A DNA stretch of 64,000 bases from the IMG/VR virus record IMGVR_UViG_3300032291_003663, positions 27,060-91,059 of that record; one strand, written 5' to 3'. The notes under the pieces were generated by a model that was not told the DNA's origin, did not search any database, and was given only the letters and a program-made list of their open reading frames with translations. Source of the stretch: a virus. A program made the position numbers and the translations under genes. Below, in pieces: positions 1 to 64,000 of the stretch; the first letter of the stretch is position 1; every line of letters begins with the position of its first letter.

Positions 1-1
1 A

Positions 2-121
2 CGTAAAGTATCTCGCTTTGTAACTGGTACTACACAAGATGCACTTATGCCTATACCAGTATTTACCTGTTCAAAATGTGGAGGTGTAAACGCTGATTTT
101 CTACCTAAAGATAAACAATAA
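2..121 (+). CDS. 3' end of small Zn-ribbon protein (partial)
   Basis: Manual translation RKVSRFVTGTTQDALMPIPVFTCSKCGGVNADFLPKDKQ*; CxxC motif; TAA overlaps next ATG. Confidence 0.7.
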   Translation, partial: RKVSRFVTGTTQDALMPIPVFTCSKCGGVNADFLPKDKQ

Positions 122-567
122 TGCAGATATTTGATTGGATTAAACAAGTAACATATATTAAAGATCCTTGGTCTTCATTTAGTGAAGAAGATAAAGTAAC
201 TTTTAATCCATATATGGTACATAGATTCTTATCAATGCATGAACCTTATATTGAATTAGCTAATTACCTACAACAATTCTGGCAATTAACTCATGGACAG
301 ATTTACTTGATTTACTGTGAATACTTACCTGAAAGTAAAATATTTGCAAAGTATATTAAATCAACTAAACCTAAAGTAAATAATGAACTATTAAGTATAT
401 TATCTAATTATTATAAGGTATCAACTAGAGAAGTAAAAAATTATCTTCAAATACTAAAAGAAGATGAAGTAAAAGTAATCTTAAGTAGTAGAGGAATAGA
501 AGAAGATGAAATAAAAAAGTTATTAAAAGATGAAAAAACTACCAAAACATCTAAAGTTTCTACGTAA
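121..567 (+). CDS. gp62: DNA polymerase clamp loader small subunit (T4 gp62-like)
   Basis: IFDWI...FNPYMVHRFLSM...LANYLQ...YLPESKIFAKYIK pattern typical of gp62-like proteins. Confidence 0.7.
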   Translation: MQIFDWIKQVTYIKDPWSSFSEEDKVTFNPYMVHRFLSMHEPYIELANYLQQFWQLTHGQIYLIYCEYLPESKIFAKYIKSTKPKVNNELLSILSNYYKVSTREVKNYLQILKEDEVKVILSSRGIEEDEIKKLLKDEKTTKTSKVST

Positions 568-1471
568 TCATAAGGAAGTAGAAATAGATTGGAGTAAAGA
601 TAAAATAGTTTCATATTCACAATACTCTACATGGGCTCAATGTCCTCATAAATGGAAATTACAAAGTGTAGACAAACACAGAAATCCTCCAAGTATTGAA
701 CTTACATTCGGAAAAGCAATGCACACTGCTATCCAGCATTATTTAAAGGTAATGTATGAACAAAGTGGAACGGCTGCTGATAAAGAAGATATTATTGGAT
801 TATTTGAGAATACATTTAGAGAAGAATATAAAAGTGGATTTGAACAAAATAATAAAACACACTTCTCATCAGCTGAAGAAATGGCTGAGTATTTTGAAGA
901 CGGAAGATTAATAATTGAATTCTTTCTAAAAAAACGAGGCGAACACTTCTCAACTCGTAAAACACATCTTGTAGGAATTGAATTTCCTCTTTCATTTTCA
1001 CCACATGAGAATTACCCTAATGTTAAACTAAAAGGATTTATTGATTTTATCTTATACAATGAAAATACAGATACACTTTGTATCTATGATATTAAAACAT
1101 CTAAACGAGGGTGGAAGGATGAAGATAAAAGAAATGATATCAAAACATCACAAGTATTACTCTATAAAGAATATTTTAGTAAGATATTTAATTGGGATGT
1201 AGATAAAATTGAAGTTGAATTCTTCATTGTGAAACGTAAAATTTGGGAAGGAAGTGAATATCCAATACCTCGAATACAATCGTTCGTTCCTGCCTCAGGA
1301 CCACGAAAACGTTTGGCTACTGTACAGTCTTTTCGTACGTTTATAGAAGATTGTTTTAACAGAGACGGAAAACCATTAGTCAAAGAATACCTGAAACAGG
1401 TAGGACCATATTGCAAATGGTGCCAATTTAATAATAATCCCTCTCTTTGCAACAAATTGAATTCTTTGTAA
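530..1471 (+). CDS. Cas4-like/RecB-family PD-(D/E)xK exonuclease with Fe-S cysteines
   Basis: SYSQ...CPHKW, GFIDF...YDIKT, QxxxY, C-terminal CKWC..C. Confidence 0.85.
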   Translation: MKKLPKHLKFLRNHKEVEIDWSKDKIVSYSQYSTWAQCPHKWKLQSVDKHRNPPSIELTFGKAMHTAIQHYLKVMYEQSGTAADKEDIIGLFENTFREEYKSGFEQNNKTHFSSAEEMAEYFEDGRLIIEFFLKKRGEHFSTRKTHLVGIEFPLSFSPHENYPNVKLKGFIDFILYNENTDTLCIYDIKTSKRGWKDEDKRNDIKTSQVLLYKEYFSKIFNWDVDKIEVEFFIVKRKIWEGSEYPIPRIQSFVPASGPRKRLATVQSFRTFIEDCFNRDGKPLVKEYLKQVGPYCKWCQFNNNPSLCNKLNSL

Positions 1472-1504
1472 AAAAATATATATTTATATTCAAATATATA
1501 ATTT

Positions 1505-1708
1505 ATGGCCGGTAAAAATGAAAAATTAACACTTACGAGTGTAAAAGTACATCAAGAATTATTTGATGATTTTAAAGTTGCTAGTATTAAAAATAAGTTT
1601 AACTTACAAAAACTTACTAATAGAGCAATGCATTTATATTTAAACAATGATGATTTTCGTAAACAACTACACAACCATGCTGAATTAGTGATGAGTGGTA
1701 GTCTTTAA
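1505..1708 (+). CDS. small ribbon-helix-helix-like DNA-binding protein
   Basis: LTSVKV strand followed by two helices; 67 aa; ATATTTATA upstream. Confidence 0.5.
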   Translation: MAGKNEKLTLTSVKVHQELFDDFKVASIKNKFNLQKLTNRAMHLYLNNDDFRKQLHNHAELVMSGSL

Positions 1709-1725
1709 TACTTTTAAAATTTGTT

Positions 1726-3168
1726 ATGAAAGAAGGTTATATTCCTCAAGAACAACGTAAAAAAATCTTACTATTATCGGATGACATTAGAACAACATCT
1801 GGTATAGCAACAATGGCAAGAGAGATAATTTTAGGTACTTGTCATCACTACAATTGGATAAATTTAGGAAGCACAATCCACAACCCAGATGAGGGTAAAA
1901 AATTAGATTTAAGTGCAGATTCTAACAACTTTAATGGAATAACAGACGCTAGCGTAATGTTATACCCCAATTCAGGATATGGTACTATTGAGAAGATCAG
2001 GGATTTACTACGAATAGAAAAACCAGATGCAATAATGTTATTTACGGATCCACGTTATTGGACATGGTTGTGGATGCATGAGCGTGAAATACGTGCTCAA
2101 GTTCCTATTATTTATCTTAATATTTGGGATTCTTTACCTTATCCGTTATATAATAGAGCTTTCTATGAGTCATGTGATGGTTTATTAGCAATTTCTAAAC
2201 AAACAGAAAATATTAATAACGTTGTATTAGCAGATAAAGCTAAAGATAAAGTTATAGGATACGTTCCTCATGGTATAAATGAAGATGTATTTTTTCCTAT
2301 TAAAAAAGGAGATGCTAAATGGGATGAACTTCAAACATTTAAAAAACAAATCTTTAAAGATAAAGAATACGATTTTATCTTAATGTTTAATTCTAGAAAT
2401 ATCAGACGAAAATCATTTCCTGATGTTCTATTAGCTTGGAAATTATTCGTAGATAATCTTCCTGAAGACAAAAAAGATAAAGTAGCTCTACTTGCTCATA
2501 CTCAACCACTAGATGAAAACGGAACAGACATTCCAGCTGTAATGGAAATGATATGGGGTAAAAACCCACCTAATGTGTTTATAACAGGTTTAAATAGATT
2601 TATTCCTGAACAAATGAACTTATTATACAATATATCAGATGCTACAATCTTGATTTCATCTAATGAAGGATGGGGATTGTCACTTACCGAAGCAATGATG
2701 TGTGGAAAACCAATTATTGCAAACGTAACAGGTGGTATGCAAGATCAAATGCGTTTTGAAGATGAAAATGGTAACTGGGTTAAATTTACAGAAGAATTTG
2801 GTTCAAATCACTTTGGAAAATATAAAAAATGTGGTAAATGGGCCTTTCCCGTATTTCCTTCAAATTTATCAATTGTAGGTTCAATTCCAACACCTTATAT
2901 ATTTGATGATAGAGCTGATTTTAGAGATGCTGCTAATCAAATGCGAGTACTGTATGATTTAGGTTCTGAAGAAATAGAAAATAGAGGAAATGCTGCTCGT
3001 AAATGGGTTACATCTGATGAGGCTATGATGACATCTAAGAATATGGCTAAAAACTATATTAAGTATACAGATGAAATGTTTGATAAATGGAAACCTAGAG
3101 AAAATTATGACTTTATAAAAATAGAAGAATTACCTGCAAAACAAAATAAACATATAATTTCGTTATGA
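1726..3168 (+). CDS. GT-B/GT4 glycosyltransferase
   Basis: VPHGIN, RNIRRK, EGWGLSLTEAMMCGKPIIA (ExFG-x4-EA-type motif). Confidence 0.9.
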   Translation: MKEGYIPQEQRKKILLLSDDIRTTSGIATMAREIILGTCHHYNWINLGSTIHNPDEGKKLDLSADSNNFNGITDASVMLYPNSGYGTIEKIRDLLRIEKPDAIMLFTDPRYWTWLWMHEREIRAQVPIIYLNIWDSLPYPLYNRAFYESCDGLLAISKQTENINNVVLADKAKDKVIGYVPHGINEDVFFPIKKGDAKWDELQTFKKQIFKDKEYDFILMFNSRNIRRKSFPDVLLAWKLFVDNLPEDKKDKVALLAHTQPLDENGTDIPAVMEMIWGKNPPNVFITGLNRFIPEQMNLLYNISDATILISSNEGWGLSLTEAMMCGKPIIANVTGGMQDQMRFEDENGNWVKFTEEFGSNHFGKYKKCGKWAFPVFPSNLSIVGSIPTPYIFDDRADFRDAANQMRVLYDLGSEEIENRGNAARKWVTSDEAMMTSKNMAKNYIKYTDEMFDKWKPRENYDFIKIEELPAKQNKHIISL

Positions 3169-4463
3169 ACAAACCACTTTGCGTAGTAAGCTGTCCAATA
3201 GACACATATAGCGGATACGGAGCTAGATCTCGTGATTTTGTAAAATCTCTTATCAAAGCTAAAGGAGATGAATGGGATATTAAAATTTTATCTCAACGAT
3301 GGGGATCTACTCCATTCGGTGCCTTAAATGAAGATATTAAAGAAGATTTAGATTTAAAAAATAGAATAATAGGAGCACTTACAATGCAACTTAACTTCCA
3401 ACCCTATGTGTGGATTCAAATTACAGTACCTAACGAGTTCCAACCATTAGGAAAACATAATATTGGAGTAACAGCTGGAATAGAAACAACTATTTGTGAC
3501 CACACATGGCTTGAAGGATGTAACAGAATGGATATTAATTTAGTATCATCTGAACATTCTAAAAAGATATTTGAAACTAGTAATTTTGAACACAAAAATA
3601 CTGCTGGTCAAACTGTTGAAAAATTTGAACTAAAAAAACCTATTGAGGTACTTTTTGAAGGTGCAGATCTGAACAAGTATTTCAAATCAGATACACTTAC
3701 TGATTTTAACATTTATGATGATTTAAATACAATTAGCGAATCATTTTGTTATTTGTTCGTAGGACATTGGTTACAAGGTGAATACGGCGAAGATAGAAAA
3801 AATATTGGATACATGATTAAAGCATTCCTAGAAGTATTTAAAAACAAGAAAAATAAACCAGCATTGATTTTAAAAATATCTCAAGGTGCTCCTTCAATTA
3901 TGGATAGAGATGTTATTTTAAAGAAAATAGAAGATATTAGAAATACCATAGCTGGAAAAGATTTACCAAACATATATCTTGTTCATGGAGATCTAAGTGA
4001 TGAAGAAATAAATTGTATTTATAATCACCCAAAAGTAAAAGCAATGATTTCATTTACTAAAGGTGAAGGATTTGGACGACCATTACTTGAATTTAGTGTT
4101 GTTGGAAAACCAATTATCGCTAGTGGATGGAGTGGACATTTAGATTTCTTAAATGCTGAATTTTGCGGATTAGTAGGGGGATCATTGAATAAGGTACATC
4201 CAAGTGCTGTTGTTCAAAATACACTACTTGCTGAATCAATGTGGTTTAGACCAGATGATAATCAATCTGGACACGCTCTCGATGATGTATTTAATAACTA
4301 TAAAGATTATCAAGAAAAGGCAAAACGATTAGCATATAGAAATAAACAAAATTTTTCATTAGATAAAATGACTGAAAAACTAGGTGAATTACTTAAACAA
4401 TACGTGCCAGAAACACCAAAACATGTTACTTTAAATTTACCTAAGCTTAAAAAAGTAGATTAA
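3165..4463 (+). CDS. GT-B/GT4 glycosyltransferase
   Basis: SGYG N-terminus, DRKN, EGFGRPLLEFSVVGKPIIAS. Confidence 0.9.
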   Translation: MNKPLCVVSCPIDTYSGYGARSRDFVKSLIKAKGDEWDIKILSQRWGSTPFGALNEDIKEDLDLKNRIIGALTMQLNFQPYVWIQITVPNEFQPLGKHNIGVTAGIETTICDHTWLEGCNRMDINLVSSEHSKKIFETSNFEHKNTAGQTVEKFELKKPIEVLFEGADLNKYFKSDTLTDFNIYDDLNTISESFCYLFVGHWLQGEYGEDRKNIGYMIKAFLEVFKNKKNKPALILKISQGAPSIMDRDVILKKIEDIRNTIAGKDLPNIYLVHGDLSDEEINCIYNHPKVKAMISFTKGEGFGRPLLEFSVVGKPIIASGWSGHLDFLNAEFCGLVGGSLNKVHPSAVVQNTLLAESMWFRPDDNQSGHALDDVFNNYKDYQEKAKRLAYRNKQNFSLDKMTEKLGELLKQYVPETPKHVTLNLPKLKKVD

Positions 4464-4490
4464 CATATATTTATATACAAAACACAAATC

Positions 4491-4700
4491 ATGGAAAAGA
4501 AACCAACAAAAAAAGCCACTTCTAAAAAGAAAGTCGATGTTGCTCCTAAAACGAAAGTAGTTAAAAAGAAAGTATCCGATAGTATAGAAGATTCTTTCTT
4601 AGCTCCCGAAGCAACTCCTCATGTTGAACATTATGTTCATACTAGTCCAAAAGTAAAAAAATCATTTTGGACTAAAGCTAAGAACTTTTTGGGATTCTAA
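4491..4700 (+). CDS. small Lys-rich hypothetical protein
   Basis: ORF track; ATATTTATA at 4467. Confidence 0.6.
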   Translation: MEKKPTKKATSKKKVDVAPKTKVVKKKVSDSIEDSFLAPEATPHVEHYVHTSPKVKKSFWTKAKNFLGF

Positions 4701-4723
4701 TTTATTATTCGTAAATTTATAGC

Positions 4724-5155
4724 ATGACAGATAATTTAGTAAAATGCCACTGTTGTGGTGCTGAGATGTGTTACGAATATCATCATTCTCAATACATCCA
4801 ATGGATGTGCTTTAATTGTGGATATGGTAGTACATCACATATGGTTAAAGATAGTGATTTTATAAAAAATTCTAAAGAATCACTGCCTGAATTGATTAAG
4901 GATTTAGAAATCATAGATGAAGAAGGATTTATATGGTATCCAAGTACAATTAATGTTCCTGAAAAAGGTATGTTATTTCCAAATGGTGGAAATAAAGATG
5001 CTTGGGGATGGACAGTTGCTCCTTTAATATCCATTAAAGAAGAAGAAAGATCTCGTTTTCCTAAAAATCAAACACATAGAGTTGATTTAAACCACATGGA
5101 ACACTTTTCTAAGGAAAAATTTGCTGAAGCCGTTACAAAACTAAATTCTCTATGA
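4724..5155 (+). CDS. hypothetical Zn-ribbon protein
   Basis: CHCC...CFNCG. Confidence 0.7.
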   Translation: MTDNLVKCHCCGAEMCYEYHHSQYIQWMCFNCGYGSTSHMVKDSDFIKNSKESLPELIKDLEIIDEEGFIWYPSTINVPEKGMLFPNGGNKDAWGWTVAPLISIKEEERSRFPKNQTHRVDLNHMEHFSKEKFAEAVTKLNSL

Positions 5156-5511
5156 CAAGCCCAGAATTTATAATTTGGTTAAAAGGCTTTACTGAAGCTT
5201 GTAATGATTTTACAGCAACACCAAAGCAATGGGACCGAATTAAAGAAGTATTATATGAGGTAAAAGATTATGATGATAACCCTGATCTTGATCAGGAAAT
5301 AGAGAGAGGCTTCAATGATTGGTATCCAATTGAATATACAACTGGATCTGGGTCTATATCTATTTCTGGGTCTACATCTACCTATAATAATGTAGTATGG
5401 AGTGATCAAAGAGGAAGTTGGCATTACACTAACAACCCAGAAGGATTTGGATACTATGATGCAAACAATACAATGGATATTAAGAATAAAAAAGAATTAT
5501 TAAATGATTAA
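5152..5511 (+). CDS. hypothetical protein
   Basis: ORF track, ATGA coupling. Confidence 0.7.
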   Translation: MTSPEFIIWLKGFTEACNDFTATPKQWDRIKEVLYEVKDYDDNPDLDQEIERGFNDWYPIEYTTGSGSISISGSTSTYNNVVWSDQRGSWHYTNNPEGFGYYDANNTMDIKNKKELLND

Positions 5512-5514
5512 GTT

Positions 5515-6132
5515 ATGCCTTCAATTAGTTATGCTATCACTGCTCATAATGAAGTAGATGAATTAATTAGACTACTAAACCAATTAGTCAATATTGCCAA
5601 TAAAGAGGATGAAATAATCATTCAGCTAGACTTAACAGCAACTATGGGGGTAAAATATATTATAGATGAATATCCCACTGTTAAAAATATTGAGTTTGGA
5701 TTAAATAAAGATTTTGCTTCATTTAAGAATAATCTAAAAAATAATTGTACTAAAGATTACATATTTTTTATAGATGCAGATGAATATCCTTCTACTCATT
5801 TAATTAAGTTACTCAAACAAGTATTAACATCTCACGCTGATATAGATTGTTTTGCTTTACCTAGAATCAATACGGTTGATGGTCTTACTCAAGAACATAT
5901 TCAAAAGTGGGGATGGGTAGTAGACAATAAAAATAGAATTAATTGGCCCGATTATCAAACTAGAATTTGCAAGAATATTCCTGATATAAAATGGGTAGGT
6001 AAAGTTCATGAACGACTAGAAGGATTTAAAATTATCTCTCATTTCCCTTCAGAATATGAAGAATGGGCTTTAATTCATCCTAAGACAATCAAACGGCAAG
6101 AAATACAAAATAATCTTTACTCGCAAATATAA
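5515..6132 (+). CDS. GT2 glycosyltransferase
   Basis: ISYAITAHNE, FFIDADE (DxD), WPDYQTR, WVGKVHE. Confidence 0.9.
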   Translation: MPSISYAITAHNEVDELIRLLNQLVNIANKEDEIIIQLDLTATMGVKYIIDEYPTVKNIEFGLNKDFASFKNNLKNNCTKDYIFFIDADEYPSTHLIKLLKQVLTSHADIDCFALPRINTVDGLTQEHIQKWGWVVDNKNRINWPDYQTRICKNIPDIKWVGKVHERLEGFKIISHFPSEYEEWALIHPKTIKRQEIQNNLYSQI

Positions 6133-6135
6133 GTT

Positions 6136-6771
6136 ATGGCAAACGGAATATATAAGATAACTGAGGATTTTGAAAAAGCATTATCTGATTACACAGGTGC
6201 TCCTTATGTGATTACAGTTGATAATCAAAGTAACGCTTTATTTTTAGCTTTAAAATACGAAAATATTAAAGGAGTAGAAATTACTATTCCTTCAAGAACA
6301 TATCCCTCCGTACCCTGTGAAATAATACATGCAGGCGGGAAAGTAAATTTTAGAAAAATTAAAGGTAAAACCATTAAAGGGGCATACCAATTAGCTCCTA
6401 CCAAAGTATGGGATAGTGCTTTAAGTTTTACTTACAATATGTACAAACCAAACACTCATATGTGTTTATCCTTTACAGGTCCGTATAAACATTTTAAATT
6501 AAGTAAAGGTGGAGCTATATTAACGGATGACTTTGATGCTTATAGTTGGTTTAAAAGAGCAAGATATAGTGGCAGAAGAGAATGCTCATACCATGATGAT
6601 AATCTCGACATGTTAGGATGGAATTTCTATATGATGCCAGAATTAGCAGCTAGAGGATTATTACTAATGAATCAATTTTATCATGGTGGTATTCCAAGAC
6701 ACAACTATGATTTAGAATTATCATACCCCGATTTATCTAAATTTCCTATTTACACTCAGAACCATGACTAA
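6136..6771 (+). CDS. short DegT/DnrJ/EryC1/StrS-family PLP sugar aminotransferase
   Basis: FEKALSDYTGA, WDSA, SFTGPYKH..GGAI, GWNFYM; only 211 aa. Confidence 0.8.
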   Translation: MANGIYKITEDFEKALSDYTGAPYVITVDNQSNALFLALKYENIKGVEITIPSRTYPSVPCEIIHAGGKVNFRKIKGKTIKGAYQLAPTKVWDSALSFTYNMYKPNTHMCLSFTGPYKHFKLSKGGAILTDDFDAYSWFKRARYSGRRECSYHDDNLDMLGWNFYMMPELAARGLLLMNQFYHGGIPRHNYDLELSYPDLSKFPIYTQNHD

Positions 6772-7471
6772 TAAGGTAGCTATAATGCAACCATATTTCG
6801 TCCCATATATAGGCTACTTTCAACTAATCAACTCAGTAGATAACTTTATTATATATGATAATATTCAATATACTAAAAAGGGATGGATTAATAGAAATAG
6901 AATACTAGTTAATGGGAATGATAAAGTAATAACCTTACCTCTAAAAAAGGATTCTGATTATTTAAATGTAATGGATAGAAAATTATCTGAATCTTGGGAC
7001 AAGGATAAAAGAAAAATGTTAAATCTAATACACGTTTCATATCGTAATGCTCCTTATTTTATAGAAGCATATGATGTAATTCAAAAATGCTTGTTGGATA
7101 CCGAAGAAAATTTATTTACCTTTATATTAAATAATTTAAAAAATATAAATAATTATCTTGAAATTAAAACATCAATTATAGCTTCATCTGAATTAGATAT
7201 CGATCACTCTCTTAAATCACAAGATAAAGTATTAGCTATTTGTAAAGTACGAAAAGCTACTAAATATATAAATGCTATTGGTGGTATTGAACTTTATAAT
7301 AAAGAAGAATTTAAAAAACAAGATATTGAATTAAATTTTATAAAATCAAGTCCTATAAGCTATAAACAATTTAATAATGAATTTGTCTCTTGGCTTTCTA
7401 TTATTGATGTAATGATGTTTAATTCTAAAGAAACTATTAAACAATATTTAAACTTATATACTTTAATATGA
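6764..7471 (+). CDS. wbqC: WbqC-like protein (putative glycyl transferase)
   Basis: AIMQPYFVPYIGYFQLI, QYTKKGWINRNRI, YINAIGG, LSIIDVMM. Confidence 0.9.
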   Translation: MTNKVAIMQPYFVPYIGYFQLINSVDNFIIYDNIQYTKKGWINRNRILVNGNDKVITLPLKKDSDYLNVMDRKLSESWDKDKRKMLNLIHVSYRNAPYFIEAYDVIQKCLLDTEENLFTFILNNLKNINNYLEIKTSIIASSELDIDHSLKSQDKVLAICKVRKATKYINAIGGIELYNKEEFKKQDIELNFIKSSPISYKQFNNEFVSWLSIIDVMMFNSKETIKQYLNLYTLI

Positions 7472-8028
7472 AAAGTATACCCCACTATTACGAAAACATC
7501 CAAGGATGGTTTAGTTTTTCTAAATTATACTCTCATGTAGTACAGAAATATCCTAATGGAAGCCATTTTATAGAAGTTGGAGTATGGAAAGGCACATCAG
7601 CATCATACATGGGAGTTGAAATATATAACTCTGGTAAAAATATTAAATTTGATTGTATCGATCCATTTGTACCTGTAAAAAATGATATGCCTGAATTTGA
7701 AATAACTCATAAAGATTTAAAAAATACATTTATTAACAATATGAAGCCACTTAAAGGCTACTACAATCTCATACTAACCGGATCTCCAGAATGCACAGAA
7801 TTATATAAAGATAAATCCGTTGATTTCGTTTTCATTGATGGTGATCATTCATATAGTGCTGTTATGCAAGATATAAAAGCATGGCTTCCTAAAATGAAAC
7901 CAGGAAGTATTCTTGCAGGTCACGATTACGCATTTCCCGAAGTAAGAAAAGCATGTCATGATGTTCTTGGAGAAAAAAATTGGAGTGATCCTTTTGAATG
8001 TGATTGTTGGATGGTAGAAATTGAATAA
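7468..8028 (+). CDS. class I SAM methyltransferase (Methyltransf_24-like)
   Basis: EVGVWKGTS, FVFIDGDHSY, GSILAGHDY. Confidence 0.9.
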   Translation: MKSIPHYYENIQGWFSFSKLYSHVVQKYPNGSHFIEVGVWKGTSASYMGVEIYNSGKNIKFDCIDPFVPVKNDMPEFEITHKDLKNTFINNMKPLKGYYNLILTGSPECTELYKDKSVDFVFIDGDHSYSAVMQDIKAWLPKMKPGSILAGHDYAFPEVRKACHDVLGEKNWSDPFECDCWMVEIE

Positions 8029-8029
8029 T

Positions 8030-8986
8030 ATGAAATGGAAAAAATTAGGTAGGATATTTAATCCTCAAGATTATCAAACAGAGTGGATGAAAGAATTTGC
8101 TCAATGTACTAGTGCATTGGTGTTTGATACTTACGTTAGAATTTACTTTAGTTGTCGTCCTGAAAAAGATAAAGAGGGACAAGCAAAATCATACACTGCT
8201 TTTATAGATGTTGATAGAAATAATTTATTTAATATAATAAATGTAGCTAAAGAACCTATATTGCCACTTGGTGAATTAGGAACATTTGATGAATTTGCAG
8301 TATATCCTACTTCTGTGTTTAGAGACTATGAGGACATAAAATTATATTATGCTGGATGGAATAGGATGAAATCAGTACCATTTAATACATCAATTGGTTT
8401 AGCTATAAGTAAAGATGGAGGTACAACATTCAATAGAATAGGAGCTGGCCCCATATTGTCTGCTAGCACTGATGAACCATTTGTTATTAGTGGTCCTAAA
8501 GTAAGAAGATTTAATGGAATACTGTATATGTTCTACTTAGCAGGAACTAAATGGATAGAACATGAAGGTAAACCGGAAATTATTTATAAACTTAAAATGG
8601 CTGTTTCTAAAGATGGAATGCATTGGACTAAAATAAATAAAAATATTGTAAGTGATATTCTAGAAGAAAATGAATGCCAAGCAGGTCCTGATGTGTTTTA
8701 TCATAATGGAAAATACCATATGTACTTTATTTACAGATATGCGTTAGATTTTAGAAACAATAGAGGCAGGGGATACCAAATAGGATACGCATATTCAGAC
8801 GACCTAATCAAATGGACACGAGATGATGAAAATGTAGGAATACATTATTCCGAACCAGGTGAATGGGACGGGGACATGCATCATTATCCCCATGTGTTTG
8901 AATTAGATGGAAATCATTACATGTTATATAATGGAAACGAATTTGGTAAATATGGCTTTGGCCTTGCAATTTTAGAAAATGAATAA
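8030..8986 (+). CDS. five-bladed beta-propeller glycoside hydrolase-like protein (GH32/43/130-type fold)
   Basis: WKKLGRIF, repeated SxDG..W Asp-boxes, YMLYNGNEFGKYGFGLA; ATG at 8030 preferred over TTG at 8021. Confidence 0.75.
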   Translation: MKWKKLGRIFNPQDYQTEWMKEFAQCTSALVFDTYVRIYFSCRPEKDKEGQAKSYTAFIDVDRNNLFNIINVAKEPILPLGELGTFDEFAVYPTSVFRDYEDIKLYYAGWNRMKSVPFNTSIGLAISKDGGTTFNRIGAGPILSASTDEPFVISGPKVRRFNGILYMFYLAGTKWIEHEGKPEIIYKLKMAVSKDGMHWTKINKNIVSDILEENECQAGPDVFYHNGKYHMYFIYRYALDFRNNRGRGYQIGYAYSDDLIKWTRDDENVGIHYSEPGEWDGDMHHYPHVFELDGNHYMLYNGNEFGKYGFGLAILENE

Positions 8987-10145
8987 TATAAGTTTTAAAA
9001 TAAATACTTCAACGGTAAATGATATTAAGAAGCATCTTGAAGAATGTTCAATTCATTTTGCTCCTGCTTTAGACACATATGTTAATATAGAAGAATACGC
9101 TAATAAAATTTATAACAAAGCTGTTAGATTTGAAGCATTTAATGACTCTAAATTAATAGGTTTAATAGCAATGTATATTGACTTAAATAAAAAAATAGGA
9201 TTCATAACTAATGTAAGTATAGATATTGAATATAAAGGACAGGGTGTAGGGGGTATTTTAATAAATAAAGCTAAAAAACATGCTTCTAAAAACAATATTG
9301 AATTAATTGAACTAGAAGTTTATAATGAAAATATTAAAGCTATGGGTTTTTACCATAAACATGGATTTAATACATCCCAAATAAGTGAACAAACATCTTT
9401 TATGCAATATGAGTGTGAACGAGACTATGACCAGGAATTTCAAGATACAGCAGATCATAAGTATGCTTATAACTTTGATTTTGATGTAATGCATCCTTAT
9501 ATGATTAAATCCTTTGAGCCATTTTTTAAAGGAGATGATGTACTTGAGTTAGGTAGTTTTAAAGGTGATTTTACTAAACATTTATCTGGGTATTTTGCTG
9601 AGGTAGCATGTGTTGAAGCATCTCATAAAGCTATACAACATGCTAAAACTAAATTTAATGATGCTACAACATTCTATAATTCATTATTTGAAAATACAGT
9701 ATTATCTAAAAAATATAATAATATTGTATTAACACATGTTTTAGAACATGTAGATAATCCTGTAAAACTATTAAATAAAATTAAAGAGGAATGGTTAACA
9801 GATGATGGTTGCTTATTTGTCGTTTGTCCTAATGCTAATGCTCCTTCAAGACAAATAGCAGTTAAAATGGGATTAATAACACATAATAGCGCTATCACAC
9901 CAGCAGAAGCAGAACATGGGCATAGAATCACATATACATTAGACACATTAGAAAGAGATGCTAAACAAAGCGGATTAAAAGTAATTTACCGCTCAGGTAT
10001 ATTCTTTAAAGCATTAGCTAATTTTCAGTGGGATCAATTACTTCAAACAGACATTATAAGTAAAGAATATCTAGATGGATGTTATGCCTTAGGCCAACAA
10101 TACCCAGACTTATGTTCAAGTATATTACTAGTATGTAAAAAATAA
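8979..10145 (+). CDS. GNAT acetyltransferase fused to class I SAM methyltransferase
   Basis: N-terminal YKGQGVG...AMGFYHKHGF; C-terminal VLELGSFKG, LTHVLEH, VCPNA. Confidence 0.85.
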   Translation: MNNISFKINTSTVNDIKKHLEECSIHFAPALDTYVNIEEYANKIYNKAVRFEAFNDSKLIGLIAMYIDLNKKIGFITNVSIDIEYKGQGVGGILINKAKKHASKNNIELIELEVYNENIKAMGFYHKHGFNTSQISEQTSFMQYECERDYDQEFQDTADHKYAYNFDFDVMHPYMIKSFEPFFKGDDVLELGSFKGDFTKHLSGYFAEVACVEASHKAIQHAKTKFNDATTFYNSLFENTVLSKKYNNIVLTHVLEHVDNPVKLLNKIKEEWLTDDGCLFVVCPNANAPSRQIAVKMGLITHNSAITPAEAEHGHRITYTLDTLERDAKQSGLKVIYRSGIFFKALANFQWDQLLQTDIISKEYLDGCYALGQQYPDLCSSILLVCKK

Positions 10146-10150
10146 ATAAT

Positions 10151-11014
10151 ATGAAAGAATACATTTTACCGGGATATAATCCCAAACTGTTGATAAAAGA
10201 TAAAGAACGTATAGCAAAATTGTATAACGAATATGGTGTTGTTATATTCCCTGGGTTTTTAAAAAAGGATAAAAATTTTAAAAACTATATTAAAGATTTA
10301 AATTGGGTGTTTGAAGAAATTATTTCAAGACACAGTACTAAATCATTACCAAAAGATTTAGGAGATAAACTATCATTGTTAAATAAACTTAAAGCAATAG
10401 ATGGTAAGATAATTACAAATCTCGGTACTCAACCTAATAAATTTAATTCATTTAATATACTTAAATATTCTCCATGTGTAGATGCTATTTTAAAAGAAAT
10501 ATACGGAGAACAAGCAATAATAGCTACACCTCAAGCAGGTGATACCTTGCATTTCTTCCCATCCGGAGAAGAATTTTATAAATATAATTTACCTCCCCAC
10601 CAGGACTATCAATACTTGATGCAATCACCATCCCAAGCTACATTTTATATGGGGTTATCATCATATAAAGAAGATGTTGGAGGACTTAAAATATGGGAAA
10701 AATCACATAAATTAGGTATATTACCTACTACAACAAATGAATTTGGTTCATTTGAAGTTAAAGATAGTGAAATAATACTTAAAGAATTTGAAACTCTAGA
10801 TTATAAATGGGAAATGGGGGATCTTGGACTTTTTGATAGTTTACTATCTCATAGTTCTATCCCTAATAAAAGTAAAAAACACAGTAGAATTGTTCAGATA
10901 TTTAGATTTTCGGATCTAAACAATCAACAAGCTAAAGAATATGATTTTAAATCTGCTACATATAAACGAGACGGAATATTATTTGCTGATATACATTCAT
11001 CCTTATTAAGTTAA
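10151..11014 (+). CDS. PhyH-like 2OG-Fe(II) dioxygenase
   Basis: PPHQDY (HxD), GGLKIWEKSH, GDLGLFDSLLSHSSIPN..SR. Confidence 0.85.
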   Translation: MKEYILPGYNPKLLIKDKERIAKLYNEYGVVIFPGFLKKDKNFKNYIKDLNWVFEEIISRHSTKSLPKDLGDKLSLLNKLKAIDGKIITNLGTQPNKFNSFNILKYSPCVDAILKEIYGEQAIIATPQAGDTLHFFPSGEEFYKYNLPPHQDYQYLMQSPSQATFYMGLSSYKEDVGGLKIWEKSHKLGILPTTTNEFGSFEVKDSEIILKEFETLDYKWEMGDLGLFDSLLSHSSIPNKSKKHSRIVQIFRFSDLNNQQAKEYDFKSATYKRDGILFADIHSSLLS

Positions 11015-11020
11015 AAACAT

Positions 11021-11704
11021 ATGACAATACACGTAATTTATAGACACACAGACAATTTAGAAGCTTGCGGAGTAGGAAAGAATAGACCAAAATGGTTTTC
11101 ATTTGATGGATGTTTAAATAATATTCTATCAACTATAGAAGATGCTGATTTTGTGAAATTTCATTTAATATATGATGGTGAGTTTAAAGGTGAAATTGAT
11201 AAAAGAATAGACCATGTAGAAATAATTAATGAAAAATCTGCTATGGGGGCTTGGGTTAAAGCCTGGGACTATGCTAAAAGTTTAGATTTAAAAGATGATG
11301 ATTTAATTTATCATCTTGAAAATGACTATATGCACGCTTATGGATGGCCCTATAAAATAATGGAATTATATGATTTATACAGTGAAGTAGATTACGTTAC
11401 ACTTTATGATCATCCCCATTTCTACCATCCTAATGATTACCCTAATTTATCAACTAATATACTACCCACTTATTCACATCATTGGATCACTCGCCCCAGT
11501 ACTACAGGAGCGTTTATAGTTAACAAAAGAATCTTATTTGAAGATTACGACACTTGGGTGGATGGGCCAGGAGATTATCATAAATTCATATCGTTAGGAA
11601 AAAATAAGAAAAGAAATATCGTATCACCTATTCCTAGTTTATCTACTCATTGTGAAACAGAATGGTTAGCAACAACGGTAGATTGGGAAAAATTATCTAA
11701 ATAA
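11021..11704 (+). CDS. GT-A fold glycosyltransferase-like protein
   Basis: YHLENDYMH, YVTLYDHP, PSTT, SPIPSLSTH; lies within the glycan locus. Confidence 0.6.
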   Translation: MTIHVIYRHTDNLEACGVGKNRPKWFSFDGCLNNILSTIEDADFVKFHLIYDGEFKGEIDKRIDHVEIINEKSAMGAWVKAWDYAKSLDLKDDDLIYHLENDYMHAYGWPYKIMELYDLYSEVDYVTLYDHPHFYHPNDYPNLSTNILPTYSHHWITRPSTTGAFIVNKRILFEDYDTWVDGPGDYHKFISLGKNKKRNIVSPIPSLSTHCETEWLATTVDWEKLSK

Positions 11705-11706
11705 AA

Positions 11707-12987
11707 ATGATAGAATTATCTAATATACAGGCATTAGCCGGGAACCATGTTCCAAAATATATCTACAATGATCATTTTGAACCCGGAAATACACCTGTGT
11801 ATTATTCTGGTCCATACTGGGATAGTAGAGAAATAGTAGCAGCAATGGATTCTTTCCTAAATGGCAAATGGATTACAGCGGGAGAAAAAGTACACAAATT
11901 TGAAAGTCAATTTGGAAAACGTTTCAAAACCAAACATTCACATATGGTGAATTCTGGATCATCTGCTAATCTAATTTTAATAGCAGCTCTTAAAAAACGC
12001 TTTAAGTGGGAAGATGAAGATGAAATTATTGTATCGCCTGTTGGATTTGCAACTACTGTATCTGTATTATATCAAAATCGACTAAAACCAGTATTTGTAG
12101 ATATTGAATGGGATACTTTAAACTTTGACATTAACCAAATTGAAGCTAAGATAACACCTAAAACTAAAGGGATATTCGTATCACCTGTATTAGGTAATCC
12201 TCCTGATATAGACAGGTTAGTTAAATTATGTATTAAATATGATATAAAACTAATAGGAGATAACTGTGATAGTTTAGGAAGCAAATGGGAGGGAAAATAT
12301 TTAAATGAATACTACGTAGCATATGCTAATTCTTTCTATCCTGCTCATCATATTAGTACAGGAGAAGGGGGAATGTGTTGTACAGACGATGATGAATTGA
12401 AAAAATTATTTGTTAGTTTATCATGGTGGGGAAGAGATTGTTATTGTGTTGGTTCTGCTAATTTATTACCTTGTGGAACATGTGGAAACAGATTTGATAA
12501 ATGGTTAGAAAATTACGACGGCGTTATTGATCACAAATACGTATTCAGTGAAATGGGTTATAATTTAAAACCTCTAGATTTACAAGGAGCTATTGGATTG
12601 GTTCAATTAGAAAAATTAGATGAAATTGAAACTAATAGAAAACGCTCTAAAGAAACTATCTCTAAAATATTTACAGACAATATCTCAGGGTTGAGAACAC
12701 CAAGTACATTAAGCAAGGCTGATCCTTGTTGGTTTGGTACTCCATTTATATGTGAAGAGGAAGGACTAAAACACAAATTAGTTGCTCATTTAGAAGCAAA
12801 TAAAATTCAAACGCGTAACTATTTCGCAGGAAATATTTTATTACATCCTGGATATTCATCATTAGATGATTATAAGAATTATCCGGAGGCAAATAAGGTA
12901 TTAGATAAGGTATTCTTTATAGGAGCAGCACCTCACTATACTCAAGATGTATTTAACTATATTGAAGATATAATAAAAAAATTCTAA
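11707..12987 (+). CDS. rfbH: CDP-4-keto-6-deoxyglucose 3-dehydrase (RfbH/DdhC, E1)
   Basis: VNSGSSANL, DNCDSLGS, SFYPAHHISTGEGG (His in place of the PLP Lys), GRDCYC..CG.RF Fe-S motif, DHKY, GYNLK. Confidence 0.9.
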   Translation: MIELSNIQALAGNHVPKYIYNDHFEPGNTPVYYSGPYWDSREIVAAMDSFLNGKWITAGEKVHKFESQFGKRFKTKHSHMVNSGSSANLILIAALKKRFKWEDEDEIIVSPVGFATTVSVLYQNRLKPVFVDIEWDTLNFDINQIEAKITPKTKGIFVSPVLGNPPDIDRLVKLCIKYDIKLIGDNCDSLGSKWEGKYLNEYYVAYANSFYPAHHISTGEGGMCCTDDDELKKLFVSLSWWGRDCYCVGSANLLPCGTCGNRFDKWLENYDGVIDHKYVFSEMGYNLKPLDLQGAIGLVQLEKLDEIETNRKRSKETISKIFTDNISGLRTPSTLSKADPCWFGTPFICEEEGLKHKLVAHLEANKIQTRNYFAGNILLHPGYSSLDDYKNYPEANKVLDKVFFIGAAPHYTQDVFNYIEDIIKKF

Positions 12988-13727
12988 TGAAAATACTAGT
13001 ATTAGGAGATGGAAAGTTAGGATCTGAAATAATAAAACAGACAAATTGGGAGTATATTTCAAGAAAAAAAGATGGATTTGACTTTACAAATGCTCGTGAT
13101 ATTACTAAAGCACTAATAGAAGACCATCATGGAACTATACTAGTAAAAAAATATGACGCAGTAATAAACTGCATGGCTAATACTGATACTTATTCTACTG
13201 AAAAAGAACTAATGTATAAAGTAAATTATGAAGCAGTTGCTAACTTATCTGATATATGTAATGCTTATAAGATTAAATTAGTTCATATTTCAACAGATTA
13301 TGTTTATGCTGGTTCTGTAAATAATGCTACTGAAGAAGATATGCCTGTACCTTCAAATAACTGGTACACATATTATAAATTATTAGCTGATGAATATATT
13401 GCAATAACTAATTCTAATTACTTAATTTGTCGATGCTCATTTAAGTCAAAACCCTTTGAATTTAAGTATGCTTGGTATAACCAAATAGGTAACTTTGATT
13501 ATGTTGATGTTATAACAGAATTAATTATTAAACTAGTTAAAGGAGATGCTAAAGGAATTTATAATGTAGGTACTGAAACTAAAACTATGCTTGATCTAGC
13601 CAAACAAACAAAACCAGAAACTCAACCATCACAAAGACCAGATCACGCACCTGCAAATATTTCTATAGATATTAGTAAATTAAAAAATTTCTTAAATGAA
13701 AACACTAGTAACAATACTAAACCATAA
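12987..13727 (+). CDS. rfbD: dTDP-4-dehydrorhamnose reductase-like SDR
   Basis: GDGKLG, HISTDYVY, YTYYK (YxxxK). Confidence 0.85.
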   Translation: MKILVLGDGKLGSEIIKQTNWEYISRKKDGFDFTNARDITKALIEDHHGTILVKKYDAVINCMANTDTYSTEKELMYKVNYEAVANLSDICNAYKIKLVHISTDYVYAGSVNNATEEDMPVPSNNWYTYYKLLADEYIAITNSNYLICRCSFKSKPFEFKYAWYNQIGNFDYVDVITELIIKLVKGDAKGIYNVGTETKTMLDLAKQTKPETQPSQRPDHAPANISIDISKLKNFLNENTSNNTKP

Positions 13728-14430
13728 CCTACCAGAATATACTAATTTCTTATATAGGGAATTGAAACAACATCAAACAGACACACATGATATATTCGTG
13801 TTTGATAATGCTAGTTCACCTGAAGGACAACCTGAAATTGTACATTTATCAACAGATGAAAATTGCTATTTTGGAGGTGCTATGAACCTAGCATTTGAGT
13901 TTATATTAAATACAGATGAATATGATTCATTATTATTCTTAAGTAACGACGTTATTTTACATGGTAATAATTTTGTAGACACCTTGCGCAATGAAATGTT
14001 TGAGCATGATTATACCGTTTTATCTCCATCAGTACTGCAAATTAGAACGCAGCCTGATATGTGGAGACAAATGTTTAATTATGGAACTAAAAATGTAAGA
14101 CAAGTACCGTGGGTTGATTATATGTCACCTTTAATTCACAGACGTTTGATTGAAGAAATTCAACAATTTGACATGCGAATGATATACGGATGGGGACTAG
14201 ACATTTATTCAGGAATAGTATGTGAACAAAAAGGTTGGAAAATAGGAGTAGTTGATTATCTTGCAGCTGCACACTTAGTAGCAAAAACAACTAAAGAAGG
14301 CAAATCAGATATTACATCTGAACAATACTTTAGATTAGCTCAAAACGGAATGGATAGTTTCTTCTCTAGTAATGGATTAGATAGTGAAAAACACAGATTA
14401 ATGAATTTAGCTCAAACATATAAAGTATGA
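13696..14430 (+). CDS. GT2 glycosyltransferase
   Basis: ILNHN, DNAS, ENCYFGGAMN, FLSNDV, YGWGLD. Confidence 0.8.
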   Translation: MKTLVTILNHNLPEYTNFLYRELKQHQTDTHDIFVFDNASSPEGQPEIVHLSTDENCYFGGAMNLAFEFILNTDEYDSLLFLSNDVILHGNNFVDTLRNEMFEHDYTVLSPSVLQIRTQPDMWRQMFNYGTKNVRQVPWVDYMSPLIHRRLIEEIQQFDMRMIYGWGLDIYSGIVCEQKGWKIGVVDYLAAAHLVAKTTKEGKSDITSEQYFRLAQNGMDSFFSSNGLDSEKHRLMNLAQTYKV

Positions 14431-15320
14431 TAACATTTTGCGTCTCAACATATAATAATTTAGAATATCTTAAATGGTGTATTAAATCAGTAAAAGAAAA
14501 TGCTCATTTTAATACTGCTCCGTTTATAGTACATGCTGAAAACTGTACTGATGGAACAAATGAATGGCTTGAAGAAGTTAAAGATCAATATAATTTAGAA
14601 ATATATATTGAACCAGAAGTAAAACCTGCTCGAGGAATAGGGGGTGGAATGAACTTCTGTGCAGATAAGATAAAAACAAAATACATTATATTTCTTCAAT
14701 CTGATTTCTATGTTGCTAAGAATTTTGACTTAGCTTTATTAAATGAAATAGAAAAATATGAGAAACATTATATTATATCATCCTGGAGAATTCAACCAAA
14801 TATATTCAATAATCCTCCAATGAAACCGGGTAATATATTTTTTCCTATAGATTATCTTGGAGCATATTGGAATGATTTTCAAGATAAATACTTTATTGAA
14901 TTTGCAGAAGAATTCAGTGAATTAAATGATATACAAATTAGAAGAGGAGAAGGAGCAGGTGGATTTATAATTAAAAAAGAAGATTGGGATTACATTGGTG
15001 GAAATGATTCATTATTTGCTCCTACATCTTGGGAGGATATGGATTTATTTATTCGAATGCAAAATGAAGGATTTGAATTTATTCAAACAACAAAATCTGT
15101 AATTTGGCATTTTGCTGGACGAGGTTCGCATCGCTTAGAAGAAAATGAAGGACAATCATCTAATAGACAAAAAGAAACAGAACATATAAATGCAGGTAAA
15201 TTTTATCATAAATGGGGACAATTACCTCAAATAGATGAAAATGAATTTGTAAAACCAATACTATCAACCAAAAATAGAATGACATATGATATCACTAATA
15301 ATACCAGCTACAACATCTAA
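14427..15320 (+). CDS. GT2 glycosyltransferase
   Basis: STYNN, NCTDGT, FLQSDF, IGGND, WEDMDLFIR. Confidence 0.85.
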   Translation: MITFCVSTYNNLEYLKWCIKSVKENAHFNTAPFIVHAENCTDGTNEWLEEVKDQYNLEIYIEPEVKPARGIGGGMNFCADKIKTKYIIFLQSDFYVAKNFDLALLNEIEKYEKHYIISSWRIQPNIFNNPPMKPGNIFFPIDYLGAYWNDFQDKYFIEFAEEFSELNDIQIRRGEGAGGFIIKKEDWDYIGGNDSLFAPTSWEDMDLFIRMQNEGFEFIQTTKSVIWHFAGRGSHRLEENEGQSSNRQKETEHINAGKFYHKWGQLPQIDENEFVKPILSTKNRMTYDITNNTSYNI

Positions 15321-16218
15321 TCAACACTATACAGACTTTGCAATACAACAAATTCGAGAATTATATCCAAATGAAAACGAAGTTGAGATTGTAGTTGAAG
15401 TAAATGATAATGTAACATTAGGAATTAACTATAATAATGCCGTAGCTAAAGCTAAAGGTGAGATTGTGGTATTGATGCATAACGATATGGTACCACACCC
15501 TGGGTTTGTAGAAGCAATTTTAAAGCATATAGAGCGCAAATTAGTACTCGTTTATCATCGAATAGAACCGCCTATCTACACAGACACATATTTAGGCAAG
15601 TCAATATCTGACTGTGGTAAAGATATTGAAACATACGATAAAGATAAATTTTTCTCGTATAATAGTGATGACATGATATTAGAAGGTGGTTCACAATTAT
15701 TCTTTGCTGTTTATAAAGATGATTACTTAGATATAGATGGATATACATTTAAAAAGTTTTGTGAAGATGATGATGTACATTTAAGATATAAAACAGCAGG
15801 ATATCAATGTAAAGTTGCTACAGGCGCTATGGTTTATCACTTTGTAAGTAAAACATCAAGAGTTGATAACTATCAAGAAACTGAAATGCTATCTAATTTA
15901 GCGTTTATTAGAAAATGGGGCTTTAGAGTATCTAAATACAACAAGGTATATAAGAAAGCATATACACTTAAAGGTACTGCTCCTCATGATTTAATTAATG
16001 CTCTTAATCTATGGTTCACATCTACCCTTGCAGAGGCAAATGTGGTTGCCGAAATAAATGTTAGTACCTTTACTCAACAAGATTACGCGTTTTTAACGCA
16101 ATTAAATGACATAATTGCTGAGAGTGGTGAAGTGGGCACATTCGAATTAGGGAACGTTAAAATCAACGTTAAATCGCTAGAATCATTTGAAAAAGATTTA
16201 ATATTTATACAAAAATAA
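15286..16218 (+). CDS. GT2 glycosyltransferase
   Basis: ISLIIP, YNNAV, LMHNDM, FCEDDD, VYHFVS. Confidence 0.85.
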   Translation: MISLIIPATTSNQHYTDFAIQQIRELYPNENEVEIVVEVNDNVTLGINYNNAVAKAKGEIVVLMHNDMVPHPGFVEAILKHIERKLVLVYHRIEPPIYTDTYLGKSISDCGKDIETYDKDKFFSYNSDDMILEGGSQLFFAVYKDDYLDIDGYTFKKFCEDDDVHLRYKTAGYQCKVATGAMVYHFVSKTSRVDNYQETEMLSNLAFIRKWGFRVSKYNKVYKKAYTLKGTAPHDLINALNLWFTSTLAEANVVAEINVSTFTQQDYAFLTQLNDIIAESGEVGTFELGNVKINVKSLESFEKDLIFIQK

Positions 16219-16222
16219 CCAC

Positions 16223-16594
16223 ATGGAAGCTATTAGCATATTAGAAGAATTAAAATTATTTCTGGAAGCCGAAGAAGAAGTAGATGCTGAAGCTGATCTA
16301 CAGATAGACGCTCCTACATCGCCTCGTCTAAAATTAGACGTTAATCCAAATCCAACTAAAAAAGGAGTAAAGGTACAATTTGTATTACCTAAAGGGTATA
16401 GCACAAATCAAAAAGAAGAATTAACTCAAAAGTTAAAAACTAAACTGAATGCTGGTTTAGCTCCACATATGTTAAGTGTAGATGTTGATTTAGATGTACC
16501 TTATGAAAATGTTATTGGATTTTTAATTAGACTAAGTAACTTTAAAATGCTTATAAAATCTATACTAGAAGAAGGAAGTAAAAAACCAGCTTAA
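16223..16594 (+). CDS. hypothetical protein
   Basis: ORF track; ATATTTATA at 16201. Confidence 0.7.
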   Translation: MEAISILEELKLFLEAEEEVDAEADLQIDAPTSPRLKLDVNPNPTKKGVKVQFVLPKGYSTNQKEELTQKLKTKLNAGLAPHMLSVDVDLDVPYENVIGFLIRLSNFKMLIKSILEEGSKKPA

Positions 16595-16604
16595 AATATA
16601 AAAC

Positions 16605-16994
16605 ATGGCTAAAAGAATTATCCCTAATCTATATATTGCCATTCAAGAAGGAACTGACTTTAACATAATCCAAGATAATGCTCAAATACAAGAAGTATTA
16701 TTCAATAGTGTAGTGGATGGAATTAAAGACGCAGCTAAAACCAACAAACAAGAAGCAACAATAATAGAATTAAACTCATCAGGTAACTATATTTCTATCA
16801 ATTATGAAAATTGGAAATTATCTTTAGAAAAAGCGCAAATATATTTTGCCGGTTTAGAACAATATGAAGTGTGTGCAGATATTCAAAAAATAATAGAATC
16901 AATTAATAGTTATGAACCCAAAAGATCATATAGAAAAACTACAAGAACAAATAAACCAAATAATAGGAACTCAGAGTGTCTTAAAACGTCGTAA
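16605..16994 (+). CDS. hypothetical protein with UVR-like helix
   Basis: EQYEVCADIQKII resembles the UvrB/C EeYE.AA motif. Confidence 0.6.
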   Translation: MAKRIIPNLYIAIQEGTDFNIIQDNAQIQEVLFNSVVDGIKDAAKTNKQEATIIELNSSGNYISINYENWKLSLEKAQIYFAGLEQYEVCADIQKIIESINSYEPKRSYRKTTRTNKPNNRNSECLKTS

Positions 16995-17316
16995 AAAGAC
17001 AAACGAGGATGCTCAACGTGAATTATTTATTAATACTGTTCCTTTATTAGAACATATTGTGAATAGAGGAGATATGTTATTTGCTGACTATGGGATTAAT
17101 TTACTTAAACATGATGAATCTTTCTTCCAAATTATAGATAGCTTAATATATATGCATTTTGGAAAAGATGCCGGGGAGATAATAATGTTTTACGTTTATG
17201 AAAGAATTAATCCTGATGGAACAATAAATCCACTATATGATACTGAGGATAATGTTGTTCCTTTAGATAAAATTGAAGACTTGTGGGAATTAGTAAAGCA
17301 ATTAATTAAAAAATAA
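16912..17316 (+). CDS. hypothetical protein
   Basis: ORF track. Confidence 0.7.
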   Translation: MNPKDHIEKLQEQINQIIGTQSVLKRRKKTNEDAQRELFINTVPLLEHIVNRGDMLFADYGINLLKHDESFFQIIDSLIYMHFGKDAGEIIMFYVYERINPDGTINPLYDTEDNVVPLDKIEDLWELVKQLIKK

Positions 17317-17966
17317 TGCCTGCTGCTAAACCATTAAGTAAAGAAGATATATTACGAGCAATGCGATTTACAAAATCAAATCGTGCTGCCGCTCGTTATC
17401 TAGGAGTATCCTATCAACATTATAAACCTTGGGCTAAGCAATATAAAGCAGATGATGGCAATATTGACTTACCATCTCTATTTGAATTACATAAAAACCA
17501 ATCAGGTAAAGGTATCCCTAAATTCTTACCCAATAAACGTAAAGACCCAAATGTTAAACTTATAATTGAGACAGGTACAGGATGGGAATCATTTACACCT
17601 GAGAAAATTAAGTCACGATTAATAGCAGAAGCATATTTAAAAGACGAATGTTACCATTGTGGATTTAATGAGCGTAGAGTAACTGATTATAAAACACCAC
17701 TGTTATTACATTTTAAAGATGAAAATAAATGTAATTATTTACTCGATAATTTAGAACTATACTGTTATAATTGTTATTTCTTATACGTTGCTAATCCGTT
17801 AACATTAGATCAAATACGTCATATTGAAGACAATACTGAGGTTAAAGCGGTAGCACATGAGTGGGATTTAACACCTGAGCAAATAGAGAATATGAAATCA
17901 CTAGGCCTATGGGATGAAGATAAAAATGATGAACCTGGATCTGAATTTATAGCTTATCAAAAATAA
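17316..17966 (+). CDS. HTH plus degenerate HNH endonuclease-like protein
   Basis: SNRAAARYLGVSY HTH; CYHCG...LHFKDENKCNYLLDNLELYCYNC. Confidence 0.7.
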   Translation: MPAAKPLSKEDILRAMRFTKSNRAAARYLGVSYQHYKPWAKQYKADDGNIDLPSLFELHKNQSGKGIPKFLPNKRKDPNVKLIIETGTGWESFTPEKIKSRLIAEAYLKDECYHCGFNERRVTDYKTPLLLHFKDENKCNYLLDNLELYCYNCYFLYVANPLTLDQIRHIEDNTEVKAVAHEWDLTPEQIENMKSLGLWDEDKNDEPGSEFIAYQK

Positions 17967-17994
17967 AATATTTATAAACACAAAAATCAAGATT

Positions 17995-18201
17995 ATGGAA
18001 AACAAGTATTACACAGTTAAAGTGGAATTTCAAATGGAAGATGACAAAGGTAAAATTAAAAAACAAACCTTTTCATATCTAGTAGATGCTATGTCGGTAA
18101 CAGAGGCCGAAACTAAAATGACTAAATGGTTAGTTGAAAGAAGTGAACGTGATTTTCAAATTAAAGCAGCTATTGCATCACCAATTGTAGAAGTACTATA
18201 A
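17995..18201 (+). CDS. DUF4494-like protein (Bacteroidota family)
   Basis: GKIKKQTFSYLVDAMSVTEAE matches the YLVDALSFTEAE signature. Confidence 0.7.
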   Translation: MENKYYTVKVEFQMEDDKGKIKKQTFSYLVDAMSVTEAETKMTKWLVERSERDFQIKAAIASPIVEVL

Positions 18202-18210
18202 AAAATAAAA

Positions 18211-18396
18211 ATGGCAATCCAAACTAAAGACGAAGCTCAAAGTAAAGTAGATAAAAAAGTAGATAGATCATTTTATAAAAAGAAAAAATACGTACCGTTA
18301 CGTGAAGAAAGTTGGGCTGATTTAAATCAGCGAGGCGCATCTTTAGCAGATCAACTTGAATGGATAAAATTAAAGAAAAATCAAAGTACTTCATAA
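18211..18396 (+). CDS. hypothetical protein
   Basis: ORF track. Confidence 0.55.
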   Translation: MAIQTKDEAQSKVDKKVDRSFYKKKKYVPLREESWADLNQRGASLADQLEWIKLKKNQSTS

Positions 18397-18432
18397 TTAG
18401 GTAAATAATATTTATAATCAAAAATATAGAAT

Positions 18433-18690
18433 ATGAAACTTTGTGGTAACTGTGGAATTCAATTATCTTGCGGGTGTCAAAGACGAGACGCCTCTGATGG
18501 GAAATCATGTTGTGATCAATGCATAAATGTATATGAAACATCTATTGCACCTCCTCTACCTCCTCCGCCCCCTCCTACTTCTATTCCACTACCAGTAGCA
18601 AAACCAGCTATTGTAGAAGAAATTAAAGTAGAAGAAGTAGTACTTCCTGTTAAAACACTTACTAGAAGAAGTAATTCGGATGAGAAATAG
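18433..18690 (+). CDS. Cys-rich small protein with poly-Pro linker
   Basis: CGNCG..SCGCQ..SCCDQC; ATATTTATA at 18408. Confidence 0.65.
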   Translation: MKLCGNCGIQLSCGCQRRDASDGKSCCDQCINVYETSIAPPLPPPPPPTSIPLPVAKPAIVEEIKVEEVVLPVKTLTRRSNSDEK

Positions 18691-19075
18691 TAAATCAAAT
18701 ATAATTGTATTTGAACCTCTATCTATACGAACCAATAAACCTAAAACGGTTTTTGAAGAGTATAAAGTAAAAATGGCTATAAAAGTAGTAGAGGCTATCT
18801 TACATTGTATTAAATTTGGAAAATCTAAAACAGTATTTGCAGAAATAATAGTTCCGGCATCTAAAGAAATAATTTGTCTAAATATTGAAGAAAGTAACTT
18901 TTTAGATACTTTAAATATAAATTTAGATACTTTAGTAGTAGAAGAAGAATATGAGCTATGTGCTGAATTAGTTAAAGCAAAAGAAAAAATAATAAATGGT
19001 CTTCCAAAGAAAAGTACTCGTCAAAAGAAAAAAGAAGCAGTTGACGATCTTATCGGAACCATAAAAAATCTTTAG
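18680..19075 (+). CDS. hypothetical protein with UVR-like helix (similar to 16605)
   Basis: EEEYELCAELVK. Confidence 0.6.
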   Translation: MRNSKSNIIVFEPLSIRTNKPKTVFEEYKVKMAIKVVEAILHCIKFGKSKTVFAEIIVPASKEIICLNIEESNFLDTLNINLDTLVVEEEYELCAELVKAKEKIINGLPKKSTRQKKKEAVDDLIGTIKNL

Positions 19076-19102
19076 TATATTTGCATTAGTTCTTTAACAT
19101 AT

Positions 19103-19467
19103 GGGGGTAACTGGATTTGATTGCAATGAGAATTGTAGTATCACACGTAGAGGTAAGTGCTAGAAACTCTTTAAAACTGTACAAAACATTAACTGACGAA
19201 ATGTCAACTATGACCTTTGATTCTCTTATGAGTTTCATTGGTGCTGATTACGCTCTAGCAGCCTAATTCCTCCCGTACACATCATGGGACAATTAAATAG
19301 AATGTGAAACCAATGTGGCATAGGAGCCGAATCGAACTCCTATCACCGTCAGCTAACGCGGTGTGAGAATGTTAGATAAGTGTTCATTCTGAATAATGGA
19401 ATAAACGTGTGACATGCTGGTATTATAGTTACTTTGTAAGACGTGGGTTCGAATCCCACTACCTCCA
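19103..19467 (+). ncRNA. ssrA: tmRNA
   Basis: Acceptor GGGGGTA/TACCTCC with G3.U and discriminator A; 5' GGATTTGA; T-arm GTGGG-TTCGAAT-CCCAC; tag ORF 19195-19266 after TAACT, ending YALAA*. Confidence 0.95.
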
Positions 19468-19550
19468 CTAAAATAATCATTATAAACAAATTAAATTTTG
19501 AAACCCTATTTTAGGGTAATACATTTAATTAAATAAAAAACAAAAATAAC

Positions 19551-19703
19551 ATGAAAAAAGCAATTTTCGCTCTAGCATTAGTATCAGTATTATCAAGTTG
19601 TGGTGGTGGATCAAATGAAGTACCAACAATAGATTCAACAAAAGTAGATTCTGTAAAGGTAGATTCAACAGTAGTAACTGATTCTTCTGCAAATGTGAAG
19701 TAA
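19551..19703 (+). CDS. small lipoprotein (50 aa, not in ORF track)
   Basis: MKKAIFALALVSVLSS-CGGGSNEVPTIDSTKVDSVKVDSTVVTDSSANVK; lipobox LSSC; own promoter and terminator. Confidence 0.85.
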   Translation: MKKAIFALALVSVLSSCGGGSNEVPTIDSTKVDSVKVDSTVVTDSSANVK

Positions 19704-19722
19704 TTTAGAATATTAAACTAAT

Positions 19723-19754
19723 AAAAGCTCTGAGATTAAAATCAGGGCTTTTTT
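19723..19754 (+). terminator. intrinsic terminator
   Basis: AAAAGCTCTGA/TCAGGGCTTTT hairpin followed by T-tract. Confidence 0.75.
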
Positions 19755-19778
19755 ACATTTACTTATAACATCAAAAAT

Positions 19779-19804
19779 AAAAAAAGCCGGCTTTTCAGCC
19801 GGCT
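19779..19804 (-). terminator. intrinsic terminator of the holin-like gene
   Basis: Minus strand AGCCGGCT-GAAA-AGCCGGCT-TTTTTT. Confidence 0.8.
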
Positions 19805-19824
19805 ATACAAATAAAAATAATAGA

Positions 19825-19989
19825 CTAAGCTTTCTTTTTAGAAGCTATAGACCATCCAGCACCAACAAGTGTCATAACACCACCAAGGATTTCTTGGAAC
19901 ATTACGTCATCAACAAGTCCTTTTGCAACAATAATACCACCAATGAAGGTTAATGAGTGCCTGATAAGGCCTAAAGTTTGTTCTTTCAT
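19825..19989 (-). CDS. putative holin (Pam3-gp28-like, 54 aa, 2 TM; not in ORF track)
   Basis: MKEQTLGLIRHSLTFIGGIIVAKGLVDDVMFQEILGGVMTLVGAGWSIASKKKA; late motif upstream on the same strand. Confidence 0.75.
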   Translation of the reverse strand: MKEQTLGLIRHSLTFIGGIIVAKGLVDDVMFQEILGGVMTLVGAGWSIASKKKA

Positions 19990-20022
19990 AATAATTGGGT
20001 TTAGTTAATAAATGAGAACACA

Positions 20023-20031
20023 TATAAATAT
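20023..20031 (-). promoter_or_regulatory. putative late promoter ATATTTATA of the holin-like gene
   Basis: Same motif as before the structural genes, oriented with the minus-strand gene. Confidence 0.6.
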
Positions 20032-20087
20032 GAAAAAGTGGGAACCAAATAGTATATTCATATATTTATATTGTTCAAAAGATATAT

Positions 20088-20173
20088 GCCCTTGTGGTGA
20101 AATTGGTAGACACGCAAGACTTAAAATCTTGTTCGCTGTAAAGCGAGTGCGGGTTCAATTCCCGCTGGGGGTA
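20088..20173 (+). tRNA. trnL: tRNA-Leu(TAA)
   Basis: D-arm GTG-AAATTGGTAGA-CAC, anticodon arm CAAGA-CTTAAAA-TCTTG, long variable arm, T-arm GCGGG-TTCAATT-CCCGC; acceptor stem has 4 G.U pairs. Confidence 0.85.
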
Positions 20174-20183
20174 CTTAGTTAAT

Positions 20184-20339
20184 TGTCAAGTGGTGAAAGC
20201 TAGATCAGCAGGCATACACACCCACTCGTCTCGTGGGCGCTGAGTTTGAAATAGATGTTTTGGGTATGGGTTGACCACAAGCCGGCTATTTTGTCCAACA
20301 TTGAATCACAGCGTGGAGGTTCGAATCCTTCCTTGACAG
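20184..20339 (+). ncRNA. tRNA-like RNA 1 (156 nt; non-canonical GTC loop, about 75-nt variable arm)
   Basis: Acceptor TGTCAAG/CTTGACA, stem CCCAC-TCGTCTC-GTGGG, arm closed by CGCTG/CAGCG, T-arm GGAGG-TTCGAAT-CCTTC. Confidence 0.75.
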
Positions 20340-20357
20340 CTTAAATATAGATACAAA

Positions 20358-20477
20358 AGGTTGATTGGGAAGCCTTACACCTTCATTAAAAAGTTGGAAT
20401 GTAAGCGAGGAGGTGTAGGAACCGAAGTAAAGCCAATCGTAAAAGTAGATGTCCACGCACCCATCTTCTACTTTCCT
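20358..20477 (+). ncRNA. unassigned structured RNA A
   Basis: GATTGG/CCAATC, 11-bp CTTACACCTTC/GGAGGTGTAGG, AAAGTAGA/TCTACTTT, AGG/CCT closure. Confidence 0.55.
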
Positions 20478-20487
20478 AAAATTATTG

Positions 20488-20605
20488 ACACGCACGGCAA
20501 CCGAAGTCATACTAGTCAAAGATTAGGCAATGCGAACAACCATGAAGAATACCTCACTGTGCGTAGGTAAGTTTTAAGTTCTTCTGACTGTGGGGAAAGA
20601 CCCAC
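20488..20605 (+). ncRNA. unassigned pseudoknotted RNA B
   Basis: AGTCA+GAAGAA/TTCTTCTGACT junction; TACCT/AGGTA hairpin whose loop CTGTGCGT pairs with ACGCACGG; GTGGG-GAAAGA-CCCAC. Confidence 0.55.
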
Positions 20606-20610
20606 TCTTT

Positions 20611-20718
20611 AGTCAGGTGGCGGAATTGGTAGACGCATTGAGGAATCTAAACTTGGTAACATTTGTTAGATTTAATAGTAATCCTCCTTCCTTACAGGTT
20701 CGAATCCTGTCCTGACTA
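20611..20718 (+). ncRNA. tRNA-like RNA 2 (no anticodon loop)
   Basis: Acceptor AGTCAGG/CCTGACT+A, canonical D-arm GCGGAATTGGTAGACGC, T-arm ACAGG-TTCGAAT-CCTGT; centre is an irregular GAGGA/TCCTC plus AATCTAA/TTAGATT stem. Confidence 0.8.
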
Positions 20719-20721
20719 CAA

Positions 20722-20925
20722 TGGGTAAGAGATACTCACTAGTCTTTAATTCAAGACTTAAACAATGGATTCGCAGAAAGTCTACGGCGCGAGTGGGACT
20801 TCATGGGAATAAAGGAGCGGACACAACTCCTCCCAGTAGTGTTGGATGTTTTTATGAGGGATGCCTCGCAGGTTTTTAAGAAATAGAAAACCGAAACAAC
20901 TACTCATCAGTAATCTCAAGGTGGG
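20722..20925 (+). ncRNA. unassigned multi-hairpin RNA C
   Basis: TGGGTA/TACTCA, AGTCTT/AAGACT, TGGGA+GGAG/CTCC+TCCCA, AGTAGT/ACTACT enclosing GAGG/CCTC and GGTTTT/AAAACC; possible GAGAT/ATCTC loop-loop pair. Confidence 0.55.
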
Positions 20926-20931
20926 GAAAAT

Positions 20932-21048
20932 AGTCAGGTGGGCGTAATGAGGGATGGTCCCGAGTCCTAGAGACCAATCGACACCTGTAAAGGTGCAAAA
21001 TGATGGAGTCGTAAGGTTGCTTATCCGGTTCGAGTCCGGCCCTGACTA
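20932..21048 (+). ncRNA. tRNA-like RNA 3 (no anticodon loop)
   Basis: Same acceptor AGTCAGG/CCTGACT+A as RNA 2; T-arm CCGG-TTCGAGT-CCGG; internal GGGA/TCCC and CACCT-GTAA-AGGTG hairpins. Confidence 0.7.
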
Positions 21049-21084
21049 CTTCTTTAAAAATGATATTTATAACAAATTAGATTT

Positions 21085-22068
21085 ATGAAAACAAAATTAG
21101 TTACTGCTTATTACCCATTACATCAAGGCCCTCCATTTTGGGGTAAACAAAATAGAGAAAGATGGTACAAGCATTCAATTGCTTCAATATGTGAAACTAA
21201 AGTCCCAATAATTTGTTATACAGACGAACTTGGTTATGATGAGCTATTTGCTGTTAAAACTGATAGACAACTAGACAATCTTACAATTAAAATGTACGAT
21301 TTAACAACTAGTCAGTTTCATGATAGAGTTTATAAAGCAAGAATGGAAGGCAATCCTGAAATGTACAATAATGAGCTTCATCCATATTATAGAATGCCTG
21401 TTTCTGTTTATTGGATGAAATGGGGATTTTTAAAAATGGAATATGAAGAAGATACTTACATATATTGGATAGATGGAGGATTATCAACTCAAGGTGTATT
21501 TCCAGGTAGAGCATCATCATACGGAACAGATCCAGGATATTTTAAGAACTATAATGGAGAAGAAGGAGATTTTTATACAACACATGAGTTTAAATTATTC
21601 GTGTTTGATAAAATATTTAACCTCAATTTCATCCCCAATCTAAATAAATTTTCAGAAGGTAAAATAGTTAATATCTGTAGACAAGATTGTACGGATAATG
21701 ATTTTCATTTATTCGAAGAAAAACTAAACTTACCTAAAGGAAATATAATCTACACTAATAAATTCCCAGTAGGTGCCTTATTTGGAGGACATTCTTCCCA
21801 AATAATGAAGTATATAGATGAATTTAATGAGGTAGCAAATAAAGTTCTTGAAGTAGGAGATTATGTTTGTACAGAACAAGAAATAATGGGATATATTCAT
21901 TCAATACATCCCGATTGGTTTACAGATTGGACTTTTCATGACTTTTATCATGAAGATTGGAAATTAGCAAATGGTCCTAGTGTACTTATCCCATATAGAG
22001 AAGCATATCCTAATAATATTTCATTTAGTAAGTTATTTATAGATACTTTGGGAGCTCCTCAAGTTTAA
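21085..22068 (+). CDS. HtrL/YibB (WlaTC)-like glycosyltransferase
   Basis: KLVTAYY, YIYWIDGG, GALFGG, TEQEIM; ATATTTATA at 21063. Confidence 0.65.
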   Translation: MKTKLVTAYYPLHQGPPFWGKQNRERWYKHSIASICETKVPIICYTDELGYDELFAVKTDRQLDNLTIKMYDLTTSQFHDRVYKARMEGNPEMYNNELHPYYRMPVSVYWMKWGFLKMEYEEDTYIYWIDGGLSTQGVFPGRASSYGTDPGYFKNYNGEEGDFYTTHEFKLFVFDKIFNLNFIPNLNKFSEGKIVNICRQDCTDNDFHLFEEKLNLPKGNIIYTNKFPVGALFGGHSSQIMKYIDEFNEVANKVLEVGDYVCTEQEIMGYIHSIHPDWFTDWTFHDFYHEDWKLANGPSVLIPYREAYPNNISFSKLFIDTLGAPQV

Positions 22069-22081
22069 ATACATTTATACA

Positions 22082-22582
22082 ATGTACAACATAAAACAAT
22101 TCTTTAAACGCATTTACAACTTAATACGTTGGGCTCCAATTATATGGAAAGATCAGGATTGGGATGACCATTATATCTTTGAAATACTTAAATTCAAATT
22201 AAAGAATCAAGCTAAATACATTGGAGATAAAGATCGTCATATGTCTGCTAAACGTGATGCTGAAATAATGATGTTATGTGTTCGTTTAATTGAAAAAGTA
22301 CAAAGTGAATATTACGGCTGTGAATATCAAGACTACTACAAATCAGATATTAAATTTATACCTAGTATTTCCCACCCAGGTTGTTTTGAAATGGATGAGG
22401 AACCAATATCAGAACATTATGATGATTATTTTAAAAAATATCCATTAATTTATAGAATGGTTCCTGATTTGCAAGCACCTAAAGAAAAAATTGCATTCCA
22501 AATGGCTAGAATAAACGGAGAACGAGCACATAAATTATTATTTACAATATTAGAACAAAACATTAGAAAATGGTGGGATTAA
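22082..22582 (+). CDS. hypothetical protein
   Basis: ORF track; IWKDQDWD...WWD pattern. Confidence 0.75.
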   Translation: MYNIKQFFKRIYNLIRWAPIIWKDQDWDDHYIFEILKFKLKNQAKYIGDKDRHMSAKRDAEIMMLCVRLIEKVQSEYYGCEYQDYYKSDIKFIPSISHPGCFEMDEEPISEHYDDYFKKYPLIYRMVPDLQAPKEKIAFQMARINGERAHKLLFTILEQNIRKWWD

Positions 22583-22728
22583 TTTTATTTATACTAGCAA
22601 TAGCAGCATCACTTGTTTGGTTATGGGCTGGTGGGATTGATTATATGAAAGAAAATCATCCTGACTATAAAGGAAAAGACTGGTTAAATTGGGATAAGGA
22701 TGAAGAGGATAAAAATCAAATATCATAG
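22570..22728 (+). CDS. small membrane protein (52 aa, not in ORF track)
   Basis: MVGLILFILAIAASLVWLWAGGIDYMKENHPDYKGKDWLNWDKDEEDKNQIS. Confidence 0.65.
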   Translation: MVGLILFILAIAASLVWLWAGGIDYMKENHPDYKGKDWLNWDKDEEDKNQIS

Positions 22729-22756
22729 TTTATAAAAATTATAATAACAAATAACT

Positions 22757-23410
22757 ATGTGGAATATTAAATTAAAACCCCACCAAAAACTATTCTTCAT
22801 CTCAGATACTCATTATAACCATAAAAATATCTGTCGTGGTATAACAAGTTGGACTCATGCTAATAGTCATACTAGAGATTTCCCCACATTGTCTAAAATG
22901 AATGATACTATTATAAACAACATTAACGATATTGTTGGTTTAGACGATATACTAGTTCACTTAGGTGATTGGTCATTTGGTGGGTTTGAATCTGTTAGTG
23001 AATTTAGAAATAGAATAATGTGCCAAAACATTTATTTAATATTAGGTAATCATGATCATCATATTGAAAACAATAAAGAAAATATTCAATCATTGTTTGT
23101 AAAAACATCACATTACGAAATACTAAGAGTAATTGATGAAGATAGTGATGATATAGAATATGACTTTGTATTATCACATTTCCCCATTGTTAGTTGGCAT
23201 GACATGAGTAAAGGTCGCTTCCATATATTTGGCCATGTCCATCTACCAGGCCATAGAAAAATAATGCCGGGTAGAGCAATGGATGTTGGATTAGAAGGAA
23301 ATAATTTAAAACCATATGAAATGAAAGAAGTAGTATCACTACTTGAAACTAGACCAGTTAAAACTAGTACTATACCTTCAGATCACCATGAAAAACAACT
23401 CAACAATTGA
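22757..23410 (+). CDS. calcineurin-like metallophosphoesterase
   Basis: SDTH, LGD, GNHD, SHFP, FGHVH. Confidence 0.9.
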   Translation: MWNIKLKPHQKLFFISDTHYNHKNICRGITSWTHANSHTRDFPTLSKMNDTIINNINDIVGLDDILVHLGDWSFGGFESVSEFRNRIMCQNIYLILGNHDHHIENNKENIQSLFVKTSHYEILRVIDEDSDDIEYDFVLSHFPIVSWHDMSKGRFHIFGHVHLPGHRKIMPGRAMDVGLEGNNLKPYEMKEVVSLLETRPVKTSTIPSDHHEKQLNN

Positions 23411-23415
23411 AATCC

Positions 23416-23625
23416 ATGAAAACCTCAGAAATTAACCCCGGACACTATTTAGAAATTATGGATCGTTTACATATTATAATATGTACTTTAAATGATCATT
23501 GTGTTGAGCATCCTATAACTAAATCGGACTGTCGTATTGAATCGTTATTGATTAAGGCTACAGAAGAGTTATTAGATGCTTATCAAATAGCGGGAGAAAT
23601 ATTTTCTGAAGAAAATGATAAATAA
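23416..23625 (+). CDS. hypothetical protein
   Basis: ORF track (ATG start chosen). Confidence 0.6.
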   Translation: MKTSEINPGHYLEIMDRLHIIICTLNDHCVEHPITKSDCRIESLLIKATEELLDAYQIAGEIFSEENDK

Positions 23626-23642
23626 ATATATTTATCTGTGCT

Positions 23643-23870
23643 ATGATACGATATGCCAAACATAGTAGTAAAAACTACATTGTAATAGATAGCTCATTTG
23701 AGATAAATGAGTTAAAAGTTCCTCTGCATATCCAAATAAATGTTGATGAATTAAGTGAAAATGATAGAAGTATCATATATCGAACAGCTGCAGTAGCTTT
23801 TAATCGTCATATCATTTTCAATAAGAATAAACCCACAAGTTTTAAAAAACCTTGGTGGAAGATTTGGTAA
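23643..23870 (+). CDS. hypothetical protein
   Basis: C-terminal KKPWWKIW; ATATTTAT upstream. Confidence 0.6.
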   Translation: MIRYAKHSSKNYIVIDSSFEINELKVPLHIQINVDELSENDRSIIYRTAAVAFNRHIIFNKNKPTSFKKPWWKIW

Positions 23871-23899
23871 TTCTAAATTAATTAATTAAATTTAAGGTT

Positions 23900-24619
23900 A
23901 TGAAAACAATCGTACTTGGCGATACCCATGGTCGTTCGAATTGGAAATTAGCAATACATCAAGACAATCCTGATAGAGTTATCTTTATAGGTGATTATTT
24001 TGATTCATTCCATATCAATACAACTGACCAAATCAATAATTTCCTTGATATTATTGAATATAAAAAAACATCAGGTAAAGAAGTTATACTACTAATAGGT
24101 AATCACGACCACCATTACTATCCCGAAGTAGGAAATACAGGTACATCAGGATACCAGCATGTAGGAAATTTTCAAATAGTTCCTACCATTGATGCTAATA
24201 GAGAACATTTACAGGTAGCTTATCAAATGAATGATTTTTTGTTTACACACGCCGGTGTAAGTAGTGAATTTATGGATAATGTTTATGGTAACAATGGATG
24301 GAAATTAGAAACATTGGTTGATGACTTAAATGAATTATTTAAGTATAAACCTAAAACATTTGACTTTAATGGTATTGATGGTTATGGAGACGATACTTGG
24401 CAGACTCCATTTTGGATTAGACCTAAATCACTAATGCGTGTGAATAAAAACACATTACGTAAGCAAATTATTCAAGTAGTAGGACATACATCCCAAAAAC
24501 AAATTGATCGTAAAGGTACAGCTACAGGTGGTAAGTATTATTTTATTGATACAATGGATACAAGTGGAGAATACTTGGTTATTCAAGATAACCAACTTAC
24601 CTTCAATTCAGTAAAATAA
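23900..24619 (+). CDS. calcineurin-like metallophosphoesterase
   Basis: GDTHG, GDYFD, GNHD, THAG, VGHT. Confidence 0.9.
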   Translation: MKTIVLGDTHGRSNWKLAIHQDNPDRVIFIGDYFDSFHINTTDQINNFLDIIEYKKTSGKEVILLIGNHDHHYYPEVGNTGTSGYQHVGNFQIVPTIDANREHLQVAYQMNDFLFTHAGVSSEFMDNVYGNNGWKLETLVDDLNELFKYKPKTFDFNGIDGYGDDTWQTPFWIRPKSLMRVNKNTLRKQIIQVVGHTSQKQIDRKGTATGGKYYFIDTMDTSGEYLVIQDNQLTFNSVK

Positions 24620-24624
24620 ATAAC

Positions 24625-24840
24625 ATGACAGTTAAAGAATTAATCGAACAACTACAACAACTCGATTCCGAATTGCATGTGTTTGTAGATGGGTATGAGG
24701 GGGGATATGATGACATAGCAATAAGTGAAGTTAAAGATATAGCATTAAACGTTCATAAAGAATGGTGGTATGGTCAACATGACAATGCTAATGATGATAA
24801 GTTTATTGATGCTAAAATTGTAAAAGGTATTGTGTTATAA
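24625..24840 (+). CDS. hypothetical protein (MTVKELIEQL family)
   Basis: N-terminus similar to 36544. Confidence 0.7.
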   Translation: MTVKELIEQLQQLDSELHVFVDGYEGGYDDIAISEVKDIALNVHKEWWYGQHDNANDDKFIDAKIVKGIVL

Positions 24841-24847
24841 ATAAGCA

Positions 24848-25462
24848 ATGATAAGAAAATTAAAATATACATTACAAAGTCTTCAATGGATTAAAGCACT
24901 ATGGAGTCCATTTAAACCATTCACTGTTAAAGGGTATATAGGCAAAACGCAAATCGGTATTCCATATTTCCTACCCAGAAAATGGGTTAAAGCAACCCCA
25001 GAATTACGAACAAAAGCAGTATTAGATAAAATTAAAAATGAAGAAAATTACAATAAATTAAATCCAAATTCAGCTCGTAAAATAAAATCATTTGATGAAT
25101 TGTATGAGGAATATAAAAACTATACATTTCCTATACCACTTAAAGTAGGATTTAGTTATTGTGGTTTAGGTTGGAAAACAAAATGGACATCAACTGATTT
25201 TAGATATGAGTGGGGTCCTGTATTTTCATTTGTATTCTTTGGATATCAAATAGCATTAATGGTTGGTCATAGGGATGCTAGTCATTATTGGGAGGCCTGG
25301 TTATATTATGAATATGCCACAGATAAAACTAAATCAAAACGTAAGCGAGTAAGGCAATGTAGAAAAAGATTTCCACAAACATGGACAACACACAGGCATG
25401 ATGGAGAGCCAAAAACCGTAGATTATTATACTAAAATACTTAAATTAAAATATCTAAAATGA
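24848..25462 (+). CDS. hypothetical protein
   Basis: ORF track; Trp/Lys-rich, C-terminal part resembles 41960. Confidence 0.7.
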   Translation: MIRKLKYTLQSLQWIKALWSPFKPFTVKGYIGKTQIGIPYFLPRKWVKATPELRTKAVLDKIKNEENYNKLNPNSARKIKSFDELYEEYKNYTFPIPLKVGFSYCGLGWKTKWTSTDFRYEWGPVFSFVFFGYQIALMVGHRDASHYWEAWLYYEYATDKTKSKRKRVRQCRKRFPQTWTTHRHDGEPKTVDYYTKILKLKYLK

Positions 25463-25767
25463 AACGACAGGATAAAAATACAGAGATCTTAAAAACACTA
25501 ATTGATAAGATGTTCGAAATATCCGGTCATTCTCTTAAATTTGAAGATGTTGAGGGTAGAACTGATAATTGGTTTCAACAATATACAATGACTGAAGCTC
25601 AAAATAAGGAGTGGCGAGATTGGGGTACTAAATTTATAAATAAGAAACGTCGTTTTGGTGTAAAATTAGCTTCACGTGAAATGGCTTTTTTAGATTTATA
25701 TTGTGGATTAAAAATATCAGATAGTAGATTTGCAACTAATGAAGAAGAAAAAAGAACAGCCGATTGA
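25459..25767 (+). CDS. hypothetical protein
   Basis: ORF track. Confidence 0.7.
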   Translation: MKRQDKNTEILKTLIDKMFEISGHSLKFEDVEGRTDNWFQQYTMTEAQNKEWRDWGTKFINKKRRFGVKLASREMAFLDLYCGLKISDSRFATNEEEKRTAD

Positions 25768-25954
25768 ACGACAAGAATTTGTTGTATTTAGTGAATATGG
25801 TTATTTTTCAGGATTAGCTTATGGAGGGACACCTCAATGGTCTATGAATCAAAAGGATGCTAAACCACTTAACCACATGAATAAATTTTATACTTTACGA
25901 AGTATATCTCATACAGAACTAATGTTTGAAATGCTTGGAAACTCAAAAAAATAA
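25739..25954 (+). CDS. hypothetical protein
   Basis: ORF track (ATG start chosen). Confidence 0.6.
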   Translation: MKKKKEQPIERQEFVVFSEYGYFSGLAYGGTPQWSMNQKDAKPLNHMNKFYTLRSISHTELMFEMLGNSKK

Positions 25955-25969
25955 TTTTACATTTATTGT

Positions 25970-26158
25970 ATGAGAACAGAAGCCGAACGTTTATTACATT
26001 ACAGAGCAGCATTTCTTGAAAAAGTGAAGAAGTGGAGATGGGAAGAGCCTAATGAAGAAAGTTATAATAGACGAGGTCGTAAACCAAAATCTAGTATACG
26101 AATTGAAGCACGTCCTAGAACTAAAGGAGAAGAACTAGCATTTATAAATCAAAAATAA
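25970..26158 (+). CDS. small basic protein
   Basis: RRGRKPK; own promoter at 25935. Confidence 0.65.
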   Translation: MRTEAERLLHYRAAFLEKVKKWRWEEPNEESYNRRGRKPKSSIRIEARPRTKGEELAFINQK

Positions 26159-26161
26159 AAA

Positions 26162-26344
26162 ATGAAAAAAGTTAACTATATCCTAATGACTATTGCCGCT
26201 ATATGTGCTCTTATTAGCGGAATAATTAATCTTATTAGTGATACAGGTTTTACAGGATGGGCGTGGCAGCTAACTGTACTTATGTGGATTGGCAATTCAT
26301 ACATACATCAGAAAATAATTGACAGATATGAAGAAAATATTTAA
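26162..26344 (+). CDS. small 2-TM membrane protein
   Basis: Two hydrophobic segments. Confidence 0.65.
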   Translation: MKKVNYILMTIAAICALISGIINLISDTGFTGWAWQLTVLMWIGNSYIHQKIIDRYEENI

Positions 26345-26359
26345 ATAAATAAACAAGTT

Positions 26360-26554
26360 ATGAATAAGTATAACGCAATTGATGGTATCTACTTTGGATT
26401 TGAAATATTTGATGAAATATTTAACGTCATAAATGAACGTGGTTATGAAAACCCGGACAATATGTTTAAAGCAGGTGTGGCAAGTGCTGAAGCTGCTGTT
26501 AGACGATTAAGAGAAAAATACTACGAAGCCATACCTAAAACAGTGGATATTTAA
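26360..26554 (+). CDS. hypothetical protein
   Basis: ORF track; AAGTTATG leader. Confidence 0.65.
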   Translation: MNKYNAIDGIYFGFEIFDEIFNVINERGYENPDNMFKAGVASAEAAVRRLREKYYEAIPKTVDI

Positions 26555-26571
26555 CAATGATATTTATAGAT

Positions 26572-27201
26572 ATGAAATACCTGTTATCCATTCTTATGTT
26601 TATTACTGTTACTGCTTATAGTCAAGATACAGTTACTATTGTACATAAATCGTATAAAACAACTTATAGTAAGTCTAAACATTATCCTGTTAAAGTTGAA
26701 TGGTGGCTAACTAAAGCAATGTTAAGTTGTTCCACCAAAATTAAACGAACTGATAAGTTCGTAGCGGACCCTAAATTACCATTAGATACCGATTTACAAC
26801 CAGATTATAACTCTTCTGGATTCGATCGTGGTCATAATTTTAACGCCGCAGATGGCGCTTGTAATCAAACAACTATGATTGAATCTTTCTATTTCAGCAA
26901 TATGACGGCTCAATACCCAGCATTAAACCGTGGTGATTGGAAGACATTAGAAATAATGACTCGCAAATCAGCACTTGAAGAAGATTCAATCCACATATGG
27001 TGTGGGTCCGTAGGTGAAGCTAAAAAGATAGGCACAACATCAGTTCCTACTCAATGTTGGAAAGTTATTTATATTAAGAAAACAAATAAATGGGAAGCTT
27101 ACTTATTCAACAATGACTTAAATAAAGCTGATGGTATAGAAAATAATCAAGTTGAAGTGAAAATCATTGAGCAAATTACAGGTTTTAAATTTAAAAAATA
27201 A
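26572..27201 (+). CDS. exported DNA/RNA non-specific endonuclease (NucA/EndA type)
   Basis: Signal peptide MKYLLSILMFITVTAYS/Q; FDRGH, SFYFSNM.AQ..LNRGDW, VPTQCWKV. Confidence 0.9.
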   Translation: MKYLLSILMFITVTAYSQDTVTIVHKSYKTTYSKSKHYPVKVEWWLTKAMLSCSTKIKRTDKFVADPKLPLDTDLQPDYNSSGFDRGHNFNAADGACNQTTMIESFYFSNMTAQYPALNRGDWKTLEIMTRKSALEEDSIHIWCGSVGEAKKIGTTSVPTQCWKVIYIKKTNKWEAYLFNNDLNKADGIENNQVEVKIIEQITGFKFKK

Positions 27202-27206
27202 ACATA

Positions 27207-27524
27207 ATGGATAGCATAGTAAAAAGCGTTATATCTCGTTTTGAAACCAGAGCAGAGATGGGAAATAAAAAATACGGTACAGATCTTGATAGAAAAGATC
27301 TAACACCATTAGAATGGATTCAACACCTACAAGACGAACTACACGACGCTTACCTATACTCAGAAAAATTAAAGATTGAATATATCAATGGAATAAAACA
27401 ATTAATGAGTGAGTGGATACAGGAGAAAAAACTTCAAGGAGCCAATGTTCCTGTTGAAGCATTTACTGCTGGATTTTATGCTTATTTATTAGAAAAAAAG
27501 AACGAAGATAGTAACAGTAATTAA
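27207..27524 (+). CDS. hypothetical protein, possible all-alpha NTP pyrophosphatase fold
   Basis: GNKKYGTDLDR...WIQHLQDELHDAYLY. Confidence 0.55.
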   Translation: MDSIVKSVISRFETRAEMGNKKYGTDLDRKDLTPLEWIQHLQDELHDAYLYSEKLKIEYINGIKQLMSEWIQEKKLQGANVPVEAFTAGFYAYLLEKKNEDSNSN

Positions 27525-27587
27525 AATTGGAAACCCCACTTATCAATATTATGTTTAGTGTATTAAATAATTAAAAAATCAAAGGTT

Positions 27588-28379
27588 ATGACTGTTACAA
27601 ACAAAAGACAACCAATGGATCTTGTAGAAATACAAGACATCTGTTCAAGTGCATTTACAGCTGTATCTGCACCTAATGTTTCATCTAATTATACTCACAT
27701 TCCAACATCTCAAGTAATTGAAGACATGGTTGAGTTAGGATGGACACCAGTAAGTGCTCAAGAAGTTAGGGCACGTAAAGGTAGAGGATTTCAGAAGCAT
27801 ATTATTCGTTTTCAAAACCAAAACATTACTATTAAGGGTAATGATGGTGATGATGTATTTCCTGAACTGCTATTAACTAATAGTCATGATGGTAAAAACG
27901 CATTTCATCTAAGAGTTGGATTGTATCGTTTAGTATGTTCAAATGGACTTGTAATTGCTGATTCTGAATTTAGTAATGTAGCAATTCGTCATATGGGTTA
28001 TACATTTGAAGCACTTCGTGAACAAGTATTAACCATGATTAACACATTACCTAATCTTGTACAGAAAATTAATACATTTAAAACCACAGCATTGTCAGAC
28101 GAACAAATAATTGAATTTGCACTTAAAGCATCTGAATTGCGTTGGAAAAATAAAAATATAACATTAGATATGGATGAATTAACTAGTTCACAACGTGATC
28201 AAGACAATGATCCAAATCTATGGACGGTATTTAACCGCATCCAGGAAAAATTAGTTAACGGTGGTATCAGTTATACAAATGGAAAGAAAACGCGTAAAGT
28301 AAGAGCTCTTAAGAATTTTACAGCCGACATGCAGTTTAATGGTGAATTATGGCAGCTGGCAGAAGAATATGCTAATTGA
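27588..28379 (+). CDS. DUF932/DUF945 family protein
   Basis: YTHIPT, KHIIRF, LLTNSHDG, GLYRLVCSNGL, LWTVFNRIQE. Confidence 0.9.
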   Translation: MTVTNKRQPMDLVEIQDICSSAFTAVSAPNVSSNYTHIPTSQVIEDMVELGWTPVSAQEVRARKGRGFQKHIIRFQNQNITIKGNDGDDVFPELLLTNSHDGKNAFHLRVGLYRLVCSNGLVIADSEFSNVAIRHMGYTFEALREQVLTMINTLPNLVQKINTFKTTALSDEQIIEFALKASELRWKNKNITLDMDELTSSQRDQDNDPNLWTVFNRIQEKLVNGGISYTNGKKTRKVRALKNFTADMQFNGELWQLAEEYAN

Positions 28380-28396
28380 TGTTGTATTGTTATAAA

Positions 28397-28420
28397 AAGA
28401 GCTCGGGAAACCGAGCTCTT
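28397..28420 (+). terminator. GNRA hairpin overlapping the next promoter
   Basis: AAGAGCTCGG-GAAA-CCGAGCTCTT. Confidence 0.7.
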
Positions 28421-28451
28421 ATCTTTACATTTATGGTATAAATTAAAAATT

Positions 28452-28604
28452 ATGAGTAAAATTAAAGAAGCACTTTTAACAGATAACCACATAAGCCTAA
28501 ACCCAGATATGATTGATGCTGATTATCAATATGAACAGTGGCTAATACAGCAACAGCAAGAAGAAGAATATTATGCATTATTAACTGAACTAAATAATCA
28601 GTAA
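28452..28604 (+). CDS. small acidic protein (50 aa, not in ORF track)
   Basis: MSKIKEALLTDNHISLNPDMIDADYQYEQWLIQQQQEEEYYALLTELNNQ; TAATG coupling. Confidence 0.65.
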   Translation: MSKIKEALLTDNHISLNPDMIDADYQYEQWLIQQQQEEEYYALLTELNNQ

Positions 28605-28813
28605 TGACACCAAGAGAAAAAGCAGAAGAATTATTTGATAAAATGTTATATAATGATGGGAATAGCTATCATCATTGTAGTCATTATGTAGGTAAAAACT
28701 GTGCATTAATAGCAGTGGGTGAAATCGTAAAGGTTATCGGGTATGATCCATTAACATTAGGACAAGCAGAAATATATTGGGAAGAAGTTAAACAAGAAAT
28801 AGAAAAGCTATAA
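28604..28813 (+). CDS. MTPKEKA-family small protein, copy 1
   Basis: MTPREKAEEL...CALIAV...YWEEVKQEIEKL. Confidence 0.8.
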   Translation: MTPREKAEELFDKMLYNDGNSYHHCSHYVGKNCALIAVGEIVKVIGYDPLTLGQAEIYWEEVKQEIEKL

Positions 28814-28869
28814 GTAAAATTGGAGGGGTAAAACAATATTCATATATTTAGACATGAAACTAACCTCTT

Positions 28870-29319
28870 ATGAGCAATATATCTTTATATACTCGCACTC
28901 GTAACTTAACACGGAAGGAATTAGTTATCTATATTAAAGAAGTACTTAATCTGTTACATAAAGAATATCACACCCCATACCATAAGAAAATTAAATTTAA
29001 GATATATAGATATAAAGCACCTAAACGCAAACCAGGTGTTAATGTTTTAAGACGTAATACAAAACATTTTAAAAATATGGCGGATTGGGTTAAAGATGAT
29101 AACTTAATTACTATTCATTTAAAACGAAATAAAACAATAAAATCTTTAACTATATCTTTATTACACGAATATTGCCATTATACTCAAGATATGAATATCT
29201 ACTACGACTTTGCCGACAAATATGGCTACTGGAAAAACCCATACGAGATTCAGGCTGAAGATTTTGCTAGGGCTAATACTGAAAAAGCATTTGAAGAATG
29301 TAAATGGACATTTGTATAA
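28870..29319 (+). CDS. putative zincin metallopeptidase
   Basis: LLHEYCHYTQ...NPYEIQAE. Confidence 0.7.
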   Translation: MSNISLYTRTRNLTRKELVIYIKEVLNLLHKEYHTPYHKKIKFKIYRYKAPKRKPGVNVLRRNTKHFKNMADWVKDDNLITIHLKRNKTIKSLTISLLHEYCHYTQDMNIYYDFADKYGYWKNPYEIQAEDFARANTEKAFEECKWTFV

Positions 29320-29352
29320 TGGTTTTCCCAATATATTTATTTAAAAAATAAA

Positions 29353-29601
29353 ATGACAATGAACATTTATGAACAACTTTTAGAAATCCATGAACAATTA
29401 AGCGATGATGAAATGTGGCTTAATATTTTAGATATTGCTTATGATGAAATAGGAGCAGATAGTATTGATGATCTAATTGAAAAGGCAACTGAAAATGAAG
29501 ATGAAGGGATAATATATAATTTGATTGACGAAGGCGAAAATATTTTGTCGCTGAAAGATTTAGATAATTATATAGATGGAGACGATTTTGACGAATATTA
29601 A
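29353..29601 (+). CDS. very acidic small protein
   Basis: 27 D/E versus 2 K and 0 R in 82 aa. Confidence 0.7.
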   Translation: MTMNIYEQLLEIHEQLSDDEMWLNILDIAYDEIGADSIDDLIEKATENEDEGIIYNLIDEGENILSLKDLDNYIDGDDFDEY

Positions 29602-29621
29602 TCAGTTATAAAAATAAACAA

Positions 29622-29840
29622 ATGGTAGAAATTAATTTACAAAGTGCGTATAACATAGCTAGTCTATTCGGATTTGGTATTTGTATGTATAAGATATACA
29701 AATTAGAAATAATAATTGAGTTACTTAAAACTAACCAATTACTAAGCGCTATGACTAATTTTGTTTTAACTAAAACACTTAAAGATAAAGGTGTAATAGG
29801 AGAAGATGAATTAGAAGCAAAGATTAAGGAAGAATTGTAA
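29622..29840 (+). CDS. small membrane-anchored protein
   Basis: ORF track. Confidence 0.6.
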   Translation: MVEINLQSAYNIASLFGFGICMYKIYKLEIIIELLKTNQLLSAMTNFVLTKTLKDKGVIGEDELEAKIKEEL

Positions 29841-29884
29841 CCATAAAAAGTAGTTATACATTTACTTAAACAAAAATAAAGGTT

Positions 29885-30175
29885 ATGGATAAAAATCTCA
29901 AGTCATTATTGACAAGTTTAGGACTCATTTTGTTATATTACTACGCAACAGTAGGTATAGTTAAACTTATTTGGAACACGGACGATGATTATAAATTTGA
30001 AGGCCGAGTTAAATTTTTAGTTTTATTATCTATTTTGTTTTCTATCATTTACATATTTGGGATATATTACGTTGTTGGATTACACCATGTTGATTCGTTT
30101 TATAAATTTTTTATTGTAGCACAATTGATATATGTTGGTTTAGGTGTTATCTTAAATGCATTAATTAAGAGATAG
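29885..30175 (+). CDS. 3-TM membrane protein
   Basis: Three hydrophobic segments; promoter and TAAAGGTTATG leader. Confidence 0.7.
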   Translation: MDKNLKSLLTSLGLILLYYYATVGIVKLIWNTDDDYKFEGRVKFLVLLSILFSIIYIFGIYYVVGLHHVDSFYKFFIVAQLIYVGLGVILNALIKR

Positions 30176-30226
30176 TTTTGAGAAACCAAGTAATATTCAT
30201 ACATTTACGTTATAAAATTAAAATGT

Positions 30227-30484
30227 ATGAAATTAACATCAACCTTAGACAAAATTACAGAACAAGTATTTGGGGCAAAAACATGTGACGAGGCTAAACA
30301 AATTGTTATTGCTTACCTTAATGAAAGTAAAATTAAAGAAACAGATCGTATTAAAATGATTAATGAAGTTACTAATATGAAGTATCTTTACAAAGTACAA
30401 ATGTATATTGCTAATGCATTATTGAAATATGAAGGATTAGGGGTTGGCAATAAGCCAACCTCTCCTTCTGTTGATGAAAATTAA
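30227..30484 (+). CDS. hypothetical protein
   Basis: Own promoter; ANALLKYEGLGV. Confidence 0.75.
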   Translation: MKLTSTLDKITEQVFGAKTCDEAKQIVIAYLNESKIKETDRIKMINEVTNMKYLYKVQMYIANALLKYEGLGVGNKPTSPSVDEN

Positions 30485-30500
30485 ACGAAATAAATAAGTT

Positions 30501-30716
30501 ATGAAGACAGCAATGCAAGAATTATGGGAGTGGATTGATGCTAATTATCATGAAGATAGTTTTAATCTAAATGATGCAAAGGAAATATCGCTTCAACGAG
30601 AACAAGATACAGCAATAAAATTCCATAGATGGATGTTAAAAAACGACACAGAACAAAACGCAGAAATATATTTTCATTATAGCGATAATGATATGTGGAA
30701 TGAATTTTTAAAATAA
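30501..30716 (+). CDS. KTAMQEL-family small protein
   Basis: N-terminus similar to 42393 and 43294. Confidence 0.7.
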   Translation: MKTAMQELWEWIDANYHEDSFNLNDAKEISLQREQDTAIKFHRWMLKNDTEQNAEIYFHYSDNDMWNEFLK

Positions 30717-30729
30717 AAATAAAATAATC

Positions 30730-30999
30730 ATGGCTGACTTTAGTAAACAATGGTGTGAAATAAATGATCCTGAAATGCTACATGACTTTGATATATTTGA
30801 AGAACATAGCAAACTACAACAAGGATATGGTATTAATTTTATATGTGAAGGGTTTGGTTTTGTAATGATAGCTAAGGGACATAACGATGAAATATTGTTA
30901 GCTGTACCTGATGAAGAAGACCATAATATGGTTATTTGGGTTGATTATGATGATTTTATAAATAAGGAACTAAAAAATCATAGAGAATTTCCTATATAA
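30730..30999 (+). CDS. hypothetical acidic protein
   Basis: MADFSKQWC...ICEGFG. Confidence 0.75.
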   Translation: MADFSKQWCEINDPEMLHDFDIFEEHSKLQQGYGINFICEGFGFVMIAKGHNDEILLAVPDEEDHNMVIWVDYDDFINKELKNHREFPI

Positions 31000-31045
31000 A
31001 CTGAATTTTTGTTTATATATTTACTTAAACAAAAAATTGTAAATT

Positions 31046-31144
31046 ATGGATAAAGTTAAATTAATAACATGGGTTGCTATAATGGCACTTGGTATTGCAC
31101 TTTGGTATTTTATATTTAAGTTAATAACTAACATTCTAAACTAA
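31046..31144 (+). CDS. 32-aa single-TM peptide (not in ORF track)
   Basis: MDKVKLITWVAIMALGIALWYFIFKLITNILN, directly after a promoter copy. Confidence 0.55.
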   Translation: MDKVKLITWVAIMALGIALWYFIFKLITNILN

Positions 31145-31150
31145 AAGGTT

Positions 31151-31561
31151 ATGGACAACAAAGTAACACTTACAGAACAGCTTAAAGCATTTGATGACGG
31201 CCGTATTATTGACAGTAATGGTAGTGAAAATGACTGCTACAATTTTTATGATTGGTTTTGTTCCGACAAGGCTTTAAAAGCCAAATCCGAGAGACTATTT
31301 AGGGCAGTAAAGCGTTGGGTAGAAAAACGCAACACCGATACAGATAAAGTATATGTTTTTTTTAAGAATAATTGTCCTATGAATGGATCATTATATGATG
31401 ATTTTCGTATTTGTGATGTTGAAACGGGGGATGTAGTTTGGACAGTAACACCTAAAAGTGGACATAGTGGATTAGCAGAGATTTGGGGCAGACAAAATGA
31501 ATTTAAGGGAGCAATTATAACGGGAGAGACTATGAATGAAATCTATAGAAGTAATTTTTGA
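31151..31561 (+). CDS. hypothetical protein
   Basis: FYDWFC...FFKNNCP...LYDDFRI; AAAGGTTATG leader. Confidence 0.8.
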   Translation: MDNKVTLTEQLKAFDDGRIIDSNGSENDCYNFYDWFCSDKALKAKSERLFRAVKRWVEKRNTDTDKVYVFFKNNCPMNGSLYDDFRICDVETGDVVWTVTPKSGHSGLAEIWGRQNEFKGAIITGETMNEIYRSNF

Positions 31562-31606
31562 AACTAAATAACGAGCGTATATTCATGTTAACCAAATAAA
31601 TAAAAC

Positions 31607-31948
31607 ATGAAACAAATCGAAGTAAAATTATTAGGTTTAAACGAATTAGGTGTTAAAGAATTAAACGAATACTACAAACACAATATTACAAAGTATGATA
31701 ATTGGCCTCCATTTAAATATGGTCAAACATTAGGTATAACTAGAAAACGTTTCAAACAACCTAAAGCTTTCTATAATAGTGGTTTAAATACATATGTGGG
31801 TAATTTCGATTGTCAACAATTAGTATTAAACGAAGATGGTAGTGAATGTAAATACGGAGGTGGTAACTTCTCATATCAAATAAAGCATTTCAATCATAAG
31901 ATATATGAAATAGAGGTTATAGAAACATTTACAGAAATAAAGCTTTAA
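31607..31948 (+). CDS. hypothetical protein
   Basis: ORF track; own promoter. Confidence 0.7.
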   Translation: MKQIEVKLLGLNELGVKELNEYYKHNITKYDNWPPFKYGQTLGITRKRFKQPKAFYNSGLNTYVGNFDCQQLVLNEDGSECKYGGGNFSYQIKHFNHKIYEIEVIETFTEIKL

Positions 31949-31994
31949 GGCAAGGTAATGTTCGTACATTTATGTTAATTAAAAATTAAAACAT

Positions 31995-32192
31995 ATGGAG
32001 ATTAAACTAACATTTACCGAAACTCTATTACTACAAGAGTCAATAGCAGCTCGTTTACAACTCATACAAAAGTTAATGACAGTATTTAGTGAGAATGAGG
32101 GTACAGAGGAATTAATTAAATACTATAATGGTGAAGTAGATAAGTTAAATGCTTTGCAAATCAAACTAACAATATCACAAGTTATAAGTTAG
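31995..32192 (+). CDS. hypothetical protein
   Basis: ORF track; own promoter. Confidence 0.65.
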   Translation: MEIKLTFTETLLLQESIAARLQLIQKLMTVFSENEGTEELIKYYNGEVDKLNALQIKLTISQVIS

Positions 32193-32317
32193 TTACATAA
32201 TAGTTAACAAAAAATAGCAAAGCTTTCGCAATACAACACCTCAATACAAACATACGTATATACGCTTGGAAATCAAGTAAGTATAGCATATGTATGTTTA
32301 ACTAATAAAAAATAATA

Positions 32318-32503
32318 ATGGAAACGGATTTAAAAAGACTATTGCAAACAGCAACTAATTATGGTAATGAACAAGGATATATTACTCATGATGAGGTATC
32401 AAATTTATGTAATGGCGATGTAGAATTAACCGAATGGGTTGTTAACCATCTTAAAAGATTAAAGAAAAACAACGCAATTCAGTTTGAGCTTGATCTTGTG
32501 TAA
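32318..32503 (+). CDS. stand-alone sigma70 region 1.1-like protein
   Basis: LKRLL....GNEQGYITHDEV versus RpoD R1.1 LKLLVTRGKEQGYLTYAEV. Confidence 0.55.
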   Translation: METDLKRLLQTATNYGNEQGYITHDEVSNLCNGDVELTEWVVNHLKRLKKNNAIQFELDLV

Positions 32504-32547
32504 CCAAGTTTTTATTTGTATATTCATTTAAACAAAAAATAAAGGTT

Positions 32548-32727
32548 ATGACTAAACAAGAAGCATTACAATTAGTACTTGATCAGATTAAGGAATATGG
32601 TTACATTAGTGAGGATGGTATTTTGGATGTGTGTGATGAGGAAATGAAGTTAGTTAGTTTTGTTCATAAGCAGCTAGCGAAAATGGTTGAAAATGGTGAG
32701 TTGAGTGATGATGAATATGGTAAATAA
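32548..32727 (+). CDS. paralog-like neighbour of 32318 (59 aa, not in ORF track)
   Basis: MTKQEALQLVLDQIKEYGYISEDGILDVCDEEMKLVSFVHKQLAKMVENGELSDDEYGK; promoter and TAAAGGTTATG leader. Confidence 0.7.
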   Translation: MTKQEALQLVLDQIKEYGYISEDGILDVCDEEMKLVSFVHKQLAKMVENGELSDDEYGK

Positions 32728-32765
32728 ACCAAATAATTTTTTATACATTTAAATAAATAAAGGTT

Positions 32766-32939
32766 ATGACTCAATTTGAAGAAAACAACCCAGAACAACT
32801 TAAGGAATTTACTCGTCAACTTAGAATACTAATGGATGATTTTCATCCAAACTTATATACAATTGATGGTGTATGGGAAGGTGCCGCTAAAATAGAACAA
32901 GCGATTAAAGAAGTATTAGAAGGAGCCAATAATGGATAA
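32766..32939 (+). CDS. hypothetical protein (57 aa, not in ORF track)
   Basis: MTQFEENNPEQLKEFTRQLRILMDDFHP...; promoter and leader. Confidence 0.7.
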   Translation: MTQFEENNPEQLKEFTRQLRILMDDFHPNLYTIDGVWEGAAKIEQAIKEVLEGANNG

Positions 32940-33114
32940 CTACAACACATCAGGTGATAATTTAGGATTAAGGGTAGTATTGTTTTTAATATTCACAGCA
33001 TTAAAGCTAACACACTACATAGGTTGGAGTTGGATAGCGATAACGTCTCCGTTGTGGATACCTCTAGTTATGATTATATTTTTAGCGTTGATTCACAATA
33101 TTTTCAAGCAATAG
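32932..33114 (+). CDS. small membrane protein (LKLT..I.WSW..I.SPLW family)
   Basis: LKLTHYIGWSWIAITSPLWIP. Confidence 0.75.
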   Translation: MDNYNTSGDNLGLRVVLFLIFTALKLTHYIGWSWIAITSPLWIPLVMIIFLALIHNIFKQ

Positions 33115-33156
33115 GAAACGTAATTTTTGTTTGTACATTTAATTAAATAAATTAAT

Positions 33157-33354
33157 ATGTTAACAGAACATCAAAGTGAATTGTTTAGTAAATTAATAGA
33201 TGCAAGTTGGGAAGCAGACAACACAGCTAATTCACCGCTTACAAGGGATTTGGCGCGCAATGAATTTTGGCGATTAAAGAAAGAATTGATGAATGATATG
33301 GGTACGGAAGCGTACCTTTTGTTTGTGGCACGAGGTAAACAGATGTTTGCTTAG
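33157..33354 (+). CDS. hypothetical protein
   Basis: ORF track; own promoter. Confidence 0.7.
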   Translation: MLTEHQSELFSKLIDASWEADNTANSPLTRDLARNEFWRLKKELMNDMGTEAYLLFVARGKQMFA

Positions 33355-33402
33355 ATGAAACCAAATAATTTTTTTATACATTTAATTAAATAAATAAAGG
33401 TT

Positions 33403-33687
33403 ATGCAAGACATTAAGTATCCAATCGGTTTCGAAATTTTCAAGTTAGAGGAAAATAAAGAAGAGTACACTGTTACAGGTACTATAGCTAAAGCATATCG
33501 ATTTAGAGATTTCGATAGCGCCTATGACCTTGAAAAATACATTCAGAAGCACATAGACTGTTCAGGTATTGATTTCGACTCAGAGTATTGTCAGTTTTTT
33601 GCTTATACTAAAACTATTGAGCGAGCAAAGCAATTTGTTAATGATATAACTGCTTGGGTAGAGAAGGTAAAGGAATTAGTAAGTTAA
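33403..33687 (+). CDS. hypothetical protein
   Basis: IDFDSEYCQFFAY; own promoter and leader. Confidence 0.75.
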   Translation: MQDIKYPIGFEIFKLEENKEEYTVTGTIAKAYRFRDFDSAYDLEKYIQKHIDCSGIDFDSEYCQFFAYTKTIERAKQFVNDITAWVEKVKELVS

Positions 33688-33734
33688 TAATAAGGGCAAA
33701 GTAACAATCATACATTCATATAAATTAATAAGTT

Positions 33735-33947
33735 ATGAAATACGAAATAACAGATCAAGTCACATACAGAACAATATATTTTACTATTGAAGCGGATGAT
33801 GGTAAAGTATATAATGTAAGTGTTGCAGAAGAAAATGAATGGAAAGATAATTGGAGAATAATGGATGAAGATGGTAATGAAATAAATGACAACTCAGAAT
33901 TGTATGATGCCTTAGTTGCGTTATGTAAAGAAAGTATAAGTAAGTAA
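33735..33947 (+). CDS. acidic hypothetical protein
   Basis: ORF track; own promoter. Confidence 0.7.
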   Translation: MKYEITDQVTYRTIYFTIEADDGKVYNVSVAEENEWKDNWRIMDEDGNEINDNSELYDALVALCKESISK

Positions 33948-34000
33948 TTTTTTGTTACCAAACTATTTGTGTATATTTAGTTAAATAAAAAATAAAAGTT

Positions 34001-34192
34001 ATGAAAATTAAAGAAATACAAGACGGAATAGTAAATAACTTAGGGTACTTATATTCAAGTACACCAACATTTGCTTCGGACATACGTAAGTGTACTAGTT
34101 TACTTGAATTAGTAGTAATGTTAGGTCAATACGGATATGATAAACAAGGCGCAATTGGTGTATTAGATGGTGTAATAGTAACTAACGAATAA
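34001..34192 (+). CDS. hypothetical protein
   Basis: ORF track; own promoter. Confidence 0.65.
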   Translation: MKIKEIQDGIVNNLGYLYSSTPTFASDIRKCTSLLELVVMLGQYGYDKQGAIGVLDGVIVTNE

Positions 34193-34209
34193 TTAAATAA
34201 ATAAAGGTT

Positions 34210-34401
34210 ATGGCAAACATGAGTTATTGTAGATTTGAGAACACGCTTAGTGATCTTTTGGATTGTTTTAATAACATGGATAGCGGTGATTTAAGCGCGA
34301 GGGAATTTGCTAAACGCAAACAAATGATTAAAGTATGTATGTCGATTGCTTGCGACTATGCCGATCTTTTAGAAGAAGAATTTGTTGATGACGAAGATTA
34401 A
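34210..34401 (+). CDS. acidic hypothetical protein (MSYCRFENT family)
   Basis: MANMSYCRFENTLSDLLDC. Confidence 0.75.
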   Translation: MANMSYCRFENTLSDLLDCFNNMDSGDLSAREFAKRKQMIKVCMSIACDYADLLEEEFVDDED

Positions 34402-34594
34402 AAACACAACGGTACCTCATGTCGGGGACACAATTGAACTACCTGACGAATCGCTACGTAAAGTAATTAGAGTAGACGATAACGGACTAATTTGGTACGG
34501 ATTGCCATATGGGGTAGGACAAACGATAACGAGCAGTATTGTACGGGTGATTAGAATAAATGGAAATAATATGATAACGAATAACCCAGCATAA
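34388..34594 (+). CDS. hypothetical protein
   Basis: ORF track (ATG start chosen); CpG-rich codons. Confidence 0.5.
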   Translation: MTKIKNTTVPHVGDTIELPDESLRKVIRVDDNGLIWYGLPYGVGQTITSSIVRVIRINGNNMITNNPA

Positions 34595-34599
34595 ATGAA

Positions 34600-35170
34600 T
34601 TTTTTTCTCACGCGTTTTTTTGTTACGGCGATAAAAGCAAACAGAAACATAACGTTACATAGAAGTGATAACACGGGTAAACGTGTGACGACGAACAGTG
34701 ATGAACGGGTAGACGGAAAAACGGGTAAACGGGTAGATAATAGGCTGGATATGTTACGTAAAGAATAACGTAAATACCGTGTGTTTTTTGTTTCGACAAC
34801 GTACACATACGGCGAGAGGTAATTAAAATTTGCGCGCTAATATTAACGATTATGCGCGTTTTTTTGTCGTATGGGTGTAGAGTAAAGTGGGTAAAACAAG
34901 ATATAAGTATATCAAAACATAGGCATATCGGTATTTTTTTATGTGTGGATATGTAATGGTATGTGGAACGCTTTGAGGGTATGGGTATTGTGATATTATG
35001 TTGTGATGCAAATATTCAACCCAACACTACTAAAACACTTCGAACATTTTTGTATATACAACGTTTCATTTTTTGTTTGTTGCTTTTTTGTTGTATTCAT
35101 TTGGAACCGTAGTTTTGTTTTCGTTTTTTATCGTCCGATTATATATTTTTTTTTGTTTTAATTATAAACA
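34600..35170. other. long CpG-rich non-coding block with ACGGGTA[AG]A repeats (candidate origin or genome terminus)
   Basis: Four ACGGGTARA copies in 34673-34740; A-rich half then T-rich half; no credible ORF. Confidence 0.45.
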
Positions 35171-35251
35171 AAATTGGAACCCGAAAAAAACGTCGTATAT
35201 TTAATTGTTAATTTGATTTGATAATATAAATTTTTAAAAACAAAAAAGGTT

Positions 35252-35518
35252 ATGGAAACAATGATTCAAGCAACAGCAGAAACAAAGCAAAGGGGACGTA
35301 AAGTAAACCCGAACAGTGTTCGTCAATTGAAATTTCAAATGAGAGAAACACTTGCAGAACAAGGATTAATGGTTCAACGGGGTAGAAAACCAAACGAAAC
35401 GAGTGCACGTCAACAACGACTTGCAGTGTTTGCAGAACGAATTGCAAACGGAGAAGTTGTTAAACGTGGACGTCCGAAGAAAGTAGCTATTGAAACAACT
35501 TTGTTCATAGCTGAATAG
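35252..35518 (+). CDS. AT-hook-like repeat DNA-binding protein
   Basis: QRGRKVNPNSVRQ / QRGRKPNETSARQ / KRGRPKK. Confidence 0.7.
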   Translation: METMIQATAETKQRGRKVNPNSVRQLKFQMRETLAEQGLMVQRGRKPNETSARQQRLAVFAERIANGEVVKRGRPKKVAIETTLFIAE

Positions 35519-35540
35519 CTGATAATTAGGGGTTATTAGC

Positions 35541-35570
35541 GAGACCTGACTCAAATGAGTTGGGTCTTTT
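35541..35570 (+). terminator. intrinsic terminator
   Basis: GAGACCTGACTC/GAGTTGGGTCTT hairpin followed by T-tract. Confidence 0.75.
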
Positions 35571-35715
35571 CTTGTCTAGGATGTATTTGGGGAACTCAAT
35601 TCTTATAAGTATCTTTATACCAATTTTATTTGTGTCATAGACATAAAGACGTCTTAAGCAGCCTACCTCTGATCTCTTCACCTGTTTCATTAGGCGCCTA
35701 TCCAAATCGATAATG

Positions 35716-35745
35716 TAAACGTACGAACAAGAATTGGGTTTACAA
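35716..35745 (-). promoter_or_regulatory. minus-strand copy of the early promoter
   Basis: Reverse complement TTGTAAACCCAATTCTTGTTCG-TACGTTTA, 22-nt spacing. Confidence 0.6.
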
Positions 35746-35806
35746 ACAAGTTCTCAATTTGAAACCATGTTTTTATCACGTACATTTATGTTATAAAAAT
35801 TATAAT

Positions 35807-35992
35807 ATGGAAAATAAAACACCATTAAACCATAACGGCTACATAGAAGTGATGGGAGACAAATTCGATTATGCTATGGTTTTACTAACAAATGCATGGT
35901 TTGAATGGAAAAATGGACCATTAACAGAAAGTAGTGATATTGAACTAGCAAAGGAAGACATAATAGATCATATTAGGACAATCATTTATTAA
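35807..35992 (+). CDS. hypothetical protein
   Basis: Start moved to the ATG downstream of the promoter at 35759. Confidence 0.7.
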   Translation: MENKTPLNHNGYIEVMGDKFDYAMVLLTNAWFEWKNGPLTESSDIELAKEDIIDHIRTIIY

Positions 35993-36034
35993 CCTAATTA
36001 TGTTGTGTACATTTATGTTATAAAATTAAAAATT

Positions 36035-36190
36035 ATGTATAGTTTAAAATGCAGTTATTACACAAAGCAATTTTCATCAATTGATGAATTAGTTAACGAT
36101 GTTATTGTTAGTGGGATGGATCCCAACTATGAAATTACATTTAACGGTGAAGGTATGGATGAAGAGGTAATTGATTATATCCAGTTCTGA
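36035..36190 (+). CDS. acidic hypothetical protein
   Basis: MYSLKCSYY...SGMDPNYEIT; start moved downstream of the promoter. Confidence 0.7.
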   Translation: MYSLKCSYYTKQFSSIDELVNDVIVSGMDPNYEITFNGEGMDEEVIDYIQF

Positions 36191-36250
36191 TGGTGTTCAT
36201 TTATTAACTCAGTTTTGTTATATACATTTATTTAAATAAAATTATAAATT

Positions 36251-36481
36251 ATGAAAGTAACAGATTTAAAATCGAATTACAGTATTTTTGGAAACAAGGG
36301 TAATGTATGGAACAACACAGCTCACATTTACAAGTCAGGTGAAGGTATATTATGTGGCACACCGGCTCTAAGTAGTAATTGGGCTCGTATTGAAAATGTT
36401 GAACATATAGGATGTCCGACATGTTTAGAAAAGTATAAAAAGGAACAATTGACAGAAGTATTAGGTGCGGCATTTATTTAA
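36251..36481 (+). CDS. small Zn-binding protein
   Basis: AHI...LCG...GCPTC. Confidence 0.75.
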   Translation: MKVTDLKSNYSIFGNKGNVWNNTAHIYKSGEGILCGTPALSSNWARIENVEHIGCPTCLEKYKKEQLTEVLGAAFI

Positions 36482-36543
36482 GATGACATTCCGTTATTAA
36501 CTCGATTTTATTATGTACATTTATTTAAACAAAAATTAAATTT

Positions 36544-36807
36544 ATGAAAGTAAAAGAATTAATGGAACAACTAAGTACATTTGACCCGGAAACAGAGGTA
36601 ATATGTTCGTATGTTGACCACACAGATTACACCTACAAGTTACCAGTTGCTGCTCTTGTTTTAGACAGTCCGTATGATTCGAATGGTTATTCAGGTATTG
36701 ATGGAACAGAAATTGATGAAGATGGTTATGATGACCATTGGGATGAAGAAGGTGAGTATATTGGACCTAATAAAGCATTGGTTATTGTATTGGACGGTGT
36801 AGAATAA
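36544..36807 (+). CDS. acidic hypothetical protein (MKVKELMEQL family)
   Basis: ORF track; own promoter. Confidence 0.75.
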   Translation: MKVKELMEQLSTFDPETEVICSYVDHTDYTYKLPVAALVLDSPYDSNGYSGIDGTEIDEDGYDDHWDEEGEYIGPNKALVIVLDGVE

Positions 36808-36814
36808 AAAAAAT

Positions 36815-36842
36815 TGAAGCGTCTCAGAAATGAGGCGCTTCA
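36815..36842 (+). repeat. hairpin family 1 fused to promoter (other copies 39678-39703, 40641-40665, 40975-40999)
   Basis: GA[AG]GCG[CT]CTC-loop-GAGGCGCTTC immediately followed by ATTT[GA]T[TA]AAC; the 39678 copy is a compensatory variant. Confidence 0.75.
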
Positions 36843-36914
36843 TTTGTTAACCCAATTTCGATTTGTATATTTACACTGTTAAAATAATTTATTAAAAATT
36901 AAAATTTAAAGTTT

Positions 36915-37235
36915 ATGACAAAAGAACAATTGTTAGAGAAATTACAAAGTTCGGAAGAACTAATTAGAATTGCTTACATTCCGGTTTCGGAAGTAATTAA
37001 TTGGATTAATGAACTTGAAGAAACTAAAGCAACTTTTACTAATGAACAAATTAAAGAGTTTGCTGAAACTATAACTGGTCGAATTACAGATATGGGGATT
37101 GATGCTATTGATGATTATGATTTATCTATGAGTTATAGAGAAGTGGAACTTGACAGTATTGATTTTGATTCTAGTAAGATTCAAAGAACAATTGAATCTG
37201 AACTTGAAGAATTATTTTCGGTAAATGAAGATTAA
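36915..37235 (+). CDS. acidic hypothetical protein
   Basis: ORF track; own promoter. Confidence 0.75.
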   Translation: MTKEQLLEKLQSSEELIRIAYIPVSEVINWINELEETKATFTNEQIKEFAETITGRITDMGIDAIDDYDLSMSYREVELDSIDFDSSKIQRTIESELEELFSVNED

Positions 37236-37240
37236 AACAA

Positions 37241-37280
37241 CGGAACAGGAGGGGAACGCAATTCCCCTTCTTATTTTTAT
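37241..37280 (+). repeat. hairpin family 2 overlapping promoter (other copies near 37623-37660 and 38909-38947)
   Basis: GAGGGG(AA)-loop-(TT)CCCCT followed by TTAT[AT]TTT. Confidence 0.7.
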
Positions 37281-37300
37281 TTAAACAAAAATTAAAAATC

Positions 37301-37618
37301 ATGGTTGAAATTAAAAATGCAAACCTAAATGTGATGGCCGCCTTTATAATTAAGATAGGCGAACTTCAAGTAACAGCTGAAGCCCAAATGTGGGTTTATA
37401 AGGATAAGGATGGTACTAAAACAGTTGATACCGACTTTGCTGACATTACAGATATTACCTATATGGGTATTCCTATTGTAGGATATGAAAGTTTTAATAA
37501 ATTCAAGAAATTCCATAAGGAAATGGGAATTGATTTTGAGAAAGCGATTCATAATGAATATGAGAAAGTAATGGGGGATGATGCCGTAAAAGAATTAGCT
37601 AAGAAAATAACATTCTAA
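37301..37618 (+). CDS. hypothetical protein
   Basis: ORF track. Confidence 0.75.
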   Translation: MVEIKNANLNVMAAFIIKIGELQVTAEAQMWVYKDKDGTKTVDTDFADITDITYMGIPIVGYESFNKFKKFHKEMGIDFEKAIHNEYEKVMGDDAVKELAKKITF

Positions 37619-37677
37619 ATACGGAAAGAGAGGGGAACACAACCCCTCTTTTTATATTTATTTATAAATTAAACATT

Positions 37678-37863
37678 ATGACTAAAATTATTAAAGAATT
37701 AGTTTTTGGTGTACCGCGTACCGGTGAAAAATTTAAAGATAAAATTGAAATTAAGTCAACGTATCCTAAGAAGTGGACAGGTAGTGACTCAGAATATTTT
37801 GTTTGGTGTAGAGAATATAAGGTAGGAATTCTAACAGATAAAACAAAATTTATATTTAGTTAA
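37678..37863 (+). CDS. hypothetical protein
   Basis: ORF track. Confidence 0.65.
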   Translation: MTKIIKELVFGVPRTGEKFKDKIEIKSTYPKKWTGSDSEYFVWCREYKVGILTDKTKFIFS

Positions 37864-37914
37864 ACCCAATTTTTTTATATATATTTAGTGTATTAAAAAA
37901 TTAAAATAAAGGTT

Positions 37915-38298
37915 ATGTCAACAAGATCAATTATTGGGAAACAAAATCCCGACGACACAGTTAGTTTTATCTATTGTCACTTTGATGGTTATCCGAGTGG
38001 TGTAGGACAAACACTAGTAGAAAACTACAAGACAGAAACGTATGTAGACGAACTACTAAAGTTAGGTGATTTGAGTATATTAGATAAGTATTTAGGTGAA
38101 GTACAAGATTTTAAAGACCCACGTCCCGAATGGTGTTTAGCATACGGGAGAGATAGAGGTGAGAGTAATACAGAATATCAAACAGTACCATATGATACTT
38201 TCTTTGAAAGTAGCGTACGGGGTGAAGATTACAAATATCTATTTAAAGATAATATCTGGACTTGTTATGATTACAATGGTAATCCAGTTCAATTATAA
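37915..38298 (+). CDS. conserved phage protein (MSTRS...YCHxDGYP family)
   Basis: MSTRSIIG...IYCHFDGYPSGVG...AYGRDRGE. Confidence 0.8.
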   Translation: MSTRSIIGKQNPDDTVSFIYCHFDGYPSGVGQTLVENYKTETYVDELLKLGDLSILDKYLGEVQDFKDPRPEWCLAYGRDRGESNTEYQTVPYDTFFESSVRGEDYKYLFKDNIWTCYDYNGNPVQL

Positions 38299-38387
38299 AG
38301 AGTGTTCATACTTTTAATTTTAGCAGATGCGGGTTCCATTGTGAACCCAATTCTGTTTTGTATATTTAAGTTATAAAATTAATAATT

Positions 38388-38573
38388 ATGAAAATTGAAT
38401 TAGTAAAAGAGTTAGACAGTATAGGCGACATTACCTATTACATCAAAGTAGATGACAAATTCCAATCAGGTACTATTAGATTAAAATTACCAGAAGCAAT
38501 GGAAGTGTATGAAAATGTAAAAGCGAATTACAGTAAATCAAGAGTGGAGGTATTAATTCAAGAAGAAATTTAA
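38388..38573 (+). CDS. hypothetical protein
   Basis: ORF track; own promoter. Confidence 0.65.
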   Translation: MKIELVKELDSIGDITYYIKVDDKFQSGTIRLKLPEAMEVYENVKANYSKSRVEVLIQEEI

Positions 38574-38633
38574 TTAAGTTTTTTTTGTAACCCAATTATG
38601 TTGTGTATATTTAATTAAATAAAATTAAAAATT

Positions 38634-38906
38634 ATGACTCCATTTCAACAAGCCTTAATTCAGGCATCAGAGGGTAAATTACAAACCCCGACAGTATCAA
38701 CTTCAAATGGTAATATCAATTATTTTGGTTACCAATTAGCAGTGCATAAGTATAATCTTAGCTTAATGGCTGTAGGTGTTCACAGTCGAGGTATTAAATT
38801 AAAAGACATAAAGAATTATTATGGTCTTAAAGGTAAAACAGCAGCCGATTGTTTACCTCAATTTGTCCAGTTAATGGAATCATTTAAAGAGGCTCTTAAA
38901 GGTTAG
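38634..38906 (+). CDS. hypothetical protein
   Basis: KLKDIKNYYGLKG; own promoter. Confidence 0.75.
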   Translation: MTPFQQALIQASEGKLQTPTVSTSNGNINYFGYQLAVHKYNLSLMAVGVHSRGIKLKDIKNYYGLKGKTAADCLPQFVQLMESFKEALKG

Positions 38907-38965
38907 ATGAAACAGGAGGGGAACATAATTCCCCTCCTTATATTTAATTTATAAATAAAAAGGTT

Positions 38966-39103
38966 ATGAAAAATAAAAACGACATTGACGTCACAATTCC
39001 CTTTATTGCTTTAATTTTAATCCTTGTATTAGCTCTTTCTAGCTGTGCCCGTAACGGATATGGTTGTCATGGTAGAAGTAAGATAATGACTCGAGTACGT
39101 TAA
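38966..39103 (+). CDS. small lipoprotein (45 aa, not in ORF track)
   Basis: ...IALILILVLALSS-CARNGYGCHGRSKIMTRVR; lipobox LSSC. Confidence 0.7.
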   Translation: MKNKNDIDVTIPFIALILILVLALSSCARNGYGCHGRSKIMTRVR

Positions 39104-39163
39104 AATATTCATTTATTAACCCTGTTTTTTTTTGTATATTTAATTAAACAAAAATTAAAACAT

Positions 39164-39406
39164 ATGAATATTGAAATTGTAAATGAAAATGAAAACTATT
39201 GGTACCACAATAGAAAAGGCTTAGTATGTAAGATAGTAGACGATGAAGATGATCAATATGTAGTAAAAGTATGGCTAAATAAAAATTATATGAATCTAGC
39301 TTTTATTGATAAGTGTGATTGTGTTGTTAGTGAGAAAAAGGCATTTAATAAACAACAGACAATTAATTTAGTAGGTGATTATTTAGGATGGAGTAAATGT
39401 GTTTAA
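39164..39406 (+). CDS. hypothetical protein
   Basis: ORF track; own promoter. Confidence 0.7.
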   Translation: MNIEIVNENENYWYHNRKGLVCKIVDDEDDQYVVKVWLNKNYMNLAFIDKCDCVVSEKKAFNKQQTINLVGDYLGWSKCV

Positions 39407-39466
39407 AGTATTCATTTGTAAACTAAACAAATCATATTACATTTAATTAAACAAAAATTAAAACGT

Positions 39467-39664
39467 ATGAACACATTTAAATTTATTACTGCAAATGAAA
39501 GAGCAGAAATGATCGTAGAAGAATTAGGAAGTAAAGTAACAGTAGAACCTTATGATGATGAATGTAGTAGAGTAACATTTACTGATCTTACTGATTTTGA
39601 TTTGTTATTATTGTTGCATGCTGGAATAAGGTATGGAGCGAATATATTTAATAAGGTTAGATAG
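39467..39664 (+). CDS. hypothetical protein
   Basis: ORF track; own promoter. Confidence 0.7.
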   Translation: MNTFKFITANERAEMIVEELGSKVTVEPYDDECSRVTFTDLTDFDLLLLLHAGIRYGANIFNKVR

Positions 39665-39796
39665 ATATGGTAATAAAGAAATGCTCTAGCAATGGGGCAT
39701 TTCATTTGTAAACCTTATTATTTTAATTATATTTAATTAATAAAGTTAATAATAATAATATTATTAATTATTTTTTAAAAATTAAAATTAAAGAAA

Positions 39797-40171
39797 ATGA
39801 GTAAAAAAATGACAAATGTAGAAATTAACGCAATTGTTAATTCTATAAGGGACAAAGTTGATGCTGCTAAAGAAAAAGCAATTAGTGTAAAATTAAGTAA
39901 GGACAAAAATTATCAGTTGTTTAAAAAATTACATGCTGAAGAAAAAGTAATGCAAGGTAAAGTAAATGAATTAAGTAGGAAGGTTAATTGTATTAGTAGT
40001 GAATTAAATAGTAAATATGGAGTTACATTTAGGAGTGAAGGAGGAATATATAATAGTGATAGCTACAAAATACAGCAGGAGGTATATAATAAAGTAGTAT
40101 TATTAAATATTAATAGTGGAATTGATGTTGAAGCGTTAATTGAAAAATTGGCTGCTGAATATATTAAATAA
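39797..40171 (+). CDS. coiled-coil hypothetical protein
   Basis: ORF track; own promoter. Confidence 0.7.
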   Translation: MSKKMTNVEINAIVNSIRDKVDAAKEKAISVKLSKDKNYQLFKKLHAEEKVMQGKVNELSRKVNCISSELNSKYGVTFRSEGGIYNSDSYKIQQEVYNKVVLLNINSGIDVEALIEKLAAEYIK

Positions 40172-40180
40172 TTAAATTAA

Positions 40181-40203
40181 GGGTCCTACGTAATGTAGGA
40201 CCC
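40181..40203 (+). terminator. hairpin (terminator or RNA processing site)
   Basis: GGGTCCTAC-GTAAT-GTAGGACCC. Confidence 0.55.
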
Positions 40204-40230
40204 ATTATTAAAAATTAAAACTATTGATTT

Positions 40231-40632
40231 ATGTATAATCCAATGAATATAATATTAAATAAAGATGAATGTAAAGCTAGTTTAATACTAAGGGATATAG
40301 TTATAAAGGATTTAAAAAATATGACTGGTGGACAATGGTATATAAGTTTTAATGATATATATTATACCAAGGAACATGTTGTTAGAAGATTAAAAATAGG
40401 TTGTGGTAAAATAATAAATAAAGATACATGGTTAATTTGGGCTAGTAAAATAAAACAAATGAAATACGATAATAAATTTATTGTTGAATTTGATGAATTA
40501 GAACAAAGGATATCTGATAAACGTTTAGGACAGCTTGTAATTAGTAATCCTGAATATTATGTGAATTTTAACTATGCTGAATATTTAAAATCAAATGATA
40601 CATTTATAGTTAGGATTAAATGGAAACATTAA
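40231..40632 (+). CDS. hypothetical protein
   Basis: ORF track. Confidence 0.65.
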   Translation: MYNPMNIILNKDECKASLILRDIVIKDLKNMTGGQWYISFNDIYYTKEHVVRRLKIGCGKIINKDTWLIWASKIKQMKYDNKFIVEFDELEQRISDKRLGQLVISNPEYYVNFNYAEYLKSNDTFIVRIKWKH

Positions 40633-40728
40633 TATAAATAGAGGCGCCTCAAATCGAGGCGCTTCATTTGTAAACCTTATAAATTTAATTATATTTAATT
40701 ATTAAATAATTAATTAAAATTAAAAATT

Positions 40729-40968
40729 ATGACTAAGTTTACCCTCATTGATGGCGACATGGATTATAGCGTTTATGAACACGTTATTAGTGGTCGAATG
40801 ACTAAATTAAGATACCAAATAATTAACCGCTATGCTCGAAAGAAAAGCTGGCGTGAAAGCTGTGGACACGAGTGGGATTGCTGTGGATGCATGTATGCTC
40901 AAGGTATGAAATTGGAATATAAAGATAATAAATGGGTATTATATAAATCAGAGCATTTTAATTATTAA
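40729..40968 (+). CDS. Cys-motif protein (CxHxxDCCGC)
   Basis: SCGHEWDCCGC. Confidence 0.75.
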   Translation: MTKFTLIDGDMDYSVYEHVISGRMTKLRYQIINRYARKKSWRESCGHEWDCCGCMYAQGMKLEYKDNKWVLYKSEHFNY

Positions 40969-41050
40969 TAAACAGAGGCGCCTCATAACGAGGCGCTTCA
41001 TTTATAAACTCAATAATATTAATTACATTTAAGTTATAAAATTAAAACAT

Positions 41051-41230
41051 ATGAAACAATTAATCATTTCACTTCTGGTATCATTCACTGTATTGTATTT
41101 AGTAGTAGCATTCATAGGCCTTGTTCCTAATGTAACTGAGTGGGGAGCAGGTGGACGTGCTGCTTACCTATTATTTGGGACTATATTTGGGGCTGTGGGT
41201 TATACTGTATATTTCGAAATAGGAAAGTAA
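41051..41230 (+). CDS. 2-TM membrane protein (59 aa, not in ORF track)
   Basis: MKQLIISLLVSFTVLYLVVAFIGLVPNVTEWGAGGRAAYLLFGTIFGAVGYTVYFEIGK. Confidence 0.7.
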   Translation: MKQLIISLLVSFTVLYLVVAFIGLVPNVTEWGAGGRAAYLLFGTIFGAVGYTVYFEIGK

Positions 41231-41244
41231 TATAATAACAAAAA

Positions 41245-41278
41245 GATAGGGCGCGCTCCGTAGGGGCGTGCCTTTCTC
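41245..41278 (+). terminator. GC-rich terminator hairpin closing the early array
   Basis: AGGGCGCGCTCC/GGGGCGTGCCTT hairpin followed by TCTC. Confidence 0.65.
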
Positions 41279-41279
41279 T

Positions 41280-41515
41280 ATCTTCAAAAAGAAGGAATAT
41301 TCGATAGCGCTGCGCACACGTTACGATGGCGAAACGACCCCACGGCAATAGCGGTCCATCGACGCGGTGCATATATGGCGACGGTTGCCCCGTACTCACA
41401 GATAAACTACAAATCTCGAGCCCACCCCTCATATATACAAATATACTACCAAAATCATTATAACCCATTCACGCAAAAATCCACGAGGGCGTAACCCCTT
41501 TTTTCTACGATCTTT
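41280..41515. other. GC/CpG-rich non-coding block (candidate terminus or packaging site)
   Basis: GC well above background, many CG dinucleotides, C-rich second half; no credible ORF. Confidence 0.4.
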
Positions 41516-41682
41516 TTTGGAAACCCAAATGTATATACATATCTTTATAAATAAAACACAATAATATGAAATCAAAATTTAAAACCATTGCTATATTATT
41601 TTTTATTACAATAATAACAAATCCAGGTTGTTAATTAATTAACCGAGCATCAGCCTACAGCACATACAATAAAAAATAAATT

Positions 41683-41877
41683 ATGATATATTTAATAAGT
41701 TATTGGATATTAACAACAGTATATGGTGTATATTGGTGCATTACAAATCCTTCAATATTAGAGGATAGGGAGTATTTTACAATATTAGACATAATGGCAT
41801 ATACAGTCCCATCAATGATTGTTGCACCCTTCGCTGTTCCATTAATGTTACTAAATCAAATTAAATTTAAACGATAA
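41683..41877 (+). CDS. small membrane protein
   Basis: Two hydrophobic segments. Confidence 0.65.
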   Translation: MIYLISYWILTTVYGVYWCITNPSILEDREYFTILDIMAYTVPSMIVAPFAVPLMLLNQIKFKR

Positions 41878-41959
41878 GTTATGGAACAATCAATAAACAT
41901 AAGTGATTTATTTAATCCAACCACAGAAAAAAGTCAAGAACATTTAAATAATAAATGAT

Positions 41960-42292
41960 ATGGAGACTTATAAAAGCGATTACAAGAAACCAAAATGGAC
42001 ATTTCACTTCTATAAGAACTATAGATTTGTATTGATTCCTGAAAAGTGGAGAGTGAAAGAACTATTATGGAAAGATAAATTTGGTACTCCACGTTGCGAA
42101 GTACCACCTTATATTAGAATTGAATGGTTGTGGTTTGGATTTCGTGCTACACAAGGAGATGATGCTCAATGGGAACAGTGGTTATGGGTTCATATGTATT
42201 ATGATGGTGATGTAGATAAAGCAGAGAAAGAGTGGGAATGGATTGATGGTCAAACTAAAAAGTCTACTTGGGACGATACATTTGGAAAATGA
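41960..42292 (+). CDS. Trp-rich hypothetical protein
   Basis: LLWKDKFGTPRCE...WEQWLW. Confidence 0.75.
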   Translation: METYKSDYKKPKWTFHFYKNYRFVLIPEKWRVKELLWKDKFGTPRCEVPPYIRIEWLWFGFRATQGDDAQWEQWLWVHMYYDGDVDKAEKEWEWIDGQTKKSTWDDTFGK

Positions 42293-42392
42293 TTAAAATA
42301 ATATACTTAATATTTCAACTAGTAGTAGCAGCATCCATACCTTTAGGATTATTATGGATAGCAATTAAAATATCTGATAAAATAAATAAGTT

Positions 42393-42611
42393 ATGAAGAA
42401 GACAGCAATGGAACTAGCACTAGCTAGAATAGAGTTAATGAAGGATATAAGTCCAGATAGTATACATTGGAAAATGTTTAAAGATAATTATATTCAACAA
42501 GAAGAGCAACAGATTCAAAATGCTTATTGGGTAGCATATAAAGAAGGTCAGTATAGTGGTGATAGAACAGCAGAAGAATATTATAATGAAACATTTAAAG
42601 ATAATATATGA
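42393..42611 (+). CDS. KTAM/QTAV-family small protein
   Basis: EEQQIQNAY...AEEYYNETF. Confidence 0.75.
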   Translation: MKKTAMELALARIELMKDISPDSIHWKMFKDNYIQQEEQQIQNAYWVAYKEGQYSGDRTAEEYYNETFKDNI

Positions 42612-42859
42612 TTTACATTTATTATGCATGCCGTGAAGACAATAAGTCTCCAATAACCGCATCAAATACATTTGAAGGACTGTTAGAAGCCGTGGATGAT
42701 TATATGGGTGCTAATAGTAAATATAAGAATAGTGGTAAGAGGATTAAGTATGAACCATTCTATAGTAAATACCCTTCAGAATTTGAAGGAACTATAACCT
42801 ATCAAACACCAGAGGAAGAAAGGGTGAGTGTTTATATAGTTGACTTTAATCAAAAATAA
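42608..42859 (+). CDS. hypothetical protein
   Basis: ORF track, ATGA coupling. Confidence 0.65.
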   Translation: MIYIYYACREDNKSPITASNTFEGLLEAVDDYMGANSKYKNSGKRIKYEPFYSKYPSEFEGTITYQTPEEERVSVYIVDFNQK

Positions 42860-42860
42860 T

Positions 42861-43067
42861 ATGACACCAAAAGAAAAAGCAGCAGAATTAATTGTTAACT
42901 ATCAATTAAAATGTAAATCATTAAACTATGATGAAGCTAAACAATGTGCCTTAATAGCAGTAGATAATATAATATTAGCAAACCCACATAGCAATCCATT
43001 TAATACAGATGTTTATTCAACAATGAAATACTGGGCAGAAGTTAGAAAAGAAATAGAAAATCTATGA
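42861..43067 (+). CDS. MTPKEKA-family small protein, copy 2
   Basis: MTPKEKAAEL...AKQCALIAVD...YWAEVRKEIENL. Confidence 0.8.
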   Translation: MTPKEKAAELIVNYQLKCKSLNYDEAKQCALIAVDNIILANPHSNPFNTDVYSTMKYWAEVRKEIENL

Positions 43068-43297
43068 CACCAAAAGAAAAAGTAGAACAGCTAGTAGAAA
43101 GCTATAACGAGCTAGGTAAGGACTTTACGAGGGGTGTATCGATGAAAGAGTTTTCAAAGCAATGTGCATTAATAGCAGTAGATGAAATAATTAATACTTT
43201 AAACTTTGATATTAGAGATTTAGATGTAAGAGGAAATATTCTTTTAGATTTAATAAAATCTTGGAGAGAAGTTAAACAAGAAATAGAAAAGCTATGA
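43064..43297 (+). CDS. MTPKEKA-family small protein, copy 3
   Basis: MTPKEKVEQL...KQCALIAVDEI...WREVKQEIEKL. Confidence 0.8.
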   Translation: MTPKEKVEQLVESYNELGKDFTRGVSMKEFSKQCALIAVDEIINTLNFDIRDLDVRGNILLDLIKSWREVKQEIEKL

Positions 43298-43656
43298 AAC
43301 AACAAACAGCCGTAGAATGGTTAATAAATGAATTAGTAGAATTAGATAAACTATTAGATGGTAGACGCAAGAACGAAGATGATACTGTTTTTAAACTTCC
43401 ACCCGATAAATTATATGAGCAAGCACTTGAAAAAGAAAAAGAGCAGATACTAATTTCATTTAGTGTAGGAAATGATTGTGGATATTGTTTTGCAAAAACA
43501 GAAGATACTCAACAATATAATAGTGGAGAACAATACTATAACGAAACATTTAAATATGCTAAGATAGAACATGCCATAATAGAATGGTCTAATGATAATA
43601 CAAAGACAGCAGGTGAGTTAACAAGACAAATATTAAAACTAGTTGAAAATAAGTAA
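43294..43656 (+). CDS. QTAVEWL-family protein
   Basis: QTAVEWL...QALEKEKEQI...GEQYYNETF. Confidence 0.75.
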   Translation: MKQQTAVEWLINELVELDKLLDGRRKNEDDTVFKLPPDKLYEQALEKEKEQILISFSVGNDCGYCFAKTEDTQQYNSGEQYYNETFKYAKIEHAIIEWSNDNTKTAGELTRQILKLVENK

Positions 43657-43661
43657 TCAAA

Positions 43662-44141
43662 ATGATACGAATAACAATAGATGAAGCTAAACAGGATTAC
43701 TATCCCAGGCCAAACGGAATGTCGGTTAAATACGTAGACGCATTTACGCTCACACCGCTCAAGGATGAACAATATAAAAATTGTACCACCGCCGAATTTG
43801 TTAATTATTGGATTAAACGCCAACGTTTTGAAGCTCAACTATCATTTAACGAAGGATATATCTATATTTTAGAGAATAGGGGACAACCGGGTATACTAAA
43901 AATAGGGTATACGGATCGTACACCACAAGCGCGTGTTAGAGAAATTAACTCCGGTACGGGTGTTATCACCCCGTGGTTTATCGTTAATGCATTTCAATGT
44001 AAATCACCCGCACAGATCGAGTCTATTATACATTCCCAGCTTAATCAATATCGCATTAACAAGGAAGGATTCGGTATCACCATCTCCGCTGCCGAACAAA
44101 CTATCGTGCAAATTATCAACGAAAACCGCGCTAATATTTAA
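43662..44141 (+). CDS. T5orf172/GIY-YIG family protein
   Basis: GYIYIL...LKIGYTDRTPQARVREI...TGV..P...IESIIH...R..KEGF. Confidence 0.85.
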   Translation: MIRITIDEAKQDYYPRPNGMSVKYVDAFTLTPLKDEQYKNCTTAEFVNYWIKRQRFEAQLSFNEGYIYILENRGQPGILKIGYTDRTPQARVREINSGTGVITPWFIVNAFQCKSPAQIESIIHSQLNQYRINKEGFGITISAAEQTIVQIINENRANI

Positions 44142-44303
44142 ATGATTCTTATTTACACACAATCTACAATCGATTACATGCACAAGGTTAATCCTAATTC
44201 AATTGCTGCATTAGAGAAAAACCATGGCGTTCCCGAAATTAAAGAATTTATGTCTAAAAATGGGGATAATATTCGGTATTATGTATTTGCAGATAAACAA
44301 TAA
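44142..44303 (+). CDS. hypothetical protein (53 aa, not in ORF track)
   Basis: MILIYTQSTIDYMHKVNP...; TAATG coupling to next gene. Confidence 0.5.
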   Translation: MILIYTQSTIDYMHKVNPNSIAALEKNHGVPEIKEFMSKNGDNIRYYVFADKQ

Positions 44304-45187
44304 TGGTAAAATTAGCTACTACTCTAGATCGTCCGCCATCACTCTTCTTTAAAAAATGGATTGACTATCACACTTCATTATTTGATGTTAATTCATTTGT
44401 GTTCTTTAATCATAGTGATGATAATGAACAATTAGTGGATTATCTTGCTTCGATTGGTATGGATACTGTTACGTTTACTGTAACTGTATATACAGAGGGT
44501 AATGTTAAAGAGTTTGTACAATGCGGTCTTGATTCGAATAAATCGTTTATTATTCATTGCCCGTTAAAGTGTTTATTGAAGAATGAGTATAATGTTTATC
44601 ATTTGTCAATACACGAGTCTAATAACGTTATTAATTATATAAAGTCGGTTATTATAACCAATAACTATAAGTTAATATATCTGGATTTAGATGAATTAAT
44701 CGTTAGTAGCGACGTTAATTCTGTGTTAGAGGAAACGTTTGATCATATTGTTCCTATGGGATTTACTGTTATTCAAAATAGTAGTGAATCATGTCTTAAT
44801 TGGGATGTTCCTATACATAGGCAACGTTCATTTTGGCGTCGTGAGCCTTTCTTTTATGATAAACCTATTGTAATCGCTAAGGATTTAAATTGGGGAATTG
44901 GTAGACATCTTCATCATCATACTAATATGTTTGCTGATGGTGAGAATATTTTGGAAATTGAAGCTCGTCCCGATATTATTCTACTTCATTTACGTGATGT
45001 TTGTTTTGACTACTTGTTTGAGGAAAATCAACTTAGCTTAGAAATATATCCTAATAGCGAACAAAGACACCGTACTGTGTGGCAAGAAAAAGAATCATTT
45101 ATTCAATGGATAAATGAGGAACGCCGAGTTGATTTAGAACTCATCCCGGATGATATTATGTTATTACTTCAAAAATATAACATCTAA
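44303..45187 (+). CDS. GT-A fold glycosyltransferase-like protein
   Basis: KWIDYH, NHSDD, YLDLDELI, YDKP, WGIGRH, LLHL. Confidence 0.7.
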   Translation: MVKLATTLDRPPSLFFKKWIDYHTSLFDVNSFVFFNHSDDNEQLVDYLASIGMDTVTFTVTVYTEGNVKEFVQCGLDSNKSFIIHCPLKCLLKNEYNVYHLSIHESNNVINYIKSVIITNNYKLIYLDLDELIVSSDVNSVLEETFDHIVPMGFTVIQNSSESCLNWDVPIHRQRSFWRREPFFYDKPIVIAKDLNWGIGRHLHHHTNMFADGENILEIEARPDIILLHLRDVCFDYLFEENQLSLEIYPNSEQRHRTVWQEKESFIQWINEERRVDLELIPDDIMLLLQKYNI

Positions 45188-45189
45188 CA

Positions 45190-45198
45190 ATATTTATA
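45190..45198 (+). promoter_or_regulatory. putative late promoter ATATTTAT[AT] (also at 46915, 49795, 52380, 58464, 16201, 17968, 18408, 21063, 26560)
   Basis: Found a short distance upstream of start codons in the structural region, with no TTG/AACC box. Confidence 0.65.
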
Positions 45199-45220
45199 AT
45201 CAATTACATAAAAACGTACT

Positions 45221-45496
45221 ATGGCTGAATACTTAATGTATGATAAAGATAAAGCTGCCTTTATCAATCGAATGAATAAAATGTTAAAACAAGTTAAACC
45301 TAATCTTGAACTAGATAGTGTAAATTTTATTGATATACCTGGTAGTAACGATGGTGAAGACCAATGTATATTCGTTACGGATAGTATTATTGAGGAGAAA
45401 TTACTCGATACGTTAATTAGTAACCGAGCGTTTTCTTACACTATTAAAAAAATTCCTTTAAAGGAAATGATTAAAGCTTCTCGCACTTCTAAGTAA
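45221..45496 (+). CDS. hypothetical protein
   Basis: ORF track; late motif upstream. Confidence 0.7.
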   Translation: MAEYLMYDKDKAAFINRMNKMLKQVKPNLELDSVNFIDIPGSNDGEDQCIFVTDSIIEEKLLDTLISNRAFSYTIKKIPLKEMIKASRTSK

Positions 45497-45663
45497 GCCT
45501 AAATAGCATGAAAGCCATTTAGGCTTTCTCTCTTGCTTGAGATGTGTGTATATACGTATCTATTGATGAATTAAGGGGCAAGCGCTTAAAACGAGGCATA
45601 GAGGATTTGGAAATTGCAAATACGGGTCGTATATTATCATTATATTCAAAAATTAAAAAAATT

Positions 45664-45846
45664 ATGAAATACAAATTACAAGCACTTTCAAAAATAGAAA
45701 AACTAGAAAACCAACTTAAAGCTTTAGAAATGGGAATCCATCGTTCTTTTTCGGCCGAGGATGTTCAAAAAACTATTGATAGTATTAAAGAAGTAGTCGA
45801 ATCTCTTCGTAGCACTATTTCTATTGAACACGATGAATGGAATTAA
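45664..45846 (+). CDS. small coiled-coil protein
   Basis: Start moved to MKYKLQ downstream of a promoter at 45607. Confidence 0.7.
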   Translation: MKYKLQALSKIEKLENQLKALEMGIHRSFSAEDVQKTIDSIKEVVESLRSTISIEHDEWN

Positions 45847-46136
45847 TTATGATAGTACTATCTATTATTTTATTTTTAGCAACCTCTCTTTTGGGATATA
45901 TTGCTTATAATCTTTTTAAAAAAGTTGAAAAACTAGAAAAAATTGTTGATTCGCAAGAACAATATATTACTAAATTTTCTAGTGCTGTAGACTATACTAA
46001 TAAAAAGTTAGAAGCTATTGATGCTAAGGGAACCTTTGAATCAGACGACGAAGTTGGCTGGTTCTTTGAAAGTGTAAAAACATTACAAAGAGAATTAAAT
46101 GATTTCAATACCAACGAAAGACGCAGAGGTCAATAA
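45837..46136 (+). CDS. N-terminal TM plus coiled-coil protein
   Basis: TM helix; GTFESDDEVGWFF. Confidence 0.75.
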   Translation: MELIMIVLSIILFLATSLLGYIAYNLFKKVEKLEKIVDSQEQYITKFSSAVDYTNKKLEAIDAKGTFESDDEVGWFFESVKTLQRELNDFNTNERRRGQ

Positions 46137-46899
46137 TAACCTACTGTTAGCAGATGATAGCTTAGTATCTATTGAACTAACTAAATCAGGGAAAATACGT
46201 AAGCGTAAGCCCAAAACATCTAATACTTATTTTACAGAAGATACTCAAAATGCTATTATAGAATATGTGGCGTCTGAAGATCAACATTTTAGAGATACTG
46301 TCTATCGTGAACGTATTGAGTATGGGTTTTTTAAACTAACTCAGAATATTATTCATACGTTTAAATTTTATTATACAGACGGAGAATCAGTAGAAGATGT
46401 ACAACAGGAAGTAATTGCTTTCTTACTTGAAAAGTTAAGACTTTTTAAACCACATAAAGGAAAAGCATATTCGTATTTTGGTACTATAGCCAAACGTTAT
46501 CTTATACTTAAAAATAAAAAGAACTATAAGAAGTTACAAGATAAAGGTGATTTGACCGAGGTAGATGATGATAAGAGAATTAAAGAAGAAACGATAAATG
46601 AGTATTATAGTCAAGATTATAGTACTAGTGAATTTATGGGTTTATTTATTAAGTATGTAGATAAACATCTTACTAGATTATTTTTAAAAGAAGCAGATGC
46701 TAAAACAGCAGATGCTATTATGGAGTTATTTCGTAAGTGTGAATCGTTAGATATATTTAATAAAAAAGCTCTTTACATGTATATTCGTGAGATGGTAGAC
46801 GTTGATACTCCTCAAATTACTAAGATTATTAAGAAGTTAAAAATAGTTTATATTGACTTGTACAATAAATATTATCAAACCGGGTATATAAAAGTATAA
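46099..46899 (+). CDS. gp55: late-transcription sigma factor (T4 gp55-like)
   Basis: YFTE..QNAIIEY, KLTQNII..FKFY, EDVQQE, FKPHKGKAYSYFGTIAKRYLI (region 2-like). Confidence 0.7.
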   Translation: MISIPTKDAEVNNNLLLADDSLVSIELTKSGKIRKRKPKTSNTYFTEDTQNAIIEYVASEDQHFRDTVYRERIEYGFFKLTQNIIHTFKFYYTDGESVEDVQQEVIAFLLEKLRLFKPHKGKAYSYFGTIAKRYLILKNKKNYKKLQDKGDLTEVDDDKRIKEETINEYYSQDYSTSEFMGLFIKYVDKHLTRLFLKEADAKTADAIMELFRKCESLDIFNKKALYMYIREMVDVDTPQITKIIKKLKIVYIDLYNKYYQTGYIKV

Positions 46900-46939
46900 A
46901 ACTTTATTACCTCTATATTTATAATCAAAAATTGACATA

Positions 46940-47293
46940 ATGAATTTTGATCAAGTAATGTGGGGTAGTAAAAAGTTTTCCGATCTGCTTAAGGATATAT
47001 ACACCAACTCCAAAGATAAAGAAAAACAAATTAGAGAACTAATTGAAACATTAAAACCTCTAGTTAATGATGCCCAATCCGCTCTCATGATTGTCCCATT
47101 AATAGCCGAACATCTTAATATTAGTGTAAAGAACGATGAACAACTTGTTAAATTAGCAGGCATAGTTCAACGTGCTTTATCTACTAATATAGATGAAGCG
47201 GCTAGTTTTATTTTAAGTGAAGCTGAAAAGGAACAATTGTACTCCTCAGTAAAAGAAATAGGTGACAACATTAGTGGCCCTGTAAATAAGTAA
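46940..47293 (+). CDS. conserved helical protein
   Basis: ORF track; late motif upstream. Confidence 0.75.
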   Translation: MNFDQVMWGSKKFSDLLKDIYTNSKDKEKQIRELIETLKPLVNDAQSALMIVPLIAEHLNISVKNDEQLVKLAGIVQRALSTNIDEAASFILSEAEKEQLYSSVKEIGDNISGPVNK

Positions 47294-47294
47294 T

Positions 47295-48488
47295 ATGAGT
47301 ACTAGAATAAGAGAAGGACTATCATTTATTACCACAGCTATTGGTAATAATAATTTTATACCTCCTTTCCAATTTAAAGTAGGAAAGGTATATGCTGTTA
47401 TTCTAAATGATAAAAATGTTCCTGAAAAGGTATGGAATGATAATGGTAATTGGGCAGGTATTGGAACAGTATTATATCAATTATATAATGAAACTACCGA
47501 GATACCTTTAGAAGATTTAACTGACTCTAAACTTAGTGAATTACCTACTGCTTTGCCCTTATTTCCGTATCAAAAATACTTTCCTCTCCCCGGTGAGATC
47601 GTTTTATTAATGGATCTACCCTCTGCCCCTTCTCCTATTACTAATAAAACAGAAGAGACATATTATATATCTCCTATTAACGCTTGGAATAGTCCCCAAT
47701 TTAATGGTTTATTTTTAGAAGAAGATAAAAATTTACTTTATAATTCATTCAATGAACTTTCTGAATTTAGAGGATTATTAACCTTTGAAGGTGATTATGT
47801 TTTAGAAGGTAGATTTGGCAATTCAATTCGCTTTGGTAGTACAAATAAATCAGGAAATGAAGATTTATCCCCATGGTCTACTAACCCAGGGGAATTAAAT
47901 AATAACCCTATTTTATTATTATCCAATGAACACGGATATAAACCCCCAGGATCCGATTTATATGTTGAAGATATAAACAAAGACGGAGCTTCCGTTTATT
48001 TGTCTTCTCAGCAAAGTATTCCTTTAAATATAGGAAATATTAAGTTAAGTAATATAACTAGTCCTATAGGAGTAGCATCATATAATAGTCCTCAAGTTGT
48101 TATAAATGCCGATAGAACTATCATTTCTTCTAAAGCAGATGAAGTATTAGTATTTGGTAAAACGGGAGTTGAATTATATTCTCAAGGTCCTGTTTATATG
48201 CAAAGTGATAAAACAGGTATTACTATTCAAAATAATAAAGTATATTTAGGTCCATACAATAATTCTCAAACAACTCAACCCCTTGTATTAGGAAATGATT
48301 TAAAAAACTTTCTATCAGGATTATACAAGGCTTTAAGTAATTTCAGTACAACACTTGCTGGGGCTTTATCTACCCCAGAAGGGACAGCAATAACTCAAGT
48401 ACAATTAGCGGCTAACAATTTACAAACATATTTGAAAGATAATCCTGTTAGTAAAAAAATACTTTCTAAAAAAACATATACATTGTAA
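47295..48488 (+). CDS. baseplate spike/hub protein (gp5/gpV-like)
   Basis: PLPGEIV OB-fold, GDYVLEGRFGNSIRFGS, beta-repeat C-terminus, PLVLG; upstream of gp25-like gene. Confidence 0.6.
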   Translation: MSTRIREGLSFITTAIGNNNFIPPFQFKVGKVYAVILNDKNVPEKVWNDNGNWAGIGTVLYQLYNETTEIPLEDLTDSKLSELPTALPLFPYQKYFPLPGEIVLLMDLPSAPSPITNKTEETYYISPINAWNSPQFNGLFLEEDKNLLYNSFNELSEFRGLLTFEGDYVLEGRFGNSIRFGSTNKSGNEDLSPWSTNPGELNNNPILLLSNEHGYKPPGSDLYVEDINKDGASVYLSSQQSIPLNIGNIKLSNITSPIGVASYNSPQVVINADRTIISSKADEVLVFGKTGVELYSQGPVYMQSDKTGITIQNNKVYLGPYNNSQTTQPLVLGNDLKNFLSGLYKALSNFSTTLAGALSTPEGTAITQVQLAANNLQTYLKDNPVSKKILSKKTYTL

Positions 48489-49795
48489 TGCCAACAACAG
48501 ATGAAAAAATAAAAGCTGCTCAAAAATCATTAGCTGATTCTTCTGTCTTGTATGAAGATGGAAAGAAAAAATATGATGCTGCTGTTGCCGCTTATGAAGT
48601 AGCAAAAGTAGCATCTACTCAAGCTAGTTCATTTGTATCTACTCTAAAAAATACTCAACTAGACACTACAGCAGCTTTAACAGCGGCTGCTGCTTTTGCT
48701 CCTGATCCTAAACAATATGCTGCCCAAATTAACCAGCCCGGAGTAAATTCTCAAGAAATACAAAAGCAAGCATTAAATGATGGTATAAAAAAATCTAATG
48801 TAGCGGAAATTGCAAAGAAAAAAGCAGAAAAAGAAGTCCAACAAGCTACCCGATACCTAAATGGAATTAAAGATCGTATAAATGTTATAAAAAACCAATT
48901 AGGTATAGTAACATCTGGAAAAGATTTAACTAAAAACGCAGAACAAGCCGAATTATTAAGCGACAAAAAAGTCAAATCAGATCAATCAAAAATATCATTA
49001 AATAGTGCTAGAATACTTTTAAATGAAAATAAAACGGCTATTAAAGCATTAGCTAAGGCTGCTACGTTATATATTACGGCTAAAATACTTAATAATGAGG
49101 TTAAAAAATTATCTAAAACAGTACAACAGTTAAGTCAATTAGTTGATAAAGTAAATGAACAAATTGAATCTGTACAAACTAAACAAGACGTATTAAAAGC
49201 AAGAATAACAAGGGATGCTGCTTTAGTTACTCTAGATAATGCCGAAAGACAAATAATTAAAGTTAAAAAAACTATTAAAACATTAGAAACTATTCTTACT
49301 ATTATTTCGTTAATTATTAAGATATTATTGCTATTCCCTATACCTACTACTCCTAAAATAGTCCAAAAAATAGTAAATACAATATTACTTATAGATGCTA
49401 TTATAATATTACTAGGAATAACCAGAGTAGCTTTAGAAGATCTCATAGCAGAAGTTCAATATGAACGATCTCGATTATTGCCTATAAGCGACATAATCGA
49501 TCAAGCTATCAATAATAATTTAACCCCAGAAGAAATTGCTGCTTTATTAAATAGAATGGGTAATTTAGGGCAATTGGGACCCTTAGCAGGAATAGTATAT
49601 AGAGGATTTACATTTGCTATACTTGAAGAAAATGATCCTAAATATGTTGTAGCAGGTAATAAACGTAGGTATGCTGTTGCTTATGATAGAAGTGGATTTA
49701 TTGCTTTGCAATCTCAATCATCGTTTACATTGGATCCTGATGTGTTAGTGAACGAGTTAAAACTAAAAATTGATGAACGAAATCTTGAAGCTTAA
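48488..49795 (+). CDS. coiled-coil protein with hydrophobic hairpin (probable virion protein)
   Basis: Ala/Lys/Gln-rich helices and an Ile/Leu-rich segment. Confidence 0.6.
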   Translation: MPTTDEKIKAAQKSLADSSVLYEDGKKKYDAAVAAYEVAKVASTQASSFVSTLKNTQLDTTAALTAAAAFAPDPKQYAAQINQPGVNSQEIQKQALNDGIKKSNVAEIAKKKAEKEVQQATRYLNGIKDRINVIKNQLGIVTSGKDLTKNAEQAELLSDKKVKSDQSKISLNSARILLNENKTAIKALAKAATLYITAKILNNEVKKLSKTVQQLSQLVDKVNEQIESVQTKQDVLKARITRDAALVTLDNAERQIIKVKKTIKTLETILTIISLIIKILLLFPIPTTPKIVQKIVNTILLIDAIIILLGITRVALEDLIAEVQYERSRLLPISDIIDQAINNNLTPEEIAALLNRMGNLGQLGPLAGIVYRGFTFAILEENDPKYVVAGNKRRYAVAYDRSGFIALQSQSSFTLDPDVLVNELKLKIDERNLEA

Positions 49796-49806
49796 TATTT
49801 ATTAAT

Positions 49807-50145
49807 ATGGAAATACAAAAATTAAAAAATCTAATTAAAGACGCTGTTAGAGAAGTTTTAAAAGAAGAATTAGCTAATCTTGGCAAACAAAAAATCCAAG
49901 AATCATTGGGTGCATCAGAAGCATGGCCATCTGCTAATTTTACTAGTAACAATGTTAATCCTGCTGCTACCGCAGCGTTACGTCAAAGTTTAATGGATCA
50001 AATGGGAATGGCTGCGCCTCCCCCGGTTGCCGCTCCAACAACATTTGCTGAGAAGCAAAATGTATACCAAAATATACTAGCCCAAACAGCAGCTGAGCTA
50101 AGACAAAACCCAGCAGATATTAGTAATTTTAGAAACACTTATTAA
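49807..50145 (+). CDS. hypothetical virion-associated protein
   Basis: LKNLIKDAVREVLKEE; late motif upstream. Confidence 0.7.
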   Translation: MEIQKLKNLIKDAVREVLKEELANLGKQKIQESLGASEAWPSANFTSNNVNPAATAALRQSLMDQMGMAAPPPVAAPTTFAEKQNVYQNILAQTAAELRQNPADISNFRNTY

Positions 50146-50561
50146 TGGCTTATATAAGAAGTAATAGGGTTGATCCTAGAGATTTACAAAAAAATACAGC
50201 AATAGGTGTTAAACTACCGTTTAATGCCCCTGGTGTATTTTACAGTACCTTCTCTACTTCAGATCAATTAAAATATAACCTTATTAACTTATTATTAACA
50301 TCCAAAGGAGAAAGAATTGATAATCCAGAATTTGGTACTCTTTTAAGAGCTCAATTATTTAATCCTATGACTGCTGCCTCGTTTAGTGATATTGAAGATA
50401 GTATAAAGGATAGTGTTCAAATGTATATACCTGAAATTCTAATAAATAGTGTGGAATTTATACAAGAGGGAGAATATGGAAGTAATGTACTAGTAGTAAA
50501 AATAATATATCAAATATTAATATCCGGGCAAACCGATACAATAACAGTTAACTTCGAATAA
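50145..50561 (+). CDS. gp25: baseplate wedge subunit gp25/GPW
   Basis: NLINLLLTSKGERIDNPEFGT.L...LF. Confidence 0.9.
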   Translation: MAYIRSNRVDPRDLQKNTAIGVKLPFNAPGVFYSTFSTSDQLKYNLINLLLTSKGERIDNPEFGTLLRAQLFNPMTAASFSDIEDSIKDSVQMYIPEILINSVEFIQEGEYGSNVLVVKIIYQILISGQTDTITVNFE

Positions 50562-52372
50562 TGGCAGACCAAAAGAATATATCATACTTAAATAAAAATT
50601 TTACTCAATTCAAGACATCACTAATTGAATTTGCTAAAAATTATTTCCCCAATACCTATACAGATTTTTCAGAAGCATCTCCAGGTACAATGTTTATTGA
50701 AATGGCATCGTATGTGGGTGATATATTATCATTTTATACAGATACTCAAATTCAAGAAAACTTTGTTTTAACAGCTGTTGAAAAACAGAATTTGTTAAAT
50801 ATGGCTTATTCTTTAGGCTACAGACCTAAATCATCATATGCGGCTGTTACTACAGTAGATTTTTATCAACGTGTCCCTATTTCAGGTGGTAGTCCTAATT
50901 TAGACTATACTTTAATAATTCCCGAAAATACTCCCTTACAATCTATTAGTACAGGTATTAATTTTTTAACAATTGATAGAGTAGATTTTTCTGATACTGG
51001 TTCTGTTGATATTAGCTTATATGATGCCAATAATTACTTATTTAAAAAATCTACTAGAGCTGTATCTGCTGAGATTGTAAGTACAAATTTTACTTTTGGT
51101 GCTCCTCAAAAATTTACTTCTGTTGATATAAATGAGCCTAATTTTTTACAAATACTTCAAGTAACAGGAAGTGATAGTAGTGTATGGTATGAAGTACCAT
51201 ATCTAGCTCAGTCGAATATTATAAATAAAACTGTTAATACAGGTGCTAATTATGATAAGGTTCCTTATATTTTAAATTTATTACAAACTCCAAATCGTTA
51301 TGTTACTAGAATAAAAACAGACGATATTGTAGAAATGCAATTTGGAGCAGGAATGTATGTTAATACTCCTGATGATGTTATTATCCCCAATCCAGATACT
51401 ATTCAACTTGGGTTAGTACCATCCGTAGATACTTCTGATTTAGTTAATAATTACAATCAAGCTGCTGTATTTTATACCAAACAATATGGTACTGTGCCTG
51501 CTAATATTTCTCTAAATGTTCAATATACTGTTGGAGGTGGAATACAAGCTAATCTACCAGCCGGAGATATAGCACGAATAACATCTGTTGCTAACATAAC
51601 TGCTGTAAATTCTATTTATACAAATGCTGCTTTATTATCTTTAGTTTGTACAAATCCTGTTCCTTCAACGGGTGGTAGAAGTGGAGATACAGTTGAAGAA
51701 ATTCGTTTAAATACTTTAAATGCATTCTCAGCACAGTTAAGAGCTGTAACTAAGGATGACTATATGACCCGTGCTTTAAGCATGCCTTCAGAATTTGGTA
51801 CTATTGCTAAAGTTTATGTAGAACAAGCATCAACATTGTCCGTACAGTCAGGAAATGATCCATTAATTGATAATAATCCTCTTGCAATATCCATGTATGT
51901 GTTAGCGTATAATGATAATAAACAATTAGAAAATGCTACTACAGAACTAAAAACTAATCTTAAAGAATATCTTGAACCATTCAGAATGGTTACCGATGCC
52001 GTAACAATAAAAAATGGTTTTTATATCAACCTAGGTTTAAATTTTGATATAACTGTAATTCCAGGATTAAGTAATAAACAAATTTTAACTGATTGTATTT
52101 TATCTTTACAAAGCTTTTTTGATATAGATAAATGGCAAATCAATCAACCTATTATAATATCGGACATTTATGCCGTCTTAATGAAGGTAAAAGGGGTACA
52201 ATCGGTTGTTAAGCTTGAATTTACAAACATATCAGGGGGTAATTATTCGCCCTATAGCTATGATGTACAAGGAGCAACTAGAACGGGTATAATATACCCA
52301 TCAATGGACCCGTCTATATTTGAAATAAGATACCCAGACACAGATATTCAAGGTAGGGTTGTAACTTTTTAA
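50561..52372 (+). CDS. gp6: baseplate wedge subunit (T4 gp6/baseplate J-like)
   Basis: YTDFSEASPG.MFIE..SYVGDILSFY, FGAG, GG...EEIR, QLRAVTKDDY. Confidence 0.9.
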   Translation: MADQKNISYLNKNFTQFKTSLIEFAKNYFPNTYTDFSEASPGTMFIEMASYVGDILSFYTDTQIQENFVLTAVEKQNLLNMAYSLGYRPKSSYAAVTTVDFYQRVPISGGSPNLDYTLIIPENTPLQSISTGINFLTIDRVDFSDTGSVDISLYDANNYLFKKSTRAVSAEIVSTNFTFGAPQKFTSVDINEPNFLQILQVTGSDSSVWYEVPYLAQSNIINKTVNTGANYDKVPYILNLLQTPNRYVTRIKTDDIVEMQFGAGMYVNTPDDVIIPNPDTIQLGLVPSVDTSDLVNNYNQAAVFYTKQYGTVPANISLNVQYTVGGGIQANLPAGDIARITSVANITAVNSIYTNAALLSLVCTNPVPSTGGRSGDTVEEIRLNTLNAFSAQLRAVTKDDYMTRALSMPSEFGTIAKVYVEQASTLSVQSGNDPLIDNNPLAISMYVLAYNDNKQLENATTELKTNLKEYLEPFRMVTDAVTIKNGFYINLGLNFDITVIPGLSNKQILTDCILSLQSFFDIDKWQINQPIIISDIYAVLMKVKGVQSVVKLEFTNISGGNYSPYSYDVQGATRTGIIYPSMDPSIFEIRYPDTDIQGRVVTF

Positions 52373-52404
52373 TAACTCTATATTTATTGTAAATAACAAC
52401 ATAG

Positions 52405-53496
52405 ATGGCCGTCTATAAAATACTTCCTGAAAAGGACACAACTATATACTCTGCATACCCTACAACTAATACGGGACTAGATCAGATAATAGAAATTCAA
52501 AATACTGTATCGTCTTTTAGTAGTAGTGCTAGTGTATCCAGAATTCTACTAACTTTTCCTACATCTGTTATTCAAGATGTTATTAATAATGACGTTGGAA
52601 ATCCTTCACTTTTTAAAGCTTATTTAAAACTTTTTGTAGCAAATACTACATCTTTACCCGATCAATATACATTAAATGTATTTCCTGTTTCATCTTCTTG
52701 GGAAGTAGGAACAGGGCGCTTTTTATATAATCCTCCTGTTACGTCTGATTGTACATGGATTCAAAGAAGCAACTATGTAGATTGGGCTACATCCAGCTAT
52801 GTTGTAAATACAACAGGTTCCTATCTTACTAGTAGCCCAGGAGGAGGAACATGGTTTACACTATATGAAAATTCTCAGTCTTTTGTAATAAACAGTACAA
52901 AAGATACAAATGTAGACGTTACGGATATTGTAGGTAATTTCTATAATACTAATCTTAAGAATAATGGATTTTTAATAAAGATGGAAAATTCTTATGAATT
53001 TAACAATTCATCATCTTTTTCATTAAAATTCTTTTCTAAAGATACTCACACTATTTACCCCCCTCAGCTTGAAATTAAATGGGATGACAGTATATATATA
53101 ACAGGTAGTTTAACAACATTACAAAATGAAAATACAATTGTTACTTTAGGTAATAATGTAGGAGAATATAATGTAGATACTGTTTATCAATTTCGTGTAG
53201 ATGCAAGAAAAACATATCCTCCTAGACAATTCGTTACTGTATCTGTTTATACTTTAAATAATGCCCTTCCTATAACATCATACTGGGCTATACAAGATTT
53301 AGATACAGGAGAATATGTAGTAGATTTTGACACAACATATACTAAAATTAGTTGTGATTCTAATGGTAATTATTTTGATTTATATATGTCCGGATTACAA
53401 TCATCTAGATATTATAAAATATTAATTAAATCTGTGTTCAATAATGGATCGGAGGTAGTATTTGATAATGATTACATATTTAAAATAAACAAATAA
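52405..53496 (+). CDS. virion structural protein (DNRLRE-like beta domain)
   Basis: KDTTIYS..PTTNTG, SRILLTF, WEVGTG, NNGFLIK, PQLEIKW. Confidence 0.6.
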   Translation: MAVYKILPEKDTTIYSAYPTTNTGLDQIIEIQNTVSSFSSSASVSRILLTFPTSVIQDVINNDVGNPSLFKAYLKLFVANTTSLPDQYTLNVFPVSSSWEVGTGRFLYNPPVTSDCTWIQRSNYVDWATSSYVVNTTGSYLTSSPGGGTWFTLYENSQSFVINSTKDTNVDVTDIVGNFYNTNLKNNGFLIKMENSYEFNNSSSFSLKFFSKDTHTIYPPQLEIKWDDSIYITGSLTTLQNENTIVTLGNNVGEYNVDTVYQFRVDARKTYPPRQFVTVSVYTLNNALPITSYWAIQDLDTGEYVVDFDTTYTKISCDSNGNYFDLYMSGLQSSRYYKILIKSVFNNGSEVVFDNDYIFKINK

Positions 53497-53852
53497 TGGC
53501 TGAAAATATTCCTGTTCAACATGCTATATATGACAAGAATAGATTTTCTAAGGTTATTGATACGCAGTTTAGAGAATTAAATATAACTGAGCCGGTTGCC
53601 CCCGAAGTAACAATTGAAGATTTTTTTGTCTTATATGATGAATTATTTTTCTCTATTCCTAGCGAAGGAAATATTAATTCTCATAGATATATTTTAAATA
53701 AAGAAGCAGAATATTTAGGTGTAAAATTTGCTGATGATGTTGATATTCAAGCTTTGTTACAAGAAATAACAGACTTAAGACAACAATTATTAGCAGCAGA
53801 AACAGACAACGCAGGTTTATTAGAACAAATAGCAAATACAACAAATGGCTGA
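53496..53852 (+). CDS. hypothetical structural protein
   Basis: Translationally coupled within the baseplate operon. Confidence 0.7.
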   Translation: MAENIPVQHAIYDKNRFSKVIDTQFRELNITEPVAPEVTIEDFFVLYDELFFSIPSEGNINSHRYILNKEAEYLGVKFADDVDIQALLQEITDLRQQLLAAETDNAGLLEQIANTTNG

Positions 53853-56800
53853 TAATATTAAAATAGTAGGTCAGATTTTAAATACCGATATAATAAATCG
53901 TTATACGTTACAGGATGAGCAATTACTTCTTCCTTCTATACAGCAAGAAACTTTTGGCCAATCTAATGATTATATAGAATATTTCGTATTTGATCTCGGA
54001 GGCACAGTATTAAATTCAGATTACAACTACCAGGCATATAAATTACCTGCTAATGTTGGTTACTCTCAAAGTTTATTACCTGTTCTTGAAATAGACCCCA
54101 TTCAAGATATTGAAAATCTTGGATATGAATCCGGTGAAGTTACATCTAGATATAATTTCTTTAGAAAAATATACGGTGAACCTTTTCTTAATCAGATATT
54201 TATTCAACAAATATCTACAGATAGGACCGAAATTAGAGTAAATTCAACCGTTTATTCTCCCGAAGTATTATTATCTATTGCAAGCGAGTTTACTCAAAAA
54301 CAAGCTACTGTTCCCTATTACTACTATGTAATATTAAATTTTGGTAATAATAACCAAGTAATAGCCGTAAATTCATTAGCTAGTGTTAGTGATACCGGTG
54401 AAGCTAGTGTATTATTTAAATTATCTGAGCCCCTTCCTAATAATATAGGCTTAAAAGATACATTTTGGATTGTAGAAGAAATAGTTAATCCTTATATATT
54501 TGATCTTAATTTAGATAAATTAATATCTCCTCTTCCTCAACCTAGATTACAAGGGCCTAATTTTGATATTGAATTACAATTAAAAAATGTAGTTCCTACT
54601 CCATATAACAATTATGATCAACTTATATCTTCTCTAACAGGTTCATATTATCAAGTTGTTCTTAATCTAATTAACAATCAGAATACTGATATAAACATAA
54701 ATTATAGTAATCTTAACGACTTTGTCCACTACAGTTCGGCTGAGAATAGATTATATAACTTTATGTATAAGGTGGGGGAACTTGAGACATACCAGACAGA
54801 AATTAATGTTAGCACTCCTTTAACATCAAGTAATCCTTCCTTAGCAAGTTCCGTAAATAGGGCTAGTTCAAGCATAAATGAAATTATATCTAAATTTGAT
54901 GGATTTGAATCTTATTTATATTTTTATTCAAGTTCACTAACATCCTCTATACAAAATATTGTTTTAGAAACAGGATCTTACTTAGAATATTATGTGTCCC
55001 CATACCCTAAATCAGACTCTGATCAACCTTATATTTTATATCCTTCATCTTCTGTTACTGTTCAAAGTTGGTATTCAACTGCTTCTAATGTAGCGGTTGC
55101 ATATGATATTGATAATAAAGATATATTAATAGATACTATACCATCTTATATAAAAGAAGATACAAATAATTATCTTCCATATATTGTTTTTGTTAATATG
55201 ATAGGCCAATATTTTGATAATATTTGGATCTATATTGATAAATTAACAGATTTATGGGATAACGATAATAATTTAAATAAAGGTATATCTCAAGACTTAG
55301 TATATAATTGGTTACAATCTTTTGGAATAAAATTATATAATTCTCAAGGAAATCAAAATGTATTAGACTATAGAGTAGGTGGATATAGTGGTAGTATTGA
55401 TTTTAATAGTGATTATTCACCATCAAGTAGTTTTTTAAATAGTACACCTAGAAAAGATTTAGTACTAGATACATACAAAAGATTATATCATAATTTACCT
55501 TATTTATTTAAAGCTAAAGGAGCACATGGTGGTTTACAAGGTTTAATAAGCGTATTTGGTATTACCGGTTCTATTCTTCCTATTAAAGAATATGGAGGAA
55601 TGACAAACCAGCAAGATTTAAAAGGATATACTACAGATAAAATTACTTTAGGTGGCAATGCTATTACAGGTAGTATTTTATCCTCTATAAAACGTTTAGA
55701 AACATCTCCTACATCATCTACAAAAATTAAAAGCCAAGATGTACATTTTATAGATGTTTCTTTTTCACCGCAAACTCAAATAGATGCCGCTGTGTCTGCT
55801 TCTATTTCTGCCGTATCAGCATCGACATGGATTTTAGATAATTATATTGGTGATCCAAGAGATTTATATTTAAATACTTATCCTTCATTATCATATCAAA
55901 GAGATTATTGGTTTGGACAAACATTTGACGATCCCTTTGATTATGGAGGATTCATAAGACTAATACAGTTTTTTGATAATTCATTATTTAAAATGGTTAA
56001 AGATTTCACACCGGCTAGAGCTAATACTTGGACCGGAGTATCTATGAAATCGCCTGTATTAGAACGACCTAAAGTAATCCAATATGCTCCTAAATTTTCT
56101 CAAACCAATGAATTTTCTGGTACTACAGATAGTGCATCATTAGTACCTGTATATGATCCGTATTACTACTATTTAGCTGGGGATAAATTACCATATTATG
56201 ATGGTAATATATCGGGTTCAACTATTGATACTTATGTTTATTTTGAAGAAAATAACCGAAATCCCTACTTAGTAAATAATACAGTGGGATATATACCCCC
56301 CGGGTTTGTAAGCGGGAATACCGACTTTGTCTTAAATTATAACGCCCCAAGGTATGAGAATTTCTACCTAAACTCAGATTTTAACGCTATACAAAATAAT
56401 GTAGATGAAAGTTTAACATCTGAATATAGAAAAAAAATTACTCCTATATTGTCTGTAGATAATTTAGGAAGATGTTTTGAATCATATTCAATAACTGAGT
56501 CTGTCCAACTTCAAGATTCATATTTGTCATTAACGGCACATACGCGTCCTAGATATAGTGGTGTGCAATTATATGGGCAATTATATAATACATGGTCTGT
56601 TGGGGATATAACATATGGTACTTCTCCTGTTATTAATTATTATGTTAAGAAATTAGGATTATTTACTGAGGTGGTAGCCAATCGTTATGTGCCTTTTAAA
56701 AGTAATGCTGTTTTAAAATATCTTGTAGACGAAACAGGTAGACTTACTGAGCTAAATAAGCGTAATAGAAATTGGGTTGAAGTACAAAATACTTTTGAAA

Positions 56801-58443
56801 CTGGGGATTTTTTAAATGTATCCTTATTTGACTCTCAAAAGTTTAGTAATCAAACTCAAACTAATGGAAATAAACTAATTGCAGAAAGTGGATATTCTTA
56901 TTCTCCTGTATTTTATGCTTATGGAGAAGAAATAAGTAGTAATCCTACAATATCATCAAGCTGGTCAGCGTCTGCTGTATTTACTAATCCTTTTGGAGAC
57001 TCTCAAAATCTACTGGCTAGATTTTTCACAATAAATACTCAGACAGGAAGTTTAATTCCTGCAAATAGCATATTTTTATCTTCAAGCTATACTAGTTCTA
57101 GTACAGTAAACATGTTTGAAGTGTGGAATTTATTTAATTTTACTGGTTCTGCTTCTAATTTAGGAAGTTATTTTTATACGGGATCAGGTCCGAATAATGG
57201 TATTACATCATTAACTTCCTCTTACTATATTATTCCATCAGAAGGAAGTTATGAGTTTAATTATGATTTTACTCTTCAAGCTACTGCTTCTACCGATACA
57301 CCAAAAAGTTTTACAGCTAGTATGGAACTGTGGTTGAGCAGCTCAACTAATTATACTCTTTTAGATAAAAATAAAATCTCAGCATCTTATATTCCGGGAG
57401 GTTATTATCAAGCCTACTTAAAAAGTGTTCCTAATGGTTATTATTATTATGATTTCCAACCAGGCACAAATATTGTTACTTTAGAAGGTGGGAATAGTTT
57501 ATATGAATATTCAACAAATAATACTACTCCTTTTAGAATTACTACTCTTAGTGTAGATACATCATATAGAGAATGGAGAATATTCGGGTATGTCGCTAAT
57601 CCACTGCCTGGGTATCCTCCTACTATTGTCAGTCTCGGTCGTTTCTTTGCTATTACAAGTGCTTCACCAGATCAGTATAATTATTCTTCTATAACATGGT
57701 ATAATGCTATAAATTCTTATTTAACAACAGGAGTAGGAAATAATTCTTTTTTGTTTAGACGAACAATAAATTTAAATACTAGTGGTTCTGCAAACCCTGG
57801 AGATGCTATAGAATTTAGATTCTTCATAGATTCTAACACTACAGGCATGACATCTGTATCTATGAAAACGGGAGGAGTATTAAAAGCCACAGCTACTAAT
57901 AATGCTTTGTTTTCTAATAATACTGATGTGTGTGTTGATCAGACCGAAAATGCTTTTTATTTAAGTAGTAGCTTAAATCCATTTTATGGTCCTTCAAGTT
58001 TCTTTGATCCTTTAAATTCTACAGTATCTGCTTCTTATTCCACCTTATATAATGAATATGGTGATATTTTTTATCCATTTCTTTTAGAAGAAAATGATAA
58101 AATAGTAGTTCAAGCTAGTGGGTCAAGCGGGCCTATTGTAGAATATACCGTTTTACCTAATTTTATTCAAGGCGGTACAGATTATGTCTATATCCCGGTT
58201 AAAGAAGACATAGCCGGATATTTCGGTAATATGAACTGTGGTCAATATTATAAGATATTATTCTTAAAAAGAATAGTAGATGAAACAAGTGTTATATTAA
58301 ATTTTCCAAAACCTTCTGGGAAAACATCTTATGGTTTTATAATTCCTCAAAATATAAACCCGGATGTATTGGCTAATATTGATATGATTACTAAAAATGT
58401 TAATCAACAATTAGTAGACGTTGGAGTTGGGGTAACAACATAA
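53845..58443 (+). CDS. large baseplate/tail structural protein (1532 aa)
   Basis: MIGQYFD, NLPYLFKAKG...FGI (wedge-protein-like); Ser/Thr-rich beta domains. Confidence 0.7.
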   Translation: MADNIKIVGQILNTDIINRYTLQDEQLLLPSIQQETFGQSNDYIEYFVFDLGGTVLNSDYNYQAYKLPANVGYSQSLLPVLEIDPIQDIENLGYESGEVTSRYNFFRKIYGEPFLNQIFIQQISTDRTEIRVNSTVYSPEVLLSIASEFTQKQATVPYYYYVILNFGNNNQVIAVNSLASVSDTGEASVLFKLSEPLPNNIGLKDTFWIVEEIVNPYIFDLNLDKLISPLPQPRLQGPNFDIELQLKNVVPTPYNNYDQLISSLTGSYYQVVLNLINNQNTDININYSNLNDFVHYSSAENRLYNFMYKVGELETYQTEINVSTPLTSSNPSLASSVNRASSSINEIISKFDGFESYLYFYSSSLTSSIQNIVLETGSYLEYYVSPYPKSDSDQPYILYPSSSVTVQSWYSTASNVAVAYDIDNKDILIDTIPSYIKEDTNNYLPYIVFVNMIGQYFDNIWIYIDKLTDLWDNDNNLNKGISQDLVYNWLQSFGIKLYNSQGNQNVLDYRVGGYSGSIDFNSDYSPSSSFLNSTPRKDLVLDTYKRLYHNLPYLFKAKGAHGGLQGLISVFGITGSILPIKEYGGMTNQQDLKGYTTDKITLGGNAITGSILSSIKRLETSPTSSTKIKSQDVHFIDVSFSPQTQIDAAVSASISAVSASTWILDNYIGDPRDLYLNTYPSLSYQRDYWFGQTFDDPFDYGGFIRLIQFFDNSLFKMVKDFTPARANTWTGVSMKSPVLERPKVIQYAPKFSQTNEFSGTTDSASLVPVYDPYYYYLAGDKLPYYDGNISGSTIDTYVYFEENNRNPYLVNNTVGYIPPGFVSGNTDFVLNYNAPRYENFYLNSDFNAIQNNVDESLTSEYRKKITPILSVDNLGRCFESYSITESVQLQDSYLSLTAHTRPRYSGVQLYGQLYNTWSVGDITYGTSPVINYYVKKLGLFTEVVANRYVPFKSNAVLKYLVDETGRLTELNKRNRNWVEVQNTFETGDFLNVSLFDSQKFSNQTQTNGNKLIAESGYSYSPVFYAYGEEISSNPTISSSWSASAVFTNPFGDSQNLLARFFTINTQTGSLIPANSIFLSSSYTSSSTVNMFEVWNLFNFTGSASNLGSYFYTGSGPNNGITSLTSSYYIIPSEGSYEFNYDFTLQATASTDTPKSFTASMELWLSSSTNYTLLDKNKISASYIPGGYYQAYLKSVPNGYYYYDFQPGTNIVTLEGGNSLYEYSTNNTTPFRITTLSVDTSYREWRIFGYVANPLPGYPPTIVSLGRFFAITSASPDQYNYSSITWYNAINSYLTTGVGNNSFLFRRTINLNTSGSANPGDAIEFRFFIDSNTTGMTSVSMKTGGVLKATATNNALFSNNTDVCVDQTENAFYLSSSLNPFYGPSSFFDPLNSTVSASYSTLYNEYGDIFYPFLLEENDKIVVQASGSSGPIVEYTVLPNFIQGGTDYVYIPVKEDIAGYFGNMNCGQYYKILFLKRIVDETSVILNFPKPSGKTSYGFIIPQNINPDVLANIDMITKNVNQQLVDVGVGVTT

Positions 58444-58491
58444 TTTAGATTTTAGAAAAATTAATATTTATAATCAAAATACGATAAAATA

Positions 58492-59154
58492 ATGGCTATT
58501 TTAAATAACAATACTGTAACGATTGATGCGATTTTAACAGCTAAGGGCAGAGAATTGCTAGCTAGAAATGATGGCTCGTTTCAAATCACTCAGTTTTCTT
58601 TAGCAGATGATGAGGTAGATTATACCTTATACAATCCCCAACACCCATCCGGATCAGCATTTTATGGTCAAGCCATTGAGGCGATGCCCGTAATTGAAGC
58701 ATTTCCTGATGATACACAGATAATGATTTATAAGTTAACTACTCTACCAAGAGGCACAGCTAAATTACCTGTAATTAGTGTTGGTTATAATAGTATTAAT
58801 TTAAAACAGGGTTCTACATTAACCATTACTCCACAAACATTAAATTATCTTGGTGCTACTAGTACATTTGAAGCCAATGGTTACGCAGTAACTATTGCTG
58901 ATGTTAGATTCTTATCTACTTTCTCTTCAACGGGGGTAGCAGGTGCTGAAGTTACAGCTACTGGGGTTACTCAAACTCTTGGATCTTCTGTGAGTCAAAC
59001 TTTAATTGGTACTTCATTTACATTAACTGGTACTACTATTAATACATTGTTCGGTTCTAGTTTAAGCCAAATCACTACTACTCTTACTGTATTAGGTAGA
59101 GACAGTGGTGCACGAATTACTATACCAGTAACAATAACAAAATCAAATTCTTAA
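58492..59154 (+). CDS. baseplate/tail-collar-type structural protein
   Basis: DAILTAKGRELLA...ITQFSLADDEVDY. Confidence 0.65.
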   Translation: MAILNNNTVTIDAILTAKGRELLARNDGSFQITQFSLADDEVDYTLYNPQHPSGSAFYGQAIEAMPVIEAFPDDTQIMIYKLTTLPRGTAKLPVISVGYNSINLKQGSTLTITPQTLNYLGATSTFEANGYAVTIADVRFLSTFSSTGVAGAEVTATGVTQTLGSSVSQTLIGTSFTLTGTTINTLFGSSLSQITTTLTVLGRDSGARITIPVTITKSNS

Positions 59155-59165
59155 TAATATAATAT

Positions 59166-60194
59166 ATGTCATTTGTAAGATACAACCCAGAAGATTCTGT
59201 AGTAAGTACTGAAACCGTAGTAAGACCAATGTGGAGTGGTGACACAAATGTGTTGGCTACTTATTATACTTCTAGTGCTATTACTAGTTCATTTTATTTA
59301 AACGTATATGCTGAATATCCTGGTGCTCTAACTTCTACCTCAGCTTCTGTTCAGTTTGCTACTCAATATGGTAACATGTATGGTAGTGGTGCTGCTTATA
59401 TTAGCCCATCAGTAACTAACCAATTGCCAGATAGTTCATCGATTACTAATTCTAGAGTTGTTTACGGGCAATATAGAACATTGTTGTTAGGAACAGAAAG
59501 CGGAAGCTTTCAATTTGGAGACGATACGCCACAAGGTATTTATATAATCAACATAGCTAGAAATAGATATAAAGAACATACCCAACCTGGTTCAATGACA
59601 TTAAAGTTAGAAAATGGTGCATATGAAGTTGTTTTAACAGATAATAGCCAAATAACATCAACAACTAATTATACAACAGCTGGTACTTTATACTATACTT
59701 TAATTAGTGGTAGTGCAGGTGTTCCTTATGGCAACGCGACAGGAATGTCTAATTCAACATACGGGATTTTATTCCCAGATGACGATATTATTATATTAAA
59801 TCCAACCGCATTGTCTAGATCGATTGTTAATGGAGGTATTTTTTTCGACCCAACAGTTAATACTCCAGGAACAGATAATAATTTAGATTTTCAATTTTAT
59901 ACATTGATATCTTCTAGTGCTTATTTTGGATTACAATCGGCTGAGAATGTTTCTTCTCATTATTTCTTTACAAGAATAAAAAATCAGGATTTTAATTACA
60001 CAACAAATCCCTCTATTATAGATAATAATGGTAATTTACTTTATTCTACATTAATTAACAATCCTCAAACATTTATAACAACTGTTGGATTGTATAATAA
60101 TAATAATGAATTATTAGCGGTTGCCAAATTGAGTAGGCCTTTAGTAAAAGATTTTACCAAAGAAGCCTTAATTAAAGTAAAATTAGACTATTAA
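59166..60194 (+). CDS. baseplate/tail-collar-type structural protein
   Basis: C-terminal ITTVGLYN...LLAVAKLSRPLVK. Confidence 0.65.
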   Translation: MSFVRYNPEDSVVSTETVVRPMWSGDTNVLATYYTSSAITSSFYLNVYAEYPGALTSTSASVQFATQYGNMYGSGAAYISPSVTNQLPDSSSITNSRVVYGQYRTLLLGTESGSFQFGDDTPQGIYIINIARNRYKEHTQPGSMTLKLENGAYEVVLTDNSQITSTTNYTTAGTLYYTLISGSAGVPYGNATGMSNSTYGILFPDDDIIILNPTALSRSIVNGGIFFDPTVNTPGTDNNLDFQFYTLISSSAYFGLQSAENVSSHYFFTRIKNQDFNYTTNPSIIDNNGNLLYSTLINNPQTFITTVGLYNNNNELLAVAKLSRPLVKDFTKEALIKVKLDY

Positions 60195-60215
60195 TCTTAA
60201 TAATAATGTTAATGC

Positions 60216-61214
60216 ATGGGATCCTTCAAAAAGTTAAAATCTTCAGATGTTATAACAATACCTGTTATAGCTAATAAACAGTGGAATTTTAACTATTGTC
60301 CTCTACCTCTAAGTGATCCCTATATTGATTTCTATAATGGTACTAACTTATCAGGAACTTTTAATCCTACTACGGACCCTATAACTAATGGGCAATATGA
60401 TAGATTAATATATGATTCTATAAATCAATTATTCTATCATCAATATTCCGGCAGTATATCTACTGCCTCTTTGGCGTCTTCTTTATATTATGCTACAGCT
60501 ACGGGACTAAGGCCAACTGCTTCTTATTTTAATTTTAATGATGATCCTGCTTTTATAAATTATTTCCCAACAGGGATAAATGAATCTATAAAAGTTCTTT
60601 CCATATCTACAAACTTATACGGCCAAAGAATTTTACCATATAGTTTTCAACTGACTTCATCTACATATCTTTTTACAGATGATGGAAAAGGTAATGTTTA
60701 TGATAGTGATACTACCCATGTGGGGAATGTATTTTATCCTGAAGGTATTTTTGTACTAACAAATCAAGATTATCAAGGAATATTCCCATCAACTCCTATT
60801 GCTTATGATGATGTTATATTCATTACTAGAAGTGATTATGGCAATCCTGTTACTTTATCTATTTCTCCTTTAGTAAATGATGACCTAAGAGGAAATACCC
60901 TTGTAAATCAATCAATTAAACTTTCAGGACCAAATATTAGTAATTTTAGTACAGGGTCTAATAATACGGTATCAATGTCATTTAGTGGATTAGGAACCGG
61001 AGTGTATCAAACATATTATACATTTAATGTAACGGGTTCTTATTGTGGGATGCTAACAAGCAATACAGCAAGCATAGTTATTACCGTATTAGACCCGGAT
61101 TGTGAATTTGAAATGAGTTTAGCATCGTTTTCAAAGATAATACTAGCTTCTCCATTTATGAGTGGTAGTCAAGTTTATGTAAGCTTTACAGATTTTACAG
61201 GATCTTTGGGATAA
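60216..61214 (+). CDS. virion structural protein with Ig/cadherin-like C-terminus
   Basis: DDGKGN, GNVFYPEG, PIAYDD...PLVND. Confidence 0.65.
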   Translation: MGSFKKLKSSDVITIPVIANKQWNFNYCPLPLSDPYIDFYNGTNLSGTFNPTTDPITNGQYDRLIYDSINQLFYHQYSGSISTASLASSLYYATATGLRPTASYFNFNDDPAFINYFPTGINESIKVLSISTNLYGQRILPYSFQLTSSTYLFTDDGKGNVYDSDTTHVGNVFYPEGIFVLTNQDYQGIFPSTPIAYDDVIFITRSDYGNPVTLSISPLVNDDLRGNTLVNQSIKLSGPNISNFSTGSNNTVSMSFSGLGTGVYQTYYTFNVTGSYCGMLTSNTASIVITVLDPDCEFEMSLASFSKIILASPFMSGSQVYVSFTDFTGSLG

Positions 61215-61239
61215 AAAATGCATAAAAAATAAATTAAAA

Positions 61240-64000
61240 ATGGCCTATACTAGTGCTTCATTTGATGTTACTGCTTCAGTATTATACGTAGATCAAGCGT
61301 ATATATATAATTCTATTGACGTCATAATAAACACATACAATATAAGTGGTAGTGCTTCATTTTCTCCTGTCCCTTCAGCAACATATAATCCATTTATATA
61401 TGCTGTAAATCCGGTAGAAAAAAATAGTACTATTATAGTATTTACTCCTCCTCCAACACCTACTACTACATCAACTCCTTCTATTACACCAACAAGGACT
61501 ATTACTCCAACAAAAACCATAACACCGACTATAACACCTAGTCCAACGATTACAGCAACACCTACTATTACTCCAAGTAGAACTATTACACCGACTATAA
61601 CAGCAACACCTACTATTACTCCAACTGTAACTATTACACCAACTATAACAACAACACCTACTATTACTCCAAGTAGAACTATTACCCCCACGGTAACTAT
61701 TACACCAACTATCACGACAACACCAACTATTACGCCAACAAGAACTATTACACCAACTTTAACTATAACACCTACTGTTACTATCACACCTACTGTTACT
61801 GAAACTCCTACTATTACTCCTAGTCCTAGTATTACACCAACATTAACGATAACACCAACGGTTACTGTAACTCCAAGTATAACTGCTAGTCCTAGTATTA
61901 CACCTAGTTTAACAATAACACCAACTATTACTGCTACTCCAACAATAACAGCAACACCGACTATTACTGCTTCTCCTTCTATTACGCCAACGAGAACTAT
62001 AACTCCTACTGCAACTATAACTCCAACTGTTACTATTACACCTAGTTTAACAATAACACCAACTATTACTGCTACTCCAACAATAACCGCGTCGCCGAGT
62101 ATAACACCAACAAGAACAATTACTCCGACTGTAACTGAGACTCCGACTGTAACACCAACAGCAACTATAACTCCTACAACAACTATAACATCAACTATTA
62201 CTGCTACTCCTTCAATTACACCAACACTTACAATTACTCCGAGTGTAACTGTTACTCCAAGTATAACTGCTAGTCCTAGTATTACACCAACATTAACAAT
62301 AACACCGACTTTAACTATAACTCCAACTGTAACATCAACAGCATCTATTACACCTACTGTTACAATTACACCAACTATAACAGGAACTCCTTCGATCACA
62401 CCAACATTAACGATAACACCAAGTGTAACAATAACACCGAGTATAACAGCATCTCCAACTATAACTCCAACTATTACAGTTACACCAACTATAACAGGAA
62501 CCCCTAGTATAACACCTACTTTAACTGTTACTCCAACAATAACATCAACACCAACTATTACAGCATCACCTTCTATTACACCGACAAGAACTATTACTCC
62601 TACTGTAACTATAACACCAACTGTAACGCCAACCATTACTGCAACTCCTTCTATAACACCAACTTTAACTGTTACACCTACTATAACAGCATCTCCAACT
62701 ATAACTCCTACTGTTACAGTTACACCAACTATAACTAAAACACCAACAATTACATCAACGGCTTCGATTACACCAACGTTAACAATTACACCTACTATTA
62801 CTTCAACACCAACTATTACACCTACTTTAACGATAACACCAAGTGTAACAATTACACCTACTATTACTCCAACTCTTACTATTACTCCTAGTGTAACTGT
62901 TACTCCGAGTATAACACCAACAAGAACAATAACTCCAAGTTTAACTGTTACTCCAACAATAACAACAACAAGAACAATTACACCAACATCAACAATTACT
63001 CCAACATCAACAATTACTCCAAGTATTACACCAACATTAACGATAACACCATCACCAACAATAACATCAACTCCAACAATAACAGCAACACCAACTATAA
63101 CACCATCAATTACTGCTTCTCCTTCTATAACACCAACAAGAACTATATCAGCAACACAACCCTATTATCCAGGTGCTGATTATATAGTATTCCAATACAC
63201 CTTAGCTCCAGGAGCGGGGGTTGATTTAGATACACTAACAACTCTAGTAGATCCTGTCACCGCCGGTCCTATGGGTTATTGTGTTGATGGAAGTTTAGCA
63301 TCTGGGGCTTGGGGTGGTCCTTATTTATATTGGGGAGGAGATAATACAACATCCGGAGGAACAGAGACTAATTATGTCGATCTTATTGCTTTAAAAGCTG
63401 CTTATCCTAGTATGACTCAAGCTGAGTTAACTTGTAGAGCAAACTGGTTTAGTACTAGAGGAAATGGAGATGTTTTTATAACTATGTATGCATACCAAGG
63501 TGGTACCATGGTTAGTAATGGTAATTTTGGATTTACAAATACAGGAGGTACATTAATAGGGACACGTGAATTCCCAACAGTCAATGTAACAGCAGTTAAT
63601 AATACATGTACGACTACGGATTGTGTAGGAACATATGTTTATAATATTTCAAGTGGTTTATTTACAAAAATTGATTGTGTAGAACCAAGTCCAACACCTA
63701 CTGTAACACCTACACTTACTATAACTCCAAGTATAACACCAACAAGGACTATAACACCAAGTATAACAGCAACACCGTCAATAACACCAACAGTAACAAG
63801 GACTATAACACCAAGTATAACAGCAACACCGTCAATAACACCAACAGCAACAAGAACACAAACACCTAGTATAACAGCAACAAGAACAATAACACCGTCT
63901 ATAACATTAACACCGTCAATCACAGCAACAAGAACAGTAACACCAACAAGAACAATAACACCGAGTATAACAGCAACATCTAGTATAACACCAACACCTA
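61240..64000 (+). CDS. mucin-like Thr/Pro-repeat virion protein (partial, >920 aa; missing from ORF track)
   Basis: Open frame from ATG 61240 to window end: MAYTSASF..., about 570 aa of (T/S-x)n, globular domain 63160-63684 (DLD..WGGDNT..E), then a second repeat. Confidence 0.9.
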   Translation, partial: MAYTSASFDVTASVLYVDQAYIYNSIDVIINTYNISGSASFSPVPSATYNPFIYAVNPVEKNSTIIVFTPPPTPTTTSTPSITPTRTITPTKTITPTITPSPTITATPTITPSRTITPTITATPTITPTVTITPTITTTPTITPSRTITPTVTITPTITTTPTITPTRTITPTLTITPTVTITPTVTETPTITPSPSITPTLTITPTVTVTPSITASPSITPSLTITPTITATPTITATPTITASPSITPTRTITPTATITPTVTITPSLTITPTITATPTITASPSITPTRTITPTVTETPTVTPTATITPTTTITSTITATPSITPTLTITPSVTVTPSITASPSITPTLTITPTLTITPTVTSTASITPTVTITPTITGTPSITPTLTITPSVTITPSITASPTITPTITVTPTITGTPSITPTLTVTPTITSTPTITASPSITPTRTITPTVTITPTVTPTITATPSITPTLTVTPTITASPTITPTVTVTPTITKTPTITSTASITPTLTITPTITSTPTITPTLTITPSVTITPTITPTLTITPSVTVTPSITPTRTITPSLTVTPTITTTRTITPTSTITPTSTITPSITPTLTITPSPTITSTPTITATPTITPSITASPSITPTRTISATQPYYPGADYIVFQYTLAPGAGVDLDTLTTLVDPVTAGPMGYCVDGSLASGAWGGPYLYWGGDNTTSGGTETNYVDLIALKAAYPSMTQAELTCRANWFSTRGNGDVFITMYAYQGGTMVSNGNFGFTNTGGTLIGTREFPTVNVTAVNNTCTTTDCVGTYVYNISSGLFTKIDCVEPSPTPTVTPTLTITPSITPTRTITPSITATPSITPTVTRTITPSITATPSITPTATRTQTPSITATRTITPSITLTPSITATRTVTPTRTITPSITATSSITPTP
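61444..63156 (+). repeat. coding low-complexity repeat (TPTI/TPS units)
   Basis: 12- and 18-nt degenerate units with synonymous variation. Confidence 0.9.

Follow-up and report, generated by a model that had tools for sequence, protein, structure and literature searches.

The window analysed here, 64,000 nucleotides of a 91-kb contig from an uncultured Flavobacterium-type phage, contains a glycosyltransferase (GT) block and a series of baseplate and tail genes (Table 1). In this report, the four tail proteins of 363, 1532, 342 and 332 aa are referred to as the carriers of the tripeptide [ST][GAS]S. Motif counts are given as observed vs expected.

Table 1. Features of the locus, with window coordinates and [ST][GAS]S counts where available.
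Feature	Position	Strand	Remarks
Two PF11397 (GT60) genes	14-16 kb upstream of the window		E 2e-68 and 1e-55
GT480, GT-B (GT4-type) glycosyltransferase, 480 aa	1726..3168	+	PF00534, 7.8e-13; candidate motif reader
GT432, GT-B glycosyltransferase, 432 aa	3165..4463	+	PF00534, 1e-5 (score just below the Pfam cut-off, 25.6 vs 26.4 bits); adjoins GT480
Small GT2 glycosyltransferase, 205 aa	5515..6132	+	PF00535, 1.3e-12
Baseplate W-like and wedge J-like (gp6-type) proteins	50145..52372	+	PHROG 6/219 baseplate wedge, E 1.6e-21
363-aa carrier	52405..53496	+	Directly after the baseplate wedge (J-like) gene; 8 vs 1.6, p 0.001
1532-aa outer baseplate/fibre protein (P0001), main carrier	53845..58443	+	36 vs 7.1, z 11
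342-aa tail protein, carrier	59166..60194	+	7 vs 1.9, p 0.0035
332-aa tail protein (P0002), carrier	60216..61214	+	9 vs 2.3, p <0.0005; Ig/cadherin-like beta-sandwich part
Mucin-like Thr/Pro-rich protein, 35% Thr	61240..63999	+	Runs off the window; 15 vs 5.7

The 363-aa protein has no match in Pfam or PHROG; its syntenic homologue in phage immuto contains 7 [ST][GAS]S (1.3 expected). Foldseek found no match for residues 1-830 of the 1532-aa protein (model pLDDT 55). For the 332-aa protein (AF2 pLDDT 76), weak Foldseek matches to cadherin/Ig-like domains were obtained, and its family profile found no relative in the PDB. BLAST revealed neither paralogy among the four carriers nor internal repeats. 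All four are rich in serine (11-13% Ser).

Pooled, the carriers contain 60 copies of [ST][GAS]S, where whole-protein shuffles predict ~13, an approximately fivefold excess. An enrichment in tail and baseplate proteins had been proposed in the first-pass annotation, with about 35 copies in the 1532-aa protein (6-7 expected) and 7-9 in each of the smaller ones, and the recount agrees closely (36 vs 7.1; 8, 7 and 9 copies in the 363-, 342- and 332-aa proteins). The composition-matched shuffling suggested there was carried out, and the enrichment persists under both global and local shuffles. With residues shuffled in blocks of 40, 20 and 10, the expected number rises to 16.1, 17.4 and 19.6 (z = 11.3, 10.5 and 9.7, respectively); over all shuffles z is ~10-13.

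The excess depends on the order of the residues. In the four carriers [ST][GA]S occurs 36 times vs 6-8 expected, and [ST][GA]T 4 times vs 5-6. The Thr-ending controls are at chance when taken singly as well (S[GA]T 2 vs 3; T[GA]T 2 vs 2.4), and TGS and SAS head an unbiased ranking of all tripeptides. For the Ser residues of the motif, both codon families, TCN and AGY, are in use. Thus, the signal lies at the level of the protein and a DNA-level cause is ruled out. Hydrophobic residues make up 51% at the flanking position -1 and 60% at +4 (background 37%), and charged residues are depleted at both. The earlier statement that the motif usually follows a hydrophobic residue therefore holds as a tendency, and "usually" is too strong.

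The enrichment is confined to particular proteins. A 603-aa baseplate protein serves as an internal negative control (2 vs 1.6). Two proteins of 118 and 220 aa encoded within the carrier interval contain 0 and 1 motifs, the latter protein with 16% Thr and 9.5% Ser and 1.3 copies expected. Seven inner-baseplate and neighbouring proteins together have 3 vs 5.2, and the remaining 135 ORFs of the contig are at chance (24 vs 26.1), in line with the proposed rarity of the motif in cytoplasmic enzymes. In the mucin-like protein TAS lies mostly within a repeated I-TAS-PSITPT unit, so these copies are not independent. No enrichment of the Bacteroidota O-glycosylation sequon D-[ST]-[AILVMT] is seen in the carriers (9 vs 10.3), and the rest of the genome is likewise at chance for it (66 vs 61). 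This sequon is rejected as an explanation, and the motif is distinct from it, as had been suggested.

Among 120 homologues of P0001, the mean ratio of observed to expected copies is 4.8 for [ST][GA]S and 0.87 for [ST][GA]T. Eleven sites of P0001 are kept in at least 95% of these homologues with Ser fixed at position 3. Across the family, position 1 alternates between Ser and Thr and position 2 between Gly, Ala and Ser, while position 3 stays Ser in ~96% of residues (1922/2001; ~94% with gaps counted). The rare substitutes of this Ser are Ala, Gly, Asn and Pro more often than Thr. Alignment columns common to at least 25% of the 120 homologues hold 9.5 [ST][GA]S per protein and zero [ST][GA]T. 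Purifying selection acts on the motif. The members of the P0001 family all cluster together, and no separate non-homologous C-terminal domains were found among them. In 51 IMG/VR homologues of P0001 the totals are 938 vs 182, and for upstream inner-baseplate ORFs in the 51 related loci 156 vs 119. The P0002 family has 814 vs 134.5, with [ST][GA]T at 145 vs 116. The enrichment is real, ordered, under selection and limited to the outer tail proteins.

Between distant homologues the sites turn over. In immuto, Mel-JY01 and LR756508 the motif is missing at most positions aligned to the sites of this phage; for example, FGITGSILPI of this phage corresponds to FGIPSDILDI and YGIPKTLLTI in relatives. 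Immuto and Mel-JY01 are themselves enriched, at other positions. In phage RM378, proteins without BLAST similarity to the carriers show the same excess of Phi-[ST][GA]S-Phi. PHROG annotates almost nothing among the enriched RM378 ORFs, and the RM378 tail proteins could be remote homologues below detection. Immuto, Mel-JY01 (Microcystis) and RM378 (Rhodothermus) are cultured phages. The fibres and tail proteins of T4, the Flavobacterium phage FCL-2 and P-SSM2 have no motif excess, which rules it out as a trait of myovirus tails, or of Flavobacterium phages, in general.

The motif excess goes together with two soluble GT-B enzymes that form a phage-specific pair. The conserved gene order of the block is nuclease-GT480-GT432-GT2, with the small GT2 as third conserved glycosyltransferase. 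Among 50,697 phage records, GT480 was found only in immuto, Mel-JY01, LR756508 and RM378. It is also present in 4/4 long related IMG/VR contigs, the same four have the adjacent GT432, and all are enriched. Adjacent GT432 homologues are present in immuto and in Mel-JY01 (44% identity). In RM378 the pair is recognized by synteny only, its second GT being barely detectable by sequence. GT432 was not found in LR756508, T4, FCL-2 or P-SSM2, the last three of which lack the pair. LR756508, a single genome, has GT480 without GT432, a homologous baseplate protein and weak enrichment. The enriched lineages share the nuclease-GT480-GT432 synteny and probably descend from one ancestor, so the co-occurrence may have arisen independently only once or twice.

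The EX7E motif is kept in GT480, in GT432 and in the immuto counterpart GT436 (EGFGRPLLE), and is lost only in the second GT of RM378. With EX7E retained by GT432 and by immuto GT436, the second enzyme of the pair is not obviously inactive in these two phages. Of the 57 members of the GT480 family, 35 also match PF20706 ("GT4 in conflict systems"). GT2 has syntenic counterparts in immuto and Mel-JY01, and its best NCBIfam resemblance, far under the cut-off, is to the peptide S-glycosyltransferase SunS. LC-MS of immuto DNA shows only dA, dC, dT and fdPreQ1 (bioRxiv 2023.04.13.536721). Hence the immuto GT locus does not glycosylate DNA, which weakens the case that the conserved block serves to glycosylate DNA. 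DNA glycosylation by the extra genes of this phage is possible.

These data are best read as an O-glycosylation signal, and this reading is placed ahead of a structural motif. The excess is found in phages that keep the transferase pair, which makes it credible that [ST][GAS]S is the attachment signal for a phage-made sugar coat. With a probability of roughly one half, the phage-specific GT-B pair would recognize [ST][GAS]S as an O-glycosylation sequon, with Ser at position 3 as the acceptor. The sequences themselves show the ordered enrichment in outer tail proteins, the selection, the turnover of sites and the co-occurrence with the pair; a modification of the motif, its nature as a sugar, the identity of the reading enzyme and the role of the position-3 Ser are inferred from these patterns. 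Phi-[ST]-[GAS]-S-Phi would be a short recognition signal for O-glycosylation of the position-3 Ser, carried by those baseplate and fibre proteins of this myovirus lineage that face outward. The conserved GT480-GT432 pair would read it in the cytoplasm of the host, either before the tail is assembled or during assembly, and the glycan may then be extended by the small GT2 and variable sugar-tailoring genes.

The best PDB match of the GT480 family profile is the chlorovirus enzyme B736L (3OY2, 1.1e-23; next match 7e-14), and the match is limited to the C-terminal nucleotide-sugar domain (profile residues 203-331). Like GT480, B736L is a virus-encoded soluble GT-B enzyme, and no solved structure is closer to the family. 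In chloroviruses the capsid glycans are attached through N-linkages to atypical Asn sites, and for B736L itself no established acceptor is known. GtfA and GtfB of the Gram-positive accessory Sec systems, which prime serine-rich-repeat adhesins, are likewise encoded by two adjacent GT4-type genes (~480 and ~430 aa) and act in the cytoplasm, as proposed here. Their acceptor is a Ser within the S-[A/V/E]-S-type repeats that fibrillar surface proteins carry. Tandem shaft-like repeats in the immuto fibre P0003 (e.g. TASYA, SGSF, ITGSV) have the motif as their core, and these [ST]AS[YF] repeats resemble the GtfA/GtfB substrates, whereas most copies in the phage studied here are dispersed. Membership in the GtfA/GtfB family is rejected: GT480 and GT432 have no NCBIfam match to GtfA (TIGR02918) or GtfB (TIGR02919), only to generic GT4 far under the cut-off, GtfA (4PQG) matches the GT480-family profile only at E 0.0025, and the second GT, with EX7E kept in this phage and immuto, is not obviously degenerate.

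The Bacteroidota sequon is, like the present motif, a three-residue signal, and the presumed host belongs to the same phylum. It acts in the periplasm. The present motif reaches further, with an excess in phages that infect Cyanobacteria and Rhodothermus as well.

According to the accounts of Freeman et al. 2023 (Cell Host Microbe) in PMC12582341 and PMC10568470, mycobacteriophage virions are glycosylated by phage-encoded GTs, which modify structural proteins of the same phage within the infected host, as proposed here. The two cases differ in host phylum, phage type and GT genes. The mycobacteriophage targets are reportedly capsid and tail-tube proteins, not baseplate or fibres, and mycobacteriophages are not known to have a dispersed [ST][GA]S sequon. 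In the literature, neither a report on glycosylation of RM378, immuto or Mel-JY01 virions nor mass-spectrometry data on them was found.

The Xanthomonas jumbo phage XacN1 has a homologue, 42% identical, of the GT60 genes of this phage. At least two virion glycoproteins were detected in XacN1 and ascribed by the authors to phage GTs, with the PBCV-1 capsid, glycosylated at least partly by virus-encoded GTs, cited as precedent (PMC5852040). Its GT60 type was detected neither in immuto nor in the complete motif-enriched relatives, the latter search having been run without a positive control. On these searches GT60 is rejected as the enzyme that reads the tripeptide; the mucin-like Thr-rich protein is a better match for it.

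The main alternative, less likely than the sequon, is a lineage-specific structural or assembly motif. The tripeptide would be a chain-reversal or capping element (strand end and loop start, helix N-cap or ST-turn type), and the GT pair would merely be co-inherited and act elsewhere, e.g. on host surface glycans. Retention of many sites in 95-100% of the 120 homologues, the hydrophobic flanks, which suggest partly buried neighbours, the preference for Ala, Gly, Asn and Pro over Thr among the substitutes of the position-3 Ser, and the shaft-like repeats of immuto P0003 are consistent with it. Some features of the structural models also point this way. In the model of the 332-aa protein, four of the six confident sites are located at strand ends, with position 1 as the last β-strand residue, and S316-G-S forms a two-residue hairpin loop; three further sites are within a low-confidence segment. 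Two sites precede helices in an N-cap-like manner.

Across the models, the contexts are mixed. Of 26 modelled sites, 12 lie in low-confidence segments. The 13 sites in confident regions are found at strand ends (4), in a hairpin turn, ahead of helices (2), inside helices (2) and in coil. An association with helix or strand ends in predicted secondary structure does not reach significance overall (5/13 vs a background of 0.20, p ~0.1). These mixed contexts, in carriers without detectable paralogy, sit poorly with one fold motif. The homologous positions without the motif in immuto, Mel-JY01 and LR756508 indicate that the fold does not need it, and such turnover does not fit a fold requirement. 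The usual loop formers Asn, Asp, Gly and Thr are not accepted at position 3, and the tail proteins of T4, FCL-2 and P-SSM2 lack the excess. Retention of many sites in 95-100% of the clade is tighter than a mere glycan coat needs and speaks against a sequon; it also fits a structural role.

A signal for a reader other than a GT is improbable. Such a signal might direct Ser phosphorylation or acylation, docking of a tail-assembly chaperone, or a tie to the Cpn60/GroEL encoded by the phage. Order dependence, unrelated carriers, turnover and selection do not by themselves identify the reader, but chaperonins do not read tripeptides, and for no enzyme class other than the GT pair has co-occurrence with the motif been shown; no co-occurring kinase or acyltransferase was noticed in an unsystematic inspection. 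Inflation of the count by Ser/Thr/Gly-rich patches or internal repeats, suggested by the Ser content of the carriers and the tandem repeats of the mucin-like protein and immuto P0003, is refuted for the four named proteins by the local shuffles (z ~10 in blocks of 10-40 residues) and BLAST, while the permuted and Thr-ending versions and the Thr/Ser-rich 220-aa neighbour are at chance, which leaves it a negligible probability.

Very few systems are documented in which a phage glycosylates its virions with enzymes of its own, and no description of a short acceptor signal was found for any of them. In its widest form, put forward tentatively, the O-glycosylation reading would make Phi-[ST]-[GA]-S-Phi the first defined sequon of phage virion O-glycosylation. 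The soluble GT-B pair would be conserved in phages of Flavobacterium, Microcystis and Rhodothermus and in many uncultured aquatic myoviruses, and each of their lineages would repeatedly gain and keep acceptor sites on host-facing tail parts. If the motif is structural instead, it would still mark the outer tail proteins of the whole lineage in an unusual way, one that known fold rules do not predict. If the O-glycosylation sequon is real, glycosylated virion proteins would become predictable from the sequences of a widespread aquatic phage group, and the large glycan gene islands of these phages would be explained. It would also provide a handle on how a sugar coat on baseplate and fibres affects adsorption, stability and host recognition.

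In a 91-kb virus contig with a G+C content of ~30%, of which the window covers bases 27060-91059, the interval 52405-61400 directly follows a baseplate W-like gene and a wedge gene of the gp6/J type (PHROG 6, E 1.6e-21). Its gene order is shared with Flavobacterium phage vB_FspM_immuto (immuto): wedge, ~365 aa, ~115 aa, giant protein, ~220 aa and two ~340-aa proteins. None of the proteins of the interval matches a Pfam or PHROG family. A phage-encoded Cpn60/GroEL (PF00118, 1.7e-68) lies upstream of the window; GroEL is likewise present in immuto, there together with GroES.

Positions of the features and counts of the serine-ending tripeptide (window coordinates unless stated otherwise)
Feature	Position	Motif	Observed	Expected
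363-aa tail protein	52405-53496	[ST][GAS]S	8	1.6
1532-aa giant protein	53845-58443	[ST][GAS]S	36	7.1
342-aa tail protein	59166-60194	[ST][GAS]S	7	1.9
332-aa tail protein	60216-61214	[ST][GAS]S	9	2.3
51 IMG/VR loci, homologue of 1532-aa protein		[ST][GA]S	938	182
51 IMG/VR loci, downstream tail ORFs		[ST][GA]S	796	251
51 IMG/VR loci, upstream inner-baseplate ORFs		[ST][GA]S	156	119
T4 baseplate and fibre proteins		[ST][GA]S	14	~22
Flavobacterium myovirus FCL-2		[ST][GA]S	8	5.9
P-SSM2 fibres		[ST][GA]S	35	27
GT480, 480-aa GT-B transferase	1726-3168
GT432, 432-aa GT-B partner	3165-4463
119-aa ORF	5152-5511 (+)
Small GT2	5515-6132
Mucin-like protein	61240-63999 (+)
447-aa ORF	61293-62636 (-)
Cpn60/GroEL	genome 24442-26073
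Two PF11397 (GT60) genes	upstream of window
Carbamoyltransferase; HtrL/methyltransferase fusion	upstream of window
GT-B genes, two in all; GT2 genes, three in all	in window
DegT aminotransferases, WbqC, methyltransferases, GNAT	in window
PhyH-type dioxygenase; RmlD-like reductase	in window

Four tail proteins of the interval are rich in the tripeptide [ST][GAS]S, which the first-pass annotation had read as a dispersed modification sequon. Its counts are reproduced in all four. Pooled, the motif occurs 60 times, compared with 13.0 expected when whole proteins are shuffled. When shuffling is confined to blocks of 40, 20 and 10 residues, so that local Ser/Thr/Gly richness is preserved, the expectations are 16.1, 17.4 and 19.6. 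The enrichment over shuffled sequences, a check proposed in that annotation, thus survives both procedures (z ~10 in the block shuffles). The core form [ST][GA]S is found 36 times (6-8 expected) and the Thr-ending control [ST][GA]T 4 times (5-6 expected); S[GA]T and T[GA]T are also at chance. The remaining permutations are weak, and both the order and the residue at position 3 matter for the signal. TGS and SAS head the ranking of all 8000 tripeptides, and the motif serines are encoded by both Ser codon families. The hydrophobic residue said to precede the motif usually is a tendency seen at about half of the sites (51% at -1, background 37%). Position +4 is hydrophobic in 60% of the sites (background 37%), and charged residues are depleted at -1 and +4. 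No similarity among the four carriers and no internal repeats were detected. Local shuffles, chance-level Thr-ending forms and the lack of paralogy or repeats rule out a composition or repeat effect. The excess in the four carriers is a real observation.

Outside the tail carriers the motif is at chance, in keeping with the rarity noted for the cytoplasmic enzymes: it occurs 24 times in the other 135 ORFs of the genome (26.1 expected) and 3 times in seven inner-baseplate or neighbouring proteins (5.2 expected). D-[ST]-[AILVMT], the sequon of Bacteroidota, likewise occurs at chance level, which bears out the claim that the two signals are separate. The 119-aa ORF lies in the glycan locus, flanked by GT432 and the small GT2, and carries TTGSGSISISGSTS. 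Its three motif copies (0.2 expected, p 0.0015) make it the sole non-tail protein with a significant excess.

The 1532-aa protein has >1300 metagenome relatives, the best 120 of which (45-87% identity) were analysed. In these 120, the mean observed/expected ratio is 4.8 for [ST][GA]S and 0.87 for [ST][GA]T. Between residues 260 and 800 there are no fewer than 11 sites at which 95-100% of the sequences have the motif. Within single sites, position 1 swaps between Ser and Thr (53/53 at site 790) and position 2 between Ser, Ala and Gly (69 Ser and 50 Ala at site 327). Position 3, on the other hand, is Ser in 94-120 of the 120 sequences (at least 112 at all sites except one) and almost never Thr. 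At columns common to at least 25% of the sequences there are 9.5 copies of [ST][GA]S per protein and none of [ST][GA]T. Thr-ending copies act like transient chance events. In the family of the 332-aa protein the motif is found 814 times (134.5 expected) and the Thr-ending form 145 times (116 expected). In each of the 51 IMG/VR loci scored for [ST][GA]S, the homologue of the 1532-aa protein is complete.

The excess extends to distant relatives. The giant-protein homologue of immuto has 8 copies (2.3 expected) and the adjoining tail proteins have 4-7 (~1-2 expected); one immuto fibre has 53 (12 expected), in which the motif makes up tandem units such as TASYA, SGSF and ITGSV. In the Microcystis phage Mel-JY01 the giant protein has 13 copies (2.3 expected) and six neighbours have 4-9 (~1 each), and SGS and TGS are the top tripeptides. 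An ORF cluster of the Rhodothermus phage RM378 (64.8-78.5 kb) shows 3-6 copies (0.3-1.3 expected), again in the context Phi-[ST][GA]S-Phi (Phi, hydrophobic). BLAST finds no similarity between these ORFs and the proteins described here, and the sheath, portal, tube and capsid proteins of RM378 are at chance. The control counts of T4, FCL-2 and P-SSM2 show no excess, so it is not a general trait of tails, fibres or Flavobacterium phages.

Several immuto proteins have further peculiarities. In the 1053-aa 'tail spike' P0003, tandem repeats of [ST]AS[YF]A and SGSF occur together with GDGSxLTG[IL] units, and a series of YadA-like SHAEG repeats follows at the C-terminus. Two 'tail fiber' proteins have the opposite bias, with 12 [ST][GA]T (3.7 expected, z 4.6) and [ST][GA]S near chance; their 373-aa neighbour has 13 [ST][GA]S (1.8 expected).

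The genome has a large set of glycan genes, only one block of which is common to distant relatives: a PD-(D/E)XK nuclease, GT480, GT432 and then the small GT2. The whole block is present in immuto and Mel-JY01. RM378 has it without the GT2, its second transferase being recognised by position only. The EX7E signature is intact in GT480 and GT432. Closest to the GT480 family profile is chlorovirus B736L (1.1e-23; GtfA only 0.0025). For 35 of 57 family members there is also a match to Pfam PF20706 ('Family 4 glycosyltransferase in conflict systems'). The GT480 homologue of Mel-JY01 is split into separate N-terminal and C-terminal ORFs (record 83435-84929), with a TGA stop reported within the C-terminal match; the split may be genuine, parting the two GT-B lobes, or may be due to an error in sequencing. 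In immuto DNA, published LC-MS detected only dA, dC, dT and fdPreQ1 (bioRxiv 2023.04.13.536721). Thus, the conserved block does not glycosylate DNA in immuto.

In a tblastn search of 50,697 phage records, GT480 was found only in immuto, Mel-JY01, LR756508 and RM378, that is, in the phages with giant-protein homologues (the first three) and RM378. All four long related IMG/VR contigs, of which two are complete, carry GT480 and GT432 side by side. An informative exception is LR756508, which has homologues of the giant protein and of GT480; GT432 was not found anywhere in its 484 kb. Its motif excess is weak (4 copies, 1.4 expected), and the neighbouring proteins have zero copies. The evidence from co-occurrence is weaker than these numbers imply, since synteny, and probably ancestry, is common to the positive lineages and only one genome represents the loss case.

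The mucin-like protein (>920 aa, 35% Thr, repeats of the type TITPT / SITASPSITPT) runs past the window end; the overlapping 447-aa ORF may be a side effect of its repeats. GT60 was not detected in the four long contigs or immuto. The mucin-like protein and the two GT60 genes (polypeptide GlcNAc-transferase family), which occur together in this genome, are a candidate for a separate enzyme-substrate pair. In XacN1, a phage bearing a homologue of GT60, at least two of the virion proteins are glycoproteins (PMC5852040).

The main rival explanation of the motif, possible though less probable, is a loop or capping element specific to the lineage; the GT pair would then simply have been inherited along with it. 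Very high conservation within the clade and the hydrophobic flanks are in line with it, as are predicted strand-end positions in the model of the 332-aa protein (pLDDT 76). For residues 1-830 of the giant protein, the AF2 model reaches confidence only at 40-220 and 280-470; 12 of 26 sites lie in low-confidence segments. At 4 of the 13 sites in confident regions, a modelled strand ends with position 1; one site is placed in a hairpin turn, two before helices, two inside helices and the rest in coil. For these 13 sites the association with helix or strand ends is not significant (p ~0.1). Neither model resembled a solved structure, apart from weak Ig/cadherin-like matches. Furthermore, sites invariant in this clade are mostly other residues in immuto and Mel-JY01, as in FGITGSILPI aligned with FGIPSDILDI and YGIPKTLLTI. 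The motif is therefore dispensable for the fold, which argues against a capping element. Every lineage retains many copies, at its own positions. Another kind of reader accounts for the remaining probability, and an artefact is excluded.

Judged from the sequences, the motif has the traits that would be expected of an enzyme-read signal: it is a short, ordered and degenerate sequence, its carriers are unrelated proteins that belong to a single functional class, it is under selection yet shifts between lineages, and, among the phages compared, it is found only in those with one specific enzyme pair. The GT480/GT432 pair would be the most economical candidate reader. With a probability of about 0.5, the tripeptide is a signal read by this pair, with the serine at position 3 as the putative acceptor.
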